From positions 160,001 to 224,000 of the forward strand of contig CAWFCQ010000005.1 in NCBI GenBank assembly GCA_963814375.1: a DNA stretch of 64,000 bases. The letters are read 5' to 3'. Below the pieces are notes generated by a model. The model worked only from the letters and a program-made list of their open reading frames with translations. It was not told where the DNA came from and did no database searches. How positions within the stretch are numbered: position 1 is the stretch's first letter; each line of letters starts with the position of its first letter. The position numbers and the translations under genes were made by a program. This DNA is from an uncultured Chloroflexia bacterium. GTDB lineage: Bacteria > Chloroflexota > Limnocylindria > QHBO01. Below, piece by piece: positions 1-64,000 of the stretch.

Positions 1-338
1 GCATCGGCGTGGATCTCGAGGGTGGCGGTGCCGTACTCGAGCTCGTACTCGACCTCGATCGTCTCGGCCGGCAGCTTGCCGAGCTTCCGCACTGGCACGA
101 AGCCGGCCCCGAGCTGGTAGGCGAGCGGCGCCGAGAAGATGAATCCACGCGACTCCATCCCGACCACGACGTCGACCGCCGTGCCGCGCACCTGCTCGGC
201 CATCCGGTCGATCACCTCGCGGAACGCCTCCGGCTGGCGGAGGAGCGTGGTGATGTCGTAGAAGCGGATCCCCGGCTTCGGGAAGTCGGGGACCTCGCGG
301 ATGAGCGCGCGCAGGTCGTCGACGCTGGAAACGGTCAC
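1..338 (-). CDS. apt: Adenine phosphoribosyltransferase (runs off the left window edge)
   Basis: Manual translation from GTG at 338: [33 protein letters not shown]...[10 protein letters not shown]...[10 protein letters not shown], typical APRT motifs. Not in the ORF track because there is no stop in the window. Confidence 0.93.
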
Positions 339-421
339 GTTCGGGAGGCACTCCGGTGGGTGGAAGGCAAACGGCGCTCGGCGAGTCTAGACCGATGCCC
401 CCGCGGGCGGCAATGCCGGGC

Positions 422-3288
<2,867 letters not shown>

Positions 3289-3552
3289 GGTCGCCTCCTT
3301 TCGTCGCCGCACGGTGCCCAGCGGGGGCCGGTGCGACATCGGTCGAAGATCGGCGCCGGACGGGTGCGCCCGTCCCGGGTCGAGAAGTAGTCCCGATTAT
3401 ACCCTCGCGCTGCGCAGGAAACCTTGACGGTGAGCGACTGAATGACCCATCGTGCTCGGCGACAGGCGCGCCGCGCGCCGCCCGCTCGAAGGAACCGAAC
3501 GACATGCAGGAAGACGAAGAACGATCTCAGACCGGCGGCGCGCAGCCGCCAG

Positions 3553-4278
3553 ATGAGCCATCAGCAGCCGGCCAGCCAGCCGGATGCCGGCGCCGCTGCG
3601 TCGGAGACCGCAGACTCGGCGTCGTCCGCCGAGCCGTGGGCGGCGAGCAGCTCATCGGCGTCAGCATCGATGGCCGACACGTCCGAGGCAGCCGACGACG
3701 CCGGGACCTCCGCCTCCTCCGCGGCCGCTGCCGAACCCGCAGCGGAAGCCGACTCGACGAGCTACGACGCAGCACCGGCCGCCGCCGCGGCTGCCGCGAG
3801 CACGCCCCCACCCCCCACGACCGTGAGCTCGGCTCCGCCGGCAGAGTCCCAGGCGCCGCGCGCCACCACGACCTCGGCTCCGGCGGCCACGGGCGAGCGG
3901 CCGATGGGCGTAACCGTCCTCGCGATCCTGGCGGCCATCGCCGGCGTGTTCGGGATCTTCGGCTCGGTGCTCCTGCTGGGCCTTGGTGGCGCGGCCGGCA
4001 TCGCGACCGGCAGCGCCGCGTTCGGCGGCCTCGTGGGTCTCATCGGCGCCGTCGCGCTCATCGTCGCGGTCGCCTACCTCGTCTTCGCCTGGGGCGCCTG
4101 GGGCCTCAAGCCGTGGGCGTGGACGCTCGGCATCGGTATCGCGGCCGTCTCGATCGTGCTCGGCCTCTTCAACATCATCAACGGCGACTTCAGCTCGTTG
4201 ATCAGCATCGCGATCGCCGGGGCGATCACGTACTACCTCTTCCAGCCGGACGTGCAGCGGGCCTTCGGTCGCGGCTGA
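3553..4278 (+). CDS. Membrane protein with an Ala/Ser/Pro-rich acidic N-terminal region and about 4 C-terminal TM helices
   Basis: ORF 3442..4278 with a hydrophobic C-terminus (RPMGVTVLAIL...KPWAW...YYLFQPDVQRAF). Start uncertain: ATG 3553, or ATG 3504 plus a frameshift. Confidence 0.75.
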   Translation: MSHQQPASQPDAGAAASETADSASSAEPWAASSSSASASMADTSEAADDAGTSASSAAAAEPAAEADSTSYDAAPAAAAAAASTPPPPTTVSSAPPAESQAPRATTTSAPAATGERPMGVTVLAILAAIAGVFGIFGSVLLLGLGGAAGIATGSAAFGGLVGLIGAVALIVAVAYLVFAWGAWGLKPWAWTLGIGIAAVSIVLGLFNIINGDFSSLISIAIAGAITYYLFQPDVQRAFGRG

Positions 4279-4295
4279 CCGCCCTCTCGTCACCC

Positions 4296-4322
4296 GGGCC
4301 GGCAGGACACTCCTGCCGGCCC
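4296..4322. terminator. Hairpin between convergent genes, probable terminator
   Basis: GGGCCGGCAGGA-cac-TCCTGCCGGCCC, perfect 12-bp stem. Confidence 0.65.
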
Positions 4323-4338
4323 TTCGAGTTTCCGCCGG

Positions 4339-7300
4339 CTACGCCGATTCCCGGCGATCTGTGAGCGCGGTGAGCGCGCGAAGCGCAACATCGATCGGGT
4401 CCGCGCCGCCCACGACCGGGATGCGCACCTGGTTCGACGCCGTCTCCGGCCGCAGCCCCGCGACCTGGAGCGCGACGCTCAGGCCATGCCGGTCGGGCAG
4501 CCGTCCGGCCCACTTCAACGTGACCTGGCGGTCCTCCGCACGGACCTCGGGCACGCCGGCCGCCTCGGCGGCGAGGCGAACGCGGACGGCGGTGAACAGC
4601 CCCTCGACCGGGGTGGGGACGGGATCCGTATCGGTCGCGAAGGTCGGTCCTCAGCGCTTCGGCGTCGGCGTCCGAGCGGAGGCCGGCGAACCGCCGATAG
4701 GACTCGAGCTTGGCGCCTGAATCGGCAATGTAGTCGTCCGGCAGGTAGGCCGATCCGGGCAGGTCGAGCCGCACCGGCGCGGGCTCCGGCGCTGGGCGCT
4801 GCCCCCGGAGGGTGTCGACCGCCTCGGCCAGCAGCCGCGTGTACATCTCGAACCCGACCGCGGCCATGAAGCCGTGCTGCTCGGCGCCGAGGATGTTGCC
4901 GGCCCCGCGGATCTCGAGGTCGCTGAGGGCGATCTGGTAGCCGGCGCCGAGATCGGAGGCGGAGAAGATCGCATGCAGGCGCTTGCGGGCTACCGGCGAG
5001 AGCGGCATCCCGCGCCGATGGAGCAGGTAGGCGTGGGCGCGGCGGTCGGAGCGGCCGACCCGCCCGCGGAGCTGGTAGAGCTGGGCCAGGCCGAAGGTGT
5101 CGGCGCGAACGATCACGATGGTGTTCGCATTCGGGATGTCGAGCCCGGACTCGATGATCGTGGTGCACACCAGCACGTCGAACCGACCGTCGCTGAAGTC
5201 GAGCATCACCCGCTCGAGCATCCCCTCCGCCATCTGGCCGTGGCCGATGGCAATCCGTGCGGCGGGGACGAGACGCCGCACGCGCTCGGCGGCGGCCTCG
5301 ATCGTCTCGACCCGGTTGTGGACGTAGAAGACCTGGCCGCCACGGTCGATCTCGCGGCTGATCGCATCGCGGACGAGGCCGTCGTCGTCCTCGGCGATCC
5401 GCGTCTGGATCGGCAGCCGCGCCTCCGGTGGTGTCTCGATGACCGACAGGTCGCGGATGCCGACGAGACTGAGATGGAGGGTGCGCGGGATCGGCGTGGC
5501 CGAGAGGGTCAGGACGTCGACCTCGCGCCGCATCGCCTTGATGCGCTCCTTGTGCGACACGCCGAAGCGCTGCTCCTCGTCGACCACGAGGAGCCCGAGA
5601 TCCGCGAATGCGATGTCCTTCGAGAGGATCCGATGCGTCCCGATCAGGATGTCGACCGACCCCTCGGCCACCGCCGATGACGATGCCGTCCTGCTGCCGC
5701 TTCGGCACGAAGCGGCTGAGCATCGCGACCTCGACCGGGAAGGCCGCGAGCCGTCGCTGGAAGGTGAGCAGGTGCTGCTGCGCGAGCACGGTCGTCGGCA
5801 CCAGGACCGCCACCTGCTTGCCGTCCTGGATCGCCTTGAAGGCGGCGCGCAGGGCGACCTCCGTCTTGCCGTAGCCGACGTCGCCCACCACCAGCCGATC
5901 CATCGGGCGGCGGCGGAGCATGTCGGCCTTCACCTCCTCGATGCTGCGTGCCTGGTCCGGCGTCTCGGTGTACGGGAAGCTCTCCTCCAGCTCGCGCTGC
6001 CAAGTCGTGTCGCCAGTGAAGGCGAAGCCGGGCGCCGACTCGCGCGCCGCGTAGATCTCGATCAGCTCGCGCGCCAGGTCCCCGACCGCGCGACGGACGC
6101 GCCGCTTCGTCCGCTCCCACTCCGTGCCGCCGAGCTTGCTCAGCCCAGGAGCCGGACCGCCGGCGTAGCGGGTGATGCGCCCGATCTGGTCGGCGGGCAG
6201 GAAGATCTTGTCCGTCCCGGCGAAGTCGAGCTGGAGGTACTCCTTGACGTCGCTGCCGAACGTCCGCTGCGTCATCCCGGCGTACCGGGCAATGCCATGG
6301 TCGACATGAACGACGTGGTCGCCGGGCGCCAGCTTGCCGATGAGGTCGCGCGTGACGACGCGCTTCCCGCCGGTCAGGCGGCGCACCCGCGTCGCTCCGA
6401 ACAGCTCATGGTCGGTGAGCACCAGCAGCCCGCTCGGCTCGTGCGCGAATCCGCCGGTCAACGAGCCGTGGACGAGGCCGATCTGGCCTTCATCCGGCGC
6501 CTGGCGCAGCTCGGCCGTTGGGCCGACGGGCTTGCCCGCTTCCTCGAGCAGCTCCCCCACCCGGCTGGCCTGGTCGGTGGTCACGACCACGCGGCGGCCC
6601 GCCGCGGCGAGCTCGGCCAGCCACGCGCCCGCCCGATCGGCGCGTCCCGGCAGCGGCGGCGCGGGTGCGTAGCCGATCGAGGATTCCACCTGCTCCTCCA
6701 GCGACTCGGCGGCGCGATCGATCAGCGCGTCGAGCGTCGAGCGGGCCTCGTACGGCAGCGGCCAGTCGGGCGGAAGCTCGCCCGCGCGCGACAGGCCGGC
6801 GCGACGATCGGCCGCCTGCCCGTCGAGGTCCGCGGCGAGGGACCGCAGCTCCTCCCGGTCGGTCAGGACGAGATGCGCCGTCGCGCCGATGTGGTCGGCG
6901 GCCGGTCCGGCGGTCAGCAGCGCTGCCCATGTCTCTGCCGACTCACCGATGTCTCCCTGGGCAAGTCGGGAGGCATCCTCGCGCAGGAGGTCGGTCGAGA
7001 GGTGCGCGCTGGTGGTCATCGCCTCCCAGCCGGACTCCGGCAGGAACTCGGATGCGGGAGCAAGGTCCACGCCCTCGAGGCGCCGCCGCGATCCCTGGGT
7101 CATCGCGTCGAAGCTGCGAATCGATTCGACCTCGTCGCCGAAGAGCTCGATGCGCACCGGGTCGGAGGCGCCGGGCGGCCAGGCGTCGATCAGCCCGCCG
7201 CGATGCGCGAACTCGCCGATGCCGGTCACCTCGACGCTCGGCTCGTAGCCGCCGGCCACGAGCCGCTCGAGAAGGTCGTGCTGGGCAGTCCGTTCGCCCA

Positions 7301-7730
7301 CCCGAACCGAGGTGCGGGCCGCGCTCAGCTGGTCAGGGCCAAGCGTCCGCTGCGCCCACGCCAGCAGCGAGCCCACGACGACGAGCCCATGTGGCGATGC
7401 ACCCAGCTCGGCCAGGACCGATAGCCGCTCTGCCGACTCGTCATGCTCCGGCAGCGCCCGCTCGAGCGGCAGCGCGGCCCGCTCGGGAAGGATGCGGAGG
7501 TGCGCTCCGCCCGTCCACGCCACGAGGTCGTCCGCCAGGCGATGCGCCTCCTCATCGGTCCGTGCCACAACGACGAACGACCGCGTCCGGGCCACCGACG
7601 CCCGGCGCGACGCGATGTGCGCGGCTCGCGCCGCGGCGGGCACACGAAGGACGCCCGATTCCGGCAGATGGGGCCGAAGGGCGTCGACGAGCGCTGCAAC
7701 ACGGCGATCACCGCCGCGTGAGGAGGGCAT
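4339..7730 (-). CDS. mfd: Transcription-repair coupling factor Mfd (frameshifts near 5672 and 4618)
   Basis: Split over ORFs 4515..7730, 4226..5671 and 4339..4554. Motifs VHVDHGIARY, GDVGYGKTEVA, DEEQRFGV, LYQLRGRVGR, DLEIRGAGNILG. Confidence 0.95.
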
Positions 7731-7742
7731 GCCGGAGCAATG

Positions 7743-8321
7743 CTAGCCGTCGAGCTCGAACCCGTTGAACGCGTTCATCGCGGCCTCGATGCCTTCGGCG
7801 AGCCACCGCTCGGCGGCGTCGGCGCCGACCTGGACCATCTCGGTCGCAGAGTCACGCTCGTCGGGACGGAATGTCGCGAGCACGTGGCGCGCCGCGGTGC
7901 CCGAACGGCCGACGCCGATCCGCAGCCGGCTGAACTCGTCGGTCCCGAAGGCCTCGATGATCGAGCGAAGGCCATTGTGGCCGCCGGCAGAGCCGGAGCG
8001 GCGGAGCCGAATGCGGCCGAGCGGCAGGTCGATATCGTCGGCCACCACCAGCAGGTCGCTGGTGACCTCGACATCGGTCTGGCGCAGGGCGGCACGGAGC
8101 GGCCCGCCGGACAGGTTCATGAATCGCTGCGGCTTGACCAGCAGCACGCGACCCGTGGGCTCCGGCCGTCGTGCGTCGAGCAGCGCGGCGCCGTCGCGGA
8201 TGAGGCCCTGCCCGGTCAGCCCCCATCGGTCGGCGAGCAGGTCGACGACCCTGAAGCCGACGTTGTGGCGCGTGAGCCGGAAGCGCTCGCCAGGGTTGCC
8301 GAGCCCGCAGATCACCTTCAT
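7743..8321 (-). CDS. pth: Peptidyl-tRNA hydrolase
   Basis: GLGNPG, TRHNVGF, KPQRFMNLSG, GGHNGLRS, RLRIGVG. Confidence 0.96.
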   Translation of the reverse strand: MKVICGLGNPGERFRLTRHNVGFRVVDLLADRWGLTGQGLIRDGAALLDARRPEPTGRVLLVKPQRFMNLSGGPLRAALRQTDVEVTSDLLVVADDIDLPLGRIRLRRSGSAGGHNGLRSIIEAFGTDEFSRLRIGVGRSGTAARHVLATFRPDERDSATEMVQVGADAAERWLAEGIEAAMNAFNGFELDG

Positions 8322-8361
8322 GCGCGCCCGATGCTACCGGGCCGCTTCCTGCGCCGATGCG

Positions 8362-8913
8362 TCAGGCGCGCTCGTACGCCTCCCGCAGCCACCCCAGCAG
8401 CTCGGCATCCAGCTCGCCGGCGTCGTCGATCCGGACCCGATGCGTGGCCATCCCGCTCGTCGGCCTCAGGCGGTCGGTGCCCGGATGCCCCGGCAGGTTG
8501 ACGCCTACTTCGAGCTGGCCCGCCGCCGGCCCGACCTGGCCGAACTGCTTCCGCCGACGCAGGCTGACGTAGGTCTTCTTCGGCGCGAGCTCGATGTCGT
8601 CTCCGAACGTGCCGACCGCCGTCACCACGGCGTCGTACGCCGGGCGCAGATGGGCGTGCCGGCCGGTGTAGTGGCTGGCGATGAGCTCGTCCTCGGTGGC
8701 CGCGCCGCCGGCGGCGGCCTCACGCGCCTTGATGACGATGAGGTTGGCGTTGCCATGCCCGAGCCCATGCTCGGTCTTCAGCATCGCCACCGCCTCACCG
8801 TGCTTCTCGATCCCCGACGCGCGGACGATGTCGATCCACTCGGCCAGCGATCGTCCGCTGCTTCGTTCGATGTTCGCGATCTGGTTGTTCATCTGATCGT
8901 CGATCGTCGGCAT
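8362..8913 (-). CDS. DUF4287/DUF5655 domain protein
   Basis: NIERSSGRSLAEW...LKTEHGLGHGNANL, then PKKTYVSLRRRKQF...WLREAYERA. GGAGG RBS. Confidence 0.8.
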   Translation of the reverse strand: MPTIDDQMNNQIANIERSSGRSLAEWIDIVRASGIEKHGEAVAMLKTEHGLGHGNANLIVIKAREAAAGGAATEDELIASHYTGRHAHLRPAYDAVVTAVGTFGDDIELAPKKTYVSLRRRKQFGQVGPAAGQLEVGVNLPGHPGTDRLRPTSGMATHRVRIDDAGELDAELLGWLREAYERA

Positions 8914-9016
8914 GTTGCCTCCCTCTGCTTCGGCCGAGCCATGCGCGCTCGTGTGAGGGCGACGACCGGGGCTGCGCCGCCATCGACAAATCTCGTTGGC
9001 GACTATCCTCCGCCGC

Positions 9017-10189
9017 GTGCAGCCTCGACATCATGCCCCGCCGACCGCTGACGTCGTGGTCATCGGTGGCGGCATCATCGGCTGCTCGGCGGCGGCGATC
9101 ATGGCCGACCGCGGTGCGCGCGTCGTTGTCGTCGAGCGCACCGCCATCGGCGCCGGTGCGTCGGGCCGCAACCTTGGCGCGATCCAGCATCCCTTCGACC
9201 CCGTGCTGGCGGGCCTCTACGTCGAAAGCCTTGCCCGCTACCAGGCGCTGGCCGGGATCACCTCGACCGACTTCTCGATCGATCCGACGCCAGCAGGGCT
9301 CCTGCTGCTCGATGGCTCGCCGGAGGCCGCCGCGGCGCAGGCGGATCGCATCGGCGCTGCCTTCCCCGAGCTTGAGCCCGAGCTCCTCTCGGCCGATGAG
9401 GTCCAGCGGCTCGAACCGCTCCTCGCCCACGGACCGTCGGGGATCCGGCTCGCCACCGGCTACCCCGTGCCACCGGCCGCGGCAACCGCGGCGTGGGCAA
9501 CGCTCGCCGACGAGCGTGGCGCGGCGTTCGTCGTCGGATCGGAGGCGCGCCCACGGATCGAGGGGGAGCGGGTGGTGGGCGTCGAGCTCGGCAACGGTGA
9601 GGCGGTCGACGCGCCCGCGGTGCTCGTGGCGGCCGGCCCGTGGACGCCCGCGCTGGTTGATCCGTCCGGCGCATGGCAACCGATACGCTCGACCTGGGGT
9701 GTGACGCTCCAGCTGCGTCTCGACGGCGCTGCGCCGCGCCACATCATCGAGGAGGACGAGGTCGACGGGGTGAACCGGGCGGCCGCCGCAACCGCCCGCG
9801 CCGCCGAGGCAGAGGCCGCCGCAGAGGAGCCGCCGTCGCTGTTCACCCTGGCCAGCGCGGGCGGGATCAGCACGCTGGGCTCGACGTTCCTGGCCACGGA
9901 GCCAGACCCGACCGTGATCGAGCCGATCCTGCTTCGCCGCGCCATGGCGTTCCTGCCCTCGATCCGCGAGGCGACGCTGGTCGGCAGCCGCGTCTGCGCC
10001 CGACCGCAGTCGGTCGACGGGCGGCCGTTCATCGGTGCGGTGCCGATGGCCGACGGGCTGTACGTGTGTGCCGGCCACGGCCCTTGGGGCATCAGCACAG
10101 GCCCGGCGTCGGCGGCGATGGCCGCCCGCGCGGTCCTCGACGAGACCCGTCCGCCGCCGGAGCTGGCAGCCTCGCGCACCGTCACCTAG
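9017..10189 (+). CDS. FAD-dependent oxidoreductase (DAO/glycine oxidase family)
   Basis: DVVVIGGGIIG, GASGRNLG, AAGPW, RPQSVDGRPFIG, GHGPWGIS. Start placed at GTG 9017, 7 nt after TATCCT. Confidence 0.88.
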   Translation: MQPRHHAPPTADVVVIGGGIIGCSAAAIMADRGARVVVVERTAIGAGASGRNLGAIQHPFDPVLAGLYVESLARYQALAGITSTDFSIDPTPAGLLLLDGSPEAAAAQADRIGAAFPELEPELLSADEVQRLEPLLAHGPSGIRLATGYPVPPAAATAAWATLADERGAAFVVGSEARPRIEGERVVGVELGNGEAVDAPAVLVAAGPWTPALVDPSGAWQPIRSTWGVTLQLRLDGAAPRHIIEEDEVDGVNRAAAATARAAEAEAAAEEPPSLFTLASAGGISTLGSTFLATEPDPTVIEPILLRRAMAFLPSIREATLVGSRVCARPQSVDGRPFIGAVPMADGLYVCAGHGPWGISTGPASAAMAARAVLDETRPPPELAASRTVT

Positions 10190-10334
10190 CTACGGTCTGC
10201 GCCTGCCCCGCTGCAGTTGTGCAATCTGCATAGTGGTCGGCGACGACCATCCGGGTTGATGGGGCTGTATCGGCGCGAATCGGCTCTTAGGCTACCTGCA
10301 CAAGCGAACCCATCACGCGCAGGAGCCCAACACG

Positions 10335-11567
10335 ATGTCCGAGATCAGCGCCGGCGACACTGCCTGGGTCCTGATGAGCGCCGCGCTCGTCATGCTCATG
10401 ACCCCCGGCCTCGCCCTCTTCTACGGCGGGCTCGTGCGCCGCAAGAACGTGCTCTCCACGATCATGCACAGCTTCTTCATCCTCGGGCTCGTCAGCGTCA
10501 CCTGGGTGCTGTGGGGCTACACGCTCGCGTTCGGCCCGGACACCGGGCTCGGCCTCATCGGCGGGTTCGAGTGGCTGGCGCTCGAGGGCGTCACCGGCGA
10601 GCCGTCCTCCGTCTACGCCACGACGGTCCCCCACCTCGCCTTCATGGCGTTCCAGATGATGTTCGCGATCATCACGCCGGCCCTCATCACCGGCGCCTTC
10701 GCCGAGCGCAAGCGCTTCAAGGCCTTCGTCATCTTCGCCGTCGCCTGGTCGACGCTGGTGTACGCGCCGATCGCCCACTGGGTCTGGTCGCCTGACGGCT
10801 GGCTCTTCGATCTCGGCGTGCTCGACTTCGCCGGCGGCACCGTCGTCCACCTGTCGAGCGGCGTCGCGGCGCTGGTGGCCGCGCTGTTCATCGGCCGCCG
10901 GTCCGGCCTGATCGAGCCCGCCACCGAGCCGCACGACGTGCCGATGACGATCCTCGGCGCCGGGCTGCTGTGGTTCGGCTGGTTCGGCTTCAACGCCGGC
11001 TCGGCGCTCGGCGCGAACGGGCTCGCCGCCACCGCCTTCGTCACCACCAACACCGCCGCCGCCATGGCCGCCATCACCTGGGTCACCCTGTCGTGGCTCC
11101 ACCGCGGCACGCCGTCGGTGGTCGGTGCGGCGATCGGCGCCGTCGCCGGCCTGGTTGCCATCACGCCGGCCGCCGGCTACGTCTCGCCCGCCGCCTCGGT
11201 GATCATCGGCTTCGGGGTCGGGGCCGCGTGCTACGGCGCATCCCTGCTCCGGCTGCGCTCGCGCGTCGACGACGCCCTCGACGTCTTCTCCATCCACGGC
11301 GTGGGAGGCGCGCTCGGCGCCCTCGCGACCGGCATCTTCGCGACGACCGCCATCAACGCGGCCGGCGTCGACGGCCTCCTCGCCGGCAATCCGTCCCAGC
11401 TGCTCACCCAGGCGTTCGGCGTCGCCGTCGTCGGGGCCTACTCCGCGGTCGCGACCGCCGGGATCCTGTTCGTCGTCAACCTCGTCACGCCGATCCGCGT
11501 CGCCGGCGACGTCGAGGAGACCGGCCTGGACCTCGCCCAGCACGGCGAGATCGCCTACCAGCCCTGA
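10335..11567 (+). CDS. amtB: Ammonium transporter
   Basis: LMTPGLALFYGG, FQMMFAIIT, DFAGGTVVH, LWFGWFGFNAGS, DDALDVFSIHG, GLDLAQHGE. AGGAG RBS. Confidence 0.96.
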   Translation: MSEISAGDTAWVLMSAALVMLMTPGLALFYGGLVRRKNVLSTIMHSFFILGLVSVTWVLWGYTLAFGPDTGLGLIGGFEWLALEGVTGEPSSVYATTVPHLAFMAFQMMFAIITPALITGAFAERKRFKAFVIFAVAWSTLVYAPIAHWVWSPDGWLFDLGVLDFAGGTVVHLSSGVAALVAALFIGRRSGLIEPATEPHDVPMTILGAGLLWFGWFGFNAGSALGANGLAATAFVTTNTAAAMAAITWVTLSWLHRGTPSVVGAAIGAVAGLVAITPAAGYVSPAASVIIGFGVGAACYGASLLRLRSRVDDALDVFSIHGVGGALGALATGIFATTAINAAGVDGLLAGNPSQLLTQAFGVAVVGAYSAVATAGILFVVNLVTPIRVAGDVEETGLDLAQHGEIAYQP

Positions 11568-11593
11568 TCCGTACTCCAGAGGAGAACGAACCG

Positions 11594-11734
11594 ATGGTCA
11601 TCGCCGCACTCATCTGCTTCGCAACACTGCTGATCGCATGGATCCTCGCTCCGGAGGAGCGGGCGTCGTCCCGCCCGGTGGCGACGATCGAGGCGGAGCC
11701 CGTCGAGGCCGAGTCGCTTCCCGTCGCCGCCTGA
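11594..11734 (+). CDS. Small single-pass membrane protein (46 aa)
   Basis: GAGGAG RBS. MVIAALICFATLLIAWILAPEERASSRPVATIEAEPVEAESLPVAA, starting 26 nt after the amtB stop. Confidence 0.65.
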   Translation: MVIAALICFATLLIAWILAPEERASSRPVATIEAEPVEAESLPVAA

Positions 11735-11741
11735 GAAGCGG

Positions 11742-12332
11742 TCAGCTGCCGGTCGTCACCGCGTGGCCGGCGCGATCGAAGAGCGAACCGGGCTGCCATG
11801 CGATATCGCGGTGGCGCCGGTGCAGGATGCCGAGCACCTGGTGCTCGAGCGATCGCATGCGCTCCTCCTCGTCGATCTCGGCATGATCGTGCCCGAGAAG
11901 GTGGAGCGTCCCGTGGATCGCGAGCAGGACGAGCTCCTCGGTGACGCCCCAGTCGCCCTCGGCCGCCTGACGCAGCGCCTGATCGAGGTCGATCACCACG
12001 TCACCGAGGAGAAGCGGTCCGGGTGGGGAGACGCCGTCGTCATCGGTCAGGTGGCTGAGCCGGTCGCCGTCGAGGGACCACTCGTGGAGCGGGAAGGAGA
12101 GGACGTCGGTCGGCCCGCGCTCGCCCATGTGGTCGAAGTTGAGCCGCTCCATCTCGGCGTCGGCGGCGATGGTCAGCTCGACCTCGCTCGCAACCTTGCC
12201 GAGGGCGGTGTGCACCGTCTCGCAGACGGCTGACTCGAGCAGCGCCACCGCGACGTCGACCTCCAGGGGCTCGACCGCCTGCCCGATGCGATCGCGACCG
12301 ATCCGATCATGGAGGGTGACACTGCAGACCAT
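11742..12332 (-). CDS. ybeY: rRNA maturation RNase YbeY
   Basis: PTDVLSFP, LLGDVVI, IHGTLHLLGHDH metal motif. Confidence 0.92.
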   Translation of the reverse strand: MVCSVTLHDRIGRDRIGQAVEPLEVDVAVALLESAVCETVHTALGKVASEVELTIAADAEMERLNFDHMGERGPTDVLSFPLHEWSLDGDRLSHLTDDDGVSPPGPLLLGDVVIDLDQALRQAAEGDWGVTEELVLLAIHGTLHLLGHDHAEIDEEERMRSLEHQVLGILHRRHRDIAWQPGSLFDRAGHAVTTGS

Positions 12333-12400
12333 GAGACGCCCATCGTAGTCTCCCGATGCGCGGCGGCTCAAGGTCCAGCCCGATCCGCCATATTGGATCG

Positions 12401-13586
12401 ATGCGACACATCGACGACGCGGAGCGCCGCGCACGCATCGCACAGCGGCACGGCATCGCGCCGGGGCGGCGCCTCCCCGACATCCTGGCCGCGACCGAGG
12501 CGATGACCGTGCTGCACGCGACCGAGCACGCCACGGTGTACCTGTCGCTGGCGGCGCGGGTCGAGGGCTTGCGCGTCACCGATGTCGACGCGGCCCTGTA
12601 CGAGGACCGCAGCCTCGTCAAGCAGCTCGCCATGCGGCGCACGCTGTTCGCGTTCCCACGGGCCCTGCTGGGTGCGGCGCTCGGCAGCGCCTCCGCCCGC
12701 GTGGCCGAGCAGGAGCGCCGGCGGCTCGCCAAGGCCGTGGTCCTCTCCGGGATCTCGGAGGATGGCGAGGCATGGCTGGAAGCGGCCTGCGCGGCCATCC
12801 TCGAGCGGCTCGCATCCGGTGACGCCATCGGCATGCGCGAGCTGCGCGCGTCGGTGCCAATGGTCGCAGGCACCGTGACGTCCTCGCCGGGCAGCCGATG
12901 GGGTGGCGAGGCCCCGATCGCGCCACGGCTCGTCACCTACCTCGGCGCGCTGGGCCTCGTCGCGCGCGGCCGGAATGCCGGGCACTGGAGGATCGCGCGC
13001 CCGACCTGGACGCTCATGTCGCGCTGGCTGGACGAGCCGCCGGCACCAGCATCGGCGGGAGACGGCTATGCCGAGCTCGTGCGCCGATGGCTGCAGGACG
13101 TTCGGGCCGGGGACCGAGGAAGACGTGCGGTGGTGGCTGGGCGGCACGCTCGGTGCCGTGCGGGGTGCCCTCGCGGAGGTTGAGGCCGTGCAGGTCTCGC
13201 TGGACGGCGGCGGAACGGGCTGGGTGCTGCCCGACGATGTCGAGCCCGTCGCCGGCGACGAGCCGTGGGCCGCGCTGCTCCCGGTGCTCGACGCGACGAC
13301 CATGGGATGGAAGGAGCGTGGCTTCTACCTCGGGTCGTACGCGCCGCAGCTGTTCGACAGTGTCGGCAACGGTGGCACGACGGCGTGGTGGAACGGGCGC
13401 ATCGTGGGCTGCTGGATCCAGGATCCCGATGCATCGGTCCGCGTGGTCCTGCTCGAGGATGTCTCCGCCGACGCGAGGCGTGCCCTCCAGGTGGAGGCCG
13501 ATCGGCTGACCGCGTGGCTCGACGGGGTGCAGATCGCGACCGTCTACAGCGCGGCGGCGATGCGGGCGGCGCGCTCGGAGGGCTAG
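12401..13586 (+). CDS. AlkZ-like (HTH_42) DNA glycosylase family protein (frameshift near 13098)
   Basis: ORFs 12356..13183 and 12903..13586. LHATE..TVYLSLAAR, MRRTLF, FGPGT..DVRWW, ALLPVLD..TMGWKER, WWNGRIVGCW. Confidence 0.85.
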
Positions 13587-15697
13587 GCCTGCTCCCGATG
13601 CGCCTCCATGGGCACGACGTTGTCGGGGTACTTGATCCGGGAGTGATACATCCCCAGCAGCTGCCCGACGAAGGCGTCCTTGATCTGGGCGATGTTCTTC
13701 AACGTCAGCTCGGCATCGTCGAGCTGGCCATCACCCACCCTGCCGTCGACGATGCGGTCGACCATGTCGCGGATGCTCTCCTCGTCCTTCTCGTCGAGCG
13801 AGCGCACCGAGGCCTCGACCCCGTCGGCGAGCATGATGATCGCGGCCTCGCGGCTCTGCGGCTTCGGCCCGGGATAGCGGTAGATCCGCTCGTCGAGCAT
13901 GTCGTTGCGACCGCCGATCTCGCGCAGCGCCTTGTCGTGGAAGTAGCTCATCACGCTCGTCCCGTGGTGCTGCGGGATGAAGCCGATGATCTGGACCGGC
14001 AGCCCATGCTCGTAGCCGAGGTCGATCCCGTCGCGGATGTGGCCCGCGATGATGCGGGCGCTCGTCTCGGCCGGCAGGTCGTCGTGGATGTTGTGGGCAC
14101 CGGCCTGGTTCTCGATGAAGGCGAGCGGATTCTTCATCTTGCCGATGTCGTGGTAGTAGGCCGCCACCCGCGCCAGGAGCGGATCGGCGCCGATGGTCTC
14201 CGCCGCGCGCTCGGCGAGGTTGCCGACCATCACGCTGTGGTGGTAGGTGCCGGGCGTCTCGAGCAGGAGCCGGCGCAGCAGCCGGTTCGACGGGTTGGCC
14301 AGCTCGAGCATCTGGAACACCGTCATGATCCCGAACACGTTGCCGAGCACGGCGAAGCTTCCGGCCGCCAGCACGACCGACAGGACGGCGTTGAGGAGAC
14401 CGACGCCCGCGAGCTGGAGGATCGCCGCCACGTCGCGCTGCTCGAGCAGGCTGAACGCGAGGACGACGGCGACGTTGACGCACGCCAGCACCACGAAGAC
14501 GCGGACGAAGGCGTTGAGCCGCTCGGCGCGGGTGATTGCCAGCAGCACGGCCAGCCCGCCGGCAAGGACGTACACGGTCAGCTCGAGCGCATCGCGGTTC
14601 ATGATCCCGGCCAGCACCGCCAGCGCCCCGGCCATCACGGCGCCCGCGCCGCTCTGGAGCAGGATGCCGATGAGCAGCACCGTGGCCGAGGTCGGCACCA
14701 CGAAGGCGAGCAGGGTCCGATCGGCCGCGATCCGCATCGCAACGGCGCTGACGACCAGCCCGAGGAAGAAGAGCAGCACCGACCGGTTGCGGTGCCAGAT
14801 CAGCGGCTCGAACCGCCACAGGTAGCCGACCAGCAGCCCTGCCACGAGGATGGCGACCAGGGCATGGCCGACGACGGTGGCGACCTCGACGACCGGCCGA
14901 GTCAGGCCGAGCGCGTCGAGCATCTCGAACTGCTCGACGGTGATGGGATCGCCCTCGTCGACGATGCGCTGGCCGGTCTGGAGCTCCACCACCACCGGCG
15001 GCACCGCGGCGCGAGCCTCGTCCTCCTGCTGGGCGGTGAGCGCCTCGTTGATCTGCTCCGTGGCGGCGACCTGCGCGACCGCCAGCGCGCCGGCCAGGGA
15101 TCGCTCGACGTCGACGAGGTCGGTGGTGACGAGGTTCCTGGCCTGGTCGCGCACGGCGGGCAGGTCGGCCTCGCTGATCGGATTGGCCAGCGTCGCCTCG
15201 AGCGCCATGCGGCCGGCGGCCGCGATGGCATCCCAACGCTCCGCCGCAAGCTCGGCCACCACGCCGCGTTCGAGGAACGGGATCTCGGGGGTATCGGCCG
15301 CCAGGCGGACGAGGACCTCCTCGGCGGCAAGGGTGCCTTCGTCGCGGAGCGCGAGCACCCGCGCAACTCGCCGCGACATCGTGTCGAAGGCGCGGAGCTG
15401 GTCCTCCTGGTTGTCGGTCGGCGACTTGATCGTCTCGGTGATGGGCGTCTGGTTGGCCGCCGCCTCGTCACGCGCGGCCTCGGTCAGGCTGGCCGAGTCG
15501 AAGGCGACATCGCGCTGGGCACGGATGTCGCGGGGCGCGATCTCGCCGACCTCGAGGTTCTCCTGGCCGACCGTGATGTTCGCGGACAGGATCAGGAAGA
15601 GCGCCGTGGCCACGATGGCCGTGATGACCGCGGCGCGGGCGAGCGCGGTCTGACCCGCATGCCCGTTCTGCTCGGCCAGGGTCCGCGTGATGAACAT
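13583..15697 (-). CDS. 7TM-HD phosphohydrolase (PgpH/YqfF-like, cyclic-di-AMP phosphodiesterase family)
   Basis: Extracellular domain, 7 TM, then PGTYHHS, YYHDIGK, FIENQ, QHHGT, YPGPKPQSRE, MLADGVEA. Confidence 0.9.
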   Translation of the reverse strand: MFITRTLAEQNGHAGQTALARAAVITAIVATALFLILSANITVGQENLEVGEIAPRDIRAQRDVAFDSASLTEAARDEAAANQTPITETIKSPTDNQEDQLRAFDTMSRRVARVLALRDEGTLAAEEVLVRLAADTPEIPFLERGVVAELAAERWDAIAAAGRMALEATLANPISEADLPAVRDQARNLVTTDLVDVERSLAGALAVAQVAATEQINEALTAQQEDEARAAVPPVVVELQTGQRIVDEGDPITVEQFEMLDALGLTRPVVEVATVVGHALVAILVAGLLVGYLWRFEPLIWHRNRSVLLFFLGLVVSAVAMRIAADRTLLAFVVPTSATVLLIGILLQSGAGAVMAGALAVLAGIMNRDALELTVYVLAGGLAVLLAITRAERLNAFVRVFVVLACVNVAVVLAFSLLEQRDVAAILQLAGVGLLNAVLSVVLAAGSFAVLGNVFGIMTVFQMLELANPSNRLLRRLLLETPGTYHHSVMVGNLAERAAETIGADPLLARVAAYYHDIGKMKNPLAFIENQAGAHNIHDDLPAETSARIIAGHIRDGIDLGYEHGLPVQIIGFIPQHHGTSVMSYFHDKALREIGGRNDMLDERIYRYPGPKPQSREAAIIMLADGVEASVRSLDEKDEESIRDMVDRIVDGRVGDGQLDDAELTLKNIAQIKDAFVGQLLGMYHSRIKYPDNVVPMEAHREQA

Positions 15698-15698
15698 C

Positions 15699-16145
15699 TC
15701 AGGCGCTCCCCAGCAGGCGGCGCACCACCTCGCTCACCAGCCGCCCGTCGGCACGACCCTTCGTCTGCGGCGAGAGCCGGCCCATGACGCGGCCCAGGTC
15801 GGCCGGGCCTGCGCCGGTCTCGGCGATCGCGGCGCGCGCCATCTCCTCGACCTCGGACTCGGTCAGCTGCTGCGGCAGGAACTCGGCGAGGATGGCGGCC
15901 TCGGCCTCCTCGGTCGCCGCCCGGTCCTCGCGTCCCGCGTCGCGGAAGGCGGTGATGCTCTCACGGCGCTGCTTGACCTGGCGTGCGACCACATCGACGA
16001 CCTCCTCGTCGGTGAGGTCGCGACCACGAGCGATGCGCTGGTTCTGGGCGGCGGCCATCGCCATCCGCAGCGTCTGCGTGCGCAGCTCGTCGCGAGCGCG
16101 CATGGCATCACGCATGGCGGACTCGATCCGCTCCAGGAGCGTCAT
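15699..16145 (-). CDS. GatB/YqeY domain protein
   Basis: AMRARDELR...VKQRRESI...GREDRA...FLPQQL...LGRVMG...GRADG. Directly follows rpsU. Confidence 0.92.
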   Translation of the reverse strand: MTLLERIESAMRDAMRARDELRTQTLRMAMAAAQNQRIARGRDLTDEEVVDVVARQVKQRRESITAFRDAGREDRAATEEAEAAILAEFLPQQLTESEVEEMARAAIAETGAGPADLGRVMGRLSPQTKGRADGRLVSEVVRRLLGSA

Positions 16146-16227
16146 GAATGGATCGGTCTCGGCAACATCGGTCTCGCTGGATCCTCCGCTGCGCCGCGAT
16201 CGGTTCGGTTGAAGGGCTTGCGTCTGG

Positions 16228-16407
16228 CTACGCGCGCGAGGTTGCCTTGCGCTTCTTGGCTTCCTTGCGCTTGCGCTTCACGCTGGGCTTCTCGTAGTGC
16301 TCACGGCGTCGTGCCTCGGCCAGGATTCCCGACTGCTGGATCTTCTTGTTGAAGCGACGCAGCGCGCTCTCGAACGTCTCGTTCTCGCCCACGCGAACTT
16401 CTGCCAA
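16228..16407 (-). CDS. rpsU: 30S ribosomal protein S21
   Basis: TTG start after [25 protein letters not shown]...[16 protein letters not shown]. Confidence 0.96.
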
Positions 16408-16486
16408 ACGTCTCGCCTCCTTCCCGCTCGAATTTCGCGCCCTTCGTATCGATGGCGACCAGGCCGCCGGGCACGCAAGCCGGTGC

Positions 16487-16515
16487 AGGGTAGCAGCGGG
16501 TCCGATGAGGGTCAA
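16487..16515 (-). promoter_or_regulatory. Sigma70-type promoter of rpsU
   Basis: Minus strand TTGACC-N17-TACCCT with an extended -10 TG. Confidence 0.6.
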
Positions 16516-16575
16516 TCGAGGCCACTCAGCGGCGAAGCGCGCTGAAAGTATATACGTATATACGCCGCAGGGCAG

Positions 16576-17956
16576 TCAGTCCTCTCCGCAGACCTCGGAG
16601 TCGGAGCAATGGACGACGATGCCATTCACGATCGTGGCGATGACTTCCATCCCCCGGATCTCGTCGGGAGTGGCGTCGAGCACGTCGCCGGAGAGGATGG
16701 TGACGTCGCCGAGCGTGCCTGGGGCCAGGTGGCCGCGTCGCTCTTCGTCGCCGAGGGCGTATGCAGCGTCCACGGTTGCGGCGCGCAGGCCCTCCTCCGC
16801 GGTCAGGAGCTGATCGGTCATCCACTCCGGGGTCTCCGGGAACGCCCGACCACGACCGTCCATGCCGCCCGCGATCTGATCCACGGGCCGGCCGATGTCA
16901 TCGGTCAGGACGAAGTCCGGGAAGAACCATGGCGCGTCGGTTGCCCCGGCGACGTGCAGGCCGGCGTCTACGAAGTCCCTCCAGCGGCCGAGCCAGCCGA
17001 TCTGTCCGGACGGGTAGTCGGCGCCACGGCCCATGTAGTCATTCCACAGGACCCAGTCGACCGTGCCGCCGTCGGGGTGGACGACGGGGACCAGGTCCAT
17101 GGCGACCATGCGATCGAGCTGGGCGTCGGAAACCTCGAGGGCGTGGTCGATCCGGTGGTGGAGCGGGTTCGGGCCCGTGGAGCCGATGGCCGCCTCGAAC
17201 GCGTCGAGGGCCAGATCCTCGGCCTCGGTGCTGACCGTGTGGACCGAGACCTGCCAGCCCGCCTCGTCCGCGCGGCCGATGGTCGACGTCAGGTCGGCGG
17301 GCTCCCAGTTGATGATCTCGCCCGCACCATCGTCGAGATGGATCTTGAGCCCCTGGACGCGCAAGTGGTCGCCCACCGAGCCGCGCTCGTGGTCGGCGTA
17401 CCAGTCGCCGAAGAACTCGTCGCCGAAGTTCAGGGCGAGATAGGCGTCGACATGAATCGGGAGGCCGTCGGCAGCGGCGAGGGCCGTGAGCTCATCGAGG
17501 CGCTCCGGGTTGACCCACTGCTCGGCGATCGAGGTCCAGCCGCGGCTGACGGCCGCCTCCATGGCTTCCTCCGGTGAGTCGAGGCCGTAGTAGTCGCGGT
17601 CCCCGATCCAGTGCGCATGCGCGTCGATGAATCCCGGGTAGGCAACGCCCGAGCCGATGTCGACGACCGGCACCTCGTCGCCGGCCAGCGCCATCACCTC
17701 GTCCCGCGTGCCGATGCAGGTCACGAGGCCCGCTTCGATGAGGAGCGCCTCCGCAACGGCCGGATCGTCCATCGTCACGATCCTGCCCACGAGGACGAGG
17801 CTGCCTCCCTCGGAATCGGTGGCGCTGGCGGCGTCAGTGGGTGCCGGGGAGGCTCGCGCCGGAGCAGGAGGGCGACGCGGCCGTGCCTGGAGCGCAGGCC
17901 GTCGCCACGAGAGCAACGGCCAGGAGCAGGGGCGCGATGACGAACGGCGGGTTCAC
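16576..17956 (-). CDS. Amidohydrolase-3 family lipoprotein (frameshift near 17870)
   Basis: PGFIDAHAH, KIHLDDG, SVHTV, HRIDHA, GATDAP, RGHLAPG. GTG 17956 after AAAGGA encodes MNPPFVIAPLLLAVALVATAC (lipobox) in a different frame from the body. Confidence 0.85.
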
Positions 17957-18049
17957 GCAGACCGATTCCTTTCGAGGTAGTCAACCGTACGGAGCCGGCG
18001 GGTCGGATCCCTCGTCAGGCAGCCCGGGCGGAACCGACCTCGCATCACT

Positions 18050-18082
18050 GAGAGCGTCCGACGGGAGCGGTTTTGTTCAATC
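18050..18082 (-). promoter_or_regulatory. ECF-type promoter upstream of the amidohydrolase
   Basis: GATTGAAC-aaaaccgctcccgtcgga-CGCTCTC, matching the motifs upstream of sigma genes 1 and 3. Confidence 0.65.
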
Positions 18083-18094
18083 CCGGGCGAGAGA

Positions 18095-18128
18095 GCGGGC
18101 GGCCGTCGAGGCCGCCCGCGCATCGGTT
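18095..18128 (-). terminator. Conserved cassette terminator, copy 1
   Basis: Plus strand GCGGGCGGCC-gtcga-GGCCGCCCGC-GCATCGGTT, repeated after each anti-sigma gene. Confidence 0.7.
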
Positions 18129-18134
18129 TGGATC

Positions 18135-18945
18135 GCAGCGGCTCGAGGATGGAGCTCGGGCCTCGACGGCGTCCTCGGGATGCAGTTGCACCGTGGCGAG
18201 GACCTCCTCGAACCATGCCCTGTCGTAGGGAGCGACGGCGAGTGGGTCGTCGCCAGCCGTATAGAGCTGGATCCAGTAGCCGCGGCCAGCGGTTGTGACG
18301 ACCGCCACGTTGCAGTCGTCGGCCGATCAGTCCGGTGCCGCCGTCGACGGTGATCGGCTCGGTCGTCGTGCACCCCTCGTCGCTCGCCATCTGCTCGGGC
18401 GACCCAATCCTCGGGCGTGGAATCGCCGATCGGCTGCGAGGCGATGGCCAGGAACAGGTCGTGCGTCAGGATCGGGTCGTGCGAGCCAGTCGGCATGGGG
18501 CGCCGCAAAGACGAGGGGAAACGTGCTATCCGTCCAGGGCCGGTCGCCGCTTGAGCGGTCCATCCCTCGGGGTACGACAGTGAGATCCCGTGCTGCGTCG
18601 AGGTGAAGCTCTGGGTCAGCGGCGGAGCGGATGCGGGCGGCGACGCGGATGGTTCGGGCGTGGCGGTCGGCTCAGGGCGTCGGCGGTCGGCTGAGAGCCC
18701 ACTCCACCGCTCGGCGAACCGAACAGCTGTGCGCCAACGAAGAGGAGGACGACCACGGCGGCAGCGCCAAGGCCGATGGTGACGATCTTGTTCATCTCGG
18801 GAAGCCTCCACGGGCCGATGACGACCCGTTGTCCTGTCTGTTCAGTGCGATCGCGAACCGCGTCGAACGACTCGTAGGGCAGCTCGTCCGGGCCGTCCCG
18901 AAGGAAGTCGTTGAGCTGTCGATCGAGGTCGTCGTGCGCGGTCAT
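18135..18945 (-). CDS. Putative membrane anti-sigma factor 1 (about 5 frameshifts; 3' end approximate)
   Basis: MTAHDDLDRQLNDFLRDGP...PWRLPEMNKIVTIGLGAAAVVV, Pro-rich linker, then an ectodomain (FTSTQHGISLSYPEGW...GRGYWIQLY...VLATVQLHPEDA) spread over several frames. ATGA overlap with the sigma gene. Confidence 0.7.
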
Positions 18946-19496
18946 GCCATTCGCTCCTGGGATGTCGGGGGCGTCCGAGCCTCGGCATCGAGGCTGGCCC
19001 GGAGCGCCCGCTTGGCGTGGTGCATGCGGGACTTCACGGTCCCGAGGGGGATACCGATGCGAACCGCCACCTCGGGCAGCGGAAGCCCGAGGTAGTGGTG
19101 GAAGACCAGGACGGCGCGCTGCTGGACGGTGAGCCGTCGGAAGGCACGCTCGAGCTGGTCTCGGTTGTCGACGTTCGCGTACTCGTCAGGCCCGTGCACG
19201 GGCTCGACGGAGAGGACTCGGATGCCCTCCGACCACTGCCGGCGACGCTTTGCCTCTGCGTAGCAGGCGTTGGTCAGGATCCGGTGGAGCCATGGCTCGA
19301 AGCGCTGGGGGTCCCGCAGGGTGCGAAGTTCGCGCCAGGCGGTCAGCAGGGCCGATTGGACGGCGTCGTCAGCAAGGGCGAAATCGCGAAGGATCCTGAA
19401 CGCGATCGCCATGCATCGGTCGCCGGTCAGGCGCGCCAAGGAATCGAAGGCCTCTCGATCGCCTCGCTTCGCCTGCTCGACCAGCTCTGCGTGCAC
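18942..19496 (-). CDS. ECF RNA polymerase sigma factor 1
   Basis: LVEQAKRGDREAF, DAVQSALLTAW, FEPWLHRI, region 4 EVA...GIPLGTVKSRMH. GTG start after GGAGG. Confidence 0.93.
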   Translation of the reverse strand: MHAELVEQAKRGDREAFDSLARLTGDRCMAIAFRILRDFALADDAVQSALLTAWRELRTLRDPQRFEPWLHRILTNACYAEAKRRRQWSEGIRVLSVEPVHGPDEYANVDNRDQLERAFRRLTVQQRAVLVFHHYLGLPLPEVAVRIGIPLGTVKSRMHHAKRALRASLDAEARTPPTSQERMA

Positions 19497-19551
19497 CCAC
19501 CCCTCCATCCATGGGGTTGCTGTCGCGCCCGATCTGAGCGTGATCGGACTG

Positions 19552-19582
19552 GAGAGTCCGGGGGCAGCCTATCGGTTCAATC
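19552..19582 (-). promoter_or_regulatory. ECF-type promoter of sigma 1
   Basis: GATTGAAC-cgataggctgcccccgga-CTCTC on the minus strand. Confidence 0.65.
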
Positions 19583-19596
19583 CTGGCAAGAGAAAG

Positions 19597-19630
19597 GCGG
19601 GCGGCCAGCCTGGCCGCCCGCGCATCGGTT
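19597..19630 (-). terminator. Conserved cassette terminator, copy 2
   Basis: Plus strand GCGGGCGGCCA-gcc-TGGCCGCCCGC-GCATCGGTT, followed on the minus strand by CTTTCTCTT. Confidence 0.75.
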
Positions 19631-19644
19631 CCGGGTCGGATCGG

Positions 19645-20612
19645 TCAGGGCGCCTCGAAGGTGGCCGACTCTGCGAGGGTCCGCAGCTCTTCGACGAGGT
19701 CGCCCGGCGTCGCCGGGCCGTACATCGCGTCGAGGATCACGATCGATCCGTCCACGTCGAGGATCCACAGCTCGTCGATCTGGCCCGGTCCTTGGTGGTT
19801 CCGCACCACGGCCTTCGCCTCGGTTCCGTAGCTGACGAACTGGTTCTCATCGCAATCGGCGAACTCTTCCTCCCGCGTCGCGTTTGGCAAATCGAACGTC
19901 ATCGGAACCTGGAGCGTGATCGTCTTGCCGGCGAACCCGCCCACGGTGACGTCTTCGGGCGCGGTCGCGGTCTCGTCGCCCGGCCGGCCAGCCAAGGCCT
20001 CTGCGATCTCGTCGGGCGTGGTGGCGGGCGACTCGGGGATGCCTGTGGTCCACTGGCACGGATCTCCGTACACGTTGAACCCTGTCCCGGCTGGCCATGC
20101 CCACCCGAGCAACGCAGCGCCGACAGTTTCTGGCGGGTCCAGGCCGTCGTCGTCCTTGCTAACGCGCATCGAATTCTGCAATGCGAACCATCCGGACGAC
20201 GCGATGTCGACCGTGATCTCCACGGCGTCAGCGCGTCGCCAGTGACGACGAACGGGCCCTGGGGCAGACCACCCCCGGCCGACGGCGTCGGACTCGGCTC
20301 CTGCGTCGGCTCCGGGGTTGCGCTGGCGGTCGGGTCAGCGCCCACACCGCCAGGGTCACCCGGCGAACTGAGAAGCTGGGCGCCAAGAAGAAGGACCACG
20401 ACCACGGCGGCAGCGCCGAGGCCGATGGTGACGAACTTGTTCATCTCGGGGAACCTCCGCGCCGGCCACCAGGTGGCGCGGCGCTGTGGGGTCGTTTCCG
20501 CCAGGTCCAGCACCGCCCCCGCGATGCGGGAGACGTCCTCGTGCCGATCCTCGTGGAGCCACGACCGGATGGCGCGGTTGACGTCCCGGTCGGAGGTCTT
20601 GAAATCGGTCAT
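19645..20612 (-). CDS. Putative membrane anti-sigma factor 2 (frameshift near 20228)
   Basis: ORFs 19899..20612 and 19645..20223. Cytoplasmic N-domain, MNKFVTIGLGAAAVVVV TM, Pro linker, ectodomain VYGDPCQW...HQGPGQIDELWILDVDG...ESATFEAP. ATGA overlap. Confidence 0.8.
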
Positions 20613-21157
20613 CGAGCCACCTCCCGGGGCGTCGGCTGCGCGTCGGCGATGAGCGTCGAGCGCAGCTGCCGCGTCGCGTAATGCAATCTCGATCCCACCG
20701 TCCCGAGCGGCGCGCCGACGATGTCGGCGACCCGGTCGAGCGGCAGGTCCAGGTAGTGGTGCAGGACCACCACCGTCCGATGGTTCAGGGAAAGACTCCG
20801 AAAGGCACGCTCGAGCTGGTCGCGATCGACGACCGCGCTCGTGCCGTCGACCACCATCGGTTCGTCAACCGACAGCAGCCTCAGGTTCGGCGCCCAACGG
20901 CGGGACTTCCGGCCCTCGGCGTAGCAGGCGCGCACGAGGAGCCGATACGACCAGGCCTCGAAGCGGGCCGGGTCACGAAGCTGGGGAAGGTTCTGCCAGA
21001 CACCCAGCAGCGCCTGCTGCGTGGCGTCCTCGGCCAGGCCGATGTCGCTCAGGATCCGGTGCGACACCGCCAGGAACCGATCCGCGATGGCATAGACCAG
21101 GTCGGCAAATGCCTCCTGGTCGCCGCCCTGTGCACGTGTCACGAGATCGGGGTTCAT
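20609..21157 (-). CDS. ECF RNA polymerase sigma factor 2
   Basis: LVTRAQGGDQEAF, EDATQQALL, FEAWSYRLL, region 4 GAPLGTVGSRLHYA. Confidence 0.93.
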   Translation of the reverse strand: MNPDLVTRAQGGDQEAFADLVYAIADRFLAVSHRILSDIGLAEDATQQALLGVWQNLPQLRDPARFEAWSYRLLVRACYAEGRKSRRWAPNLRLLSVDEPMVVDGTSAVVDRDQLERAFRSLSLNHRTVVVLHHYLDLPLDRVADIVGAPLGTVGSRLHYATRQLRSTLIADAQPTPREVAR

Positions 21158-21206
21158 GTCCCTTCCAACGTTTACGGCGTCGGTTCAGACCGACGCTACA
21201 TCCGGT

Positions 21207-21236
21207 ATGGGCGAGATCCGGCCGGCTTTTTTCAAA
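21207..21236 (-). promoter_or_regulatory. Variant ECF-type promoter of sigma 2
   Basis: TTTGAAA-aaagccggccggatct-CGCCCAT, in the equivalent position to the other promoters. Confidence 0.45.
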
Positions 21237-21352
21237 TGGGTCGCAAGCAGCTCGTCAGCGCGCGGCCTGGCCGCTTGGCGGGCAGGTATTCTGCCGTCCT
21301 ATCCGCGGCGCCGTGGCGCCTGTGTGGCCACCCGAGCACGAGGACACACGCC

Positions 21353-21898
21353 GTGACGTCAGATCGCCGGACCGCGTCCCAAGCCTTCGTCGTGCTACTC
21401 CTCGCGGTGGTCGTCGCGGGTTGCGGGACCACGCTCGAGCCTTCGCCTTCGCTTTCGCCTTCGACGAGAGATGGCATGGCCGTCACGGATCTGTCCGCGA
21501 TTGGATGCGCCGGGAACGATCCCGCAGACGAGGGCGAGCTGACGGGTGCCTGGGCGGGGAATGACACTGGCACGTACTACATCCGCCACGTCGGCGACTG
21601 CGTCTGGTGGTTCGGGACCGAGGTGAGAGATATCGCACCCGGTGCAACCGGCCAGCGAGGATTTGCGAACGTCGCCAGCGGGCGCATCGTTGGCACCCAG
21701 GTCGACCTCGAGTGGGCTGACGTTCCACTTGGGAGCACCGTCAACGGCGGGGGCCTCACGTTCATCTACGACGAAGAGCGCGGCGAGCTGACGCTCGCGG
21801 AGCAACGAGGCGGGATACCGTTCGGTGGCACGGTGCTCACTCGCATCGACCCGTCCGCGAGTCCCGCCGCGAGCCCGAGTCCGTCGGCAAGCCCATAG
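21353..21898 (+). CDS. Lipoprotein of unknown function
   Basis: GAGGA RBS, GTG start, lipobox VVAGC, LTGAWAGNDTGTYYIRHVGDCVWWFG, Ser/Pro-rich ends. Confidence 0.8.
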   Translation: MTSDRRTASQAFVVLLLAVVVAGCGTTLEPSPSLSPSTRDGMAVTDLSAIGCAGNDPADEGELTGAWAGNDTGTYYIRHVGDCVWWFGTEVRDIAPGATGQRGFANVASGRIVGTQVDLEWADVPLGSTVNGGGLTFIYDEERGELTLAEQRGGIPFGGTVLTRIDPSASPAASPSPSASP

Positions 21899-21911
21899 GC
21901 GGTCAAACGAC

Positions 21912-21944
21912 GCGGGCGGCTGGCGGGCCGCCCGCGCATCGGTT
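21912..21944. terminator. Conserved cassette terminator, copy 3 (between convergent genes)
   Basis: GCGGGCGGC-tggcgg-GCCGCCCGC-GCATCGGTT. Confidence 0.7.
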
Positions 21945-21959
21945 CCGGGTCGCGATCGG

Positions 21960-22872
21960 TCAGGGCGTCTCGAATGTGGCCGACTCGACCATGGCCCGCA
22001 TCTCCTCCACGTCCTCGGCCGGCGTGTCCGGGAAGTAGCCGGCGTCGAAGAAGACGAGCGTGCCGTCGACGTCGACGACCCACACCTCGTCGATCTGGCC
22101 CGGTCCCTGGTGGAAGCGGGGAGCTTCGTCGCCCGAGCTCGACACCTCGAGCAGGGTGCGGAACTCGCCACCGTCGCAGTCGGTGAAGACCGCGTCCTCC
22201 GGGACGTGAAGGGTGAGCATCTTCCCGGGATGCCCGCCCACGGTCACGTCGACCGGCTCGGTGGCGTCCCGCGAGGCCTGGGCCGACAGGGCAGCGACCA
22301 ACTCATCCAGCGAGGCGGCCGGCTCGGCCGGCCGGGTCGACTCCCACGCGCACGGGTCCCCATAGACCAGCATGTCCCCGCCATAGACGATGAGCCCGGC
22401 ACCCTCCGGCGGGCCCTCAACTCCGTGCTTCACGACGTTCGTGTTGTAGTCAAGCCCGTGCCAATCGGGCGCCGAGATGGTAACGGTCGTTCGCACTCCG
22501 AAGAGCATTTCGTTGACGAGGACGAACGGCCCTTCGGGTAGGGGGCCAGCCGTCGGCTCCGCAGACTCCGGAGGGGTCGGCGTCGGATTGGGCGTGGCGG
22601 TGGCGGTTGGCTGGCCGCCCACTCCGCTCGGGTCCCCGGGCGAATTGAGAAGCTGAGCGCCGACGATCAGGACCACGACCACGGCAGCAGCGCCGAGGCC
22701 GATGGTCACGAACTTGTTCATGATGGGCGTCCTCCACGGGCCGATGAAGACCCGCTGTTTCTTGTGCTTCAATCTCGGCACGAACCGCGTCGTAGACCTG
22801 GTCATGCAGCTGCTCCTCGCCCTCGTTGAGGAAGGCGCTGATCAGGCGGTCGGGATCTCGTGAGGCGGTCAT
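21960..22872 (-). CDS. Putative membrane anti-sigma factor 3 (frameshift near 22768)
   Basis: ORFs 22450..22872 and 21960..22805. MTASRDPDRLISAFL...PWRTPIMNKFVTIGLGAAAVVVV, ectodomain VYGDPCAW...HQGPGQIDEVWVVDVDG...ESATFETP. ATGA overlap. Confidence 0.8.
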
Positions 22873-23423
22873 GCCAATCGCTCCTGGGAAGGCGGGGTGC
22901 CCCGGGAGTCAGCGTCGATGCTGGCCCGGAGCGCCCGCGTTGCGTGGTGCAAGCGGGACTTCGCAGTCCCGACGGGAATTCCGATTCGTGCCGCCACCTC
23001 GGACGTCGAGAGCCCGAGGTAGTGGTGGAACACCAGGACGGCGCGCTGCTGGATGGTGAGCCTCCTGAAGGCCCGCTCGAGCAGGTCGCGGTCGTCCACG
23101 GTCAGGTAGTCGTCGGAGCCGTACGCGCCCTCGACGGGGAGGATCCTCGGGCCCTCGTACCACCGCTTGCGACGCCTGGCCTCGGCATAGCACGCGTTGG
23201 TGAGGATGCGGTGGAGCCACGGTTCGAAGCGGGACGGGTCGCGCAGGGCTCGGAGCTCGGTCCAGGCCGTGATCAGGGCGGACTGGACGGCGTCCTCGGC
23301 CAGGTCGATGTCGCGGAGGATCCGCACCGCGATCGCCAGGCATCGGTCGCCCACCATCCGCGCCAGGGAGTCGAACGCTTCCGCGTCGCCCTGCCGCGCC
23401 TGGCGGACCAGCTCTTCCTGCAC
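22869..23423 (-). CDS. ECF RNA polymerase sigma factor 3
   Basis: LVRQARQGDAEAF, EDAVQSALITAW, FEPWLHRI, GIPVGTAKSRLH. GGAGG RBS. Confidence 0.93.
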   Translation of the reverse strand: MQEELVRQARQGDAEAFDSLARMVGDRCLAIAVRILRDIDLAEDAVQSALITAWTELRALRDPSRFEPWLHRILTNACYAEARRRKRWYEGPRILPVEGAYGSDDYLTVDDRDLLERAFRRLTIQQRAVLVFHHYLGLSTSEVAARIGIPVGTAKSRLHHATRALRASIDADSRGTPPSQERLA

Positions 23424-23474
23424 TCATCCCTCCACACCCGTGGCTGTCGGCCCATTGGTGGACCGATCACCATT

Positions 23475-23506
23475 GAGAGCGTTCGAGGGAGCCTAACTGT
23501 TCAATC
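23475..23506 (-). promoter_or_regulatory. ECF-type promoter of sigma 3
   Basis: GATTGAAC-agttaggctccctcgaa-CGCTCTC on the minus strand. Confidence 0.65.
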
Positions 23507-23512
23507 TGGCCC

Positions 23513-23866
23513 TCAGCCGGGCGGCCAAGCCATCGGTCTACCGCCGAGCAGGTGGAGGTGCAGGTGGAAGACGGTCTGGCCTGCCTCCGGACCGACATTC
23601 GTCACCAATCGGTAGCCGTTCTTCAGCCCGCCCTCGTCAGCGATGCGACGGGCGGCGGCGAACAGCGAGGAGAGGATCGGCCCGTCTTCGTCGGTGAGCG
23701 CGTGCGCGTCGGGAATGTGACGACGCGGGATCACCAGGACGTGCGTCGGCGCGCGTGGGTTGATGTCCCGGAACGCGATGACCTCGGCATCCTCGAAGAC
23801 GCGGTCCGACGAGATCTCGCCCGCCACGATCTGGCAGAAGAGGCAGTCCGGGTCGCGGTCGGTCAT
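23513..23866 (-). CDS. Histidine triad (HIT) nucleotide-binding protein
   Basis: DCLFCQIV, AFRDINPRAPTHVLVIP, GQTVFHLHLHLLGGR. Confidence 0.95.
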   Translation of the reverse strand: MTDRDPDCLFCQIVAGEISSDRVFEDAEVIAFRDINPRAPTHVLVIPRRHIPDAHALTDEDGPILSSLFAAARRIADEGGLKNGYRLVTNVGPEAGQTVFHLHLHLLGGRPMAWPPG

Positions 23867-23920
23867 GCGGGCGAGCCTAGGCGAATTCGCCTCCGGTCGC
23901 CAGGACCGTGGCAAGGCCTG

Positions 23921-25120
23921 TCAGCCATCATCGCGCATCAGGCGCAGCACCTGGTCAGAGCTGGCGTTCGAGGTCGTGGCGTAGATGGCGCCGTCCGGCC
24001 CGCGCGCCAGCCCTCGCAGCCGGCCGTGCTCCCCGTCGAGCAGGACACGAACCTCCCGGACGGTGGCGCCGCCATCCTCGACGGCGAAGAGGCGGAGGTC
24101 GCTCTCCTTCAGCGTGCTGACCATGAGCATTCCCTGCCATGCACCCCAGTCGTCACCCTCCAGGAAGATGGCTCCGGACGTCGCGATCGTCGAAGGCCCG
24201 GACGACCATGAGGACGGGAGATACTCGTCCAGCTCGCCGCACTGCTCCTTCGCCTCGCCCTCCTGCTCCTGGGCCGGCCCGATGACATCAATTCCCAGGA
24301 AGCAGCCGTATCCGAAGTTGCCTCCCGGGACGATCCGGTTGATCTCATCCTCGCGGTCGGTGCCGTGCTCGGGAGCCAGGACGAGGCCCTCCGGCCCCAT
24401 GGCGATGCCCTGCGGATTTCGATGGCCCATGCTGTAGATCAGCGTCGGGCCATCTGCACCCGGAAGAACCGGGTTGTCGGCCGGCACCGATCCATCGCGA
24501 TCCATGCGCAGGATCTTCCCGTTGAGGCTGTCCAGCCGCTGCGAGAAGTGCACCCCGCGAACCGTGTTGGCGTCGCCGGTGCTCATCCAGATATGGCCGG
24601 AATCGTCCATCTGAACGGCGCAGCCATTGTGGTGCACGGCTGCGTAGATGCCGTCGACGAGCGGCTCCGGATCGAGTACCAGCCCGTCGTCATCGATGTT
24701 CAGGCGCAGCAGCGCCGTGCGCCATGGAGCATCCCCATCGGCGCCGTCCGGATCGCGCGAGACGCAGACGTAGGCGTGTGGGTACCGCTCGAAATCGATG
24801 TCGACCGCGATGCCCATCGCCCCGGCCTCTCCCTCGGCACGGACGTCCGGGATCTCGAGCGTGGCGAGCTTCTCGGCGCCGGGTTCGGCGCTGGCGTACA
24901 GGTTGATCCGCCCCGCCCGCTCGGTCACCAGCATCCGTCCGTCAGGGGCGAAGTCGAGGTCCCACGGGACTTCCAGATCTTCTTGAATGACGACGGCCGA
25001 CACCTCACCGAGCCCGTCGCTTCCAACCGCCGATGCGCCCGGGGCGTCGGTCTGAATCGGTCCGCACCCGCCCAGCGCGAGGAGGGCGAGCATGAGGAGT
25101 GTCTGCCGTCGAGCCGTCAC
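23921..25120 (-). CDS. PQQ-dependent sugar dehydrogenase family lipoprotein
   Basis: Lipobox LGGC. PWDLDFAPDGRMLVTER, HNG, GKILR, GHRNPQG, DEINRI, GRLR. Confidence 0.88.
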   Translation of the reverse strand: MTARRQTLLMLALLALGGCGPIQTDAPGASAVGSDGLGEVSAVVIQEDLEVPWDLDFAPDGRMLVTERAGRINLYASAEPGAEKLATLEIPDVRAEGEAGAMGIAVDIDFERYPHAYVCVSRDPDGADGDAPWRTALLRLNIDDDGLVLDPEPLVDGIYAAVHHNGCAVQMDDSGHIWMSTGDANTVRGVHFSQRLDSLNGKILRMDRDGSVPADNPVLPGADGPTLIYSMGHRNPQGIAMGPEGLVLAPEHGTDREDEINRIVPGGNFGYGCFLGIDVIGPAQEQEGEAKEQCGELDEYLPSSWSSGPSTIATSGAIFLEGDDWGAWQGMLMVSTLKESDLRLFAVEDGGATVREVRVLLDGEHGRLRGLARGPDGAIYATTSNASSDQVLRLMRDDG

Positions 25121-25132
25121 CGTCGGCCGGGC

Positions 25133-25823
25133 CTAGGCGAAGTCGCCGGTCCGCGACAGGATCACGGCCGCGGCCGCCACCGCCACCGTCTCCGATCGCA
25201 GGATCCGCGGGCCCAGGCCGGCGAGGGTGGCCCCGGAGCTCGTGGCGAGGTCGATCTCGGAGGGTGAGAAGCCGCCCTCCGGGCCGATGATCAGCGTCGA
25301 GGGCGGCGGCAGCGACCCGAGCCGCGCGCCACGGTGGCGCTCGAAGAGGACGACCGCCGCCGGACCGAGGAGGGCCGTCAGCGGCACCGGCGCCTCGACG
25401 TCCGGGACGACCCCGCGCTCCGACTGCTCCGCCGCCTCGCGCGCGATCGCGCCGAGCCGGTCCAGGCGGCGCTGCGAGACGTCGCGCGCCACCGCCCGCT
25501 CGGTGGCGACCAGCTGGAAGCGGGCGACTCCCATCTCGGTCCCGTGCCTGACCACCCACTCGAGCGCCTCGCCCTTGAGCAGCGCCTGCGCCACGGTGAG
25601 CCGATGCGACGGCTCGCTCGGCGCGACGCCGCGCTCCTCGACGACACAGTCGCCACCATCGAGCCGGCAAGTCGCCTGCGAGCCGTCGTTCGGCAGGAGG
25701 ACGATCCGATCTCCGTCGCCGAGCCGAAGCACGGTGCGCACCTGGCGCGCGATCCGCTCGGGAAGCGGAAAGCGGTCCCGACTCCATCTCGTTCGGCGAT
25801 ACGAAGAACCGATGCACGGTCAT
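25133..25823 (-). CDS. rsmE: 16S rRNA m3U1498 methyltransferase RsmE (frameshifted near 25770)
   Basis: MTVHRFFV...VLRL...TEMGV...EAAEQSER...IGPEGGFS...LGPRILRSET. Confidence 0.92.
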
Positions 25824-26728
25824 AGGGCGTGCTCCAGCGCGAGCGCGACCCACTCGCCGTCGTCGCGTCGGTTCGCGACGTCCAGGCCGGCGTCGCGCAT
25901 CGCTGCGATGACCTCGCTCGCGCGGCTCTCGATGATCCCGCCCGCCAGCAGCGTTCCGCCGGGCGCGAGCCGAGCGGCCAGGTCTGGGGCCGCCGCGATG
26001 AGCACCGCCGCGACGAGGTTCGCGACGATGAGCGGGTGGCGATCGCGGCCCGCCGCCTCGATCGGTGCCGTGCTGGACGGTGAATCTGGGCCGCGAGCCC
26101 GTTCAGCTCGGCGTTTGCCCTCGAGGCCTCGACGGCGAGCGGATCGGTATCCACGCCGACCGCCCGGCCGGCGCCGAGCCGCAGGGCCGCCAGGGCGAGG
26201 ATCCCCGAGCCACAGCCGACGTCGAGAAGCCGCTCGGGCGGAGCGACCTCCTGGAGCATCTCGAGGCATGCGCGGGTCGTCGGGTGCAGGCCGGTGCCGA
26301 ACGCCATTCCCGGATCGAGCGTGACGGCCACCTCGTCCGGCGCGAGCGGCTCGTCGACCCATGACGGCACGATCACGACGCGGCCGATGCGCTGGGCGAC
26401 GTAGTGGTCCTTCCAGGCATCGGTCCAGTCGGCGTCGTCCACCGGCCGGACCCGCAGCTCGCCGACCGGGCGCAGGCCGAAGGCCTGGAGGTGCCACAGC
26501 GCCCGCTCGGTGGAGTCGACCGCGCCGGTGGCGGCCGCGTCGTCGTTGATGTGGGCGGTGACAACGAACGGCGCGGTCGGATCCTGCCGCGCGACGAGCT
26601 CGTCGTCCTCGTCGCGAATCAACCGCGTCGGCTGGACGGCGGTACCTGCCGGCGACGCGGCCGAGGATCTCGGATACGGCCTCGACGGCCTCGACATCGG
26701 CCTCGACACTGAGCTCGAGCCAGCGCAT
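25820..26728 (-). CDS. prmA: Ribosomal protein L11 methyltransferase (compensating frameshifts near 26650 and 26085)
   Basis: MRWLELSVEAD; DWTDAWKDHY; LDPGMAFGTGLHPTT; LDVGCGSGILA; IVANL; GGII. Confidence 0.93.
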   Translation of the reverse strand: MRWLELSVEADVEAVEAVSEILGRVAGRYRRPADAVDSRRGRRARRAAGSDRAVRCHRPHQRRRGRHRRGRLHRAGAVAPPGLRPAPGRRAAGPAGGRRRLDRCLEGPLRRPAHRPRRDRAVMGRRAARAGRGGRHARSGNGVRHRPAPDDPRMPRDAPGGRSARAASRRRLWLGDPRPGGPAARRRPGGRRGYRSARRRGLEGKRRAERARGPDSPSSTAPIEAAGRDRHPLIVANLVAAVLIAAAPDLAARLAPGGTLLAGGIIESRASEVIAAMRDAGLDVANRRDDGEWVALALEHAL

Positions 26729-26739
26729 CGGCTCTGTGA

Positions 26740-27867
26740 TCAGCCGAACAGGTCGCGCAGCCGGTCGAAGACCGAGGGCCCGCCCTTCGGCAGCACCGCC
26801 GGCTCGCTCACCTCGCCGAGCTCGCGCAACAGCTCGCGCTCGCGCCGGCTCAGCTTCGAGGGCACGACGACGTTGACGACCACGTGGAGGTCGCCGCGAC
26901 CCGCGCCGCGCAGCCGTGGGACGCCCTTGCCCTTGACGCGGATCTCGTGGCCCGACTGGGCGCCGGCGGGGACCTCGACCTCCTCGCTGCCCTCGACCGT
27001 CGGAACGGTCAGGGTCGCTCCCAGCGCGGCCTGTGGGAAGGTGATCGGCAGCTCGTGGTAGAGCTCGGTGCCGCGCCGGGCGAGCTCCGGATGGTCGCGG
27101 ACGGAGACCGCGACATAGAGGTCCCCGTTCGGGCCACCCCGCGGCCCTGCCTCGCCCATTGCCTCGATAGCGATGCGCTGGCCGTCGTCGATCCCGGCCG
27201 GGATGGTGACCTGGAGCGTCCGCTCGTCGTTCACCCGGCCATCGCCACTGCAGCGCGTGCAGGGGGTCGCGATGATGCGGCCCTCGCCGCGGCACCGCGA
27301 GCACGCGACGATGTTCACCATCTGGCCCAGGATCGTCTGCGCCACTCGCCGCTGCTCTCCGCTGCCGTTGCACTCGGGACAGGTCTCCGGCTCCGTCCCG
27401 GGCTCGCCGCCCGCTCCGTCGCATCGGTCACACGTCACCAGCGTCGGGAAGCTGATCTCGCGCGTGATTCCGAAGACCGCCTCGGCGAACTCGATGGTCA
27501 GGTCGTAGCGCAGGTCGGCGCCGGGAACGACCCGCTGGCGACGGCGCGCTCCCGCCGGCGATCCCCCGAAGAAGGCGTCGAAGATGTCGCCGAACGGGCC
27601 GAAGCCACCGCCGAAGCCCTCGAACCCGCCGGCCGCCGAGCCCTCGACGCCCGCGTGCCCGAACATGTCGTATGCGCTGCGGCGCTGCCGATCCGAGAGG
27701 ACGCGGTACGCCTCGTTGAGCTCCTTGAAGCGCTGCTCGGCGCCGTCGCCGGCGTCGACATCGGGGTGGTGCTGCTGCGCGAGCTTGCGGAAGGCGCGCT
27801 TGATCTCAGCCTCGTCGGCGTCGCGAGGCACCCCGAGCACATCGTAGTAGTCGCGCTTCACGGCCAT
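26740..27867 (-). CDS. dnaJ: Chaperone DnaJ
   Basis: KRDYYDVLGV, HPD motif, G/F region, four CxxCxGxG repeats. Confidence 0.97.
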   Translation of the reverse strand: MAVKRDYYDVLGVPRDADEAEIKRAFRKLAQQHHPDVDAGDGAEQRFKELNEAYRVLSDRQRRSAYDMFGHAGVEGSAAGGFEGFGGGFGPFGDIFDAFFGGSPAGARRRQRVVPGADLRYDLTIEFAEAVFGITREISFPTLVTCDRCDGAGGEPGTEPETCPECNGSGEQRRVAQTILGQMVNIVACSRCRGEGRIIATPCTRCSGDGRVNDERTLQVTIPAGIDDGQRIAIEAMGEAGPRGGPNGDLYVAVSVRDHPELARRGTELYHELPITFPQAALGATLTVPTVEGSEEVEVPAGAQSGHEIRVKGKGVPRLRGAGRGDLHVVVNVVVPSKLSRRERELLRELGEVSEPAVLPKGGPSVFDRLRDLFG

Positions 27868-27887
27868 GGCGAGGCGGATTCTACCAA

Positions 27888-27914
27888 TTGGCACTCAGGA
27901 TGGCGGAGTGCCAG
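27888..27914. promoter_or_regulatory. CIRCE-like HrcA operator upstream of dnaJ
   Basis: TTGGCACTC-N9-GAGTGCCAG, next to an extended -10 (TGgTAGAAT, minus strand, 27878-27886). Confidence 0.85.
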
Positions 27915-28185
27915 TCCACGCTCGGGAATCGGAGGGAGGTATGGCGTGTGTGGGGGCTCGGCTATCGGCCAGCTTTACCGATGCCGGTAAGCAACGGACA
28001 ACGAGGCAGCGTTCGGGCGCGATTCTCGGCACAGATTTACCAGCACGAGTGGGGAGCCGACCCTCGGCGAGCCGTTCGTTCTCCGTTGGTTACCGAGATT
28101 GGTAAACGACCGCCGCCGCCGCCGCATAGCCGCGCCAACCGATACCTGACAAGAGTCGTCAGGAAGCCGCCCTAATATCGCGTCA

Positions 28186-29437
28186 ATGCCAGATCTTCAG
28201 ATCAGTCGCGACCACGCACGCCGGTTCCTGGTCACGCGCCACCTTCTCGCGCCCCCGCGCGCACTGCCGGCGAAGCCGGAGTCGGTGCTGACTGCCGTCG
28301 AGCGGCTCGGCCTCCTCCAGTTCGATCCCCTCGAAGTGCCCGGTGCCCGTAACCACGACCTCGTCCTCCACGCACGGATCGCTGGCTACCGGCGCGATTG
28401 GTGCGAGCAATGGCTGTACGGCCCGGATCGGCGGCTGATCGAGCTCTACAACAAGAGCCTCAACCTGCTCCCGATGCACGAGCTGCCCCATTACCGGATC
28501 GCCTGGCAGCGCAGCGCCGCCTACTACGACGACGACATCCTGACCAAGCAGGCCGACGTCGCCCAGGCCATCCTTCGTCGGCTCAAGACCGATGCTCCAC
28601 TCTCGACCGCGGCCTTCAGCGAGCACGGTCATGCCGTCGATTGGTGGTGGGCGCCGACACGGGCCAGCCGCGCGGTGATGGAGGCGCTGTTCGTCACCGG
28701 GCGCATCGGCATCAGCCGTCGAGACGGCAACCGCCGCTACTACGACCTCATCGAGCGCCTCGTGCCGGCGAAGCTCCTGAAGCTGAAGGAGCCCGAGGAG
28801 GCGGCCATGACGCATCGGCTCCTGAGTCGCTTCCGCGCGACTGGCATGACGATGCCGGCGGGCGGCACGCAGACCGGAGGTGATGTACAGCGCCGGGCCT
28901 ACTGCCGACCGGGTGCGCCGAACGGCCGAGCTCGTCGACGATGGCACTCTGCTTCCGGTCGACGTGGACGGCCTGAAGGCGACGCGATACATCCTCGCCA
29001 CCGAGGAGCCGATCCTCGACGAGACCGCGGATCCCGCCACGTTCACGCCGGGCGTCAGCTTCCTCGGCCCGCTCGATCCGCTCATCTGGGACAGGAAGGG
29101 GATCCTCCGCGGCCTCTTCGAGTTCGACTACCTGTGGGAGGTCTACGTCCCCGAGGCGAAGCGCCGTTGGGGCTACTACGTGCTCCCGATCCTCTATGGG
29201 GACCGGTTCGTGGGACGGATCGAGCCGCGGCTCGACCGCAAGGCGAAGGCGCTGGCCATCCTCGGCATCTGGTTCGAGCCGTCGTTCGAGCCGACCGAGT
29301 CACCGGGCTTTCTCGCCGCGTTCGGCGAGGCCATCGAAGCGTATCGGGTCTTCGTCGGCGCCGATCGGATCACCTGGCCGCGAACCCGCGCCGGACGCGC
29401 GATCGCGGCTGCGATGCGGACCGAGTCAGTCGCGTGA
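28186..29437 (+). CDS. YcaQ-like (HTH_42) crosslink-repair DNA glycosylase (frameshift near 28878)
   Basis: GLLQFDPLEVPGARNHDLVL, RRYYDL, FLGPLDPLIWDR, LFEFDYLWEVYVP..KRRWGYYVLPIL.GDRFVGR. Confidence 0.88.
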
Positions 29438-29821
29438 TGTGCGGGTGATCAGCCAGACGTGGCCGAATGGGTCGCGGACCTTTGCCGACTGCACCGCCAT
29501 CGACGGGTCGGTCGGCGCGCGGATGCTCGTCGCGCCGGCTGCGACGGCCCGGTCGTGGAGGCCGGCGACGTCATCGGTCTCGAGGTCGAGGTAGACCGGC
29601 GTCCCGCCGACCTTCGCTGGTCCGACGATCGACTCGTAGTGCGGATGCTCGTCCGCGACGAACAGCGAGGCTCCGCCGATCCGCAGCTCGGCGTGCGCAA
29701 CCCTCCCCGCCCCACCGGTCATCCGCGTGACTTCTGCCGCTCCAAACGCCTCGCGGTACCAGGCGATCGCCGCATCGGCGCCGTCGACGATCAGGTACGG
29801 CGTGACAGCTCGAACGTTCAT
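29426..29821 (-). CDS. VOC/glyoxalase family protein
   Basis: VTPYLIVDGADAAIAWY..AFGA, HAELRIG, AVAAGA, VRDPFGHVW. ATGA overlap with xth. Confidence 0.88.
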   Translation of the reverse strand: MNVRAVTPYLIVDGADAAIAWYREAFGAAEVTRMTGGAGRVAHAELRIGGASLFVADEHPHYESIVGPAKVGGTPVYLDLETDDVAGLHDRAVAAGATSIRAPTDPSMAVQSAKVRDPFGHVWLITRTSRD

Positions 29822-30606
29822 GAATCGGCGAAGTCGACGACGATGGGCGCGTGGTCGGATGGGATGCCCGGATAGGTCGAGGGCTTGCGCGCGTCGCGGT
29901 CGCGCTCGGCCGCGACGGCGCGCGCCGCCAGCGGTGCCGAGACGTAGACGTGGTCGATGCGCATGCCGAAGTTCTTGTGGAAGTGACCGGCGCGATAGTC
30001 CCACCAGCTGAAGAAGCCCGGCTCGGGGTGGAACTTGCGCACGATGTCGACCATGCCCCATTCCCGGAGCTTCGCCACCGCGGCACGCTCTCGCGGCGAG
30101 ACATGGGTCGCCCCGTGCACCGCCGCCTCGTCCCACACGTCGATCTCCTCGGGCGCCACGTTGTAGTCGCCGCAGACGGCGAGCTCGGTCGTCGGATCGT
30201 TGTCGTCGAGCCAGACCGACAGGCGTGCGAGCCACTCGAGCTTCTCGAGGTAGAACTCGGAGTCGACGACGCGGCCGTTCGGGACGTAGATGGTGGCCAC
30301 CCGCAGCGGACCGCAGGTCGCGGCCAGGAAGCGGCCGCCGTCATCGGTCCAGCCGTCCGGGGTCGGAATCCCGGCGGTGACGTCGTCGATGCCGATGCGG
30401 GATGCTATGGCGACCCCGTTCCATCGGCCTGGTCCGTGATGGACGAGCTCGTAGCCGAGGGCGCGGAAGTCGAGCATCGGTGCCTGGGCGTCGGAGAGCT
30501 TCGTCTCCTGGAGGCAGAGGATGTCGGGCTCGTGGCGCTCGGTCCAGGCCAGCACTCGCTCAAGGCGGGCCTTGAGCGAATTGACGTTCCAGGTCGCGAG
30601 CCGCAT
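29818..30606 (-). CDS. xth: Exodeoxyribonuclease III
   Basis: MRLATWNVNS, LCLQETK, WNGVAI, YVPNG, GDYNVAP, FSWWDYR, GMRIDH, PSDHAP. Confidence 0.95.
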   Translation of the reverse strand: MRLATWNVNSLKARLERVLAWTERHEPDILCLQETKLSDAQAPMLDFRALGYELVHHGPGRWNGVAIASRIGIDDVTAGIPTPDGWTDDGGRFLAATCGPLRVATIYVPNGRVVDSEFYLEKLEWLARLSVWLDDNDPTTELAVCGDYNVAPEEIDVWDEAAVHGATHVSPRERAAVAKLREWGMVDIVRKFHPEPGFFSWWDYRAGHFHKNFGMRIDHVYVSAPLAARAVAAERDRDARKPSTYPGIPSDHAPIVVDFADS

Positions 30607-30747
30607 CGGCCTGAGCATAGTCAAATCGGGGTCAACCGGATGGTTTGTTGAGGGGCGGCCGGAAGACCGGGTTAGTATGCCGGCATACGGTGGCACCGAA
30701 CCGGTGCGTCGGCGGAAGCCGCCAAAGAGATCGAGGGCGCCGCGCAG

Positions 30748-31749
30748 ATGGGCTACAACCTCAGGGATCGCAGCTTCGTCAAGCTGTTGGACTTCACCCC
30801 ACGGGACATCCGGTTCCTGCTGGATCTCTCGCGGGACCTGAAGCGTGCGAAGTACGGCGGGTATGAGCAGCAGCACATGCGCGGCAAGAACATCGCCGTC
30901 ATCTTCGAGAAGACGTCGACGCGGACTCGCGTCGCCTTCGAGGTCGCTGCCTACGATCAGGGCGCCCACGTGACCTACCTGGGGCCGAGCGGCACCCAGA
31001 TCGGCCACAAGGAGTCGATGAAGGACACCGCACGCGTGCTCGGCCGGATCTACGACGGGATCGAGTACCGCGGGTTCGGGCAGGAGATCGTGGAGGAGCT
31101 GGCCCAGTTCGCCGGCGTCCCGGTCTGGAACGGTCTGACCGACGAGTTCCATCCGACCCAGATCCTGGCCGACTTCCTGACCATGACCGAGTTCAGCGAC
31201 AAGCCGCTGCACGACATCAGCTACTGCTACCTCGGCGACGCCCGCAACAACATGGGCGACTCGCTTCTCGTCGGCGGGGCCAAGATGGGCATGGATGTCC
31301 GGCTCTGCGGCCCGAAGAACCTGTGGCCGGCCAAGGAGCTCGTCGCCGAGTGCAAGGCTGTCGCCAAGGAAACCGGGGCCAAGGTCACCCTGACCGACGA
31401 CCCCGCCGTGGGCGTCAAGGGCGTCGACTTCCTGTATACCGACGTGTGGGTCTCGATGGGCGAGGACACATCGGTCTGGGACGATCGCGTGAAGCTGCTC
31501 AAGCCGTACCAGGTGAACGCCGCCCTCGTGAAGAAGACCGGTAATCCGAAGGTGAAGTTCATGCACTGCCTCCCGGCCTTCCACGATCGGCACACGAAGG
31601 TCGGCGAGGAGATGTTCGAGCGCTTCGGCCTCGATGGCATGGAGGTCACGAACGACGTGTTCGAGTCCGAGCGGGCCATCGTCTGGGACCAGGCCGAGAA
31701 CCGCATGCACACGATCAAGGCCGTCATGGTCGCCACCGTCGGCGACTGA
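30748..31749 (+). CDS. arcB: Ornithine carbamoyltransferase (catabolic by context)
   Basis: [41 protein letters not shown]. Confidence 0.93.
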
Positions 31750-31771
31750 CGAGCGCGAGCGGAGGAGCATC

Positions 31772-32689
31772 GTGAAGGTCGTGGTGGCCCTCGGGGGCAA
31801 CGCGCTGCTGAAACGCGGCGAGCCGATGACGGCGGACGCCCAGCGGGCCAACGTCCGCGTCGCGGCTGAGAGCCTCGCCCGCATCGCCGGCGATCACCAG
31901 CTCGTCATCTCGCACGGCAACGGCCCCCAGGTCGGGCTCCTGGCGCTCGAGGCTGCTGCCTACACCGAGGTCGAGGCGTACCCGTTCGACATCCTCGGCG
32001 CCGAGACGCAGGGGATGATCGGCTACCTCGTCGAGCAGGAGCTCGGCAACTTCCTGCCCGCTGAGGTTCCGCTTGCGACGATCCTGACGATGGTCGAAGT
32101 CGATCCCGACGATCCGGCCTTCGGCAACCCAACGAAATTCGTCGGCCCGATCTACGAGAAGGCGGAGGCCGATGCTCTCGCCGCCGACAAGGGTTGGACC
32201 GTCAAGGCTGATGGCGACCACTGGCGACGCGTCGTTCCCTCGCCGAAGCCGAAGCGGATCTTCGAGATCCGGCCGATGCGATGGCTCATCGAGCGTGGCG
32301 TGGTCGTCATCTGCGCCGGCGGCGGCGGCATCCCCACGATGTACGCGCCGGGCGAGGAGCGGCGGCTGATCGGCGTGGAGGCCGTGATCGACAAGGATTT
32401 CGCGACGAGCTTCCTGTCGCGCGAGCTGGACGCCGACCTGTTCATCATGGCGACCGACGTCGACGGCGTGTACGTCGACTGGGGCACGCCCGGCCAGCGG
32501 CGCCTCGATCGCGTCACCTCCGAGGAGCTGCGAGCGATCTCGTTCCCCGCCGGCTCGATGGGGCCGAAGGTCGACGCCGCCACGGAGTTCGTGGATGCCA
32601 CCGGGAAGCGCGCCGTGATCGGGTCGCTCGAGCAGCTCGACGCGATGGTGGAAGGAACCGCCGGCACGAACGTCGTGTCGGGCAAGTGA
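31772..32689 (+). CDS. arcC: Carbamate kinase
   Basis: [50 protein letters not shown]. Confidence 0.96.
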
Positions 32690-32705
32690 AGGAGTTGATG
32701 GAACG

Positions 32706-33968
32706 ATGAGTGGTTTCGGTGTCCACTCCGAGGTCGGAAAGCTGCGCCAGGTCATCGTGCACCGGCCCGATCTGAGCCTGAAGCGCCTCACCCCCGGCAC
32801 CCACGACGAGCTTCTGTTCGACGACGTGCTGTGGGTGGACCGCGCGCAGTGGGAGCACGACCAGTTCGTGGCTCGCATGCGCGAGCGCGACGTGGAGGTC
32901 TTCTACGTCCAGGACCTGCTGGGAGAGGCGCTGGCCGCGAGCGATGACGCTCGCAAACGGATCATCGAGCGCGTCGCGAACGAGTACACCGTCGGTATCG
33001 GCCTGGTCGACGACGTGAGCTCCATCCTGGCGGCGATGGCGCCCGACGTGCTGGCGCGCCACCTCATCGGCGGCCTCACCATCGAGGAGTCGGGCCTCGA
33101 CGTCGGTGCGGTCAAGGGCAGCTCGCTCATCGCCGCGGCCGTCGACGACTTCTCGACCTTCGTCCTGCCGCCGCTGCCGAACTCGCTGTTCACGCGCGAC
33201 TCGTCGTGCTGGATCTACGGCGGCGTCTCGATCAACCCGATGTACTGGCCGGCGCGACGGCGCGAGGCCTACAACATGGCCGTCATCTACCGCGCCCACC
33301 CGATGTTCGCCGATGCCGGCTTCGACTACTGGTACCCGCCGATGGGCGACGACGACCGCTTCAACACCGAGGACTTCGGGCTCGCCTCGCTCGAGGGCGG
33401 CGACGTCGAGATCATCGGCAACGGCGCCGTCGCAATCGGCCTCAGCGAGCGCACGCAGGCCCGCATGATCGAGCAGATCGCGCGTGCGCTGTTCGAGAAG
33501 GGCGCTGCCGACCGCGTCATCGCAGCCGTGATGACGAAGGATCGGGCCCACATGCACCTCGACACGGTCTTCACCATGCTCGACCGCGACAAGGCGACCG
33601 CCTATCCGAAGGTCGTCGAGGGGATCCGAGCGATCAGCCTCCGCCCGGGGTCGAAGCCCGGCACGGTCGACGTGCGGGAGGACAAGAACCTCGTCTCCGC
33701 CATCGAGGATGCGCTCGGCATCCCGAAGCTTCACGTCGTGGAGACCGGTGGCGACCAGTACCAGCAGGAGCGGGAGCAGTGGGACGACGGCAACAACGTC
33801 GTCGCGCTCGAGCCGGGGGTGGTGGTCGCCTACGAACGCAACACGTTCACGATCTCGAAGATGCGCGAGGCTGGCGTCGAGGTCGTCGAGATCGCCGGGT
33901 TCGAGCTCGGCAAGGGCCGCGGCGGCGGGCACTGCATGACCTGCCCGATCGCCCGCGATCCACTGTGA
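32706..33968 (+). CDS. arcA: Arginine deiminase
   Basis: VHSEVGKLR, LLFDD, FTRD, LEGGD, HLDTV, EQWDDGNN, GRGGGHCMTCP. Confidence 0.96.
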   Translation: MSGFGVHSEVGKLRQVIVHRPDLSLKRLTPGTHDELLFDDVLWVDRAQWEHDQFVARMRERDVEVFYVQDLLGEALAASDDARKRIIERVANEYTVGIGLVDDVSSILAAMAPDVLARHLIGGLTIEESGLDVGAVKGSSLIAAAVDDFSTFVLPPLPNSLFTRDSSCWIYGGVSINPMYWPARRREAYNMAVIYRAHPMFADAGFDYWYPPMGDDDRFNTEDFGLASLEGGDVEIIGNGAVAIGLSERTQARMIEQIARALFEKGAADRVIAAVMTKDRAHMHLDTVFTMLDRDKATAYPKVVEGIRAISLRPGSKPGTVDVREDKNLVSAIEDALGIPKLHVVETGGDQYQQEREQWDDGNNVVALEPGVVVAYERNTFTISKMREAGVEVVEIAGFELGKGRGGGHCMTCPIARDPL

Positions 33969-33977
33969 GGTCCAGCC

Positions 33978-34166
33978 ATGAACGATGACGTTTCCGTGAC
34001 GGACGGCGACGCTTCGATGGGGCGGGTGATCGGGCTTCTCCAGGTGATCACCGGGCTGCTCATGGTGATTGCCATCGTGCTCCTCGTCATCCTGGCCCGC
34101 GGGCTGGAGGACCAGGAGCGGTCAGGGGCAACGCTCACGGTCGCTGCCTCCCAGGTCACCGCATGA
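33978..34166 (+). CDS. Small single-TM protein (62 aa)
   Basis: GAGG RBS, one hydrophobic helix (VIGLLQVITGLLMVIAIVLLVIL). Fills the gap between arcA and the NhaC gene. Confidence 0.6.
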   Translation: MNDDVSVTDGDASMGRVIGLLQVITGLLMVIAIVLLVILARGLEDQERSGATLTVAASQVTA

Positions 34167-34176
34167 CCGTCCGCCC

Positions 34177-35713
34177 GTGAACGACCAGGTCCCGCTGGGC
34201 GACGAGGACGCGTCCAGGATCCGCGAGCCATCGCTGCTCGACGCGATCATCCCGGTCGTCACCCTCGTCGGCCTGATCGGCCTCACGATCTGGCTGTTCG
34301 GGACCGATGCGACCGGCGGCCCGCTCCAGGTCGCGCTCCTCACGAGCACGATGGTCGCCGGCTTCGTCGCGCTCAAGAACGGCCACACCGTCGTCCGGGT
34401 CCGCGAGGCCGTGGTGGGCGGCATCTCCTCCGCCCTCTCCGCCGTCTTCATCCTCCTCGCGGTCGGCTCGCTCATCGGCGCGTGGAACATGTCGGGAACG
34501 ATCCCGACCGTCGTCTACTACGGCATCGGCCTCCTGAGCGCCACGTGGTTCTACGCCGCGACGGCAATCGTGTGCGGGCTGGTCGGGCTGGCCATCGGCA
34601 GCTCGTGGACCACCGCCGCCACCCTGGGCGTCGCATTCGTGGCGCTGGCGCCCATCCTCGGCGCGGACCCGATCATCGCGGCCGGCGCCGTGATCTCCGG
34701 CGCGTACTTCGGCGACAAGATGACGCCAATCTCGGAGACGACGGTCCTGGTGCCATCGATGGTGGGCGGCGTGACGACCCAGGAGCACATCGGCGCCATG
34801 GTGTGGACGTCGGTGCCGGCAATCGTGCTGTCCATCCTGGGCTTCGCCATCATCGGCCTGATGGCGCCGCCGCCGACCACGGCATTCGATCCGAGCGACG
34901 CGCAGGCGATCCTGGCCGGGGAGTTCGTGATCTCGCCGATCAACCTCGTGCCGATGGTGCTGCTGGTCATCCTGTCGATCCGCCGCACTCCCCCCTTCCT
35001 GGCCATCTTCGGCAGCGCGCTCTTCGCCGCCGTCCTGGGCGTCTTCACCCAGCCCGAGGCCGTGGCGGCGTTCGTCGGTGACGAGTCCGCCGGGACTGTC
35101 CAGACGGGATTGATCGCGATCTACTCGGCGCTGGCCACCGGGTTCGTGTCGAACAGTGGCAACGAGACGATCGACTCGCTGTTCTCGCGCGGCGGGATGG
35201 CGTCGATGCTCAACACGATCTGGCTGGTGCTCGGCGCGCTGTCCTTCGCCGCGGTGATGGAGCACGCCGGCTTCCTCGAACGCCTCATTCGCCCCGTCCT
35301 CGGCGGCTGCGCGCTCCACGGGCCGGCTCATCGCAGCCGTGATCGGCACAGCGATCGGGCTGAACGTGATCGCCGGCGACCAGTACGTGGCGATCGTCAT
35401 GCCCAGCCGCGTCTACCGTGCCGAGTTCGCGAAGCGCGGGATCGCGCCACGAATGCTGTCGAGGACGGTCGAGGATGCCGGCACGGTCACCTCGCCCCTG
35501 GTGCCGTGGAACAGCTGTGGCGCCTACATGGCCGGGGTCCTCGGCGTCGCGACCGTCGCCTACCTGCCCTTCGCGTTCTTCAACCTGCTGAGCCCGCTGA
35601 TCTCGCTCATCTACGGCTTCACCGGGTTCCACATCGAGCACGTGTCACCCCCCGACCAGGCATCGGCGCCGGTCGCTGACCCGTCGCCGCAACCCGCCGA
35701 AGGAGGCTCGTGA
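34177..35713 (+). CDS. NhaC-family antiporter, possible Arg/Orn exchanger (frameshift near 35305; start uncertain, 34163 or 34177)
   Basis: SGTIPT, GSSWTTAATLG, SGAYFGDKMTPISETT, SRGGM, DQY, LSRTVED.GT.TSPLVPWNSCGAYM. Confidence 0.88.
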
Positions 35714-37239
35714 TGACCGCCCAGTCCGCATCGGCCACCCCGCCCGAATCCCACGAAGGCGGCGACGAGAGCGGCGGCCGCGGGTTCGCCCTGCCATCGG
35801 CCTACACGATCCTCTTCGCGCTCATCGTCCTGATGGCAATCGCGACGTGGATCATTCCCGCGGGTCGATACGACCTCAATGAGAGCGGCGAACCGATTCC
35901 GGGGACCTACCAGCAGGTCGAGCAGAATCCGCAGCGGATCGTCACCGACTCGCTGCTGGCGCCGATCAACGGCCTCTACGGCATCGAGAGCGCCGAGGAC
36001 GGGAGCATCAGCTTCTACAACTCCGGCGAGCTGTTCGGTGCCATCGATGTCGCCCTCTTCATCCTCGTCATCGGCGGCTTCCTTGGGGTGACGATGAAGA
36101 CGGGGGCGATCCAGGGCGGGATCGCGCAGATCGTCTCGAGCCTGCGGGGCCGCGAGCGGCTCCTGATCCCGATCCTCATGATCGTCTTCGCGATCGGCGG
36201 CACGACCTTCGGCATGGCGGAAGAGAGCCTCGCCTTCTACGCCCTCGTCATCACGGTCATGATCGCCGCGGGCTATGACGCGCTGGTGGGCGCGGCGATC
36301 CTGCTTCTGGGTTGTGGGATCGGGGTGCTGGGCTCGACGATCAACCCGTTCGCGACGGGCATCGCCTCCGGCTTCGCCGGGGTGAGCATCGACCAGGGGC
36401 TCATCGGCCGGATCGTCATCCTCGTCATCGGCACCGCAATCGGGATCTGGTTCGTCATGCGCTACGCCGCGAAGGTGAAGGCCGATCCGAGCACCTCGAT
36501 GGTCGCGGACAAGAGGGCGGAGAACGAGGCACGCTTCCTCGCCGACACCAACGGGAGCGCGACGACGAGCCTAACCGGCCGGCAGCCCGCCGTCCTCATC
36601 CTCTTCTTCCTGGCCTTCGCAATCATGATCTACGGCGTCATTCCGTGGGAGGACCTCGGCATCGGCCTGCCGACGCTGTGGTGGTGGTTCCCCGAGATGA
36701 CCGCGTCCTTCCTGCTCTTCGCGATCCTGATCGGCATCGTCGGCCGAATGGGTGAAGGCGACATCACATCGACCTTCGTCGACGGCGCGCGCGACCTGCT
36801 GGGCGTCGCGCTGATCATCGGCATCGCGAGGGGCATCACGGTGATCATGAACAACGGCCTGATCACCGACACGGTCCTCAATGCGGCGGAGGTCGCTGTG
36901 GCGGATCTCGGCGGCGTCCTGTTCATCAACCTCATGTACCTCCTCTTCCTGCCGCTGTCGTTCCTGATCCCGTCTTCATCAGGCCTTGCCACGGTCGCAA
37001 TGCCGATCATGGCTCCGCTGGCGAGCTTCGCGGACGTTCCGGCCCAGCTCGTGGTCACCGCGTACCAATCGGCCAACGGCCTTCTCAACCTCATCACGCC
37101 CACGTCGGCGGTCGTCATGGGTGGCCTGGCCATCGCGCGGGTCGGCTACGGCACGTGGCTGCGGTTCGTGTGGCCCGTGCTGCTGCTGTTGGCCGTGCTG
37201 TCGGTGCTGGTACTCTCCGCCGGCGTGGCGTTCCAGTGA
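35710..37239 (+). CDS. YfcC/ArcD-family basic amino acid antiporter
   Basis: LPSAYTIL, TWIIPAG.Y, GTTFGMAEE, STINPFATGIAS, IPSSSGLA, NLITPTS. Confidence 0.9.
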   Translation: MMTAQSASATPPESHEGGDESGGRGFALPSAYTILFALIVLMAIATWIIPAGRYDLNESGEPIPGTYQQVEQNPQRIVTDSLLAPINGLYGIESAEDGSISFYNSGELFGAIDVALFILVIGGFLGVTMKTGAIQGGIAQIVSSLRGRERLLIPILMIVFAIGGTTFGMAEESLAFYALVITVMIAAGYDALVGAAILLLGCGIGVLGSTINPFATGIASGFAGVSIDQGLIGRIVILVIGTAIGIWFVMRYAAKVKADPSTSMVADKRAENEARFLADTNGSATTSLTGRQPAVLILFFLAFAIMIYGVIPWEDLGIGLPTLWWWFPEMTASFLLFAILIGIVGRMGEGDITSTFVDGARDLLGVALIIGIARGITVIMNNGLITDTVLNAAEVAVADLGGVLFINLMYLLFLPLSFLIPSSSGLATVAMPIMAPLASFADVPAQLVVTAYQSANGLLNLITPTSAVVMGGLAIARVGYGTWLRFVWPVLLLLAVLSVLVLSAGVAFQ

Positions 37240-37274
37240 CCTCGATCACCCACCTGCATTCCGAGGAGTAGGCA

Positions 37275-40043
37275 ATGACGACCCAATCGACCGCGCCGCA
37301 AGGTGCGCCACAGACGGCGTGGCACACGCTGCCGGTGGCTGATGCGCTCAAGGCGCAGAACGTCGACGCGGCGGTCGGCCTCAGCAGCGCCGAGGTCGAG
37401 GCGCGTCGCGCGGAGTTCGGGCCCAACAAGTTCGCCGAGGCCAAAAAGGAGTCGGGCTGGAGCAAGTTCGTGCGCCAGTATCAGGACCCGATGCAGCTGG
37501 TCCTGCTGATCGCCGCGATCATCAGCCTCATCGTCATTCGCGATCGAGGAACGGCGCTCCTGCTCCTCGGGCTGACCCTGCTCAACGCGGTCATGTCCCT
37601 GAACCAGGAGGGCAAGGCCGAGTCGAGTGTGGCCGCGCTCCAGAAGATGATGATCGTGCAGACGCGCGTCCGGCGAGGCGGGTCGCTCGAGCAGATCCCG
37701 GCGGAGGGGCTGGTCCCGGGCGACATCGTGGCGGTTGAAGCGGGTGACCGGATCCCGGCCGACGGCCGGATCATCAAGGCCGCGACGCTGGAGATCGACG
37801 AGTCGGCCCTGACCGGCGAGAGCGCGCCGGTCCCGAAGGAGGTCGATCCGGTCGCGAGCCCGGATACGCCGCTTGGCGACCGCGTCGACATGGCCCACAT
37901 GAACACGAGTGCCACGCGCGGCTCGGGCGAGATTCTCGTCACCGCGACCGGCATGAACACCGAGGTCGGGCATATCTCCGGCATGCTGCAGGCGACCGAG
38001 GACGAGAAGACCCCGCTCACCCGTCAGCTGGACGCGCTGACGAACCAGATCATCATCATCGCCGGGCTGGCCCTTCTTGCCTCGATCGCGCTCGGCTACT
38101 TCATCTACGACCAGCCATTCGACGTGCTCTTCATCTCGGCCGTGGCCTTCTCCGTCGCCGCCGTGCCGACCGGCCTGCCGGCCGTGGTCACGACCCTGCT
38201 CTCGATCGGAACGAAGACGCTCGCGCAGGCCGGGGCCATCGTGAAGCGACTCCGCTCGGTCGAGACCCTCGGGTCCACGTCGGCGATCAACTCGGACAAG
38301 ACCGGGACCCTGACCCTCAACCAGATGACCGCGGTCGAGCTCACCATTCCCGGGCGCCGATTCACGATCAACGGCGAGGGATACGCCACGACCGGGCAGA
38401 TCACCACGGTGGACGGCGAGCCCACGGGCGACATCTCGGCCTATCTCCTGCCGATGGCGCTCTGCGCCGATGCCGAGGTGCGCGACGGGACGCTTGTTGG
38501 CGACCCGACCGAGGGCGCCCTGGTGGTCCTGGCCGCGAAGGGCGGGATCGATCCCCAGGAGACGCGAGATGCGCTCCCGCGCGTCGCTGTCCTGCCGTTC
38601 GACGCGGCATACAAGTTCATGGCCACCTTCCACCGCGTGAAGGACGACTCGGGCCGCGATGTTATCCGGGCGTTCGTGAAGGGGGCCCCCGACCAGCTCC
38701 TGTCGCGGGCCAAGGACGCCCTGGCGGCCGATGGACGTTTGGTCCCAGCCGCCGAGATGTCCGAGCGCTTCAACGCCGAGAACGAGCGGCTGGCGAAGAA
38801 CGGGCTGCGCGTCATGTGCGCCGCTCGCCGCGACTTCGATCCGGCGAGCTTTGACCCGAACGCCGACCTGTTGCCGCTCGTCTCCGACCTGACGCTGCTG
38901 GCACTGGCGGGCATCGTCGACCCACCGCGGCCGGAGGCCCGCACGGCGATCGCGGAGGCGCATGCCGCGGGCATCCAGGTCAGGATGATCACCGGCGACC
39001 ACGCGGTGACGGCCGCGGCCATCGCCGGTGACCTGGGCATCCGGGGGGAGGCAATAACCGGGGCGGAGTGGGGCGACTACAGCGATGACGAGGCGCTGCG
39101 TCGCATCGACGACATCGGCGTTATCGCCCGCGTCACCCCGGAGCACAAGGTCCGCCTCGTCGACATCCTGAAGCGCAAGGGCCGGATCGTTGCCATGACC
39201 GGCGACGGCGTGAACGACGCGCCGGCGCTCAAGCGGGCCGACATCGGCGTGGCGATGGGCATCACGGGGACCGAGGTCTCGAAGGAAGCCGCGGTCATGA
39301 TCCTTACTGACGACAACTTCGCGACCATCGTGAAGGCGGTCGAGAAGGGCCGCGCCCTCTACGACAACCTCGTGAAGTACATCCGCTACCAGATGGGCGT
39401 CCTCTTCGGGATGATCTGGGTGTTCCTGGGCTCGGGCCTCTTCAACGTCCTCGCCGGCCTGCCGTTCGTGCCCCAGCAGACGCTGTACGTGAACTTCACG
39501 ACGCAGGTCCTGCAGTCGATCGGGTTGGGGCTCGGCGAACCGACGGAAGGCCTCATGGAGCGCCCGCCGCGCAAGGCGGACGAGCAGGTGATGCCATTGC
39601 CGCTTGCCATCCGGTTGGCGATCTTCGGCGCCATCATGGCGGCGACCACGCTCGTAGTGATCCAGTGGGTGAGCGTCAACACCGGCGACGACGTGCTGGC
39701 GCGCACCATGGGGCTGACGACGTTCTCGTTCGGAAACCTCTTCTACGGGCTGGCATGCAACGATCGGAGGGCGTCGGTCTTCAGCCACGCGTTGCTGGCG
39801 AATGCGAAGCTCCTGCAGATGAGCGCGATATCGCTCGGCTTCATCATCATCGGCAACGAGCTCGACCTTCTGAACCGCCTCCTCAACACGACCTCGCTGA
39901 ACATCGAGCAGTGGGTCGTCTGCGCGGCCGCGGGATCAGTGATCCTGTGGGTAATGGAGGTCATCAAGTTCTTTGGCCGCCGCGGGCCTGCGGCGGAGAC
40001 GGTTGCGACGGAGGAGCCGGTGGCCGCCCCCGCGCAGGCCTAA
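37275..40043 (+). CDS. P2-like P-type ATPase with atypical membrane ion-site residues
   Basis: TGES, DKTGTLT, KGAPD, DPPR, MITGD, TGDGVNDAPALK. M4 reads PTGLP. Confidence 0.93.
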   Translation: MTTQSTAPQGAPQTAWHTLPVADALKAQNVDAAVGLSSAEVEARRAEFGPNKFAEAKKESGWSKFVRQYQDPMQLVLLIAAIISLIVIRDRGTALLLLGLTLLNAVMSLNQEGKAESSVAALQKMMIVQTRVRRGGSLEQIPAEGLVPGDIVAVEAGDRIPADGRIIKAATLEIDESALTGESAPVPKEVDPVASPDTPLGDRVDMAHMNTSATRGSGEILVTATGMNTEVGHISGMLQATEDEKTPLTRQLDALTNQIIIIAGLALLASIALGYFIYDQPFDVLFISAVAFSVAAVPTGLPAVVTTLLSIGTKTLAQAGAIVKRLRSVETLGSTSAINSDKTGTLTLNQMTAVELTIPGRRFTINGEGYATTGQITTVDGEPTGDISAYLLPMALCADAEVRDGTLVGDPTEGALVVLAAKGGIDPQETRDALPRVAVLPFDAAYKFMATFHRVKDDSGRDVIRAFVKGAPDQLLSRAKDALAADGRLVPAAEMSERFNAENERLAKNGLRVMCAARRDFDPASFDPNADLLPLVSDLTLLALAGIVDPPRPEARTAIAEAHAAGIQVRMITGDHAVTAAAIAGDLGIRGEAITGAEWGDYSDDEALRRIDDIGVIARVTPEHKVRLVDILKRKGRIVAMTGDGVNDAPALKRADIGVAMGITGTEVSKEAAVMILTDDNFATIVKAVEKGRALYDNLVKYIRYQMGVLFGMIWVFLGSGLFNVLAGLPFVPQQTLYVNFTTQVLQSIGLGLGEPTEGLMERPPRKADEQVMPLPLAIRLAIFGAIMAATTLVVIQWVSVNTGDDVLARTMGLTTFSFGNLFYGLACNDRRASVFSHALLANAKLLQMSAISLGFIIIGNELDLLNRLLNTTSLNIEQWVVCAAAGSVILWVMEVIKFFGRRGPAAETVATEEPVAAPAQA

Positions 40044-40053
40044 GAGACAGACA

Positions 40054-40084
40054 ACGAGGCCGGGCCACAGCCGCCCGGCCTCGT
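40054..40084. terminator. Hairpin between the convergent ATPase and dnaK genes
   Basis: ACGAGGCCGGGC-cacagcc-GCCCGGCCTCGT, 12-bp perfect stem. Confidence 0.75.
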
Positions 40085-40116
40085 ATGAGGTTCAGACGGG
40101 CGAGCGCCCGGAGGTG

Positions 40117-42069
<1,953 letters not shown>

Positions 42070-42076
42070 GGGTTCG

Positions 42077-42658
42077 TCAGTGCTCCTTCGGGTTGTTCGC
42101 GACTCGGACGAGGCTCGGCCGGATCACCCGGTCGTGCAGGCGGTATCCGCGCTGCAGCTCGCCGATCACTTCGTTGTCGGGATGCTCGGCGGTGTCCTCG
42201 TGGACGACCGCCTCGTGCAGATTCGGGTCGAATGGTTGGCCGACCGCCTCGATCGGCGTCACGCCCTCCGCCTCGAGGACGCCGCGCAGCTTGCGCTCGA
42301 CGAGCTGGACGCCCTCGATCCAGGCGTCGCCGGCGTCGGCGGGCACGCTCTCGAGCGCCCGGTCGAAGTCATCGAGGACGGCCAGCAGCTTGCCGATGAG
42401 GACCGCGTTGCTGAACTGGCCGACGACGGCGCGCTCCTCGTCCGTCCGTCGCTTGAAGTTCGCGAAGTCGGCGGCGGAGCGCTGCCAGTTGTAGAGGTGC
42501 TCCTCGTTCTTGGCGGACACGTCGGCGAGCTCGCGTTCGAGCTGCTCGATGCGCTCGGCCAGCTCGATACGAGAGGGCGTCTTGATCGCGTCGACGCGTT
42601 CCTCTCCGCGGGTCTTGGTCTGCGGCTTCGTGCCGCCGTTGGTGGGTTGATCGGTCAT
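42077..42658 (-). CDS. grpE: Nucleotide exchange factor GrpE
   Basis: [41 protein letters not shown]. Start MTDQ overlaps the hrcA stop. Confidence 0.95.
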
Positions 42659-43759
42659 TGGGTCTCGCCGTACTCGCGGTTGATCAGCTCGTTCATGAGC
42701 GTGGACAGGTATCGGACCGTCGGGATCGCCCGCGGGTAGCGCATGCGGGTCGGTCCCATGACGCCGAGCAGGCCGAGCGCTCGGTCCGGTGTTCCATACG
42801 GGGCAAAGATGAGGCTGACCTCGTGCATCGCGTCGTTCGTGTTCTCGCGGCCGATGATCACGTGCACCCCGCCACGCCGGGTCAGGACCGGGACGAGCTG
42901 CTGAAGGAAGTCCGACCGCTGGATCACCTCGAGGATCGGCCGCAGCTTGCTGCCCTCGGCGAACTCGGGCTGCTCGAGGACGTTGACGATGCCGTCGGTG
43001 AAGACCTCCTCGACGATGACCGAGTCGGCCTCCTCCAGGAGCCCGGTGACGACCTCGCCGATACGCGCCGGCAGCGGCGGCAGCTTCGACGCACGCCGCC
43101 GAACCTGCGGTGCGGTGAGGCCTGCCAGCTCGGCGTTCATCGTTGCCGCCGCGGCGTCGAGCGCGGCCTGGTCGATCGCCTCCTCGGGAAGCTGCCGCTC
43201 GAGCGCCGTGCGATCCAACCGTCGCTGGCTGACGTTGCCGTCGGCCAGGACGAGCACGAGCAGGCGCGTTCCATCGGCGAGGGCGGCGAGCTGGATGTGG
43301 CCGAACCGCGCCCGGCGGGACCGTGCCGGCGTCACCACCGACGCGGACCGCGTGCTGCCCGCCAGGATGCTGGCCGCGAGCCGCAACCACTCGTTGCTCG
43401 TCAGCTGCACCTGGCTGAACTGGTGGCGGATCATGAGCTGGTCGGTGGTGTCGAGCTCCGCCTCGCGCATGAGCGATTCGACATACAGGCGGTAGCCGAG
43501 GTCCGATGGCACCCGTCCGGCGCTGGTGTGGGGATGCGTCAGCAGGCCCAAGCGACTCCAGCTCGGCCATCGCGCTTCGCACGGTGGCCGGTGAAACGCC
43601 GAGGCCGTAGCGCGTGACGAGCGCCTTGGACCCGACGGGAACCGCGGTGAAGACGTAGTCCTCGACCACGGCGCGCAGCACCGAACGCTGCCGCTCGGTC
43701 AGCTCGAGCGCTGGCCGATGCGGACTGGTGCGCTCGCGCGCCGTCCGATCGTCCGCCAT
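42655..43759 (-). CDS. hrcA: Heat-inducible transcription repressor HrcA (frameshift near 43552)
   Basis: [51 protein letters not shown]. Confidence 0.95.
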
Positions 43760-43778
43760 TTCGCCTCCTGCATCGGGG

Positions 43779-43805
43779 TTAGCACTCTCACGCCGAGAGT
43801 GCTAA
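43779..43805. promoter_or_regulatory. CIRCE element (HrcA operator)
   Basis: Perfect TTAGCACTC-N9-GAGTGCTAA about 20 nt upstream of hrcA. An extra half-site GAGTGCT follows at 43807. Confidence 0.97.
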
Positions 43806-43888
43806 CGAGTGCTGGCGGGCATGGTACGCCTGCCGCGGACACGGTGTCAACGCCGCTCGGCCGCGGGTCATCGCCGCTCCGCCGCGGG

Positions 43889-44473
43889 TCATCGCCGCGC
43901 CTCCCTGGCGGCGAGAACCGCCCGGCCGCGCGGCGAGAGCCGGTACCCCGGACGCAGGCTCTCGGTCAGGCCGAGCTCCTTCAGCTTGCGCACATCGAGC
44001 TTGAACGGGTCCCGCTCACGGCCGAAGGCCTCCGCCAGGTCGGCGGCGCGAACGCCGGGCTGGTGCGCGATCGTCTCGAGCGTCGCAAACGTCCACGGTC
44101 CATGCCGGCTGGCCACGTCGAGCCGGTCGAGGCGCCGCAACAGCTCGTCGACCTCCGCAGCACCGGGCTCCGACTCGCGCAGCGCGATCCGCGGGTCGGG
44201 ACCGGCGAGGTGGAGGTCGACGCGGAAGATCGTTCCGCTCGGACGGCGGTCGACGAGCTCCAGCAGCTCATCCAGGCCGGCGAGCCCTGCCGACTGCGCG
44301 TCGGCATCGGTCAGGGAGTCTCGCGTGACCGGTTCGACCGCGTCGAAGGCGACCACGCCTGCCGGCGTTCGCTGCCTTCCGCCGGCACGCACCCGCGGTC
44401 GATCCCATTTTCGGTACGCACGGGTGACACTGCCCTCGGCGATCCCCTTCAACGTTGCGGGCCGGAACAGCAT
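43889..44473 (-). CDS. Hypothetical protein (ASCH-like N-terminus, wHTH-like C-terminus)
   Basis: MLFRPATLKGIAEGSVTRAYRKW.RPRVRAGG...FKLDVRKLKELGLTESL..GYRLSPRG. TGATG coupling with hemW. Confidence 0.7.
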   Translation of the reverse strand: MLFRPATLKGIAEGSVTRAYRKWDRPRVRAGGRQRTPAGVVAFDAVEPVTRDSLTDADAQSAGLAGLDELLELVDRRPSGTIFRVDLHLAGPDPRIALRESEPGAAEVDELLRRLDRLDVASRHGPWTFATLETIAHQPGVRAADLAEAFGRERDPFKLDVRKLKELGLTESLRPGYRLSPRGRAVLAAREARR

Positions 44474-45633
44474 CAGGCCGGAAGGAAACAGAGGCACGCC
44501 TCCGAGGCCATCAGCCTCCCCGCCGGCGTGAGGCGCAGCCGGTCGGCGCTGATCTCGATCAGCCGATCGGTGTCAGCCTCGGCCAGCGGGCCCGCGAAGC
44601 GCTCCAGCGGATCGGCGCCGAACTCGGCGGCAAAGGCATCGCGCTCGACTCCGTCGATCCGCCGCAGGCCGAGCGCCATCGCCTCGAAGGCACGCGTCCC
44701 CTCGTCGAGCCGGTCGACGCCGGCGATCGGGCGGTGGCCGTCCTCGATCGCGGCGAGGTACTTGTCGAGGTCCCGCGCGTTCCACGAACGTTCTTCCCCG
44801 CCGTCGTACGAGTGAGCGCCTGCGCCGATGCCCGTGTACGCGGTTCGTGCCCAGTAGCCGGCGTTGTGGCGCGACTCGCGACCCGGGCGTGCCCACGAGC
44901 TGAGCTCATAGTGCCGATAGCCAGCAGCACCGAGCACCCGCTCCGCGAGCCGATACTGCTCGGCCGCGAGCCCGTCGTCCTGTCGCGGCGCCATCTGCGA
45001 CCGCCATCGCAGCGCGCCGGGTCGCGGCGGCGCAGCCCACTCGTCCGGCGCGAGCGCGAGCTGGAGCGCATAGCAGCTGACGTGGTCGGGCTCGAGCGCC
45101 ATCGCCGCCTCGAGGCCCTCCTGCCAGTCGCCGAGCGACTGACCCGGGATGCCATAGATGAGGTCGAGGCTGACGTTGTCGAACCCCGCCGCGCGCGCCG
45201 CGCCGAAGGCCGTACGCACCTCGCCGGCCGTGTGGCCGCGGGCGAGCGCCCTCAGATCGGCGTCTCGCAGCGACTGGGCGCCGAGGCTGATCCGGGTCAC
45301 TCCGGCATGCCGCAGCCCGGCCCAGTCCGGCGTCTCGCGCGTGCTCGGGTTCGCCTCCAGGGTGACCTCCTCGAGCGCCGCCGGCCATCGGTCCTTCGCC
45401 GCTGCGACGACGCGCCCGACCTGGTCGGCGCTCAGCAGCGACGGCGTCCCGCCGCCGAAGTAGATCGTGCGAAGCGCGCCCGGCGCATCGCGCAGCGCGA
45501 GCTCCGCCAGCAGCGCATCGGTGTAGCGCGGGATGTCGTCGGCCCTGCCGCCGACCGTCACGAAGTCGCAGTACGCGCACACCAGCCGGCAGAACGGCAC
45601 GTGGACGTAGAGATGGTGCGGGGCCAGATCCAT
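44473..45633 (-). CDS. hemW: Radical SAM heme chaperone HemW
   Basis: LYVHVPFCRLVCAYCDF, GGGTPS, LEANP, DLIYGIPGQ, HNAGYW. Lies between lepA and hrcA. Confidence 0.88.
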   Translation of the reverse strand: MDLAPHHLYVHVPFCRLVCAYCDFVTVGGRADDIPRYTDALLAELALRDAPGALRTIYFGGGTPSLLSADQVGRVVAAAKDRWPAALEEVTLEANPSTRETPDWAGLRHAGVTRISLGAQSLRDADLRALARGHTAGEVRTAFGAARAAGFDNVSLDLIYGIPGQSLGDWQEGLEAAMALEPDHVSCYALQLALAPDEWAAPPRPGALRWRSQMAPRQDDGLAAEQYRLAERVLGAAGYRHYELSSWARPGRESRHNAGYWARTAYTGIGAGAHSYDGGEERSWNARDLDKYLAAIEDGHRPIAGVDRLDEGTRAFEAMALGLRRIDGVERDAFAAEFGADPLERFAGPLAEADTDRLIEISADRLRLTPAGRLMASEACLCFLPA

Positions 45634-45752
45634 GGTCGGAGTCTACGATCCACAGGTCGTTCAAACTGGCACAAGCGAGACAGGATGGTCGCATCGAGAC
45701 GACGACCCGGCAGCGCACAGGCTCTGATGAATACCCCAACTGACGAAGCGGC

Positions 45753-46340
45753 ATGAATTCGGCAGTCGGTCTGACGAGAGCGGGCGCGATTCTCATCGGG
45801 ATGCGGCTCATCGTTCCCGTCACCATCCTGCGTTGGCCTCTCCCCGGCGCGATCGCCTCGGCCGCCCTGGACGCCTCCGACGTGATCCTGGTCGACGTGA
45901 TCGCCAAAGCCCTGCGAACGCGTGCCGAGTTCGGGCCTGGCTATGTCCGACTCGACAAGTGGCTCGATTCGTATTACCTGGCAGTCGAGGCGATGGAGTC
46001 TCGGGGGTGGCCGGAGGTGCTTGAGCGCCGCATCGGTCTCGCCCTCGCGGTGCACCGAGTCGCAGGGGTTGCTGCATTCGAGGCAACGGGAGACCGACGG
46101 CTGCTCATGGCGTTCCCGAACCTGTTCGAGAACTTCTACTGGTATGTCCTGATCCGCCGACGGCGGGCACCGGGGCACGCCCTGAGAGGCATCGGCGAAG
46201 CGGCGCGGGCGCTGGCTGTCCTCCTAGTCCCAAAACTCGCCCAGGAGTGGCTCCTCCATGTCGCCGGGATACGCCCGTGGCAGCTCGCCAAGGCCGCAAT
46301 GGGCAGGTGGCAAGGGACGAACAGGGTCCGAACCGGGTGA
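45753..46340 (+). CDS. Hypothetical membrane protein
   Basis: 195-aa ORF with hydrophobic segments and YVRLDKWLD, FPNLFE, PKLAQEWLLH. Confidence 0.65.
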   Translation: MNSAVGLTRAGAILIGMRLIVPVTILRWPLPGAIASAALDASDVILVDVIAKALRTRAEFGPGYVRLDKWLDSYYLAVEAMESRGWPEVLERRIGLALAVHRVAGVAAFEATGDRRLLMAFPNLFENFYWYVLIRRRRAPGHALRGIGEAARALAVLLVPKLAQEWLLHVAGIRPWQLAKAAMGRWQGTNRVRTG

Positions 46341-46455
46341 GCCCGCCCAACGACCGTTCGGGTGCTGAGGGAGGTCGAGGTTGGGCTCGGCAGCCGGTCT
46401 CGCCCGCCCGCCGGGCGAGCCGGGCGGACGAGCGTCCCCACTCCCCCATCGGCAC

Positions 46456-47118
46456 CTAGATCGGTCGCTGCCGCAGGCGCCCTCCGGCGAACCCGAAGAG
46501 GCTCATGGTCACCGCGAAGTGGCCGACGATGGCCGGGATGATCGAGCCCGTCTCGTAGGTGACCACCCCGGCGGCCCAGCCCAGAAGCACCGAGCCGGCG
46601 AGGAAGTACCAGTCACGATCTCGCCATGCGCGCCGGTTGGCGAGGCCATAGAGCACCGCCTGGACGGCGATGGCCCAGCCCGGCGGGACACCCGCGAACA
46701 GCAGCATGCCGAGCACGATCGAGCGGAACTGAAGCTCCTCGCTGACCGCGTTGGCCGCGGCGCCCAGCACGCGCGAGGGCAGCAGCTCGATCGGGAGCGG
46801 GAGGATGCTGCCGTAGCGCAGGAACGCGAACGCCACCGCGTTGGCGATGGCGATCACCACGAAGGTCAGCATGATCGGCAGCATCTCGTCGGTCTGGCCG
46901 CCGGTGAGGAAGAGCTGCTCGCGCCCCGATGGCAGGATCACGGCGATGCCGATGGTGAAGCCGACCACGAGGATGTAGTAGCTGACCGGCCCCATCCATG
47001 GGGTCCGATAGCGGTAGTAGTCGCTCCGCACGATCCGCTCCGAGTCGAAGCGGAGAAGGACGAGGAAGATGGTCAGGCCGAGGGCGATCGCGAGCCGCAG
47101 CGATTCGAGGAAGTCCAC
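46456..47118 (-). CDS. CPBP (Abi/CAAX) family intramembrane protease-like protein
   Basis: Multi-TM with SEELQFR and [11 protein letters not shown] motifs. Confidence 0.8.
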
Positions 47119-48933
<1,815 letters not shown>

Positions 48934-48984
48934 GGCGGCGAGTCTAGCGGAGCACCGCCGGCATCACCGCTGCGGCTGGCGGGG

Positions 48985-50901
48985 TCAGCCTCCGGGCGTC
49001 GCGGGCGGGGCGTCGCCGGTGCCGGCGGTCGCGGTGTCGTCGTCCGCCGGCGGGGCGGCCGAAGCGGCCGTCGGGCCGACTGCCGTGATGCCGTTCACCG
49101 TGCGGTAGGAGCTGAAGTACGTGTTCTGGTGCAGGAGCGAGCCGTCGGCGGCGTAGACGTAGCGGGTGCGAGTCACGTCGTGACCGTTGTGGGGGAACTC
49201 GACGCGGCGCGCCGTGCCGGGGGCCATCGACGGGTCGACCACCCTCGTCTCGGTCGCGGTGCGGTGGTTGCTCGTGGCCGGGTCGGTCAGCACCACGCTG
49301 CGCCCGGTCGGGACAGTCCAGATCTGGAAGGTGACGAACCCGTTGCCGCCGAAGCCACGGATGACGATCGGGTTGGCGGTGTCGTTGCGGAACGTCATGT
49401 CCTGGACCCAGTTGTCGTCCATGTAGACCGTCGCGTCGAGCCCGTCGGGATAGCGATCGATGTAGTAGTAGTGGTTGGCCCGGATCCCCATCTCGAGCCC
49501 GGCCCGCAGCGCCGCGTTGAATACCGTGGTCGAGGTTGAGCAGATGCCGCCGCCGATCGCGCCGCCACGAACGCTGCGCCCGCCGATGATGACGCCGCCG
49601 TACTGGAAGCCACGCTCGACCGTGACCGGCCCGATGGAGTCCCAGAAGCTGAACCACTCGCCCGGCACGAGGTTGCGACCGTCGATGTCGAAGGCCGGGA
49701 TGTTGATGTTGTTGCCGAACCCGTTGCCCTCGCCGGGAACGTAGTTCGTCGTCCAGCTGGAGACGAGCTGCATCTGGGGTCGCGCCGCCGTCGCCTCGGC
49801 CGTGGTCAGCGCGGGCTCCGTGACCTGGACGGCCATCGCCAGCGACGCCGCCGATGTGCCTCCCGCCCGCTCCCTCAGCGTCGCCAGCAGCGCTGACGCC
49901 GTCTCGTCGACGATGAGCTCGCGACCGTCCTGGCCGGCGATCACCCCGCCGAGCCCGCCGCCGGCCGCGACGGCAATCTGCGCGTTGACCGGATTGCGAT
50001 CGACCTTGCCCTCGAGGGCGGCAACCGCGTCGGTCAGGGCTCCGGCGTCGATGCGCGCGGCGTAGTGCTGCTCGCCCTCGGGCCCGAAGCTCAGCCAGGC
50101 GGCGATGGTCGCGGGCGCGATCGTAAGAGGCTCCTCGCCCTCGGCGCCGGCGATCGTCAGCGCGAGCGGGGTGGCCATCGCGGTCGCGGCATCCGCGGCG
50201 GCCTGCGCCATCGGCGTGTCGACGATCGGCGGTACGACGGCCGCCTCGAGAGCCACGGTCACATCGTCGGGGCTGGCGGTGTCGACGGCCGCCGCCAGCG
50301 CTGTGGAGACCTCCTCGGCCCCGAGCTTGACTCCCTCCTCGGACGGCCTCACGTTGAAAGCTGTGCCGTCCGGGGTCACGGCCGCCTCGAGCGGCGGGTG
50401 GCTCACATCGCTGGCGATGTCGTCGGCGATTGCAGCCAGGGCATCGGTGTCGTACGGGTGGACGATGACCGGCAACGCGGTCTGATGCGCCAGGGTCCGC
50501 AAGCGGCCGATGCCGTCGGCGAGCGGATCTCCGCCGCGGCCGACGGCGAAGGCGGCGTCGAGCATCTGGTCCATCTCGTAGCCGCGCCCCAGGTCGGCGA
50601 AGGCGACGGTGGTCTCGGTTCCGTCGACCACCACGACGGCCTCCCCGGCGTCGAGCACCGGAAGCTCGGCGGTAAGGCGCTCCGCGGCGGCAGCGCGATC
50701 GAGACCGGCGATATCGACCCCGCCGACGCTCACGCCGGCCATGGCGTTCTGCCCAGTGGTCAGCGCAACGGCCACCGATGTGCCGAGGAGGACGAGGAGG
50801 CCGACGATCATCGTCCCGCCGAATCCGACGAGCAACGAACGCCGCGCGAGGGGCGTGGCCACCGGTCGCATGAAGCGGCGGGGCAGGGTGGCGGTGGTCA
50901 T
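48985..50901 (-). CDS. VanW-family protein with peptidoglycan-binding repeats (start could be 50982)
   Basis: N-terminal TM, GVSVGGVDIAGL, C-terminal PGEWFSF, GGGICS.STT.FNAAL, GLDATV, FRNDT. Confidence 0.85.
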   Translation of the reverse strand: MTTATLPRRFMRPVATPLARRSLLVGFGGTMIVGLLVLLGTSVAVALTTGQNAMAGVSVGGVDIAGLDRAAAAERLTAELPVLDAGEAVVVVDGTETTVAFADLGRGYEMDQMLDAAFAVGRGGDPLADGIGRLRTLAHQTALPVIVHPYDTDALAAIADDIASDVSHPPLEAAVTPDGTAFNVRPSEEGVKLGAEEVSTALAAAVDTASPDDVTVALEAAVVPPIVDTPMAQAAADAATAMATPLALTIAGAEGEEPLTIAPATIAAWLSFGPEGEQHYAARIDAGALTDAVAALEGKVDRNPVNAQIAVAAGGGLGGVIAGQDGRELIVDETASALLATLRERAGGTSAASLAMAVQVTEPALTTAEATAARPQMQLVSSWTTNYVPGEGNGFGNNINIPAFDIDGRNLVPGEWFSFWDSIGPVTVERGFQYGGVIIGGRSVRGGAIGGGICSTSTTVFNAALRAGLEMGIRANHYYYIDRYPDGLDATVYMDDNWVQDMTFRNDTANPIVIRGFGGNGFVTFQIWTVPTGRSVVLTDPATSNHRTATETRVVDPSMAPGTARRVEFPHNGHDVTRTRYVYAADGSLLHQNTYFSSYRTVNGITAVGPTAASAAPPADDDTATAGTGDAPPATPGG

Positions 50902-51206
50902 GAGGTCTGGCTCGGGAGACGCGCGAGGATCCGCGATCGTTGCGTCGATCGGAAGGCGTCGCACCTCGTGGATCGGCGACATCCGGCGGCGGACCGGACA
51001 TCTCCCAGGCTCGATTGTCTCTCCGATGCGGACCCGTGCGGCGCCAGGGCCGAAGCGCCGATGGCGGTCGCGCGGATTGTCGCCGCTCGGCGCCCATACG
51101 TCCAGTCGCCCATTCGTCGTGCCGCTGCTATACTCCCGACTCCGCCGGCGCTCCCGTCAGTGGCGAGCCCGCGCGCGTTGGATTACATCTGATCTGAGGA
51201 CCATAC

Positions 51207-54231
<3,025 letters not shown>

Positions 54232-54237
54232 CGGGGC

Positions 54238-55248
54238 CTAGAGCCGCTCGGCCATGAACGCGGCCAGGTCGGCGACCCGGCTCGAGTACCCCCACTCGTT
54301 GTCGTACCAGGCGATGACCTTCAGCAGCCGATCGCCAGTCACCATCGTCGAGGCCCCGTCGACGATGCTCGAACGGTCGTCGCCCTTGAAGTCCATGCTG
54401 ACCAGCTCCTCGCTGGTGAAGCCGAGCAGGCCCTGCATCGGTCCGTCCGCAGCCGCGCGAAGCGCCTCGTTGGCGGACTCGGCGCTGACGGGGCGCTCGG
54501 TGATCGCGACGAAGTCGATCACGCTTACGGTCGGCGTCGGAACGCGCAGTGAGAACCCGTCGAACTTTCCCTTGAGCTCGGGTATGACGAGGGCCAGCGC
54601 CTTCGCGGCGCCCGTGGAGGTCGGGATGATGTTCTGGCCCGCGCTTCGGGCGCGACGCAGATCCTTGTGGAAGACGTCGAGCACGTTCTGGTCGTTGGTG
54701 TAGCTGTGGACCGTCGTCATCAGGCCGTGCTCGATGCCGAACGAGTCGAAAATGACCTTGGCCGGCAGCGCCAGCCCGTTGGTCGTGCAGCTGGCGTTGC
54801 TGACGACGTGATGGCGCTCGGGATCGTAGGCGTCCTCGTTCACGCCGAGCACGAGCGTGACATCCTCGTTCTTGGCAGGCGCCGAGATGATCACCTTCTT
54901 CGCGCCGGCCTCGCGGTGCGCGGCGGCCTTCGTCGCATCGGTGAAGATGCCGGTCGACTCGACGACGATGTCGACACCGAGGTCCGCCCACGGCAGCGCC
55001 GCCGGGTCCTTCTCGCTGAACGACCTGATCGAGTGGCCGTCGACGATGATCTCGTTCTCGCCCGCTGTGACCTCGCCGTCGAAGCGGCCGTAGGTCGAGT
55101 CGTACTTGAACAGGTGGGCGTTCGTCTCGTCGTCCGCCAGATCGTTGATGGCGACGACCTCGAGCGCGTCCGGGTGGCGCTCCAGGACCGCCTTGAGCGT
55201 CTGGCGGCCGATGCGGCCGAAGCCATTGATGCCGATCCGGGTCGTCAC
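54238..55248 (-). CDS. gap: Type I glyceraldehyde-3-phosphate dehydrogenase
   Basis: [36 protein letters not shown]. Confidence 0.98.
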
Positions 55249-56297
55249 GAAGAGGGTGCTCCTTGCTGCATGGCGGCCGTTCGAGACCGATGCGACCCGG
55301 TCAGGTAGGCCGGATCGCCGAGGCGATCATTGACGATCGGCAGGCTGCCGATCAGCGAGACATCGGCGCCAAGCTCGGCCGGCTCGATGCGCACATTGTC
55401 GAGATGGATCGGGAACGCGCGGCGGCGAAGCTCCTCGCGTGCGACCACGAAGAGGCGCGGGTGGTGCTCGGCGATGCTGCCGCCGATGACGATCACCTCC
55501 GGCTCGAGCAGGTTGACGAGCGTCGCACACGTTGCGCCGATCGCGACCCATGCCCGTTCGAGCAGGGCGGCGGACGCGACATCCCCCTCCTCCGCCGCTC
55601 GTGCCACGAGCTCGGCGTCGACCTCGGCCCCCTCTGCCGCGAGCCGACCCAGCGGCGTCCCATCGGCGGCGCCGCTCTCGACCAGAGCGCGACCCTCGCG
55701 AGCGAGCGCGGTTCCCGAGGCAATCGCCTCCACGTGTCCATATCCGCCGCAGCCGCACTGCGGGCCGTCGAGATCGACGGTCATGTGCCCGATCTCGCCG
55801 GCCTTTCCGCCGGGGCCCACCTGGGGACGTCCGTCGACGATGATGCCGCCACCGATGCCGGTCGAGACCGTGATGTAGATGGCATTGCGCGTGCCGCGGG
55901 CGGCGCCGTACCGCCATTCGGCCATGACCGCCACGTTGGTGTCACGCTCCAGAAAGGCCGGCATGTCGAGGCCATCGGCGAGGCGCGCACCGAGCGGGAT
56001 CTCGCTCCATCCGGCGAGGTTGGGCGGCGAGATGACGACGCCACGCCAGGGGTCGAGCGGCCCGGGAGACGAGATGCCGACGCCGACCGGAGCCGGAAGG
56101 CCCTGGCCCGCCGCGTCGTCACGCACCGTCGCGGCGGCATCCACGATCCTGGCGATGACGGACTCGATCCCCTCCTCGTCATCGGTCGGCACCGCGCGCC
56201 GAGCATGAACGCTCCGATCGGGGGTAATGAGGGCCGCGCGGATCTGGGTGCCGCCGAGATCGACCGCCAGGACCGGCCGTTCGGCTGAGCTCTCCAC
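55245..56297 (-). CDS. ROK family sugar kinase (glucokinase-like)
   Basis: [35 protein letters not shown] overlap with gap. Confidence 0.9.
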
Positions 56298-56350
56298 CAC
56301 GTTCATTCTAGCCGCCTCCGGGGCCGGAGCCCGCAGCGCGGACAACGAGA

Positions 56351-56380
56351 AGGCGCGCCGGCAGGAGTGCCGACGCGCCT
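56351..56380 (-). terminator. Hairpin downstream of the small zinc-finger gene
   Basis: AGGCGCGCCGGCA-ggag-TGCCGACGCGCCT with one mismatch. Confidence 0.55.
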
Positions 56381-56405
56381 CAATGCGCTCGAGAAGTACG
56401 GGGCG

Positions 56406-56549
56406 TCAGCCGCCGATCTTGAACATCTTGGTGCCGCAGACCGGGCAGGTGCCCTGTGTCGCCGGCTTGCCATTCTTCATGGTGATCTTGGTCGCGTCCT
56501 GCATGTCGCGCTTCGCCTTGCACTTGACGCAGTATGCCTCGGTCGCCAT
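56406..56549 (-). CDS. Small zinc-ribbon protein (DUF5679-like, 47 aa)
   Basis: MATEAYCVKCK...MKNGKPATQGTCPVCGTKMFKIGG. AAGGAGG RBS. Confidence 0.85.
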   Translation of the reverse strand: MATEAYCVKCKAKRDMQDATKITMKNGKPATQGTCPVCGTKMFKIGG

Positions 56550-56601
56550 TGGTGCTCGTGCCTCCTTGTGGCCGGCAATCGTCGCCGGACAATGCCTTTT
56601 G

Positions 56602-57447
56602 CTACCCGCCAGTCGATCGATCAGACCTCCGCGACAGGGCGTTGATCTCCCCGCCATCGGTGTCGACCTGCCACAGCAGGTGGATGCCGGCCAGTCCGGC
56701 ATCGATGCAGCGTGCCTCCGCGGCCTCCTTCGCCGCGCCTTCGAGGAACGTGCCGTCCGTCCGCTGTGCGTAGGCCGCACAAACGGTGCCGGACCGCAGT
56801 CCCGCAAGATGAGCCAGCACGAAGAGTGCCGACGACTCCATCTCGAGGTTCGCCACACGCTGGCGGCGAAGCTCGTCTGCGAGATCAGGATAACGAACGG
56901 GGAGCGTGCGCATCGCACGTCCCTGCGGAGCGTAAAACCCGCTGGCCGTCGCTGTCAGGCCCAGGTGGTGGCGAAACTCCAGCCGAATACATGCCGCCTC
57001 CAGTGCCGAGACGACATCCCGGTGGGCAATCGCCGGGAACCCGGGGTGGACGTAGAAGTCGGTCGTGTTCTCCAGGCGCACGGCGCCCGTCGACACGATG
57101 AGGTCCCCGAGCTCGATCTCCGGCTGCAGCGCGCCGGAGGAGCCGATGCGGATGAAGGTGGCGGCGTCGGTGATCTCCATCACCTCGGCAAGCACGATCT
57201 CGACGTTGTCGGTGCCCATCCCGGTCGACATGCAGCTGACGCGCATGCCGCGATAGGTTCCGGTGGCGGTCGTGATCTCGCGGTTGCTTCGCTCGAGCTC
57301 GATCGCATCCCAGCGTGACGAGACCTTCGCCACTCGTCCGGGGTCGCCGACGAGGAGCACGTATTCGGACAGCTCGCCGCGCTCGAGGCCGATGTGGTAC
57401 TGGCGCTCACCGGTCTTCGGCGCGTCTGCCTGGGTCAGCTGGGTCAA
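56602..57447 (-). CDS. udp: Uridine/nucleoside phosphorylase
   Basis: QYHIGL, VGDPGRV, NRE, STGMG, IRIGSSGALQ, GFYAPQGR, NLEMESS. TTG start at 57447. Confidence 0.88.
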   Translation of the reverse strand: MTQLTQADAPKTGERQYHIGLERGELSEYVLLVGDPGRVAKVSSRWDAIELERSNREITTATGTYRGMRVSCMSTGMGTDNVEIVLAEVMEITDAATFIRIGSSGALQPEIELGDLIVSTGAVRLENTTDFYVHPGFPAIAHRDVVSALEAACIRLEFRHHLGLTATASGFYAPQGRAMRTLPVRYPDLADELRRQRVANLEMESSALFVLAHLAGLRSGTVCAAYAQRTDGTFLEGAAKEAAEARCIDAGLAGIHLLWQVDTDGGEINALSRRSDRSTGG

Positions 57448-57495
57448 GACCCGCCCTCGTGCGTGAACGCGCGGGAGTATACGCCGCACGCACGC

Positions 57496-60355
57496 TCACG
57501 GGCCGCGCTCGCGCGGCAGCCCCACGAGCGTGAGCCGAGGCGGTTCGTCATCGTCCGCAGAGCTCGGTGCCGACGCCGCCTCGCCCGACCCGGCCGCCAG
57601 CGGCGGCGTTCCCTGATGTCGCCAGGCAAGAGTGCCCGCGATCGTGACCAGCGCTGCGATGCCCAGCAACCCGGCGGCGAGGACGTTCCCGGCGCCCTGT
57701 CCATGCAGGCTGGCGGCAGCCTGGGCGGCAGCGCCGTCCACCGTGCCCTTCCCGATCGAGTCGCTCCCACGGGATCGCAGGAGCGCCGGAGCGGGACGCA
57801 GGCCACCGCACGGGACCAGGATGCGCCCCGGGTCACTCAGGCCGATGCCGGTCACGGCGGCCACGCCACTCGGCCGACGCTGCTCGTCACCGCACCTGAT
57901 GTCGAGCGCGACCCCGAGCCGCTCGAGATGGAGCGTCGGCTGCCGCGCGGGTCCGGCGACACGGCCCACGACGGCGACCCACGCCGGGGATGCGCCCGGC
58001 GAGAGCGAGGCACGTGGGCTTGCCGGCTGAGCCGTGCCGAGAAGGACGTCGTCCGGCTCGGTGCCGAGTGCCACCAGGGTGAGCCCCGTGACGGCGTGCG
58101 TGCCGACGCGTCGAAGTCCCTCGAGCTCGACGGCCACCGGTGGTCGCCGCGGGCCGAGGACCGCCCGGAGGCGCTGGAGAGAACCACGCTCGATGGCGAC
58201 GAGTCGCGCCCCGTCCCAGAGGAGCCCGGCCAGGCCGAGCTCCGGCCACGGCGCGACGACCAGGGTGGCCCCGATGCGCAGGCCATCCGCACCGGCGACA
58301 TCCAGCGCGTCGAGCCCCGCCGTCGGTTCACCCGAGGCCGGCCCGCCGTCATCGGATGACCCGGCGGAGCCGGATGGGCCGCCGGTCGCGCCCGCGACGA
58401 TGCGAAGGTCCGTGGTGCTCCGCGGCCAGACCCGGTAGCCACGCAGGGGCTGCGCCCCGGTCGTCTCCTGTCCCAGCGCGCCGACCACCTCGACCCACGC
58501 GCCGGCCACGAGGGAGTCGCGCTCGGCGCCGATCGCCGCTGAGACCGCGATCCGGAGCGGTCCGCTGCCGTCGTCGATCTCGAACGAGACGCTGCCACTC
58601 GATGCCTTTCGCGCGTTCGCGACCAGGGCGCCGCGCACCGTGACGAGGTGCGCCTCGAGCGCCTCCGCCGCGCTCCCGGTGCGGATCCGAGCCGGCGACG
58701 GAGGACTGCCCGATCCGATCTTGATCGGCGCCTCCGTCACGCGAATCGTCTCCATCCCGCTCTTCGTCGATCTCGTGCCGGCCACCTCCAAAAGCTGCCC
58801 CAGGGTCAGCCGGCCGACGTCATCGCCAAGCCGCAGCAGGATGGCGCCCGATCCGTCCTGGATGATTGCGGACGACTCGTCGACGACGCCGGTGGGAAGC
58901 GTCACGACGCCGCGCACGCGGGCACGGGCGTTCTTCGGGAGGGCTCGGGCGCCCTCGATGGTCAGCAGCGCGCCGGGGGCGGCGGACGACGCCGGGCTTT
59001 CGGTCGGGGAACCGGGCGGAATCGGGGTCGCTGTCGGGGAGCCGGGCTCGATGCGCATGATGTCGGCGGCGTCGCGCGGCATCACGCGATACCCCGCGGT
59101 GCCCGAGCCGGACGAGTCGCGCTGACCGGCGACCCCATTGAGCTCGAGCCCGACGCCGGCCTTCCAGATGGTGGTGTCGATCCCCGTGTCCGTGCCGACC
59201 AGCACGCGAGTCGGCCCGGATCCGTCGTCGACATCGAACGCCACGCCCGTGGTCAGGGTGGTCGCGCCGCCGATGATCGTCCCGGCGATACGCACCAGCT
59301 CCCCCTCGGCCTCCTCGCCAACCGACCCCGTCGGCACGAGCAGGGGTGCCGGGGCGGTTCCCGGCCCGACACGTCACGACGGCCTGACCATCGGCGCGCA
59401 GGGTGCGCTGGGCGAAGCGGTCGTCGATCTCGCCGGTGATGCGAAGCAGCGTGCCGCGCGTGAAGGCGCCATCGGTGACGAGCACCGCGATGCCGCCGCT
59501 GGCGTCGGCCACGAAGCCTCCCCCATCGTGGAAGCCGGACCCCGTGAGCGCGACGCCCTCGATCGTCAGCTCGGTCCCGTCGGCTGCCGAGCGCGCCGCG
59601 GCGATCGGCGTGGCGGGGGGCGGGATCGGCGTGGGCTCCGGTGGGACTGGAGTCGGGATGGGTGTTGGGACGGGCGGGATCGGCGTCGAGACCGGGTCGC
59701 CGCCGCCGGGCGCCGGGGTCGGCGGCGAGGTGAGGTTCTGTGGCTCGGGGACCACGCGCGCCACGAAGTCGGACGCGTTGTCGTCGGTGTCGTGTGACGA
59801 CCCGAGGTCTCCGCCCGGCAGCCGCTCGATGCTGCTACCGGCGTCCGGGACGACGGAAGAGTTTCCCTCGCGCCAGGTGCTGGTGGCCGTGCCCCATCCG
59901 ACGGCGTCGATCGCCGATGTTGCGCCCATGATCCGAATGGCGACGCTCCCGCCAGTCGCAGCCATACCGCTGGCGTAGAGCGCATCGGCGATCGGGGCGA
60001 AGGCACCGGCCTCGTTGGCGACGAGCACGTGTCCGCCCGGTGGGACGCTCGGGGCGCCGGCGTCCCACGCGGTCCGGCGGCTGATCGTCGCCCCGCTGGC
60101 AGTGACGTAGATCAGCTCCAGGCCTTCGAGCGGCAGCGACGACGCGGTGGGGTTGTGGAGCTCGATCAGCTCGTCCGATGCGCTCGCACCGCCGGTAACG
60201 ACCTCGCTGACCACGAGATGGTCCGCGGGCGCCGCGGTCGCGCCACCCGGAAGACCGAAAGGGATCGACAGGCTGCCGAGGACGATCAGGGCCAGGATCC
60301 AGGCGCGAGCGCGTCGGGATTGCAGGCGGGGCGAAGGCTGGACGGCAACGGGCAT
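57496..60355 (-). CDS. Secreted, membrane-anchored lamin-tail-domain protein with OB-fold-like repeats (frameshift near 59370)
   Basis: Signal peptide, HLVVSEV..GGASASDELIELHNP (LTD), Pro/Thr linkers, repeated IDDGSG/DASGGI OB-like units, C-terminal TM. ORFs 58820..60355 and 57496..59337. Confidence 0.78.
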
Positions 60356-60459
60356 GGCACACCTCGGTCGGAGGCGCGCAGGATGGGCAGCATCGCCGTT
60401 GCACGGTTACCGTGCGCTTACGGTCCGCTTATCGTCCGCTCCCGGTACAATCCCGCCCC

Positions 60460-61101
60460 ATGTCGTCACCACCGACCGACGATCGCACCGCATCCCGCGC
60501 CGAGGCGCGGCGACGCGCGCGGCTCGCTGCCCGCGGTGAGCTTCCGGCTGAGCCGGAGGTGGAAACGGACGAGCCGCAATCAAAGCCCAACTTCCTCCAG
60601 CGCATCTTCCCGCCCGCGCCGCCACTGCCCAACCGGCCCGATCCGCTTGCGGGCTTCGACCGGTCGGGGCCGCTGCGGCCGGTTCGCGAGCGGCTGTTCC
60701 TGCTCAGGCACAACCTGGTGGCGTGGCTCGTGATGGGCATCGTCGCGTTCCTCGGCTACATCGCCTCGTCGTTCTACGGCTCGAGCCTGCTCGGGCTCAT
60801 CGGCACCTTCGTGCTCTTCGGCTCGCTCATCGCCGCTGGGTGGCTCGGTTGGCAGCGGCCGCCGCTCTTCGGCACCGCGGCGGGCCTTATCGGATTCGTC
60901 CTGGCCGCCGGCTTCATCGTCTTCTCGTTCGCGCAGGCGGACGTGACGCCGGACACCTTTGGCTCGGCCGGGCAGTTCGCGACCCAGCTCGGGCTCCAGG
61001 CCTTCTACCAGGCCGGCCTGGGCTTCCTGGGCGGCTGGTACGGCGGCTATCTGCGGCGACGGCAGACCCAGCTGAGCGCGCAGAACCCCCGCCGTCGGTA
61101 A
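60460..61101 (+). CDS. Hypothetical membrane protein (4 TM)
   Basis: MSSPPTDD...; hydrophobic helices ending GGWYGGYLRRRQ. TACAAT 8 nt upstream. Confidence 0.75.
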   Translation: MSSPPTDDRTASRAEARRRARLAARGELPAEPEVETDEPQSKPNFLQRIFPPAPPLPNRPDPLAGFDRSGPLRPVRERLFLLRHNLVAWLVMGIVAFLGYIASSFYGSSLLGLIGTFVLFGSLIAAGWLGWQRPPLFGTAAGLIGFVLAAGFIVFSFAQADVTPDTFGSAGQFATQLGLQAFYQAGLGFLGGWYGGYLRRRQTQLSAQNPRRR

Positions 61102-61152
61102 GCGTCCGCTTGCTCGGATGCAACAGGGCACGAGACTTGCTAAGGTGTTACT

Positions 61153-61330
61153 CGTTGACGCCGAGAGCGATACGGTCACGCCGAACAATCGACGTAGCCC
61201 GTCGCCGACGGAAGCTCGGGCCGGACGCGACTTTATGCGGCTCGTCCGTTCGCGAGATCGTGCTCGAAGCGTCATCTGGGGGCCGTCGAGTTCCAGGACC
61301 CTCCGTACTGGAGCCGACGGCCCCTTCTTC
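61153..61330 (+). ncRNA. Candidate rod-shaped sRNA (6S-like)
   Basis: Promoter ATGCAA-N17-TAAGGT with extended -10 TG. Nested pairing TGACGC/GCGTCA, CGAG/CTCG, CGAT/ATCG, CGAAC/GTTCG, GACG/CGTC, AGCC/GGCT, GTCG/CGAC. Terminator hairpin follows. No credible ORF. Confidence 0.45.
61279..61330 (+). terminator. Intrinsic terminator (possibly bidirectional with carB)
   Basis: GGGGCCGTCG...CGACGGCCCC followed by TTCTTC. Confidence 0.7.
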
Positions 61331-61362
61331 ATGCCCTCCCTCAACCGCGGTGCGCGCCCGCG

Positions 61363-64000
61363 CTAGCCGCCGTGCGCGGCCGCGGCCTGGGCGGCCAGCT
61401 CATGGGCGACCGCAGCGTTTGCGCCCAGCCCGAGGACCTCGCCGGTCGACCGCATCTCGGGACCGAGCTCGACGCTGACGCCCGGCAGCCGCCAGAGGGA
61501 ACCGATCGGCGTCTTGACCGCGACCTGGTCCCCGTCGGCCGCCAGGCCGGGGACGAGCCCGACGGCTTCGAGCGTGGCGCCGAGTGCGCAGCGCACCGCC
61601 GCGGCGACCACATCACGGCCCGTGGCCTTGGCGACGATGGGCACCGTACGGCTTGCGCGCGGGTTGGCCTCGATGACCACGATGCGGTCCCCGGCCACGA
61701 TCATCTGGACGTTGAGGATGCCGCGGACGCCGAGGCCCAGCGCGATGCGCCCGGCGGCCTCGGCCGCGCGCTCCTGGACCTCGCGCGAGAGTCGCTGCGG
61801 CGGGAGCACCGCGACGCTGTCGCCCGAGTGGATGCCGGGCGGGTCGATCTGCTCCAGGATGCCCGGCACGGCCCAGGCCACGCCGTCGCTGATGGCATCC
61901 ACGTCGAGCTCGATCCCGGCCACCAGCTCGTCGACCCGCAGCGGCCAGCCGATGTCGGTCGCGAGGTAGGCCGCCACGTCCCCCTGCGTCCGCAGCACCG
62001 CGATGCCGCGACCGCCGATCACCCACGAGGGTCGGACGATGACCGGCAGCCCGCCGAGCTGCGCGATCGCCGCCCGCAGCTCACGGGCATCGGACGCGAG
62101 CTGCCCCCGCGGCCCATCGAGGCCGAGCTCGTCGAGCAGGAGCGCGAAGCGCTGGCGGTCCTCGGTGATCTCGATGGCCTCGGCCGTCAGCCCGGCGATC
62201 GGCACATCGGCGTAGGCGAGGTCCTTGGCGAGATCGATCGCGGTCTGCCCGCCGAAGGTCAGGACCACCTCGGGCGGCGACCCGGTCAGCGCGCGCTCGT
62301 GGTCGATGATGTCGAGCACCGACTCCGTGTCGAGCGGCTCGAAGTAGAGGCGGGTGCAGGCGTCGTAGTCGGTGCTCACCGTCTCGGGGTTGTTGTTGAT
62401 GACGACGGCGTCGAGCCCCATCTCGCGGATCGCCCAGGCAGCCCGAACGCTGCAGTAGTCGAACTCGATTCCCTGCCCGATGCGGATCGGTCCCGAGCCG
62501 ACCACGATCACGCTGCGCCGATCCGCCGGCGGCGCCACCTCTCGCTCGGCGTAGCTCGAGTAGAAGTACGGCGTCTCGGCCGGAAACTCGCCGGCGCAGG
62601 TATCGACCCGCCGATAGGCCGGACCGATGCCGGCACGCACCCGGGCGCGCCGGACCGCCACGGCGGGCGCGCCAGACAGCGCAGCGATCTCGGCGTCGCC
62701 GAACCCCGCCCGCTTGGCGTCGAGCAGCGGCGAGCCGACGACCGCCGACTCGGCTGCGACCAGCTCGGCGATCCGATCGGTGAACCACGGCGCGATGCCG
62801 GTCGCGGCCGCGATCGTCGCGGCGTCGGCCCAGCCGTGGCGCAGGAGCGCGATCATCCGCCACAGGCGGGTGTCGGTGGGCTCGAGGAAGCCTTCGAGGT
62901 CGGCCGGAGGCCGATCGGTCAGCCCCCAGCCCGCGTCCTCCCACAGCCATCCCCGGCCACGCGGCTCGAGCGACCGGATCGCCTTGAGCAGGGCCGGACC
63001 GAACTCGCGGTCGATCGCCATCGCCTCGCCGGTCGCCTTCATCTGGATGCCGAGGGTCCGGTCGGCGGCCGGGAACTTGTCGAACGGCCAGCGCGGCAGC
63101 TTGACCACGACGTAGTCGACCGCCGGTTCGAAGGCGGCCGAGTTGCCGCCGGTTGCTGGATTCGGCATCTCGTGCAGCCGCCGCCCGAGGGCGATGAGCG
63201 CCGCGATCCGCGCGATCGGGTAGCCGGTCGCCTTCGAGGCCAGCGCCGATGAGCGGCTCACGCGCGGGTTGACCTCGATGACGCGGTAGTCGCTGCCGTC
63301 CGGCGCAACCGCCAGCTGGACGTTGCAGCCGCCCTCCAGGGCGAGGGCGCGCACGATCTTCAGGGCGCATCGGCGCAGGCGCTGGACGACCGGGTCGGGC
63401 AGGGTCTGGATCGGCGCGACGACGATCGAGTCTCCGGTGTGGACCCCCATCGGATCGAGGTTCTCCATGCCGCAGATCGCGATCGTGGTGTCCGATGCGT
63501 CGCGCAGGACCTCCCATTCGATCTCGTACCAGCCCAGCAGCGAGCGCTCGACGAGGACCTGGCCGATGGGGCTGGCGGCGAGGCCAGTCGCGATCCGTTC
63601 TCGGGCCTCCGCGGCGGTTCGCGCGAACCCCCCTCCTCCACCGCCGAGCGTGAATGCCGGCCGGATCACGATCGGGGCGTTCAGGTGCTCGAAGAACCGG
63701 ATCCCATCCTCGAGCGATTCGACGACCGCGGACTCGGGCACCGGCTCGCCGATGCCCATCACCAGCGAGCGGAAGCCCCCGCGGTCCTCCGCCGCCCGCA
63801 CCGCCGCCAACGGGGTGCCGAGAACGCGGACGCCGCACCGATCCAGGACGCCGGCGTCGTCGAGCGCCACTGCCAGGTTGAGGCCGGTCTGCCCGCCGAG
63901 CGTCGGGAGCAGGGCGTCCGGCCGGTGCTCCTCGATCACGCGAGTGACGAAGTCCAGCGTCAGCGGTCCGATCACCACCGTGCCGCCGACGTCCGGATCG
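61363..64000 (-). CDS. carB: Carbamoyl-phosphate synthase large subunit (5' end outside the window; no MGS domain)
   Basis: LPTLGGQTGLN, ENLDPMGVHTGDS, IEVNPRVSRSSALASKATG, GSGPIRIGQGIEFDY, NNNPETVSTDYD, GPEMRSTGEV. Confidence 0.95.
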   Translation of the reverse strand, partial: DPDVGGTVVIGPLTLDFVTRVIEEHRPDALLPTLGGQTGLNLAVALDDAGVLDRCGVRVLGTPLAAVRAAEDRGGFRSLVMGIGEPVPESAVVESLEDGIRFFEHLNAPIVIRPAFTLGGGGGGFARTAAEARERIATGLAASPIGQVLVERSLLGWYEIEWEVLRDASDTTIAICGMENLDPMGVHTGDSIVVAPIQTLPDPVVQRLRRCALKIVRALALEGGCNVQLAVAPDGSDYRVIEVNPRVSRSSALASKATGYPIARIAALIALGRRLHEMPNPATGGNSAAFEPAVDYVVVKLPRWPFDKFPAADRTLGIQMKATGEAMAIDREFGPALLKAIRSLEPRGRGWLWEDAGWGLTDRPPADLEGFLEPTDTRLWRMIALLRHGWADAATIAAATGIAPWFTDRIAELVAAESAVVGSPLLDAKRAGFGDAEIAALSGAPAVAVRRARVRAGIGPAYRRVDTCAGEFPAETPYFYSSYAEREVAPPADRRSVIVVGSGPIRIGQGIEFDYCSVRAAWAIREMGLDAVVINNNPETVSTDYDACTRLYFEPLDTESVLDIIDHERALTGSPPEVVLTFGGQTAIDLAKDLAYADVPIAGLTAEAIEITEDRQRFALLLDELGLDGPRGQLASDARELRAAIAQLGGLPVIVRPSWVIGGRGIAVLRTQGDVAAYLATDIGWPLRVDELVAGIELDVDAISDGVAWAVPGILEQIDPPGIHSGDSVAVLPPQRLSREVQERAAEAAGRIALGLGVRGILNVQMIVAGDRIVVIEANPRASRTVPIVAKATGRDVVAAAVRCALGATLEAVGLVPGLAADGDQVAVKTPIGSLWRLPGVSVELGPEMRSTGEVLGLGANAAVAHELAAQAAAAHGG

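Follow-up and report, generated by a model that had tools for sequence, protein, structure and literature searches.

Three tandem ECF sigma factor cassettes with putative single-pass anti-sigma partners and PsbP-like ectodomains in a Limnocylindria-type Chloroflexota genome

Group IV (ECF) sigma-70 factors consist of the sigma2 and sigma4 regions alone, in about 180 to 200 aa. They are usually released by regulated proteolysis of their membrane anti-sigmas, of which those of the RsiW type carry a longer class I domain that often binds zinc. The SigE-family sigmas described by model TIGR02983 belong to actinomycetes, with the CU044_5270 family (NF038083) neighbouring. Many paralogous ECF/anti-sigma pairs can coexist in one genome, as in FecI/FecR-like systems and in the polysaccharide loci of Bacteroidetes, where the pairs accompany genes for uptake or hydrolases acting outside the cytoplasm. 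Sections of PMC7406223 give class I anti-sigma domains a mean length of 101 +/- 33 aa, and present CnrY (with CnrH, from Cupriavidus metallidurans; 4cxf) as a solved two-helix anti-sigma, of which one helix lies on sigma4 and the other on sigma2 (PMC7406223). The ECF classification paper treats an anti-sigma without a Pfam match as the rule among ECF groups and not as an oddity, and its main text mentions neither Chloroflexi nor an amidohydrolase (PMC7826278).

In this report, we analyzed a block of genes within a 64 kb stretch of DNA, referred to as the window. Our main finding is that this block probably consists of three paralogous pairs of an ECF sigma and a single-pass anti-sigma, all from one family greatly expanded in Limnocylindria-type Chloroflexota, with an amidohydrolase lipoprotein as the likely output. 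The kind of signalling would be canonical for ECF/anti-sigma pairs; the anti-sigma family is unnamed and modular, and its role as an inhibitor is putative. A preliminary description had recognized three same-strand units, each made of a promoter, an ECF sigma, an ATGA-coupled partner and a hairpin; these units are real and all lie on the minus strand, and the coordinates bear out HIT and rpsU as the flanks of the block (Table 1). For comparison we used a sample of 79 related loci, of which almost all carry the name Limnocylindria or Chloroflexota in their titles; they were fetched with patterns from this cassette family, and counts therefore describe the family, not genomes.

Table 1. Features of the three-cassette block and its flanks (window coordinates)
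Feature	Position	Strand	Remarks
HIT, block flank	23914..23513	-	
Type A promoter-like site 5' of sigma3	23476..23505	-	ATTGAAC-N17-CGCTCT
ECF sigma factor 3, 184 aa	22869..23423	-	Pfam Sigma70_r2 + Sigma70_r4_2
Partner 3, putative anti-sigma	21960..22872	-	N-domain, TM, Pro-rich linker, PsbP-like ectodomain; one frameshift near 22765
19-mer and GC-rich hairpin 3' of partner 3	21911..21944	-	Faces end of convergent lipoprotein gene
Lipoprotein gene, family unnamed	21251..21898	+	Lipobox VVAGC; convergent with partner 3, divergent from sigma2
Type B promoter-like site 5' of sigma2	21205..21235	-	TTGAA-N20-CCCATAC
ECF sigma factor 2, 182 aa	20609..21157	-	Pfam Sigma70_r2 + Sigma70_r4_2
Partner 2, putative anti-sigma	19645..20612	-	PsbP-like ectodomain; one frameshift near 20230
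19-mer and 11-bp hairpin, then U-rich tract (terminator-like), 3' of partner 2	19597..19630	-	
Type A variant promoter-like site 5' of sigma1	19552..19582	-	GATTGAAC-N16-GACTCTC
ECF sigma factor 1, 188 aa	18942..19508	-	Pfam Sigma70_r2 + Sigma70_r4_2
Partner 1, putative anti-sigma	18155..18945	-	Second PsbP-like ectodomain family; five frameshifting indels
19-mer and 10-bp hairpin 3' of partner 1	18095..18128	-	
Type A promoter-like site 5' of amidohydrolase gene	18051..18081	-	
Amidohydro_3 metallohydrolase lipoprotein	16576..17956	-	PF07969; one frameshift near 17850
rpsU, block flank	16515..16228	-	

All three sigmas (182-188 aa) match Pfam Sigma70_r2 and Sigma70_r4_2 and exceed the TIGR02937 cut-off of 42.9 bits (55.6-68.2 bits, sigma3 reaching 68); by sequence they are standard group IV (ECF) sigmas, and the closest solved sigma in a profile search is that of SigW/RsiW (5wuq, E 2.5e-25). 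For all three, TIGR02983 ranks with the best sub-families, and for sigma3 it ranks first, but the scores of 105.2, 89.5 and 109 bits lie far below the cut-off of 141.55 for this SigE family of the Streptomyces type. Sigma1 is 49% identical to sigma2 and 73% to sigma3, and orthologues in related loci are much closer: 96% for sigma1 (L042), 95% for sigma2 (L064) and 92% for sigma3 (L004). The cassettes are old paralogues, each having orthologues in other genomes, and recent local triplication is not their origin.

The locus was proposed to be expandable, and cassette number does vary when the HIT-rpsU interval is compared with relatives: the interval holds three cassettes and the amidohydrolase gene here, versus a single cassette and the lipoprotein gene in L053, the sole fully syntenic relative. 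The array had also been described as inserted between HIT and rpsU; the position is right, but cassette 3 and the lipoprotein gene look resident, not inserted. Among the 79 loci, 31 carry at least two unsplit sigma genes and five carry four or five. That mis-assembly brought dispersed paralogous cassettes together into a tandem array seems to us highly improbable. The junctions between cassettes do share identical stretches of 19-27 nt, and errors are clearly present in the assembly, but such stretches are too short for long-read collapse and the sigmas are only 49-73% identical. Moreover, the flanks of the block are collinear with L053, and similar arrays occur in independent MAGs, short-read contigs included, with three cassettes in L020 and two each in L012, L016 and L074.

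Translational coupling links each sigma to a membrane protein, of which the first ~47 residues are cytoplasmic. The ATGA overlap, in which the sigma stop covers the partner ATG, is present in all three window pairs, and across the 79 loci a partner ORF coupled in the same 4-nt manner, starting 1 nt before the sigma stop, follows 102 of the 111 sigma genes that are unsplit. The partners comprise an N-domain of ~47 aa, predicted as two helices, and a single TM helix, joined by a linker rich in Pro to an ectodomain of the PsbP/Mog1-like kind. The layout noted in the preliminary description, with a short cytoplasmic N-domain, one TM, the linker and an ectodomain that contains Cys, is recovered once the partners are read across frameshifts, when they match intact homologues of 300-310 aa (the pieces of partner 3 align with these over their full length), and is not recovered from single ORFs. 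As the window reads, each partner gene is broken by one or more frameshifts, which that description had missed.

The block contains eight frameshifts in all; every partner gene is hit, as is the amidohydrolase gene, and the sigma genes have none. Partner 1, aligned with an intact orthologue of 272 aa, shows five frameshifting indels (near 18676, 18540, 18480, 18399 and 18323) and has no stop at the orthologue's end, the frame staying open to 18045. Were the frameshifts real, the three anti-sigma genes would be pseudogenes, as perhaps would the amidohydrolase gene, leaving the sigmas unregulated or the block a decaying leftover from a redundant family of paralogues. The sparing of the three sigma genes while all three partners are hit, and the five indels and lost stop of partner 1, speak in favor of such decay. 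So does the frameshift density of the block, roughly fivefold that in syntenic housekeeping DNA (8 in 6.9 kb versus 3 in ~13 kb); uniform error would predict ~1.6 in the block. A 97%-identical relative, P0017, is also recorded only as a 182-aa ORF. However, the same window contains splits in mfd and prmA, which are essential or conserved genes, as well as in two AlkZ-like genes and an antiporter gene, and truncated partner ORFs are limited to one long-contig MAG series (19 of 51 cassettes, versus 0 of 45 in other MAGs), in which sigma and amidohydrolase genes are split too. Indels aside, the pieces lack in-frame stops and, as in the shifted parts of partner 1, keep the conserved residues. We therefore regard pseudogenes as unlikely, and the eight frameshifts are most likely consensus errors of assembly, since housekeeping genes are split as well and truncated partners are confined to one MAG series; the genes would thus be intact in the organism. 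Indels have damaged the gene calls of this assembly and of one related MAG series, and these should be used with caution.

The ectodomains of partners 2 and 3 form one sequence family, and that of partner 1 belongs to a second PsbP-like family unrelated to it in sequence. AlphaFold2 models of the ectodomains of partner 3 and of an intact partner 1 orthologue (L016:7641-8456) have pLDDT of at least 95. Foldseek retrieved LpqN, PsbP and MTC28 with the former and CyanoP (E 1e-6) with the latter; for both types the matches had E values of 1e-4 and 1e-6, probability 1.00 and TM scores by target of 0.48-0.58. In these models both ectodomain types have a PsbP/Mog1-like fold, the likeness being at the fold level only: the window partners match neither the PsbP_2 nor the Lpp-LpqN Pfam family, and one relative falls below the PsbP_2 gathering threshold (21.9 versus 27 bits).

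Partner 1 shares a homologous N-domain and TM helix with partners 2 and 3. A modular organization had been suggested, and it is substantiated by this shared scaffold: among 81 partner ORFs, at least 10 unrelated ectodomain clusters sit on the same N-domain and TM, and it is the N-domain, not the ectodomain, that tracks the sigma (Mantel r = 0.90 for sigma versus N-domain and 0.14 for sigma versus ectodomain, 63 pairs). Between orthologous cassettes, identity is 87-95% for the sigma, 66-89% for the N-domain and 42-57% for the ectodomain; judged from such comparisons, the ectodomains change far faster than the remainder of the cassette. Tight physical linkage, with recombination breakpoints in the linker, could alternatively account for the joint divergence of sigma and N-domain.

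The first reading of the locus could not assign the partners to a named group, and our searches agree: the window partners match nothing in Pfam, not even with E<=10 allowed, stay below the cut-off of every NCBIfam model and match no PDB sequence. Class I anti-sigma domains, such as zf-HC2 and RskA, have four helices in roughly 100 aa and are detectable with Pfam or ASDI models; Pfam found none in the cytoplasmic part of the partners, which is ~47 aa long. A profile of the N-domain and TM retrieved 4498 cluster representatives at E<=1e-3, the match spanning residues 1-74 in nearly all of the 150 representatives listed. In the model of the partner 1 orthologue, the N-domain is predicted as two helices (pLDDT 60-73). 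Several partners weakly match NF038083 (CU044_5270 family) and NF052375 over the N-domain/TM region; the latter, an anti-sigma model, gave weak matches for 38 of 65 N-domains, the best partner score being 24.7 against a cut-off of 100 bits, and the CnrY/NccY model matched 1 of 65, weakly (E 0.062).

It is conceivable, though we give it little credence, that the partner is no inhibitor but a sensor in the membrane or a protein of the envelope, co-transcribed with sigma and serving for example in its activation, or the first member of the regulon. Its cytoplasmic part of ~47 aa is shorter than the class I mean given in the cited sections of PMC7406223, all anti-sigma models stay below cut-off, and a passage of PMC7826278 cautions that some putative anti-sigmas may not act as such. 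The +1 position with a 4-nt overlap in 102 of 111 cases, the co-divergence with sigma seen in the N-domain and absent from the ectodomain, and the recurrent weak matches to the NCBIfam anti-sigma model argue instead for an inhibitor, for which CnrY, as presented in PMC7406223, is a two-helix precedent.

The word GATTGAAC occurs exactly three times in the window, 5' of the sigma3, sigma1 and amidohydrolase genes, while sigma2 has another conserved promoter-like motif, called type B. In the related loci, type A lies 5' of 31 of 65 sigma1/sigma3-like genes and of 0 of 42 sigma2-like genes; for type B the counts are 30 of 42 sigma2-like and 0 of 65 sigma1/sigma3-like genes. The two promoter-like motif types are mutually exclusive and follow the two sigma clades, about half of the sigma1/sigma3-like genes having no strict type A match. 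Over the whole window, the type A and B patterns match only the sites 5' of sigma3, the amidohydrolase gene and sigma2; the type A variant of sigma1 is also found 5' of its orthologues in L042, L004, L064 and L031. A GC-rich hairpin with a stem of 10-11 bp lies 3' of each window partner, as does the 19-mer AACCGATGCGCGGGCGGCC, present exactly three times in the 64 kb, a number reached in 0 of 100 shuffles. In the loci, a perfect stem of at least 8 bp lies within 110 nt 3' of 31 of 61 partner genes, versus 3.6% of random windows.

The amidohydrolase lipoprotein and the divergent lipoprotein previously placed in the block are both confirmed. The former matches PF07969 (116.7 bits, gathering threshold 29.7), shows the HxH metal motif as DAHAHW in its translation, and has a lipobox signal peptide when read from GTG 17956; comparison with homologues places its frameshift between signal peptide and catalytic part. 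Its best PDB relatives are uncharacterised hydrolases (E 2e-5). Homologues lie 3' of sigma-partner pairs in 28 of the 79 loci, and type A lies 5' of 7 of the 37 amidohydrolase genes there, those of L004, L064 and L042/L077, versus a background of 0.5%, or 5 of 35 once a contig seen twice is removed. The other lipoprotein, on the plus strand and carrying its own lipobox, has no match in Pfam, NCBIfam or PDB, and its homologues adjoin cassettes in L004, L031, L053 and L064.

In the mechanism that we propose, the two-helix N-domain would keep its own sigma inactive at the membrane, and a surface cue sensed by the ectodomain would release the sigma through proteolysis or a conformational change. 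Once free, the sigma would drive transcription of its own operon, sigma1 and sigma3 using the type A site and sigma2 the type B site, and sigma1 and/or sigma3 would also drive the amidohydrolase gene. Terminator-promoter junctions common to the cassettes could permit their gain, loss and reordering.

As a possibility that we consider rather doubtful, Limnocylindria-type Chloroflexota may have a large ECF system that has gone undescribed and would amount to a diversifying array of sensors for substrates outside the cell or for cues from the envelope. A class II-like two-helix element may be fused through the TM and Pro-rich linker to PsbP-like and other ectodomains; these may be swapped or very fast-evolving while sigma and binding element stay fixed; the terminator-promoter junctions may act as recombination points in the arrays; and each cassette may turn on a surface amidohydrolase. 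The family of sigmas and putative anti-sigmas described here is well delimited, though without a name, and is abundant in a class of uncultured bacteria from soil and sediment. The parts on offer, of possible interest to builders of orthogonal ECF switches, are two orthogonal promoter-like types, a putative sigma-binding element of ~50 residues, two PsbP-like sensor families and a conserved hydrolase output. A conserved sigma/binding module facing a fast-changing sensor would make a clean natural case of modular signal-input rewiring.

Compared with SigW/RsiW of Bacillus subtilis, the cassettes have in common a sigma of sigma2 and sigma4 domains alone, an anti-sigma gene at +1, one TM helix with the N-terminus inside, and an AAC-type -35 element, promoter autoregulation being predicted here; unlike in RsiW, the cytoplasmic part is ~47 aa, is modelled as two helices and lacks a Pfam anti-sigma match. 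The minimal two-helix element predicted in the N-domain resembles class II CnrY, but CnrY has, to our knowledge, no large sensor ectodomain of its own, whereas here a sensor is fused to the putative anti-sigma element. The ectodomains share their predicted fold, at a sequence identity of 9-18%, with LpqN (6e5d) and MTC28 (4pws), both from M. tuberculosis, with cyanobacterial PsbP (2xb3, 2lnj) and with DcrB, all of them, like the ectodomains, located in the cell envelope; we know of no PsbP/Mog1-like protein that is part of an anti-sigma, and a literature search for one found none. Finally, as in FecI/FecR-like and Bacteroidetes loci, many copies of one type each lie beside an extracytoplasmic output gene; unlike those systems, the cassettes have no TonB-dependent receptor, use a different anti-sigma family and are arranged in head-to-tail arrays.

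The three ECF sigma genes between HIT and rpsU, the partner genes that follow them and encode putative membrane anti-sigma factors, and the other genes of the block are listed below. The preliminary description had read this region as three same-strand units, each composed of a sigma gene, an ATGA-coupled partner gene and a hairpin; the layout, the overlaps and the hairpins all stand, but each partner gene is broken into more than one reading frame. TIGR02937, the model of the ECF superfamily, is the sole NCBIfam model passed by the three sigmas. The GC content of the block (0.66-0.71) lies inside the range of its flanks (0.66-0.77), and a Pfam scan of 144 window ORFs returned no integrase or transposase domain; on these two grounds a horizontal insertion marked by base composition was rejected. 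An Rfam scan of 15500-24500 gave one chance-level match (E 0.49).

Genes of the block in the direction of transcription, which is that of the minus strand except for the lipoprotein gene
Feature	Position	Strand	Remarks
HIT	23914..23513	minus	
sigma3	23423..22869	minus	Pfam Sigma70_r2 and Sigma70_r4_2
partner3	22872..21960	minus	ATG overlaps sigma3 stop (ATGA)
lipoprotein gene	21251..21898	plus	convergent
sigma2	21157..20609	minus	Pfam Sigma70_r2 and Sigma70_r4_2
partner2	20612..19645	minus	ATG overlaps sigma2 stop (ATGA)
sigma1	19508..18942	minus	Pfam Sigma70_r2 and Sigma70_r4_2
partner1	18945..about 18155	minus	ATG overlaps sigma1 stop (ATGA)
amidohydrolase gene	17956..16576	minus	GTG start at 17956, lipobox signal peptide
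rpsU		minus	last gene in transcription order, after the amidohydrolase gene

Related loci were collected by scanning species-representative genomes with the partner alignment; the 79 loci obtained are mostly titled as Limnocylindria, Limnocylindrales, Chloroflexia or Chloroflexota MAGs. The loci L001, L009, L030, L054 and L066, whose sigmas are 68-87% identical to those of the window, come from MAGs titled Pleomorphomonadaceae, Binatia, Polarisedimenticolia, Patescibacteria or Methylomirabilota, for which mis-binning of contigs seems a likelier explanation than gene transfer.

The HIT-rpsU interval was compared in one fully syntenic locus, L053, and in two partial ones. L053 and the window are collinear from hrcA/dnaK via dnaJ, prmA and rsmE to HIT, and again from rpsU via yqeY to the 7TM-HD gene. 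Between HIT and rpsU, L053 holds a single sigma gene, whose product is 85% identical to sigma3, a single partner with a third ectodomain type, and the convergent lipoprotein gene. A sigma3-partner3-lipoprotein unit is therefore common to both at this site, and the 4.7 kb containing sigma2, partner2, sigma1, partner1 and the amidohydrolase gene is either extra in the window or lost in L053. Loci close to the window by sigma identity (L004, L031, L042/L077 and L064) have the same three cassette types together with others, reordered, and each has amidohydrolase genes; a homologue of the amidohydrolase is present in 28/79 loci overall. Of the 79 loci, 11 have no unsplit sigma gene, 37 have one, 26 have two, four have four and one has five. 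The locus had been proposed to be expandable, and a comparison of cassette number in the HIT-rpsU interval had been suggested; three cassettes in the window against one in L053, and up to five unsplit sigma genes per related locus, bear this out. A recent local triplication was rejected: sigma1 shares 73% identity with sigma3 and 49% with sigma2, versus 92-96% for orthologues elsewhere, and in a quick tree each of the three sigmas falls with its own orthologues in a separate supported clade.

Locus L011 has a sigma3-like cassette at 2721-4171, with a sigma at 86% identity, flanked by the 7TM-HD gene on one side and by amt and ybeY on the other, a slot that in the window holds an AlkZ-like gene; cassettes thus take different slots around one housekeeping region. 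The window also has a glucose/sorbosone dehydrogenase-like gene (23921-25120) between rsmE and HIT, where the gap in L053 is 10 nt. From about 30676 to 40040, an EEP-family gene is separated from dnaK by a gene cluster of the arginine deiminase pathway (for ornithine carbamoyltransferase, a member of the amino-acid kinase family and arginine deiminase), two genes for transporters and one for a P-type ATPase; in L053 the EEP-family gene and dnaK are ~0.7 kb apart. The long ORF at 39955-42396 (plus strand), antisense to dnaK (40120-42123, minus strand), matches Pfam NAD-GH (PF10712) with 587 bits; we take this to be a spurious family of antisense-of-Hsp70 ORFs and not a real gene.

The anatomy first proposed for the partners, namely a short N-domain, one TM helix, a linker and a Cys-containing ectodomain, is seen both in alignments and in AF2 models. 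Across 65 aligned N-termini, the cytoplasmic part spans ~47 residues and ends in Q-R and a basic stretch, followed by a hydrophobic helix. In the model of an intact partner1-type orthologue, helices at 4-17 and 26-36 (pLDDT 60-73) are followed by a TM helix (54-74), a disordered linker and an ectodomain of pLDDT at least 95; the modelled ectodomain of the window's partner3 ORF likewise has a pLDDT of at least 95. Each ectodomain type contains two Cys that are invariant or nearly so. When the two partner types were compared by hhalign, the N-domain, TM helix and linker aligned and the ectodomains did not. By Foldseek, the models of both ectodomain types resemble PsbP/Mog1-like proteins: that of partner3 matched LpqN (E 1e-4) as well as MTC28 and CyanoP, and the partner1 type matched CyanoP at E 1e-6, with a TM by target of up to 0.58. 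Some relatives of partner1 (P0121-P0131 and L044 10001-11269) are some 400-430 aa long, with the partner1-type ectodomain twice in tandem. For the whole homologue P0098, ESM Atlas returned unnamed Chloroflexota clusters and one structural neighbour cluster, also from Chloroflexota, in which 98% of members have a guanylate/adenylate cyclase domain (TM 0.55 by query). This hints, as a lead only, that the partner ectodomain may serve other signalling proteins too.

The genetics and conservation of the cassettes are evident from the related loci, where the downstream ORF begins 1 nt before the sigma stop in 102/111 unsplit sigma genes. Over 63 sigma-partner pairs, sigma distances correlate with those of the N-domain (r=0.90, p=0.001) versus r=0.14 for the ectodomain. 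Between orthologous cassettes, identity is 87-95% for the sigma, 66-89% for the N-domain and 42-57% for the ectodomain, and DNA divergence is 4-12% for the sigma and 14-37% for the partner. Clustering 81 partner ORFs from the loci by ectodomain gave 10 clusters, four of them with 62, 7, 4 and 2 members and six with a single member, in a sample biased by the way the loci were fetched. The modular build that had been claimed is recognizable in this diversity of ectodomains and in an N-domain that tracks the sigma as the ectodomain does not. This is consistent with a sigma that constrains the N-domain and a sensor that is free to change, although tight linkage alone could yield part of it.

The preliminary description could not assign the anti-sigma family to a named group, and neither could we: the partners, like the plus-strand lipoprotein, found no family in Pfam (E<=10), NCBIfam or PDB sequence searches. 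The family is large. Homologues of the partner3 ORF number at least 874 at E<=1e-3; those with a name are all called 'hypothetical', and among the matches listed none has a Pfam domain. The partner1 ectodomain has 720 homologues, also unnamed. A profile of the N-domain and TM helix matched 4498 cluster representatives at E<=1e-3, and 2092 still matched at E<=1e-10; the match spans residues 1-74 in nearly all of 150 representatives listed, and 84/86 scanned had no Pfam match. The curated anti-sigma family NF052375 gave weak matches for 38/65 N-domains (24.7 bits at most, the cut-off being 100), a hint of distant kinship. We found no description of the partner family in the available portions of the literature on Limnocylindria sigma factors, where sigma factors are merely counted, or on anti-sigmas with PsbP and LpqN, or of the supplement of PMC7826278; literature on ECF classification, on tandem paralogues and on CU044_5270 likewise yielded nothing on it among the matches listed.

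Three-frame translation and alignment with intact homologues of 300-310 aa placed one frame shift near 22765 in partner3 and one near 20230 in partner2. A DNA alignment with the intact 272-aa orthologue L016:7641-8456 (81% identity) revealed five frameshifting indels in partner1, and the amidohydrolase gene is shifted near 17850, after its lipobox signal peptide; the block thus has 8 shifts in 6.9 kb and 0 in sigma genes. Partner1 lacks a stop at its orthologues' end, its last frame staying open across the hairpin and the type A promoter as far as 18045 (18045-18155). One Pfam domain is also divided between adjacent frames in mfd (4229-7742), two AlkZ-like genes (12335-13583 and 28150-29445), prmA (25381-27427) and a Na+/H+ antiporter gene (34069-35710), so assembly indels extend well outside the block. 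Comparison with the short-read locus L053 over ~13 kb shows two shifts in prmA and one in alkZ. Truncated partner ORFs (<200 aa) make up 19/51 in one very-long-contig MAG series versus 0/45 in other MAGs (Fisher p 9e-7), and sigma and amidohydrolase genes are also split in that series. Because genes are split elsewhere in the window and truncated partners are confined to one MAG series, the frame shifts of the block are most likely consensus errors; their excess density there possibly comes from a mixture of strains or from paralogous reads mapped to the wrong place. P0017 shares 97% identity with partner3 and comes from a 684-kb contig; it is recorded solely as a 182-aa ORF starting inside the ectodomain, its gene being probably interrupted in that assembly too.

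Upstream of sigma genes, GATTGA occurs in 77/109 regions versus 36/2000 random windows. Two promoter-like motifs were distinguished: type A (ATTGAAC-N14-20-YNCTCT) precedes 31/65 sigma1/sigma3-like and 0/42 sigma2-like genes, and type B (TTGA-N19-27-CCATAC) 30/42 sigma2-like and 0/65 sigma1/sigma3-like genes. Within the whole window, matches to the two patterns are confined to the regions that precede sigma3, sigma2 and the amidohydrolase gene, and a close variant of type A lies upstream of sigma1. Type A precedes 7/37 amidohydrolase genes in the loci (5/35 without a contig seen twice, all carriers being close relatives), against a background of 0.5%. A sigma-70 promoter scan gave no site. A GC-rich hairpin lies 3' of each partner, starting within an identical 19-mer that is absent elsewhere in the window and from all 79 loci; in the loci, a perfect stem of at least 8 bp, usually GCGGGCGGCC, follows 31/61 partner genes versus 3.6% of random windows.

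For sigma binding, release and promoter use, we infer the following as the most likely course. The two-helix N-domain of each partner would keep its sigma at the membrane, and the PsbP-like ectodomain would be the sensor of an extracellular cue; the released sigma would then transcribe its own operon from a type A or type B promoter. In this lineage it would also transcribe the gene of the lipoprotein amidohydrolase, again using a type A promoter.

The cassettes follow the canonical ECF/anti-sigma design. According to the accessible part of PMC7826278, 114/157 ECF groups have a putative anti-sigma, usually at +1, usually with one TM helix and mostly with no Pfam match; the partner's lack of a name is therefore ordinary. 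The mean length of class I anti-sigma domains is 101 +/- 33 aa, and a shorter domain may belong to class II (PMC7406223, in part); by this measure the partner N-domain is of class II size, but it does not match the CnrY model. The block is a real system of an ordinary kind with an unnamed anti-sigma family, and its interest lies in the predicted combination of a fast-changing sensor with a fixed sigma-binding module, and in its cassette arrays.

Follow-up and report, generated by a model that had tools for sequence, protein, structure and literature searches.

Exchange of sensor modules among tandem ECF sigma/anti-sigma cassettes of Limnocylindria, probably by recombination centred on a conserved transmembrane junction

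Introduction

Have the three ECF sigma/anti-sigma cassettes that lie in tandem at 18.1-23.5 kb on the minus strand of a 64-kb window (the whole stretch of DNA analysed here, from a Limnocylindria-like Chloroflexota bacterium) been pieced together by module exchange, or have they simply diverged as paralogues? The initial annotation had taken them for mosaics, with sensor and output halves shuffled by crossover at the block that encodes the transmembrane (TM) helix. If sensor swaps do occur, they would re-pair the sensed signal with which sigma factor is released. Here, the cassettes (C3, C2 and C1) are compared with each other and with those of 79 Limnocylindria loci and about 390 database proteins.

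The tandem array

Three cassettes with two modules apiece stand in tandem in this region (Table 1), and every feature to which the initial annotation had drawn attention was present at the position it gave. To the head belong the promoter, the sigma gene and the beginning of the anti-sigma gene, whose first ~50-58 codons specify a short N-domain, cytoplasmic and co-varying with sigma; the anti-sigma start overlaps the sigma stop as ATGA. The tail starts with the junction (GGAGG, 9 nt, then ATG AAC AAG and the rest of the TM helix), continues with a Pro/Thr linker and an ectodomain whose family varies, and ends in a GC-rich hairpin.

Table 1. Features of the array, in window positions
Feature	Position	Strand	Remarks
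C3 promoter-like element (GATTGAACAGTTAGGCT...CGCTCTC)	23470..23506	-	0-mismatch match 23490-23506
sigma3, ECF sigma factor, 184 aa	22869..23423	-	Pfam Sigma70_r2 + Sigma70_r4_2
C3 anti-sigma N-domain, type I	22736..22872	-	start overlaps sigma3 stop (ATGA)
C3 junction	22675..22735	-	GGAGG 22731-22735, 9-nt spacer, ATG 22719-22721, then 47-nt TM-coding block
C3 tail: TM helix, Pro/Thr linker, ectodomain family B	21960..22721	-	open frame, 253 aa from internal ATG
C3 3' flank, imperfect GC hairpin	21905..21962	-	fold -29.2 kcal/mol, z -1.8
Lipoprotein-like gene between C3 and C2	21341..21898	+	ORF, ...LLLAVVVAGCG lipobox-like N-terminus; convergent with C3
sigma2, ECF sigma factor, 182 aa	20609..21157	-	Pfam/NCBIfam; L001 orthologue 96% aa
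C2 anti-sigma N-domain, type II (SDRDVNRAIRSWLHEDRHED...WWPARR)	20459..20612	-	
C2 junction	20398..20458	-	GGAGG 20454-20458, 9-nt spacer, ATG 20442-20444, then 47-nt block
C2 tail: TM, linker, ectodomain family B	19645..20444	-	frame broken ~20226-20235
C2 3' flank, perfect GC hairpin then T-rich run	19597..19647	-	terminator-like, 11 pairs
C1 promoter-like element (GATTGAACCGATAGGCT...CTCTC)	19545..19582	-	
sigma1, ECF sigma factor, 188 aa as listed	18942..19508	-	orthologue alignment starts at residue 2
C1 anti-sigma N-domain, type I'	18810..18945	-	database N-domains up to 96% identical
C1 junction	18749..18809	-	GGAGG 18805-18809, 9-nt spacer, ATG 18793-18795, then 47-nt block
C1 tail: TM, linker, ectodomain family A	18140..18795	-	tblastn with intact relatives P0121, P0122
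C1 3' flank, perfect GC hairpin	18095..18139	-	D11, 34 nt, 88% to C2 copy
Degenerate third promoter-like copy	18045..18082	-	3 mismatches; after C1, before amidohydrolase gene (16576-17916)

The sigma3 protein matches NCBIfam TIGR02937 (sigma70-ECF) at 68 bits (cut-off 42.9) and has orthologues of 80-92% identity at 15 loci. The C3 tail has 874 relatives of ~300 aa each; Pfam and NCBIfam scans placed it in no family, and its ectodomain carries a conserved Cys pair and the conserved motifs VYGDPC and HQGPGQIDE. The sigma2 gene has a separate upstream region of its own (TTTGAAAAA..CCCATACCG), with a 5' hairpin at ~21177-21196. No Pfam or NCBIfam match was found for the lipoprotein-like gene, a homologue of which lies in reversed relative orientation at 10334-10933 of locus L001. 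Scans of 37 other ORFs revealed no recombinase, integrase or transposase family.

Comparison of the three cassettes

Upstream of the TM helix C3 resembles C1, and downstream of it C3 resembles C2, just as had been read from the letters alone (Table 2). By tblastn, sigma1 and sigma3 are 73% identical over 188 aa, and sigma2 shares 49.7% identity with each of them over 177 aa. The ectodomains of C2 and C3 are 42% identical over 196 aa; this value, like the 48% nt identity of the ectodomain core, fits vertical divergence since the sigma2/sigma3 split (50% aa). The C1 ectodomain had been called unrelated, and its pieces indeed have no tblastn match elsewhere in the 64-kb window.

Table 2. Nucleotide identity (%) of cassette segments
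Segment	C3-C1	C3-C2	C1-C2
Promoter	41	33	23
Sigma	77	58	57
N-domain	65	44	45
Junction	80	84	85
Linker	52	65	56
Ectodomain core	29	48	29
Last 150 nt of gene	40	78	34
3' flank	64	83	64

Between these halves lies the 47-nt TM-coding block beginning at ATGAACAAG, rightly described as nearly identical in all three cassettes: any two copies differ at no more than 4 positions. At up to 2 mismatches from the C2 copy there are 3 copies in the window, all in the cassettes, where 100 shuffles predict none. A maximum chi-square test, the kind of breakpoint test that the initial annotation had proposed, was applied from the sigma start to +125 nt past the TM ATG, where all three cassettes are homologous. 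The switch falls between -15 and +9 of the TM ATG (permutation p = 0.0065), with 190 sites for C3=C1 and 58 for C3=C2 upstream, and 5 and 10, respectively, downstream.

Is C3 then a recombinant of a C1 head and a C2 tail? That part of the original proposal was not supported. The ectodomains of C2 and C3 are no closer than their sigmas; much closer relatives of the C3 tail exist elsewhere (79%), including some on C2-type heads (P0008, 77%; P0013, 74%); and family B is already the commonest tail in the sigma3 clade. Taken alone, the three-cassette pattern is satisfied by one ectodomain replacement in the lineage of C1. C3 is an ordinary member of the system, with a type-I head and a B tail, rather than a demonstrable C1 x C2 hybrid.

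Histories of heads and tails

Among the relatives, sigma orthologues (80-96% aa) bear ectodomains from four groups, families A, B, D and D', between which the searches run detected no similarity, and tails E and F contain unrelated Pfam domains (AMIN-like and PD40). On a tree of 112 sigma genes, the clades of sigma1, sigma3 and sigma2 have SH-aLRT values of 99, 97 and 99. Tails in the sigma3 clade (16 members) are B in 11 cases, D in 3, and D' and A in 1 each; those in the sigma2 clade (6) are B in 5 cases and A in 1, and those in the sigma1 clade (8) are A in 6 cases, the other 2 tails being too short to classify. Family A is thus found inside three separately supported clades, with at least 5 changes across the branches starred on that tree. 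A single clade of the 9 A-bearing sigmas, a group named after inspection of the tree, is rejected (dlnL 414, p-AU 2.4e-6). Over the same 87 rows, N-domain type requires 9 changes against a shuffled mean of 36.9, and ectodomain family 19 against 26.5.

The tails give a matching picture. On the ectodomain-B tree (123 rows), head labels change 40 times against a minimum of 7, and a 100%-supported clade of 28 C3-like tails includes seven head types (I, 11; II/III, 7; IV, 4; V, 2; I', 2; VI, 1; x, 1). The C2 tail falls in a 99%-supported clade with tails borne by S3, S2, Sx and I' heads. The 120 proteins listed with a C1-type N-domain and TM helix (72-95% identity) have ectodomains A (77), B (42) and C (1), and N-domains 96% identical to that of C1 are paired both with A and with B. 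In 15 pairs, A-A pairs included, sigma has an NG86 dS of 0.13-0.43 and the tail one of 0.59-1.42, or 1.8-9 times as high, values that are rough because GC3 is near 0.9 and the tails are poorly alignable. The separate phylogenies that had been suggested as a check are discordant, and the comparison shows different histories for heads and tails in Limnocylindria.

No stand-alone tail cassette was found among the loci. Nine ectodomain hits without an upstream sigma hit were checked and yielded no clean tail-only gene; in 3 of them an N-domain lies directly upstream, so that the sigma gene was merely missed, and the others are short or weak matches.

Boundaries of exchange and tracts within genomes

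Where are the modules joined? In 107 orthologue pairs, which come from just 23 cassettes and are not independent, the best two-state change-point in nucleotide identity has a median of +47 nt past the TM ATG (quartiles +10 and +64), and among the 102 pairs whose identity drops by 0.2 or more, 87 change between -15 and +89. Identity profiles fall from 85-100%, or ~90% in round terms, to ~50% within 30-90 nt of the ATG. Window C3 and locus L003, for example, are 90-98% identical in the head, 55-63% in the ectodomain and 85-90% in the 3' flank. The comparison shows that tails were exchanged on many occasions. The 5' boundary falls within the conserved junction or right next to it, and the 3' boundary, where visible, coincides with the conserved gene end and hairpin.

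The value near +47 is partly forced, since all cassettes conserve the block and identity therefore remains high up to its end whatever the crossover position; for the same reason, crossover inside the block is not separable from crossover at its edges. Some exchanges map farther away. L005-type pairs change at -96 to -145, in the N-domain, and type-IV heads such as P0033 combine a different TM with a C3-like ectodomain, which puts the exchange junction in the linker. Of the original claim, shuffling and a 5' boundary at or next to the block are thus upheld, and a crossover placed within the block is not.

Comparisons within single genomes bear on the same point. At sigma identities of 0.4-0.8, 16 paralogue pairs from the same genome have an identity of 0.815 over the 47-nt block, against 0.667 in 1012 other pairs (matched resampling p < 1e-4); in the control, 60 nt upstream, the two values are 0.462 and 0.460. 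The pair L053_7001 and L053_11540 is 96, 98, 89 and 84% identical over -29 to +150, between flanks of 42-71% and about 50%, and the L016 pair gives 91 and 89%. Same-genome paralogues also share junction variants that are absent from their orthologues (for example, MSKLLP in both L016 cassettes and GSMGVP in two of L053). A tract of ~100-200 nt centred on the junction is thus homogenised between paralogous cassettes of one genome, and recombination at the block or next to it has good support.

A putative internal start

The junction may be conserved for a different reason, namely selection for an internal start that yields a head-less TM-ectodomain protein, with recombination as a by-product. 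The pattern GGAGG-N9-ATGAACAAG occurs exactly 3 times in the window (0 expected), and the word-plus-start pattern is absent from the 46.6 kb of other coding sequence there. GGAG[GA] lies near the end of the N-domain in 95 of 104 cassettes, and 9 nt farther on stands a start-capable codon in 85 of these 95 (ATG 80, GTG 4, TTG 1). In 48 of 51 cassettes, AGG or AGA encodes the Arg inside the SD-like word, although these two codons account for 10.4% of the window's Arg codons. Among 213 aligned proteins the residue at the internal start is M (196), V (10) or L (2), and 3 have I followed by M; in the database set, 7 of 120 proteins have their start called at precisely this position. The sigma genes too have ribosome-binding sites of the GGAGG type. 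Conserved RNA structure offers no competing explanation, with 0 pairs across 25 junctions. The SD-like word and its start codon are, at the level of sequence, a real conserved feature.

Against the internal start as the cause, the frame runs on from the N-domain in intact relatives, so that a full-length protein is expected. Moreover, intragenic SD-like words can act as translational pause sites, which would give the word an alternative role. We regard this explanation as possible but tentative. It accounts neither for the same-genome identity excess nor for tail replacement, and is a complement to exchange rather than a substitute.

Modular exchange and the remaining alternatives

The explanation that we consider probable is modular exchange of heads and tails, with recombination centred on the junction, re-pairing of input and output, and a putative internal start. 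Homologous recombination or gene conversion would drive the exchange, within genomes and/or between strains, with the junction and the 3' end serving as homology arms. If sigma is kept at the membrane by the N-domain as long as the ectodomain has not sensed its signal, every exchange would give a sigma output a new input. With the SD-like word and start codon in frame, the tail could be translated separately as well. Against modular exchange stands the lack of a recombinase-type gene among the ORFs scanned and of stand-alone tail cassettes in the loci.

Could an ordinary paralogue history suffice, with duplications, one ectodomain gain in the lineage of C1 and no special recombination role for the block? 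Likeness of the TM blocks would then reflect protein constraint (membrane insertion, intramembrane proteolysis) and strong codon bias. The TM residues are in fact conserved across the family, a universally conserved block would in any case put change-points at its end, and C2-C3 ectodomain identity matches the divergence of the sigmas. Identical codons in the block also exceed expectation by a modest margin: 14/16 against 9.3 expected (P 0.006) and 13/15 (P 0.007), with C3-C1, at 11/15, not significant (P 0.1). This history is nevertheless unlikely, given the spread of family A over three sigma clades with a single clade rejected, the tight tail clade with seven head types, the raised tail dS even in same-family pairs, and the same-genome junction variants missing from orthologues, for which the upstream control has no such excess. 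The data already indicate repeated head/tail discordance and junction-centred conversion tracts.

A history without exchange, in which ectodomains diverge very fast under diversifying selection behind constant heads, is highly improbable. Family-A tails of sigma1 orthologues do lag behind their heads (72-75% and 87-93% nt), but synonymous divergence is raised in tails along with non-synonymous, head types are interleaved on the tail tree, families A, B, D and D' have no detectable similarity in the searches run, and the unrelated folds behind orthologous heads, the AMIN-like and PD40 domains of E and F among them, already contradict it.

Assembly quality must also be considered. Frame breaks, a point absent from the initial annotation, affect all three anti-sigma genes. 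The C3 anti-sigma gene has one frame break at about 22768-22775, with one extra base relative to all 5 aligned orthologues; N-domain residues 1-35 are in one frame, and the sequence from KQRVFIGPWR on is in the next. The C2 gene has a single break (Table 1), and C1 has several between about 18140 and 18680, its tail lying in at least three frames. The prmA gene in the window is frame-broken too. Most likely, the breaks in all three anti-sigma genes are assembly indels; frame changes affect 10 of 40 cassettes in one record series, against 0 of 35 in the remaining records (Fisher p 0.0012). That mis-joining of paralogous cassettes at their common block produced the mosaics is barely credible, even though the window and long-contig loci are error-prone by this count and a block common to tandem paralogues is a classic mis-join site: at 47-90 nt the block falls short of the k of 127-141 given in the titles of short-read contigs, and long reads exceed it by far, loci from both assembly kinds display the discordance, the same joins recur in protein clusters on several contigs (P0033 has 10 members on 5 contigs), and both flanks of the window C3 tail are collinear with L003.

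Promoter-like elements and 3' hairpins

In the window, the promoter word GATTGAACNNNTAGGCT occurs without mismatch only before C3 and C1, and a copy with 3 mismatches lies past C1 at 18066-18082. In the comparison set, this word stands ~80 nt in front of sigma3/sigma1-type genes at 23 sites, spread over 18 of 79 loci, and is absent elsewhere in the loci. A scan for the sigma-70 consensus gave no match; the C3 element is conserved across 14 aligned upstream regions of the sigma3 clade and is a putative promoter.

The 3' word CCGATGCGCGGGCGGCC occurs 3 times, once behind each cassette, and C2 and C3 have 27/27 nt in common there (family D8). The same terminal hairpin is present in all three cassettes, and so extends beyond C2 and C3. 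The form GGGCGGCC-N2-9-GGCCGCCC has 2 matches in the window, each at a cassette end, and 21 matches in 19 of 79 loci; those that were placed relative to sigma coordinates lie 1.4-1.6 kb past a sigma start, behind A, B and D tails.

Architecture of the cassettes

The array consists of three tandem cassettes, C1, C2 and C3, each with an ECF sigma gene (sigma1, sigma2 and sigma3, respectively) and a second, anti-sigma gene. The three sigmas (182-188 aa) contain Pfam Sigma70_r2 and Sigma70_r4_2/r4 and score 55.6-68.2 bits with TIGR02937, the sigma70-ECF model (cut-off 42.9); no narrower NCBIfam model reaches its cut-off on them. Having only the sigma2 and sigma4 regions, without region 1.1 or 3, they have the composition of ECF (group 4) factors. 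In each cassette the ATG of the second gene overlaps the sigma stop codon (ATGA), and the N-domain type of its product tracks the sigma tree, both of which suggest that the second gene encodes the cognate regulator of the adjacent sigma and is co-transcribed with it, as in other ECF systems.

The second gene encodes, in order, an N-domain of 48-58 aa, a hydrophobic helix (TM) that starts MNK(F/I)VTIGLGAAAVVV, a Pro/Thr-rich linker and an ectodomain, and a GC-rich hairpin lies 3' of every cassette. No Pfam or NCBIfam model matches any part of any anti-sigma reading. Below, the head is the promoter, sigma gene and N-domain; the tail runs from the TM through the hairpin; and the junction comprises an SD-like GGAGG, 9 nt, the TM ATG and a 47-nt TM-coding block, with positions counted from that ATG. 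Ectodomain families are lettered (A in C1, B in C2 and C3, others C-J) and N-domain types are numbered (I in C3, I' in C1, II in C2, and IV-VI).

The window has a G+C content of about 70%, and its best matches are metagenome-assembled genomes titled Limnocylindria or Chloroflexota. The array is flanked by housekeeping genes: yqeY, a 7TM-HD protein and an amidohydrolase on one side, and HIT, a GSDH-type dehydrogenase, rsmE, prmA and dnaJ on the other. A sigma-70 promoter scan returned no sites, and Rfam had no matches in the whole window. A promoter-like element, GATTGAAC...TAGGCT, precedes the sigma1- and sigma3-type genes, and the word GATTGAACNNNTAGGCT is found about 80 nt upstream of genes of these two types only (23 sites in 18 loci, with two sites in the window).

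Features of the window and of the related locus L001
Feature	Position (nt unless stated)	Strand	Remarks
Cassettes C1, C2 and C3	18.05-23.51 kb	-	ECF sigma gene plus second (anti-sigma) gene in each
sigma1 gene	18942-19508	-	C1
sigma3 gene	22869-23423	-	C3
sigma2-type 5' leader	21177-21196	-	Inverted repeat GCGTCGG-TCTGAA-CCGACGC
Lipoprotein-like gene	21341-21898	+	No known family; between C3 and C2; opposite to cassettes
Two copies of hairpin plus GGATTGAAC	19566-19630 and 18066-18128		Bracket C1
C1 cassette and amidohydrolase	16576-19600		Order swapped relative to L001
Extra base in C3	~22768-22775		Relative to five aligned orthologues
Frame change in C2	~20226-20235
prmA	25378-27424		Frame-broken after ...NGLAAQIH
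mfd	4229-7400		567-aa C-terminal piece only
Two AlkZ-like ORFs	12335-13180 and 28850-29434		Profile positions 2-180 and 187-327 only
Arginine deiminase pathway cluster	30676-37236	+
L001, extra cassette	8643-10235		Between sigma3 cassette and lipoprotein gene
L001, lipoprotein-like homologue	10334-10933		Co-directional with cassettes
L001, C1-type cassette and amidohydrolase	12680-14551		Order swapped relative to window

Comparison of the three cassettes

The initial annotation described the cassettes as mosaics, with C3 resembling C1 upstream of the TM and C2 downstream of it, and both halves of this description hold. Upstream, identity is 73% between sigma1 and sigma3 and 50% between sigma2 and each of these, and the N-domains of C1 and C3 both finish QRV.IGPWR; that of C2 is a distinct type (SDRDVNRAIRSWLHEDRHED...WWPARR). 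Downstream, the C3 and C2 ectodomains both belong to family B (42% identity over 196 aa), and the C1 ectodomain is, as had been stated, unrelated, matching nothing else in the window. The nucleotide identities of C3 to C1 and to C2 are, respectively, 77 and 58% in sigma, 65 and 44% in the N-domain, 80 and 84% at the junction, 29 and 48% in the ectodomain core, 40 and 78% in the last 150 nt, and 64 and 83% in the 3' flank. The 47-nt block is near-identical in all three, with at most two mismatches relative to the C2 copy, and is found nowhere else in the 64 kb. A maximum chi-square test, limited to the stretch where C1, C2 and C3 are all homologous, located the switch in the interval from -15 to +9 relative to the TM ATG (p = 0.0065).

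The idea that C3 is a recent C1 x C2 recombinant is rejected. C3 is a common combination (type-I head with B tail, as in the database proteins P0002-P0006), and its tail does not appear to derive from that of C2. The three-cassette pattern is instead one cross-section of a family-wide pattern.

Discordant histories of heads and tails

Species-representative genomes were scanned with the sigma alignment, yielding 79 related loci with 113 sigma genes of this kind. Downstream genes were classed by tblastn against author-assembled panels of N-domains and ectodomains, on which the tail-family counts rest: among 116 cassettes (window included), the tails are B in 63, A in 9, D' in 6, I in 5, D in 4, H in 2, and E, F, G and J in 1 each, with 14 unclassified and 9 too short. 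Another clustering gave 24 tail groups among 112 representatives and is unreliable, since it linked A, D and D' into one component and its 21 singletons may include frame-broken ORFs.

In the sigma tree (112 rows, four others having been removed for length or a stop codon), the sigma1, sigma3 and sigma2 clades have support of 99, 97 and 99. The sigma1 clade carries six A tails plus two that are too short, the sigma3 clade carries B (11), D (3), D' (1) and A (1), and the sigma2 clade carries B (5) and A (1), where the label of the L017 tail is uncertain (B in one classification, D in another). Family A requires at least five changes on this tree across the starred branches, and forcing the nine A-bearing sigmas together, a group chosen after the tree had been seen, lowers the log-likelihood by 414 units (p-AU 2.4e-6). 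When both labels are scored on one set of 87 rows, N-domain type changes 9 times (shuffled mean 36.9) and ectodomain family 19 times (shuffled mean 26.5), which indicates that the N-domain travels with sigma and the ectodomain largely does not.

The reciprocal picture comes from a tree of B ectodomains, with 123 rows: 52 from the loci and window and 71 database proteins (every one with a head other than I or I', plus the first 25 for I and the first 25 for I'). Head labels change 40 times on this tree (minimum 7, shuffled mean 70). Seven head types are intermixed in one clade, that of the C3-like tails (28 rows, support 100), and the C2 tail clade (support 99) includes tails from a sigma3-type head (L002), a sigma2-type head (L042), another head (L078) and an I' head (P0181). 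With A in three sigma clades and those seven head types on one tail clade, the two phylogenies are discordant, in line with the sensor/output shuffling first proposed.

The two parts also differ in synonymous divergence. In 15 pairs, some with sequences in common with the trees, NG86 dS, which is rough at this GC3 and in divergent alignments, was 0.13-0.43 for sigma and 0.59-1.42 for the tail (ratio 1.8 to 9), the tail being higher in 15 of 15; pairs of one tail family are among the 15, for example L044_555 and L014_7835 with values of 0.195 and 0.71.

Probable exchange at the junction and at the 3' end

Where does the head end? When C1, C2 and C3 are profiled against their orthologues, identity is 85-100% all along the promoter, sigma and N-domain. 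For C3 and C2 it drops to about 50% within 30-90 nt past the TM ATG, and for C1 it remains at about 80% across ectodomain A. When a two-state change-point is fitted to 107 pairs of orthologues (14 + 4 + 5 cassettes; the pairs are not independent), its median is +47 nt (quartiles +10 and +64). Identity drops by 0.2 or more in 102 pairs, and in 87 of these the change-point lies between -15 and +89; in L005-type pairs the change is at -96 to -145. The block being conserved in all cassettes, the same picture would result from a crossover at any point between a position just upstream of the ATG and the end of the block.

A second conserved region lies at the other end of the tail. The last ~50 nt of B-type genes and a following CCGATC..GACCCGGAACCGATGCGCGGGCGGCC-loop-GGCCGCCCGC are conserved among C3, C2, L003 and L005, and past the hairpin only C3 and L003 are still alike. 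For this pair, identity is 90-98% in the head, 55-63% in the tail and 85-90% in the 3' flank, so that a diverged tail sits between a conserved head and a conserved 3' flank. The hairpin word has 21 matches in 19 of the 79 loci (in the window only after C1 and C2); those located relative to the sigma genes are 1.4-1.6 kb downstream of a sigma start and behind A, B and D tails.

Several observations point to exchange between cassettes of one genome. For non-orthologous pairs, with sigma identity of 0.4-0.8, identity over the 47-nt block is 0.815 when both cassettes come from one genome (16 pairs) and 0.667 otherwise (1012 pairs; matched resampling p < 1e-4); a control region, the 60 nt upstream of the block, gives 0.462 and 0.460. 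Block identity in the window C1-C2 and C2-C3 pairs, 0.96, exceeds the 99th percentile of other-genome pairs (0.89). Moreover, the junction variant MSKLLP is common to both cassettes of L016, and GSMGVP.MNKFLAVGLGVAAVVLAGYIGVQLLGGP to two cassettes of L053, in each case being absent from orthologues. The junction-centred tracts are 96, 98, 89 and 84% identical in L053 and 91 and 89% in L016, with flanks of 42-71% and ~50%. In the window, block codons are identical at 14 of 16 identical residues (9.3 expected, P 0.006), 13 of 15 (P 0.007) and 11 of 15 (P 0.1). No integrase, recombinase or transposase family was found in the 37 other window ORFs of at least 90 aa or in the cassette ORFs and, judged by these ORFs, the array does not belong with recombinase-moved cassette systems such as integrons, shufflons and invertible switches.

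A putative internal start

The GGAGG that lies 9 nt before the TM ATG in all three window cassettes recurs throughout the family. A search that assumed no start codon found GGAG[GA] near the end of the N-domain in 95 of 104 cassettes, and the codon 9 nt after it was ATG in 80, GTG in 4 and TTG in 1 of these. The word is built from codons for [W/R]-R. In 48 of 51 cassettes its Arg is encoded by AGG or AGA, two codons that account for 10.4% of the Arg codons of window genes. The pattern GGAG[GA]-N9-[AGT]TG is absent from 46.6 kb of other window coding sequence. Of 213 database proteins, 196 have M at the residue aligned to the TM start, 10 have V and 2 have L; I followed by M occurs in 3, and R and T in 1 each. 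Conservation of both word and start shows a real junction feature, under selection at the nucleotide level. RNAalifold predicted no conserved pairs in 25 junctions, and single junction folds have z of -0.6, -3.4 and -1.1. The SD-like word and ATG may be used as a translation start.

Relatives of the tails and heads

A search with the C3 TM and ectodomain found 874 proteins at E <= 1e-3 among 8000 candidates scored. The best 120 are mostly about 300 aa, the length of N-domain plus tail, so intact genes are single open frames. Among the matches listed, at least six types of N-terminus occur, and the closest relatives of the C3 ectodomain (66-79% identity) carry several head types: I (C3-like), I' (C1-like; P0007, P0012), II (C2-like; P0008, P0010, P0013, P0018, P0029), IV (P0023, P0030, P0031, P0033), V (P0021, P0026) and VI (P0035). 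Seven of the 120 start exactly at the TM methionine, and three (P0027, P0028 and P0034) are B-type lipoproteins that lack a head. Some proteins carry ectodomains in tandem: P0390 combines a type-II head with A and B, in that order, and P0388 an I' head with two B domains. Two B domains occur in P0036 as well, and in the lipoprotein P0389.

Conversely, a search of longer proteins with the C1 N-domain and TM found 393 at E <= 1e-3, the best 120 of which have tails A (77), B (42) and C (1), as clustered after the low-complexity linker had been cut off. N-domains 96% identical to that of C1 occur with both A and B tails, and similarity among these relatives stops in the linker, after GSPSGG.G. An N-domain plus TM profile (A6, 79 positions) matches 4207 50%-identity cluster representatives at E <= 1e-3, and 1972 at E <= 1e-10.

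Tail E is an AMIN-like domain (L022) and tail F consists of PD40 repeats (L020), and no Pfam family matches the others; Pfam and NCBIfam searches of 30 head-matching representatives and further tails returned these two only, and nothing for the intact relatives P0002, P0008 and P0121. Solved-structure sequences searched with profiles A2 (family B) and A3 (family A) gave nothing below E = 0.06. In the ESM Atlas, the homologues P0006 (B) and P0157 (A) fall only in unnamed Chloroflexota clusters, and ectodomain B has one structural neighbour with a guanylate-cyclase family, at a TM score of 0.49, a lead only. No clean tail-only gene was found in the 79 loci: of nine ectodomain hits lacking an upstream sigma hit, three have an N-domain directly upstream (the sigma having been missed) and the rest are short or weak.

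Frame breaks and assembly quality

The C3 and C2 reading frames are interrupted as listed in the table, and the C1 ectodomain spans at least three frames relative to intact relatives. True pseudogenes are a possible explanation, above all for the C1 tail. Across the family, a frame change between N-domain and ectodomain affects 10 of 40 cassettes in one long-contig record series and 0 of 35 in other records (Fisher p = 0.0012), and in the window prmA, mfd and the AlkZ-like genes are also broken or partial, which fits a general indel problem in the assembly. Considering that the breaks are concentrated in one series and that other window genes share them, we treat those in C1-C3 as probable assembly indels. 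Several related loci are as error-prone as the window. Nanopore-derived genomes are described, in the sections drawn on, by a project with an abbreviation like the isolate prefix of that long-contig series (PMC12313526).

A model for tail exchange

In the simplest account that fits these observations, the head would evolve slowly and as a unit, the tail (from SD-like word to hairpin) would be replaced through recombination at its two conserved ends, and junction tracts would also be homogenized between cassettes of one genome. Gene order, topology and co-variation, together with the analogy to other membrane anti-sigma factors, suggest that the N-domain would hold sigma until the ectodomain senses its signal.

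A bolder version treats each tail as a sensor cassette complete in itself, equipped with a ribosome-binding word, a start codon, a membrane anchor, an ectodomain and a terminal hairpin, that moves between heads by homologous recombination at the two conserved ends. An old, diverse and long-lived tail pool, with dS several times that of the heads, would then be plugged into young, near-uniform heads, and the in-frame internal start would also give rise to a sensor protein lacking the head, which could modulate the full-length anti-sigma or compete with it. We offer this version tentatively, with rather more doubt than confidence. If true, it would be a natural plug-and-play rewiring of signal input to transcriptional output.

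ECF sigma/anti-sigma pairs are a major bacterial signalling route and serve as orthogonal switches in synthetic biology, and the origin of new input-output pairings is usually described only in general terms, as domain shuffling. The cassettes offer a concrete example that can be dated and has a defined junction: unrelated sensors sit behind orthologous heads that are ~90-97% identical in nucleotide sequence, with conversion tracts of 100-200 nt centred on a conserved SD-ATG-TM block and a 3' hairpin common to cassettes. If the exchange reading is correct, it would supply a natural design rule for sensor-domain swaps in anti-sigma factors, a signalling protein in which an in-frame internal start can be put to the test, and a handle on a large uncharacterized family, with several thousand essentially unstudied protein clusters, from the class Limnocylindria, known here from metagenome-assembled genomes only.

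Relation to known systems

RpoE-RseA and SigW-RsiW are membrane-anchored ECF sigma/anti-sigma pairs. The cassettes resemble them in having a sigma with sigma2 and sigma4 only, whose gene is transcribed together with, and overlaps in translation, that of a protein crossing the membrane once, with a short N-terminal part in the cytoplasm and a C-terminal domain outside it. They also have a conserved promoter-like element before the operon. They differ in their short N-domain, which has no Pfam or NCBIfam anti-sigma match and no HxxxCxxC, in a head/TM junction that is conserved in nucleotide sequence and contains an SD-like word and start codon in frame, and in the exchange of tails between heads. 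At 48-58 aa and without a Cys/His motif, the cytoplasmic part is not a class I ASD, a four-helix domain of ~100 aa with HxxxCxxC in its zinc-binding subgroup. Class II anti-sigma factors (CnrY, NepR) bind the sigma through a short two-helix clamp. Their sigma-binding part is shorter than that of class I (PMC6101532, in part), and domains under 50 aa have been treated as possible class II (PMC7406223, in part). The N-domain fits class II when compared by size alone, and has no sequence match to the CnrY/NepR type.

Modular anti-sigma factors and arrays of paralogous pairs are already known. In the sections of PMC6056542 drawn on here, SigI-RsgI systems of cellulolytic clostridia have several paralogous pairs per genome with different sensing modules, RsgI consisting, like the cassette anti-sigmas, of an intracellular sigma-binding part, one TM segment and an extracytoplasmic sensing module. 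Unlike SigI, which has no sigma4 domain in that account, the cassette sigmas are ECF-type with an ordinary region 4, and their N-domains and ectodomains match no RsgI-type family in Pfam or NCBIfam; the cassettes are not members of the SigI/RsgI group. Module exchange at a conserved junction is not described in those sections.

C-terminal domain replacement is likewise known, from polymorphic toxins, in which a conserved N-terminal part acquires diverse C-terminal domains via recombination with alternative cassettes (PMC3482391, in the part cited). Discordant histories of two parts and a conserved junction are common to both, a likeness in mechanism only. Unlike those systems, ours have no toxin or immunity genes, exchange a part that includes a TM anchor and sensor domain, and have no silent stand-alone cassettes next to the arrays in the 79 loci; with no Pfam toxin family in the tails, they are not polymorphic toxins. 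The gene after each tail is the next cassette, the lipoprotein-like gene or the amidohydrolase. The open-access literature searched gave no account of anti-sigma ectodomains being exchanged by recombination at a conserved junction, of an anti-sigma gene with an internal start in frame, or of this cassette family; the one paper found to mention sigma factors in Limnocylindria (PMC13212565) only counts them in the sections drawn on.

Gene order and other features of the window

Whole cassettes shift position between close relatives. The order in the window is sigma3, lipoprotein gene (opposite strand), sigma2, sigma1, amidohydrolase; in L001 it is sigma3, an extra cassette, lipoprotein gene (co-directional), sigma2, amidohydrolase, sigma1. 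The extra L001 cassette, absent from the window, has a frame-broken sigma, a type-V N-domain and a B tail. The lipoprotein-like gene is conserved in relatives, and its differing orientation implies an inversion, which possibly occurred between palindromic cassette hairpins. The two copies bracketing C1, the second promoter-like one being degenerate, could be a scar of cassette movement or a sigma-dependent promoter of the amidohydrolase.

The sigma1 and sigma3 region-4 helices are very similar and the two genes have the same promoter word, GATTGAACNNNTAGGCT; sensors A and B may, speculatively, feed overlapping outputs. The inverted repeat of the sigma2-type leader is conserved in orthologues, has no Rfam match, and is placed between a conserved TTTGAAAAA...CCCATACCG region and the ribosome-binding site. 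Elsewhere in the window, the arginine deiminase pathway cluster comprises ornithine carbamoyltransferase, an amino-acid (carbamate) kinase and arginine deiminase, followed by two transporters, of the Na_H_antiporter and DcuC families.

Follow-up and report, generated by a model that had tools for sequence, protein, structure and literature searches.

A conserved internal Shine-Dalgarno sequence and start codon in anti-sigma factor genes of Candidatus Limnocylindria: a possible membrane-anchored second isoform

Sigma and anti-sigma gene pairs

The window (the whole stretch of DNA that was analysed, 64,000 nucleotides) contains three gene pairs in which an ECF sigma factor gene is directly followed, in the same operon, by an anti-sigma gene (Table 1). 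The operon layout is visible from the overlap of the two genes and from a terminator-like hairpin after gene 2: the start codon of gene 1 overlaps the sigma stop codon of pair 1 as ATGA, and the same stop/start overlap is found in 100 of 116 homologues. All three sigma genes encode sigma-70 regions 2 and 4 only (Pfam Sigma70_r2 plus r4 or r4_2). For the anti-sigma genes no Pfam family is found in any of the six pieces in the window, and the N-terminal part of 55 full-length homologues does not match a described anti-sigma domain family (zf-HC2, RskA etc.). The gene 3 frame that starts at the internal ATG (see below) finds 1431 database proteins at E <= 1e-5, and genomes carry many paralogue pairs (with a maximum of 16 matches in a single genome). 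Outside two families of a single class, the N-terminal module was found in none of the 361 other genomes of the phylum that were searched.

Table 1. Features of the three sigma/anti-sigma gene pairs, in window coordinates.
Feature	Position	Strand	Evidence or remark
ECF sigma factor gene, pair 1	18942..19508	-	Pfam Sigma70_r2 (4.9e-12), Sigma70_r4_2 (4e-14)
ECF sigma factor gene, pair 2	20609..21157	-	Pfam Sigma70_r2 and r4; chain 1 in the complex prediction
ECF sigma factor gene, pair 3	22869..23423	-	Pfam Sigma70_r2, r4_2 and Sigma70_ECF
Anti-sigma gene 1: N-terminal sigma-binding part, membrane helix, start of linker	18616..18945	-	ORF list; HMM match 5.4e-37
Anti-sigma gene 2	19899..20612	-	ORF list; residues 6-47 predicted to contact sigma
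Anti-sigma gene 3, N-terminal sigma-binding part	22760..22872	-	Out of frame with the remainder in the assembly
Frame of the putative short isoform of gene 3, ATG (22719-22721) to stop	21960..22721	-	253 aa; intact in the assembly
Predicted membrane helix of gene 1, IVTIGLGAAAVVVLLFVGAQLF	18721..18786	-	Read from the sequence
Terminator-like hairpin with T-rich tail, directly 3' of gene 2	19597..19621	-	11 pairs (10 G-C)
Predicted hairpin directly 5' of the internal Shine-Dalgarno of gene 2 (GCGCCG ... CGGCGC)	20459..20484	-	Prediction
Internal Shine-Dalgarno GGAGG, gene 1 (TGG AGG)	18805..18809	-	
Internal ATG, gene 1, begins MNKIVTIGLGAAAVVV	18793..18795	-	9 nt after GGAGG; in frame
Internal Shine-Dalgarno GGAGG, gene 2 (CGG AGG)	20454..20458	-	
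Internal ATG, gene 2, begins MNKFVTIGLGAAAVVVV	20442..20444	-	In frame
Internal Shine-Dalgarno GGAGG, gene 3 (TGG AGG)	22731..22735	-	

Internal Shine-Dalgarno sequence and start codon

A sequence-only reading of this DNA had reported a Shine-Dalgarno (SD) sequence, GGAGG, 9 nt before an in-frame ATG within each anti-sigma gene. We find the three elements at identical coordinates (GGAGG-N9-ATG, minus-strand spans 18793-18809, 20442-20458 and 22719-22735) and with the same codons before AGG, namely CGG in copy 2 and TGG in the other two. The ATG is in frame in copies 1 and 2; in copy 3 it is not in frame with the gene's own N-terminal part, due to a 1-nt indel in the assembly. Peptides read from the three ATGs start with MNKIVTIGLGAAAVVV or MNKFVTIGLGAAAVVV. 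Three further paralogues are located elsewhere in the genome, and all six copies contain NGG AGG N9 ATG AAC AA, with R53 and M57 invariant. The AGG codon had been described as rare, and indeed it makes up 3.1% of the arginine codons (614/19,939) in 808 long high-GC3 ORFs of the same genome.

The 3' end of the 16S rRNA of this genome (GGATCACCTCCTTTCT) is canonical, and the internal GGAGG is complementary to this end (...CACCTCCTTTCT) at a working distance from an in-frame start. The organism uses SD sequences: long ORFs show an excess of GGAGG in their 5' zones at spacings of 4-10 ahead of candidate starts, and the primary starts of the anti-sigma genes are preceded by GGAGG in 56 and by a 4-mer SD in 42 of 116 cases. 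The bare number of GGAGG-N9-ATG occurrences in the window is at chance level (4 against 2.96 expected, with at least 4 in 34 of 100 shuffles). Within the inner halves of 931 long ORFs, GGAGG stands at spacing 9 before an in-frame ATG or GTG in 2 of 10,176 cases; it is thus the place and codon phase that go beyond chance, and not the count of the bare pattern.

Reading frames in the assembly

All six paralogues are frameshifted in this assembly, and so is prmA at 25.4-27.4 kb. The frame of gene 1 breaks near 18690, after which the ectodomain continues in the frame of the ORF at 18077-18811; that of gene 2 breaks near 20220 and continues in the ORF at 19645-20223. In gene 3 the indel (near 22757-22760) separates the N-terminal part from the frame of the internal ATG; in its homologues P0002 and P0075 the N-terminal part is in frame. 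Given that homologues in other genomes are open (without stops inside the matches) and that the six paralogues and prmA are all shifted, the frameshifts are probably indel errors of the assembly. If the shifts are real, the window copies may be non-functional. Programmed ribosomal frameshifting with the SD as stimulator was considered as well and rejected: no X XXY YYZ sequence follows the SD (NNN NNN NNN ATG AAC AAG), and the shifts of the six copies are at different and distant places.

Conservation among homologues

Homologues were gathered from published genomes of two families of Candidatus Limnocylindria (Chloroflexota), giving 177 distinct contexts, which were scored for GGAGG located 4-11 nt upstream of an in-frame ATG, GTG or TTG. 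The organisms bearing them are uncultured. Both elements are present in 130 of the 177 contexts (ATG in 118, GTG in 8, TTG in 4), a count that overstates the number of events since the sequences are a non-independent mixture of paralogues and orthologues. The distance between them, which the earlier reading had proposed to test for constancy, is 9 nt in 122 of these 130 rows (6 nt in 4, 7 nt in 2 and 8 nt in 2). A start is absent from the site in 22 of the 177 contexts, whereas 10 have a start without SD; rows that have lost the SD have mostly lost the start too. The combination fades with divergence, from 87 of 96 contexts at HMM E<1e-30 to 1 of 12 at E 1e-10 to 1e-5. As the feature is not universal, the anti-sigma architecture can function without an internal start.

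Judged by their length, about 20 of the best 120 relatives in the database were apparently called from near the internal Met. Eleven such proteins were read, and ten begin exactly at this residue, among them proteins encoded on 4.2-kb and 11.3-kb contigs.

Codon usage at the site

For codon controls we used an alignment of 143 rows, 127 of which have arginine at the SD column. The arginine codon is AGG in 117 of these rows, AGA in 7 and CGN in 3. At equally conserved arginine columns AGG is nearly absent (1/132 at -13, where arginine is drawn from four CGN codons, 0/108 at -44 and 0/93 at -48), and among all other arginine codons it accounts for 3.3% (n=939). The G statistic for synonymous bias reaches 807 at the SD column, against 246 for the runner-up. 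The codon before is either CGG (65 of the 71 arginine codons, against a background of 27%) or TGG for tryptophan: the two residues are chemically unlike, yet the GG is kept. Proline at -2 is encoded by CCC (50), CCT (11), CCA (9) and CCG (9), and the three residues that separate SD and Met are variable.

Two observations go beyond the earlier reading. Where the Met is replaced with the SD present, the codon is GTG or TTG only (in the genome background 35.8% of valine codons are GTG and 1.7% of leucine codons are TTG). In addition, four divergent members rebuild GGAGG in a different codon phase by means of other amino acids (CTG GAG GGA, or GGA GGA). Overall, the alignment indicates that SD, spacing and start codon are under selection as nucleotides. 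This had been proposed from the changing codon in front of AGG, and the homologues bear it out; the free use of CGN at the SD codon, which had been named as the outcome speaking against it, did not occur.

Predicted structure of the two parts

Complex prediction for the sigma factor of pair 2 with residues 1-56 of its anti-sigma factor gives an ipSAE of 0.84, against 0.01 for the best of three controls. Of 80 solved complexes 58 attain this mark, as do 2 of 110 mismatched pairs; at least 85% of the contacts agree between runs and the partner pLDDT is at least 74, although the score may reflect likeness to ECF sigma/anti-sigma complexes that have already been solved. The predicted interface comprises anti-sigma residues 6-47 and sigma residues 10-61 and 112-169 (regions 2 and 4). 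The sigma contacts are therefore predicted to lie wholly upstream of internal Met57, and a product starting there would be without the sigma-binding domain, as the sequence-only reading had suggested. The sigma-binding part itself is short (about 50 residues, modelled as two helices).

In the model of homologue P0002 a helix occupies residues 54-74, directly after the internal Met, and the short form of gene 3 (253 aa) would run from a membrane helix through a linker rich in Pro and Thr to an ectodomain. The P0002 ectodomain is modelled with a pLDDT above 90 in nearly every 10-residue block. Foldseek finds a weak likeness to LpqN, PsbP, 3lyd and MTC28 (a PsbP/Mog1/LpqN-like fold) with E-values from 1.5e-4 to 5e-3 and target TM-scores of about 0.5-0.6 (6e5d, LpqN: 1.5e-4, 0.51; 3lyd_A: 5.8e-4, 0.61). 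Since the likeness is weak (rmsd 6-10 A, 9-14% identity, no Pfam match), function cannot be transferred from this fold.

Alternative explanations

SD-like sequences inside genes have been suggested to make ribosomes pause, though pausing at such sequences in vivo is disputed. A pause in elongation after the sigma-binding part could provide time for folding or sigma capture, or for membrane targeting, while a single protein is made. The SD does lie at the domain boundary, and the sigma factor is encoded just upstream on the same mRNA. A pause requires no start codon, however, and yet 130 contexts continue with ATG, GTG or TTG, and the codons that take the place of Met are precisely those able to serve as alternative starts. 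Moreover, the membrane helix is still unmade at the pause point, so that targeting could not profit. Altogether a pause seems unlikely.

The site might also be an RNA element with another role (a structured RNA, or a site for a protein or small RNA in mRNA stability or processing), the ATG being incidental. The hairpin predicted directly 5' of the SD agrees with this: 93% of the alignment cells are paired, both sides have changed in 4 of 6 pairs and the covariation score is reached by none of 500 shuffles. In the stem, the third positions of the Pro -7 and Ala -6 codons face C of the opposite arginine codons; G occupies them in 91% and 100% of rows, respectively. Nonetheless, the hairpin region has no excess stability over synonymous randomisations (-18.07 kcal/mol, with -17.14 for the randomised sequences; mean z -0.27), RNAalifold finds no consensus structure for the whole alignment and covariation is absent from the outer helix in which the SD would be enclosed. 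By far the strongest constraint falls on GGAGG and the start codon and not on the stem, which makes this explanation very improbable.

As to the start itself, local GC (0.58) and predicted structure reach their minimum right around the internal ATG, and the start region slightly exceeds synonymous randomisations in openness (mean z +0.51). Partial pairing is predicted for the SD, at the base of a stable hairpin (mean unpaired probability 0.28), and could limit initiation. Ribosomes from the primary start run through the internal site.

Slightly less probable than an RNA element is a leftover of gene fusion, in which a small cytoplasmic anti-sigma gene was joined to a membrane-protein gene and the SD and start are decaying relics. 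Stand-alone ectodomain forms exist (P0025 has a lipoprotein-type signal peptide and is without the sigma-binding part), and divergent members lack SD, start or both. A relic, however, would not be rebuilt in another codon phase, nor does decay fit a codon of 3% usage that persists in 117 of 127 rows and in both families amid turnover of the surrounding synonymous sites. Least probable of all is a juxtamembrane protein motif (W/R-R-x-P-x-M-N) kept by shared descent through recent duplication or gene conversion: the DNA of the window copies is nearly identical from the SD through the membrane helix and two residues are invariant in six copies, but the codon control already largely argues this away, with neighbouring codons turned over freely (four codons for Pro -2, four CGN for Arg -13), varying residues between SD and Met, Arg and Trp alternating at -5 with GG retained, an SD made from other amino acids in another phase in four rows, and a pattern that spans two taxonomic families.

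Proposed function of the internal start

We consider it likely that the site is a real in-frame internal start whose product, an ectodomain isoform anchored in the membrane, lacks the sigma-binding domain; the AGG bias and the largely constant spacing support the earlier proposal of a full-length protein plus a shorter anchored one. Each gene would encode a single-pass anti-sigma factor in which about 50 cytoplasmic residues bind sigma and are followed by the membrane helix, a linker rich in Pro and Thr and an extracytoplasmic domain some 200 residues long. From the first start, the ATG that overlaps the sigma stop codon, full-length anti-sigma factor would be made, coupled to synthesis of the sigma factor. 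The second start, GGAGG-N9-ATG at the junction of sigma-binding part and membrane helix, would give a product that begins with fMet-Asn-Lys, has almost no cytoplasmic part, and keeps the same helix anchor and the same ectodomain outside. That this short protein is made is a step we infer.

Because it cannot hold sigma, the short form may act as surplus ectodomain that competes or partners with the full-length sensor for the ligand or protease that triggers destruction, and would thereby set a threshold or damp the response; this role is put forward tentatively, the earlier reading having suggested a decoy, co-receptor or effector. A more doubtful possibility is that the short form is a working envelope protein (with its PsbP/LpqN-like domain) and the long form a sentinel tethered to its own sigma factor. 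If so, damage, binding or degradation of the ectodomain outside would destroy the sentinel too and release sigma, the operon would be transcribed, and the internal start would refill the pool of working protein. Sensor and effector would then be one polypeptide from two starts, and the paralogue pairs would be parallel homeostats for different ectodomains.

Comparison with known systems

In systems of the RseA/RsiW type an ECF sigma factor is co-transcribed with a single-pass anti-sigma factor. The pairs described here are similar in having a sigma factor with regions 2 and 4, followed by the next gene (here coupled through ATGA) for an anti-sigma factor that is predicted to bind sigma through its cytoplasmic N-terminal part, has one membrane helix and carries an extracytoplasmic domain. 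They differ in the short sigma-binding part of about 50 residues, which is outside the Pfam anti-sigma families, and in the second conserved start. Sigma regulators of the FecR type cleave themselves into an N-domain and a C-domain. There, too, a single gene yields one part that controls sigma and another, separate one in the periplasm or membrane, but through post-translational cleavage of one chain, whereas the second start would add the outside part alongside the full-length chain.

A full-text literature search returned no case of an internal start in an anti-sigma gene, and a term search for sigma in a 2026 review on N-terminal proteoforms of bacteria (PMC13515050) found only sigma-S. The closest comparison is ArcB-C of E. 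coli: according to Meydan et al. (bioRxiv 10.1101/520783), this N-terminally truncated proteoform arises from an in-frame internal start and is a soluble cytoplasmic output domain, shown by ribosome profiling and western blot. The putative anti-sigma short form would by contrast keep the helix and outside domain and lose the cytoplasmic output. The two share an SD-like sequence and start at a domain boundary inside a membrane signalling ORF, a site that is kept in other species, and a product that corresponds (for the anti-sigma genes, putatively) to a detached part of the sensor.

Candidate internal starts in the source genome

The source genome (2.52 Mb, 70% G+C, 8 contigs) belongs to Candidatus Limnocylindria (Chloroflexota), going by the names given to database relatives. 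The window is contig C5:160001-224000 and carries three gene pairs, each consisting of an ECF sigma factor gene (Pfam regions 2 and 4) and an anti-sigma gene whose start ATG overlaps the sigma stop as ATGA. The anti-sigma genes share the same layout: they encode, in this order, some 50 residues, a hydrophobic helix, a Pro/Thr-rich linker and, at the C-terminus, a domain of roughly 200 residues; a Pfam search of the three gave no match. Each contains GGAGG-N9-ATG at the position where the sequence-only reading had placed it, and the further claim that the SD is kept where the codon ahead of AGG changes is also correct for these copies: TGG AGG or CGG AGG is followed by three variable codons and then ATG AAC AAG. 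Using tblastn we found three more sigma/anti-sigma pairs on another contig (C7, locus L001) with the peptide motif ..WWPARR.PEMNN.. and the same nucleotide arrangement. NGG AGG N9 ATG AAC AA is present in 6/6 copies of the genome, including one in which the intervening residues are Thr-Ala-Thr in place of x-Pro-Glu.

A bare GGAGG-N9-ATG is not rare in the window (4 observed against 2.96 expected). The position and codon phase of the motif are rare: across 931 long ORFs of the source genome, counting inner halves only, GGAGG at spacing 9 preceded 2/10,176 in-frame ATG or GTG codons. The phase needs an AGG codon, and AGG makes up 3.1% of Arg codons. The 16S rRNA end is the canonical CACCTCCTTTCT, and in the 5' zones of long ORFs GGAGG is enriched 4-10 nt ahead of candidate starts (this comparison of 5' with inner zones replaced a whole-genome spacing histogram, which was swamped by codon periodicity). 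Together these two observations indicate that the organism uses Shine-Dalgarno (SD) sequences.

Features of the anti-sigma loci and their surroundings (window coordinates unless a contig is named)
Feature	Position	Strand	Remark
Three sigma/anti-sigma gene pairs	18.0-23.5 kb	minus	copies 1-3
GGAGG-N9-ATG, copy 1	18793-18809	minus	
GGAGG-N9-ATG, copy 2	20442-20458	minus	
GGAGG-N9-ATG, copy 3	22719-22735	minus	
Outside domain, copy 1	18077-18700	minus	
Terminator-like hairpin	19597-19621	minus	right after anti-sigma gene 2; 11 pairs, 10 G-C, T-rich tail
G+C-rich hairpin directly 5' of internal SD	20459-20484; alignment A4 columns 24-29 with 50-55	minus	predicted
Broken anti-sigma genes of the window	18077-22872	minus	
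Three further pairs, anti-sigma genes broken	G000 (source genome) C7:83001-94000	minus	
prmA	25378-27424		housekeeping gene, broken twice

Conservation of the signal in homologues

A profile of the N-terminal part plus helix matched 24/41 relatives (one unpublished genome included) and 135/301 genomes of the class (five unpublished genomes included). By family of the class, matches were found in 82/103 genomes of f1, 51/91 of f3 and 1/92 of f2; a sample of 401 genomes drawn from the phylum had matches in f1 and f3 alone, and in 0/361 genomes outside these two. Some genomes hold tandem arrays with 12-16 matches per genome (for example loci L061-L065 in genomes G016, G008 and G103). From the matches 166 loci were fetched, and three loci from unpublished genomes were dropped from the homologue tallies.

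The final tally comprises 177 distinct homologue contexts. GGAGG precedes an in-frame ATG by 4-11 nt in 118 of them, and stands before GTG in 8 and before TTG in 4; a four-base SD before ATG is seen in 15, a start codon without SD in 10 and no start codon in 22. The spacing of 9 nt proved fixed in 122/130 GGAGG rows, with the other 8 at 6-8 nt. The share of contexts with the full signal drops as the distance from the profile grows: 87/96 at E<1e-30, 22/31 at E<1e-20, 20/38 at E<1e-10 and 1/12 at weaker E-values. The divergent locus L020 has GGAGG 15 nt ahead of its ATG.

Where the Met column is replaced and the SD is present, the codon is GTG or TTG (35.8% of Val and only 1.7% of Leu codons, respectively, in the source genome), and rows with CTG, CTC, TTA, GCG or similar at this column have mostly lost the SD too. 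In four rows GGAGG is built in another codon phase from other residues (e.g. CTG GAG GGA or GGA GGA), which a protein motif cannot explain and a selected ribosome-binding site with its start can. Nearly every row has a second codon that starts with A (AAC 99, AGC 13, AAT 5; n=130). Over 103 sequences, G+C (0.58) and predicted local structure fall to their minimum right around the internal ATG, and the region of this start is a little more open than in synonymous randomisations (mean z +0.51). Primary starts of the same genes have GGAGG in 56/116 and a four-base SD in 42/116, mostly at spacing 7-8, and overlap the sigma stop as ATGA in 100/116 genes. Taken with the internal signal, the gene thus has two comparable initiation modules.

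Selection on the nucleotides

Codon choice was compared in 143 rows. At the Arg codon that builds the SD we count AGG 117, AGA 7 and CGN 3, against AGG in 1/132, 0/108 and 0/93 rows at three other equally conserved Arg columns of the same genes, which use all four CGN codons; over all remaining Arg codons of the aligned part AGG amounts to 3.3% (n=939). The preceding codon is CGG in 65 of its 71 Arg occurrences (background 27%) and TGG otherwise, an Arg/Trp alternation that keeps both Gs. Compared with genome usage, synonymous choice deviates most at the SD column (G=807, next highest 246). Nearby codons have turned over, as for Pro at -2 relative to the internal Met (CCC 50, CCT 11, CCA 9, CCG 9), so the constancy of the SD reflects more than recent descent alone. 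With AGG held at the SD column and the spacing kept at 9 nt, the earlier interpretation comes through the check that was set out with it.

Judged by comparison of sequences alone, there is a strong case for a functional internal start. The sequences show two modules of SD and start codon that share one reading frame; the second lies at the edge of the sigma-binding part, and its nucleotides are under selection. Unusual synonymous choice also appears in the homologue alignment at codons -42 to -40, -18 to -15 and -51 to -49, with GTT at 50% (4% background), CGG at 86% (27%), TCG at 90% (41%) and CCA at 77% (6%).

Predicted products and their possible roles

We modelled an intact homologue, P0002 (80% identical to copy 3), with AlphaFold2 using a 98-row alignment (mean pLDDT 83). 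In the model, helices at 7-17 and 25-36 come first; the stretch that holds the motif (38-58) is of low confidence, and after it come a helix at 54-74, a linker and a confident domain at 116-310 with weak resemblance to LpqN, PsbP, MTC28 and DcrB (Foldseek E from 1.5e-4). No Pfam family was assigned to 53/55 full-length homologues; the other two have an SBP_bac_3 outside domain and a Kelch propeller. In the divergent members L114 and L020 the outside domains are SBP_bac_3 (solute-binding, E 7.5e-28) and a beta-propeller of the Kelch type (E 1e-48). The N-terminal module is thus joined to differing ectodomains, as expected of sensors.

The copy-2 sigma factor was predicted to form a complex with partner residues 1-56 (ipSAE 0.84, where the best of three controls reached 0.01; the mark is reached by 58/80 solved complexes and 2/110 mismatched pairs). 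Runs agreed in at least 85% of contacts, partner pLDDT was at least 74, and contacts were predicted between partner residues 6-47 and sigma regions 2 and 4. ECF sigma/anti-sigma complexes have already been solved, so the good score may stem from likeness; with this in mind the model supports sigma binding by the N-terminal part. All predicted contacts lie upstream of Met57, which agrees with the proposal that a shorter product lacks the sigma-binding domain: it would comprise fMet-Asn-Lys, the membrane helix and the ectodomain, and would be unable to hold sigma.

We infer that both starts are used and that two proteins are made. The short form might, at low confidence, compete with or partner the full-length form at the ectodomain, where it would buffer the signal or protease that triggers sigma release. 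ECF operons are commonly auto-induced by their own sigma factor; if this one is, induction would raise the amount of the short form, which could then act as negative feedback. In a bolder and rather unlikely reading, the short form would be the envelope protein that does the work, with the long form as its sentinel copy. The motif at all three sites is real; product and role of the short form are putative.

Gene calls in public databases bear on the same boundary, since 10/11 short relatives examined are called from the internal Met and some records of the family consequently omit the sigma-binding part. P0013, P0015, P0024, P0032, P0047, P0058, P0062, P0072 and P0089 are called in this way at 248-256 aa; calls from the upstream ATG give about 300-312 aa. 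Another database relative, P0025, matches the ectodomain and has a lipoprotein-type signal peptide (..LASC..) without sigma-binding part or family helix; by its sequence it is a natural stand-alone ectodomain form.

Alternative explanations

The SD-like sequence might instead act as a pause site for translating ribosomes, which we consider improbable given that it leaves the start codon and its replacements unaccounted for.

An RNA element with another role has some support and is nonetheless very improbable. In the hairpin directly 5' of the SD, 93% of cells are paired and 4/6 pairs have changed on both sides (the stem that was counted came from folds of single sequences), and the third positions of its Pro and Ala codons are fixed as G. 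RNAalifold, however, gave no consensus structure for the 105-row alignment, and we dropped the hairpin as a selected element because it is no more stable than synonymous randomisations, which covered 4 windows. An upstream ACCCC/ACCTC is paired with the SD in 72% of cells with no covariation (ACC CCA or ACC TCA could form these pairs). The predicted unpaired probability of the SD is 0.28 only; this modelled accessibility would count somewhat against strong constitutive initiation and leaves room for coupling to upstream translation.

A decaying relic of a gene fusion has a very slim chance of being correct: stand-alone forms such as P0025 fit it, but it conflicts with the codon control and with the rows in which the SD is rebuilt in another phase. 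The same two results contradict shared descent or a protein motif, which is hardly credible as the explanation. Programmed frameshifting is ruled out, there being no slippery site.

Relation to known systems

Truncated proteoforms made from in-frame internal starts are an established finding in bacteria. Closest in spirit to the start described here is ArcB-C of Escherichia coli: an SD-like sequence and GUG mark the border between domains of a membrane sensor kinase, and this internal start is conserved in other species and was verified by blotting (10.1101/520783). Full-text searches of main texts yielded no report of an anti-sigma factor with such an internal start. In a 2026 review on N-terminal proteoforms of bacteria (PMC13515050) the term sigma occurs three times, at least twice for sigma-S.

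Anti-sigma factors are treated as single products with one task, to hold sigma until they are destroyed on a signal. If the two-product reading is true, the switch would gain a built-in competitor or partner in the form of a sigma-blind isoform encoded by the same gene. The family would then offer a clean bacterial case of two proteins from one gene, with the second start set between domains of a signalling protein. Comparative signals are seldom this clear: a codon of 3% usage is kept in more than 90% of rows, the start is replaced by start codons only, and the SD is rebuilt in another phase. The family would therefore make a good test case for sequence-only internal-start methods in uncultured phyla.

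Probable assembly errors and gene surroundings

Frameshifts interrupt all three window genes: in copy 3 between the N-terminal part and the motif, in copies 1 and 2 further downstream. The claim that the internal ATGs are in frame therefore stands for copies 1 and 2 up to the motif and does not hold for copy 3 in this assembly. The three C7 paralogues are likewise frameshifted, the six sigma-partner genes being broken at different places; prmA is affected as well, and the frames of homologues in other genomes are open. The frameshifts of the six copies and of prmA look like indel errors of the assembly rather than marks of pseudogenes. Only 5-9% of sampled words were present in six sequencing runs, and contigs assembled from four of them were short, mostly 90-95% alike and mostly on conserved sigma genes; they are from relatives, other than the source organism.

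The terminator-like hairpin points to a separate transcription unit for each pair. A promoter scan of 17900-23700, which does not cover ECF promoters, found none of sigma-70 type. By tblastn the outside domain of copy 1 is without paralogue in the genome; the outside domains of copies 2 and 3 share 43% identity.
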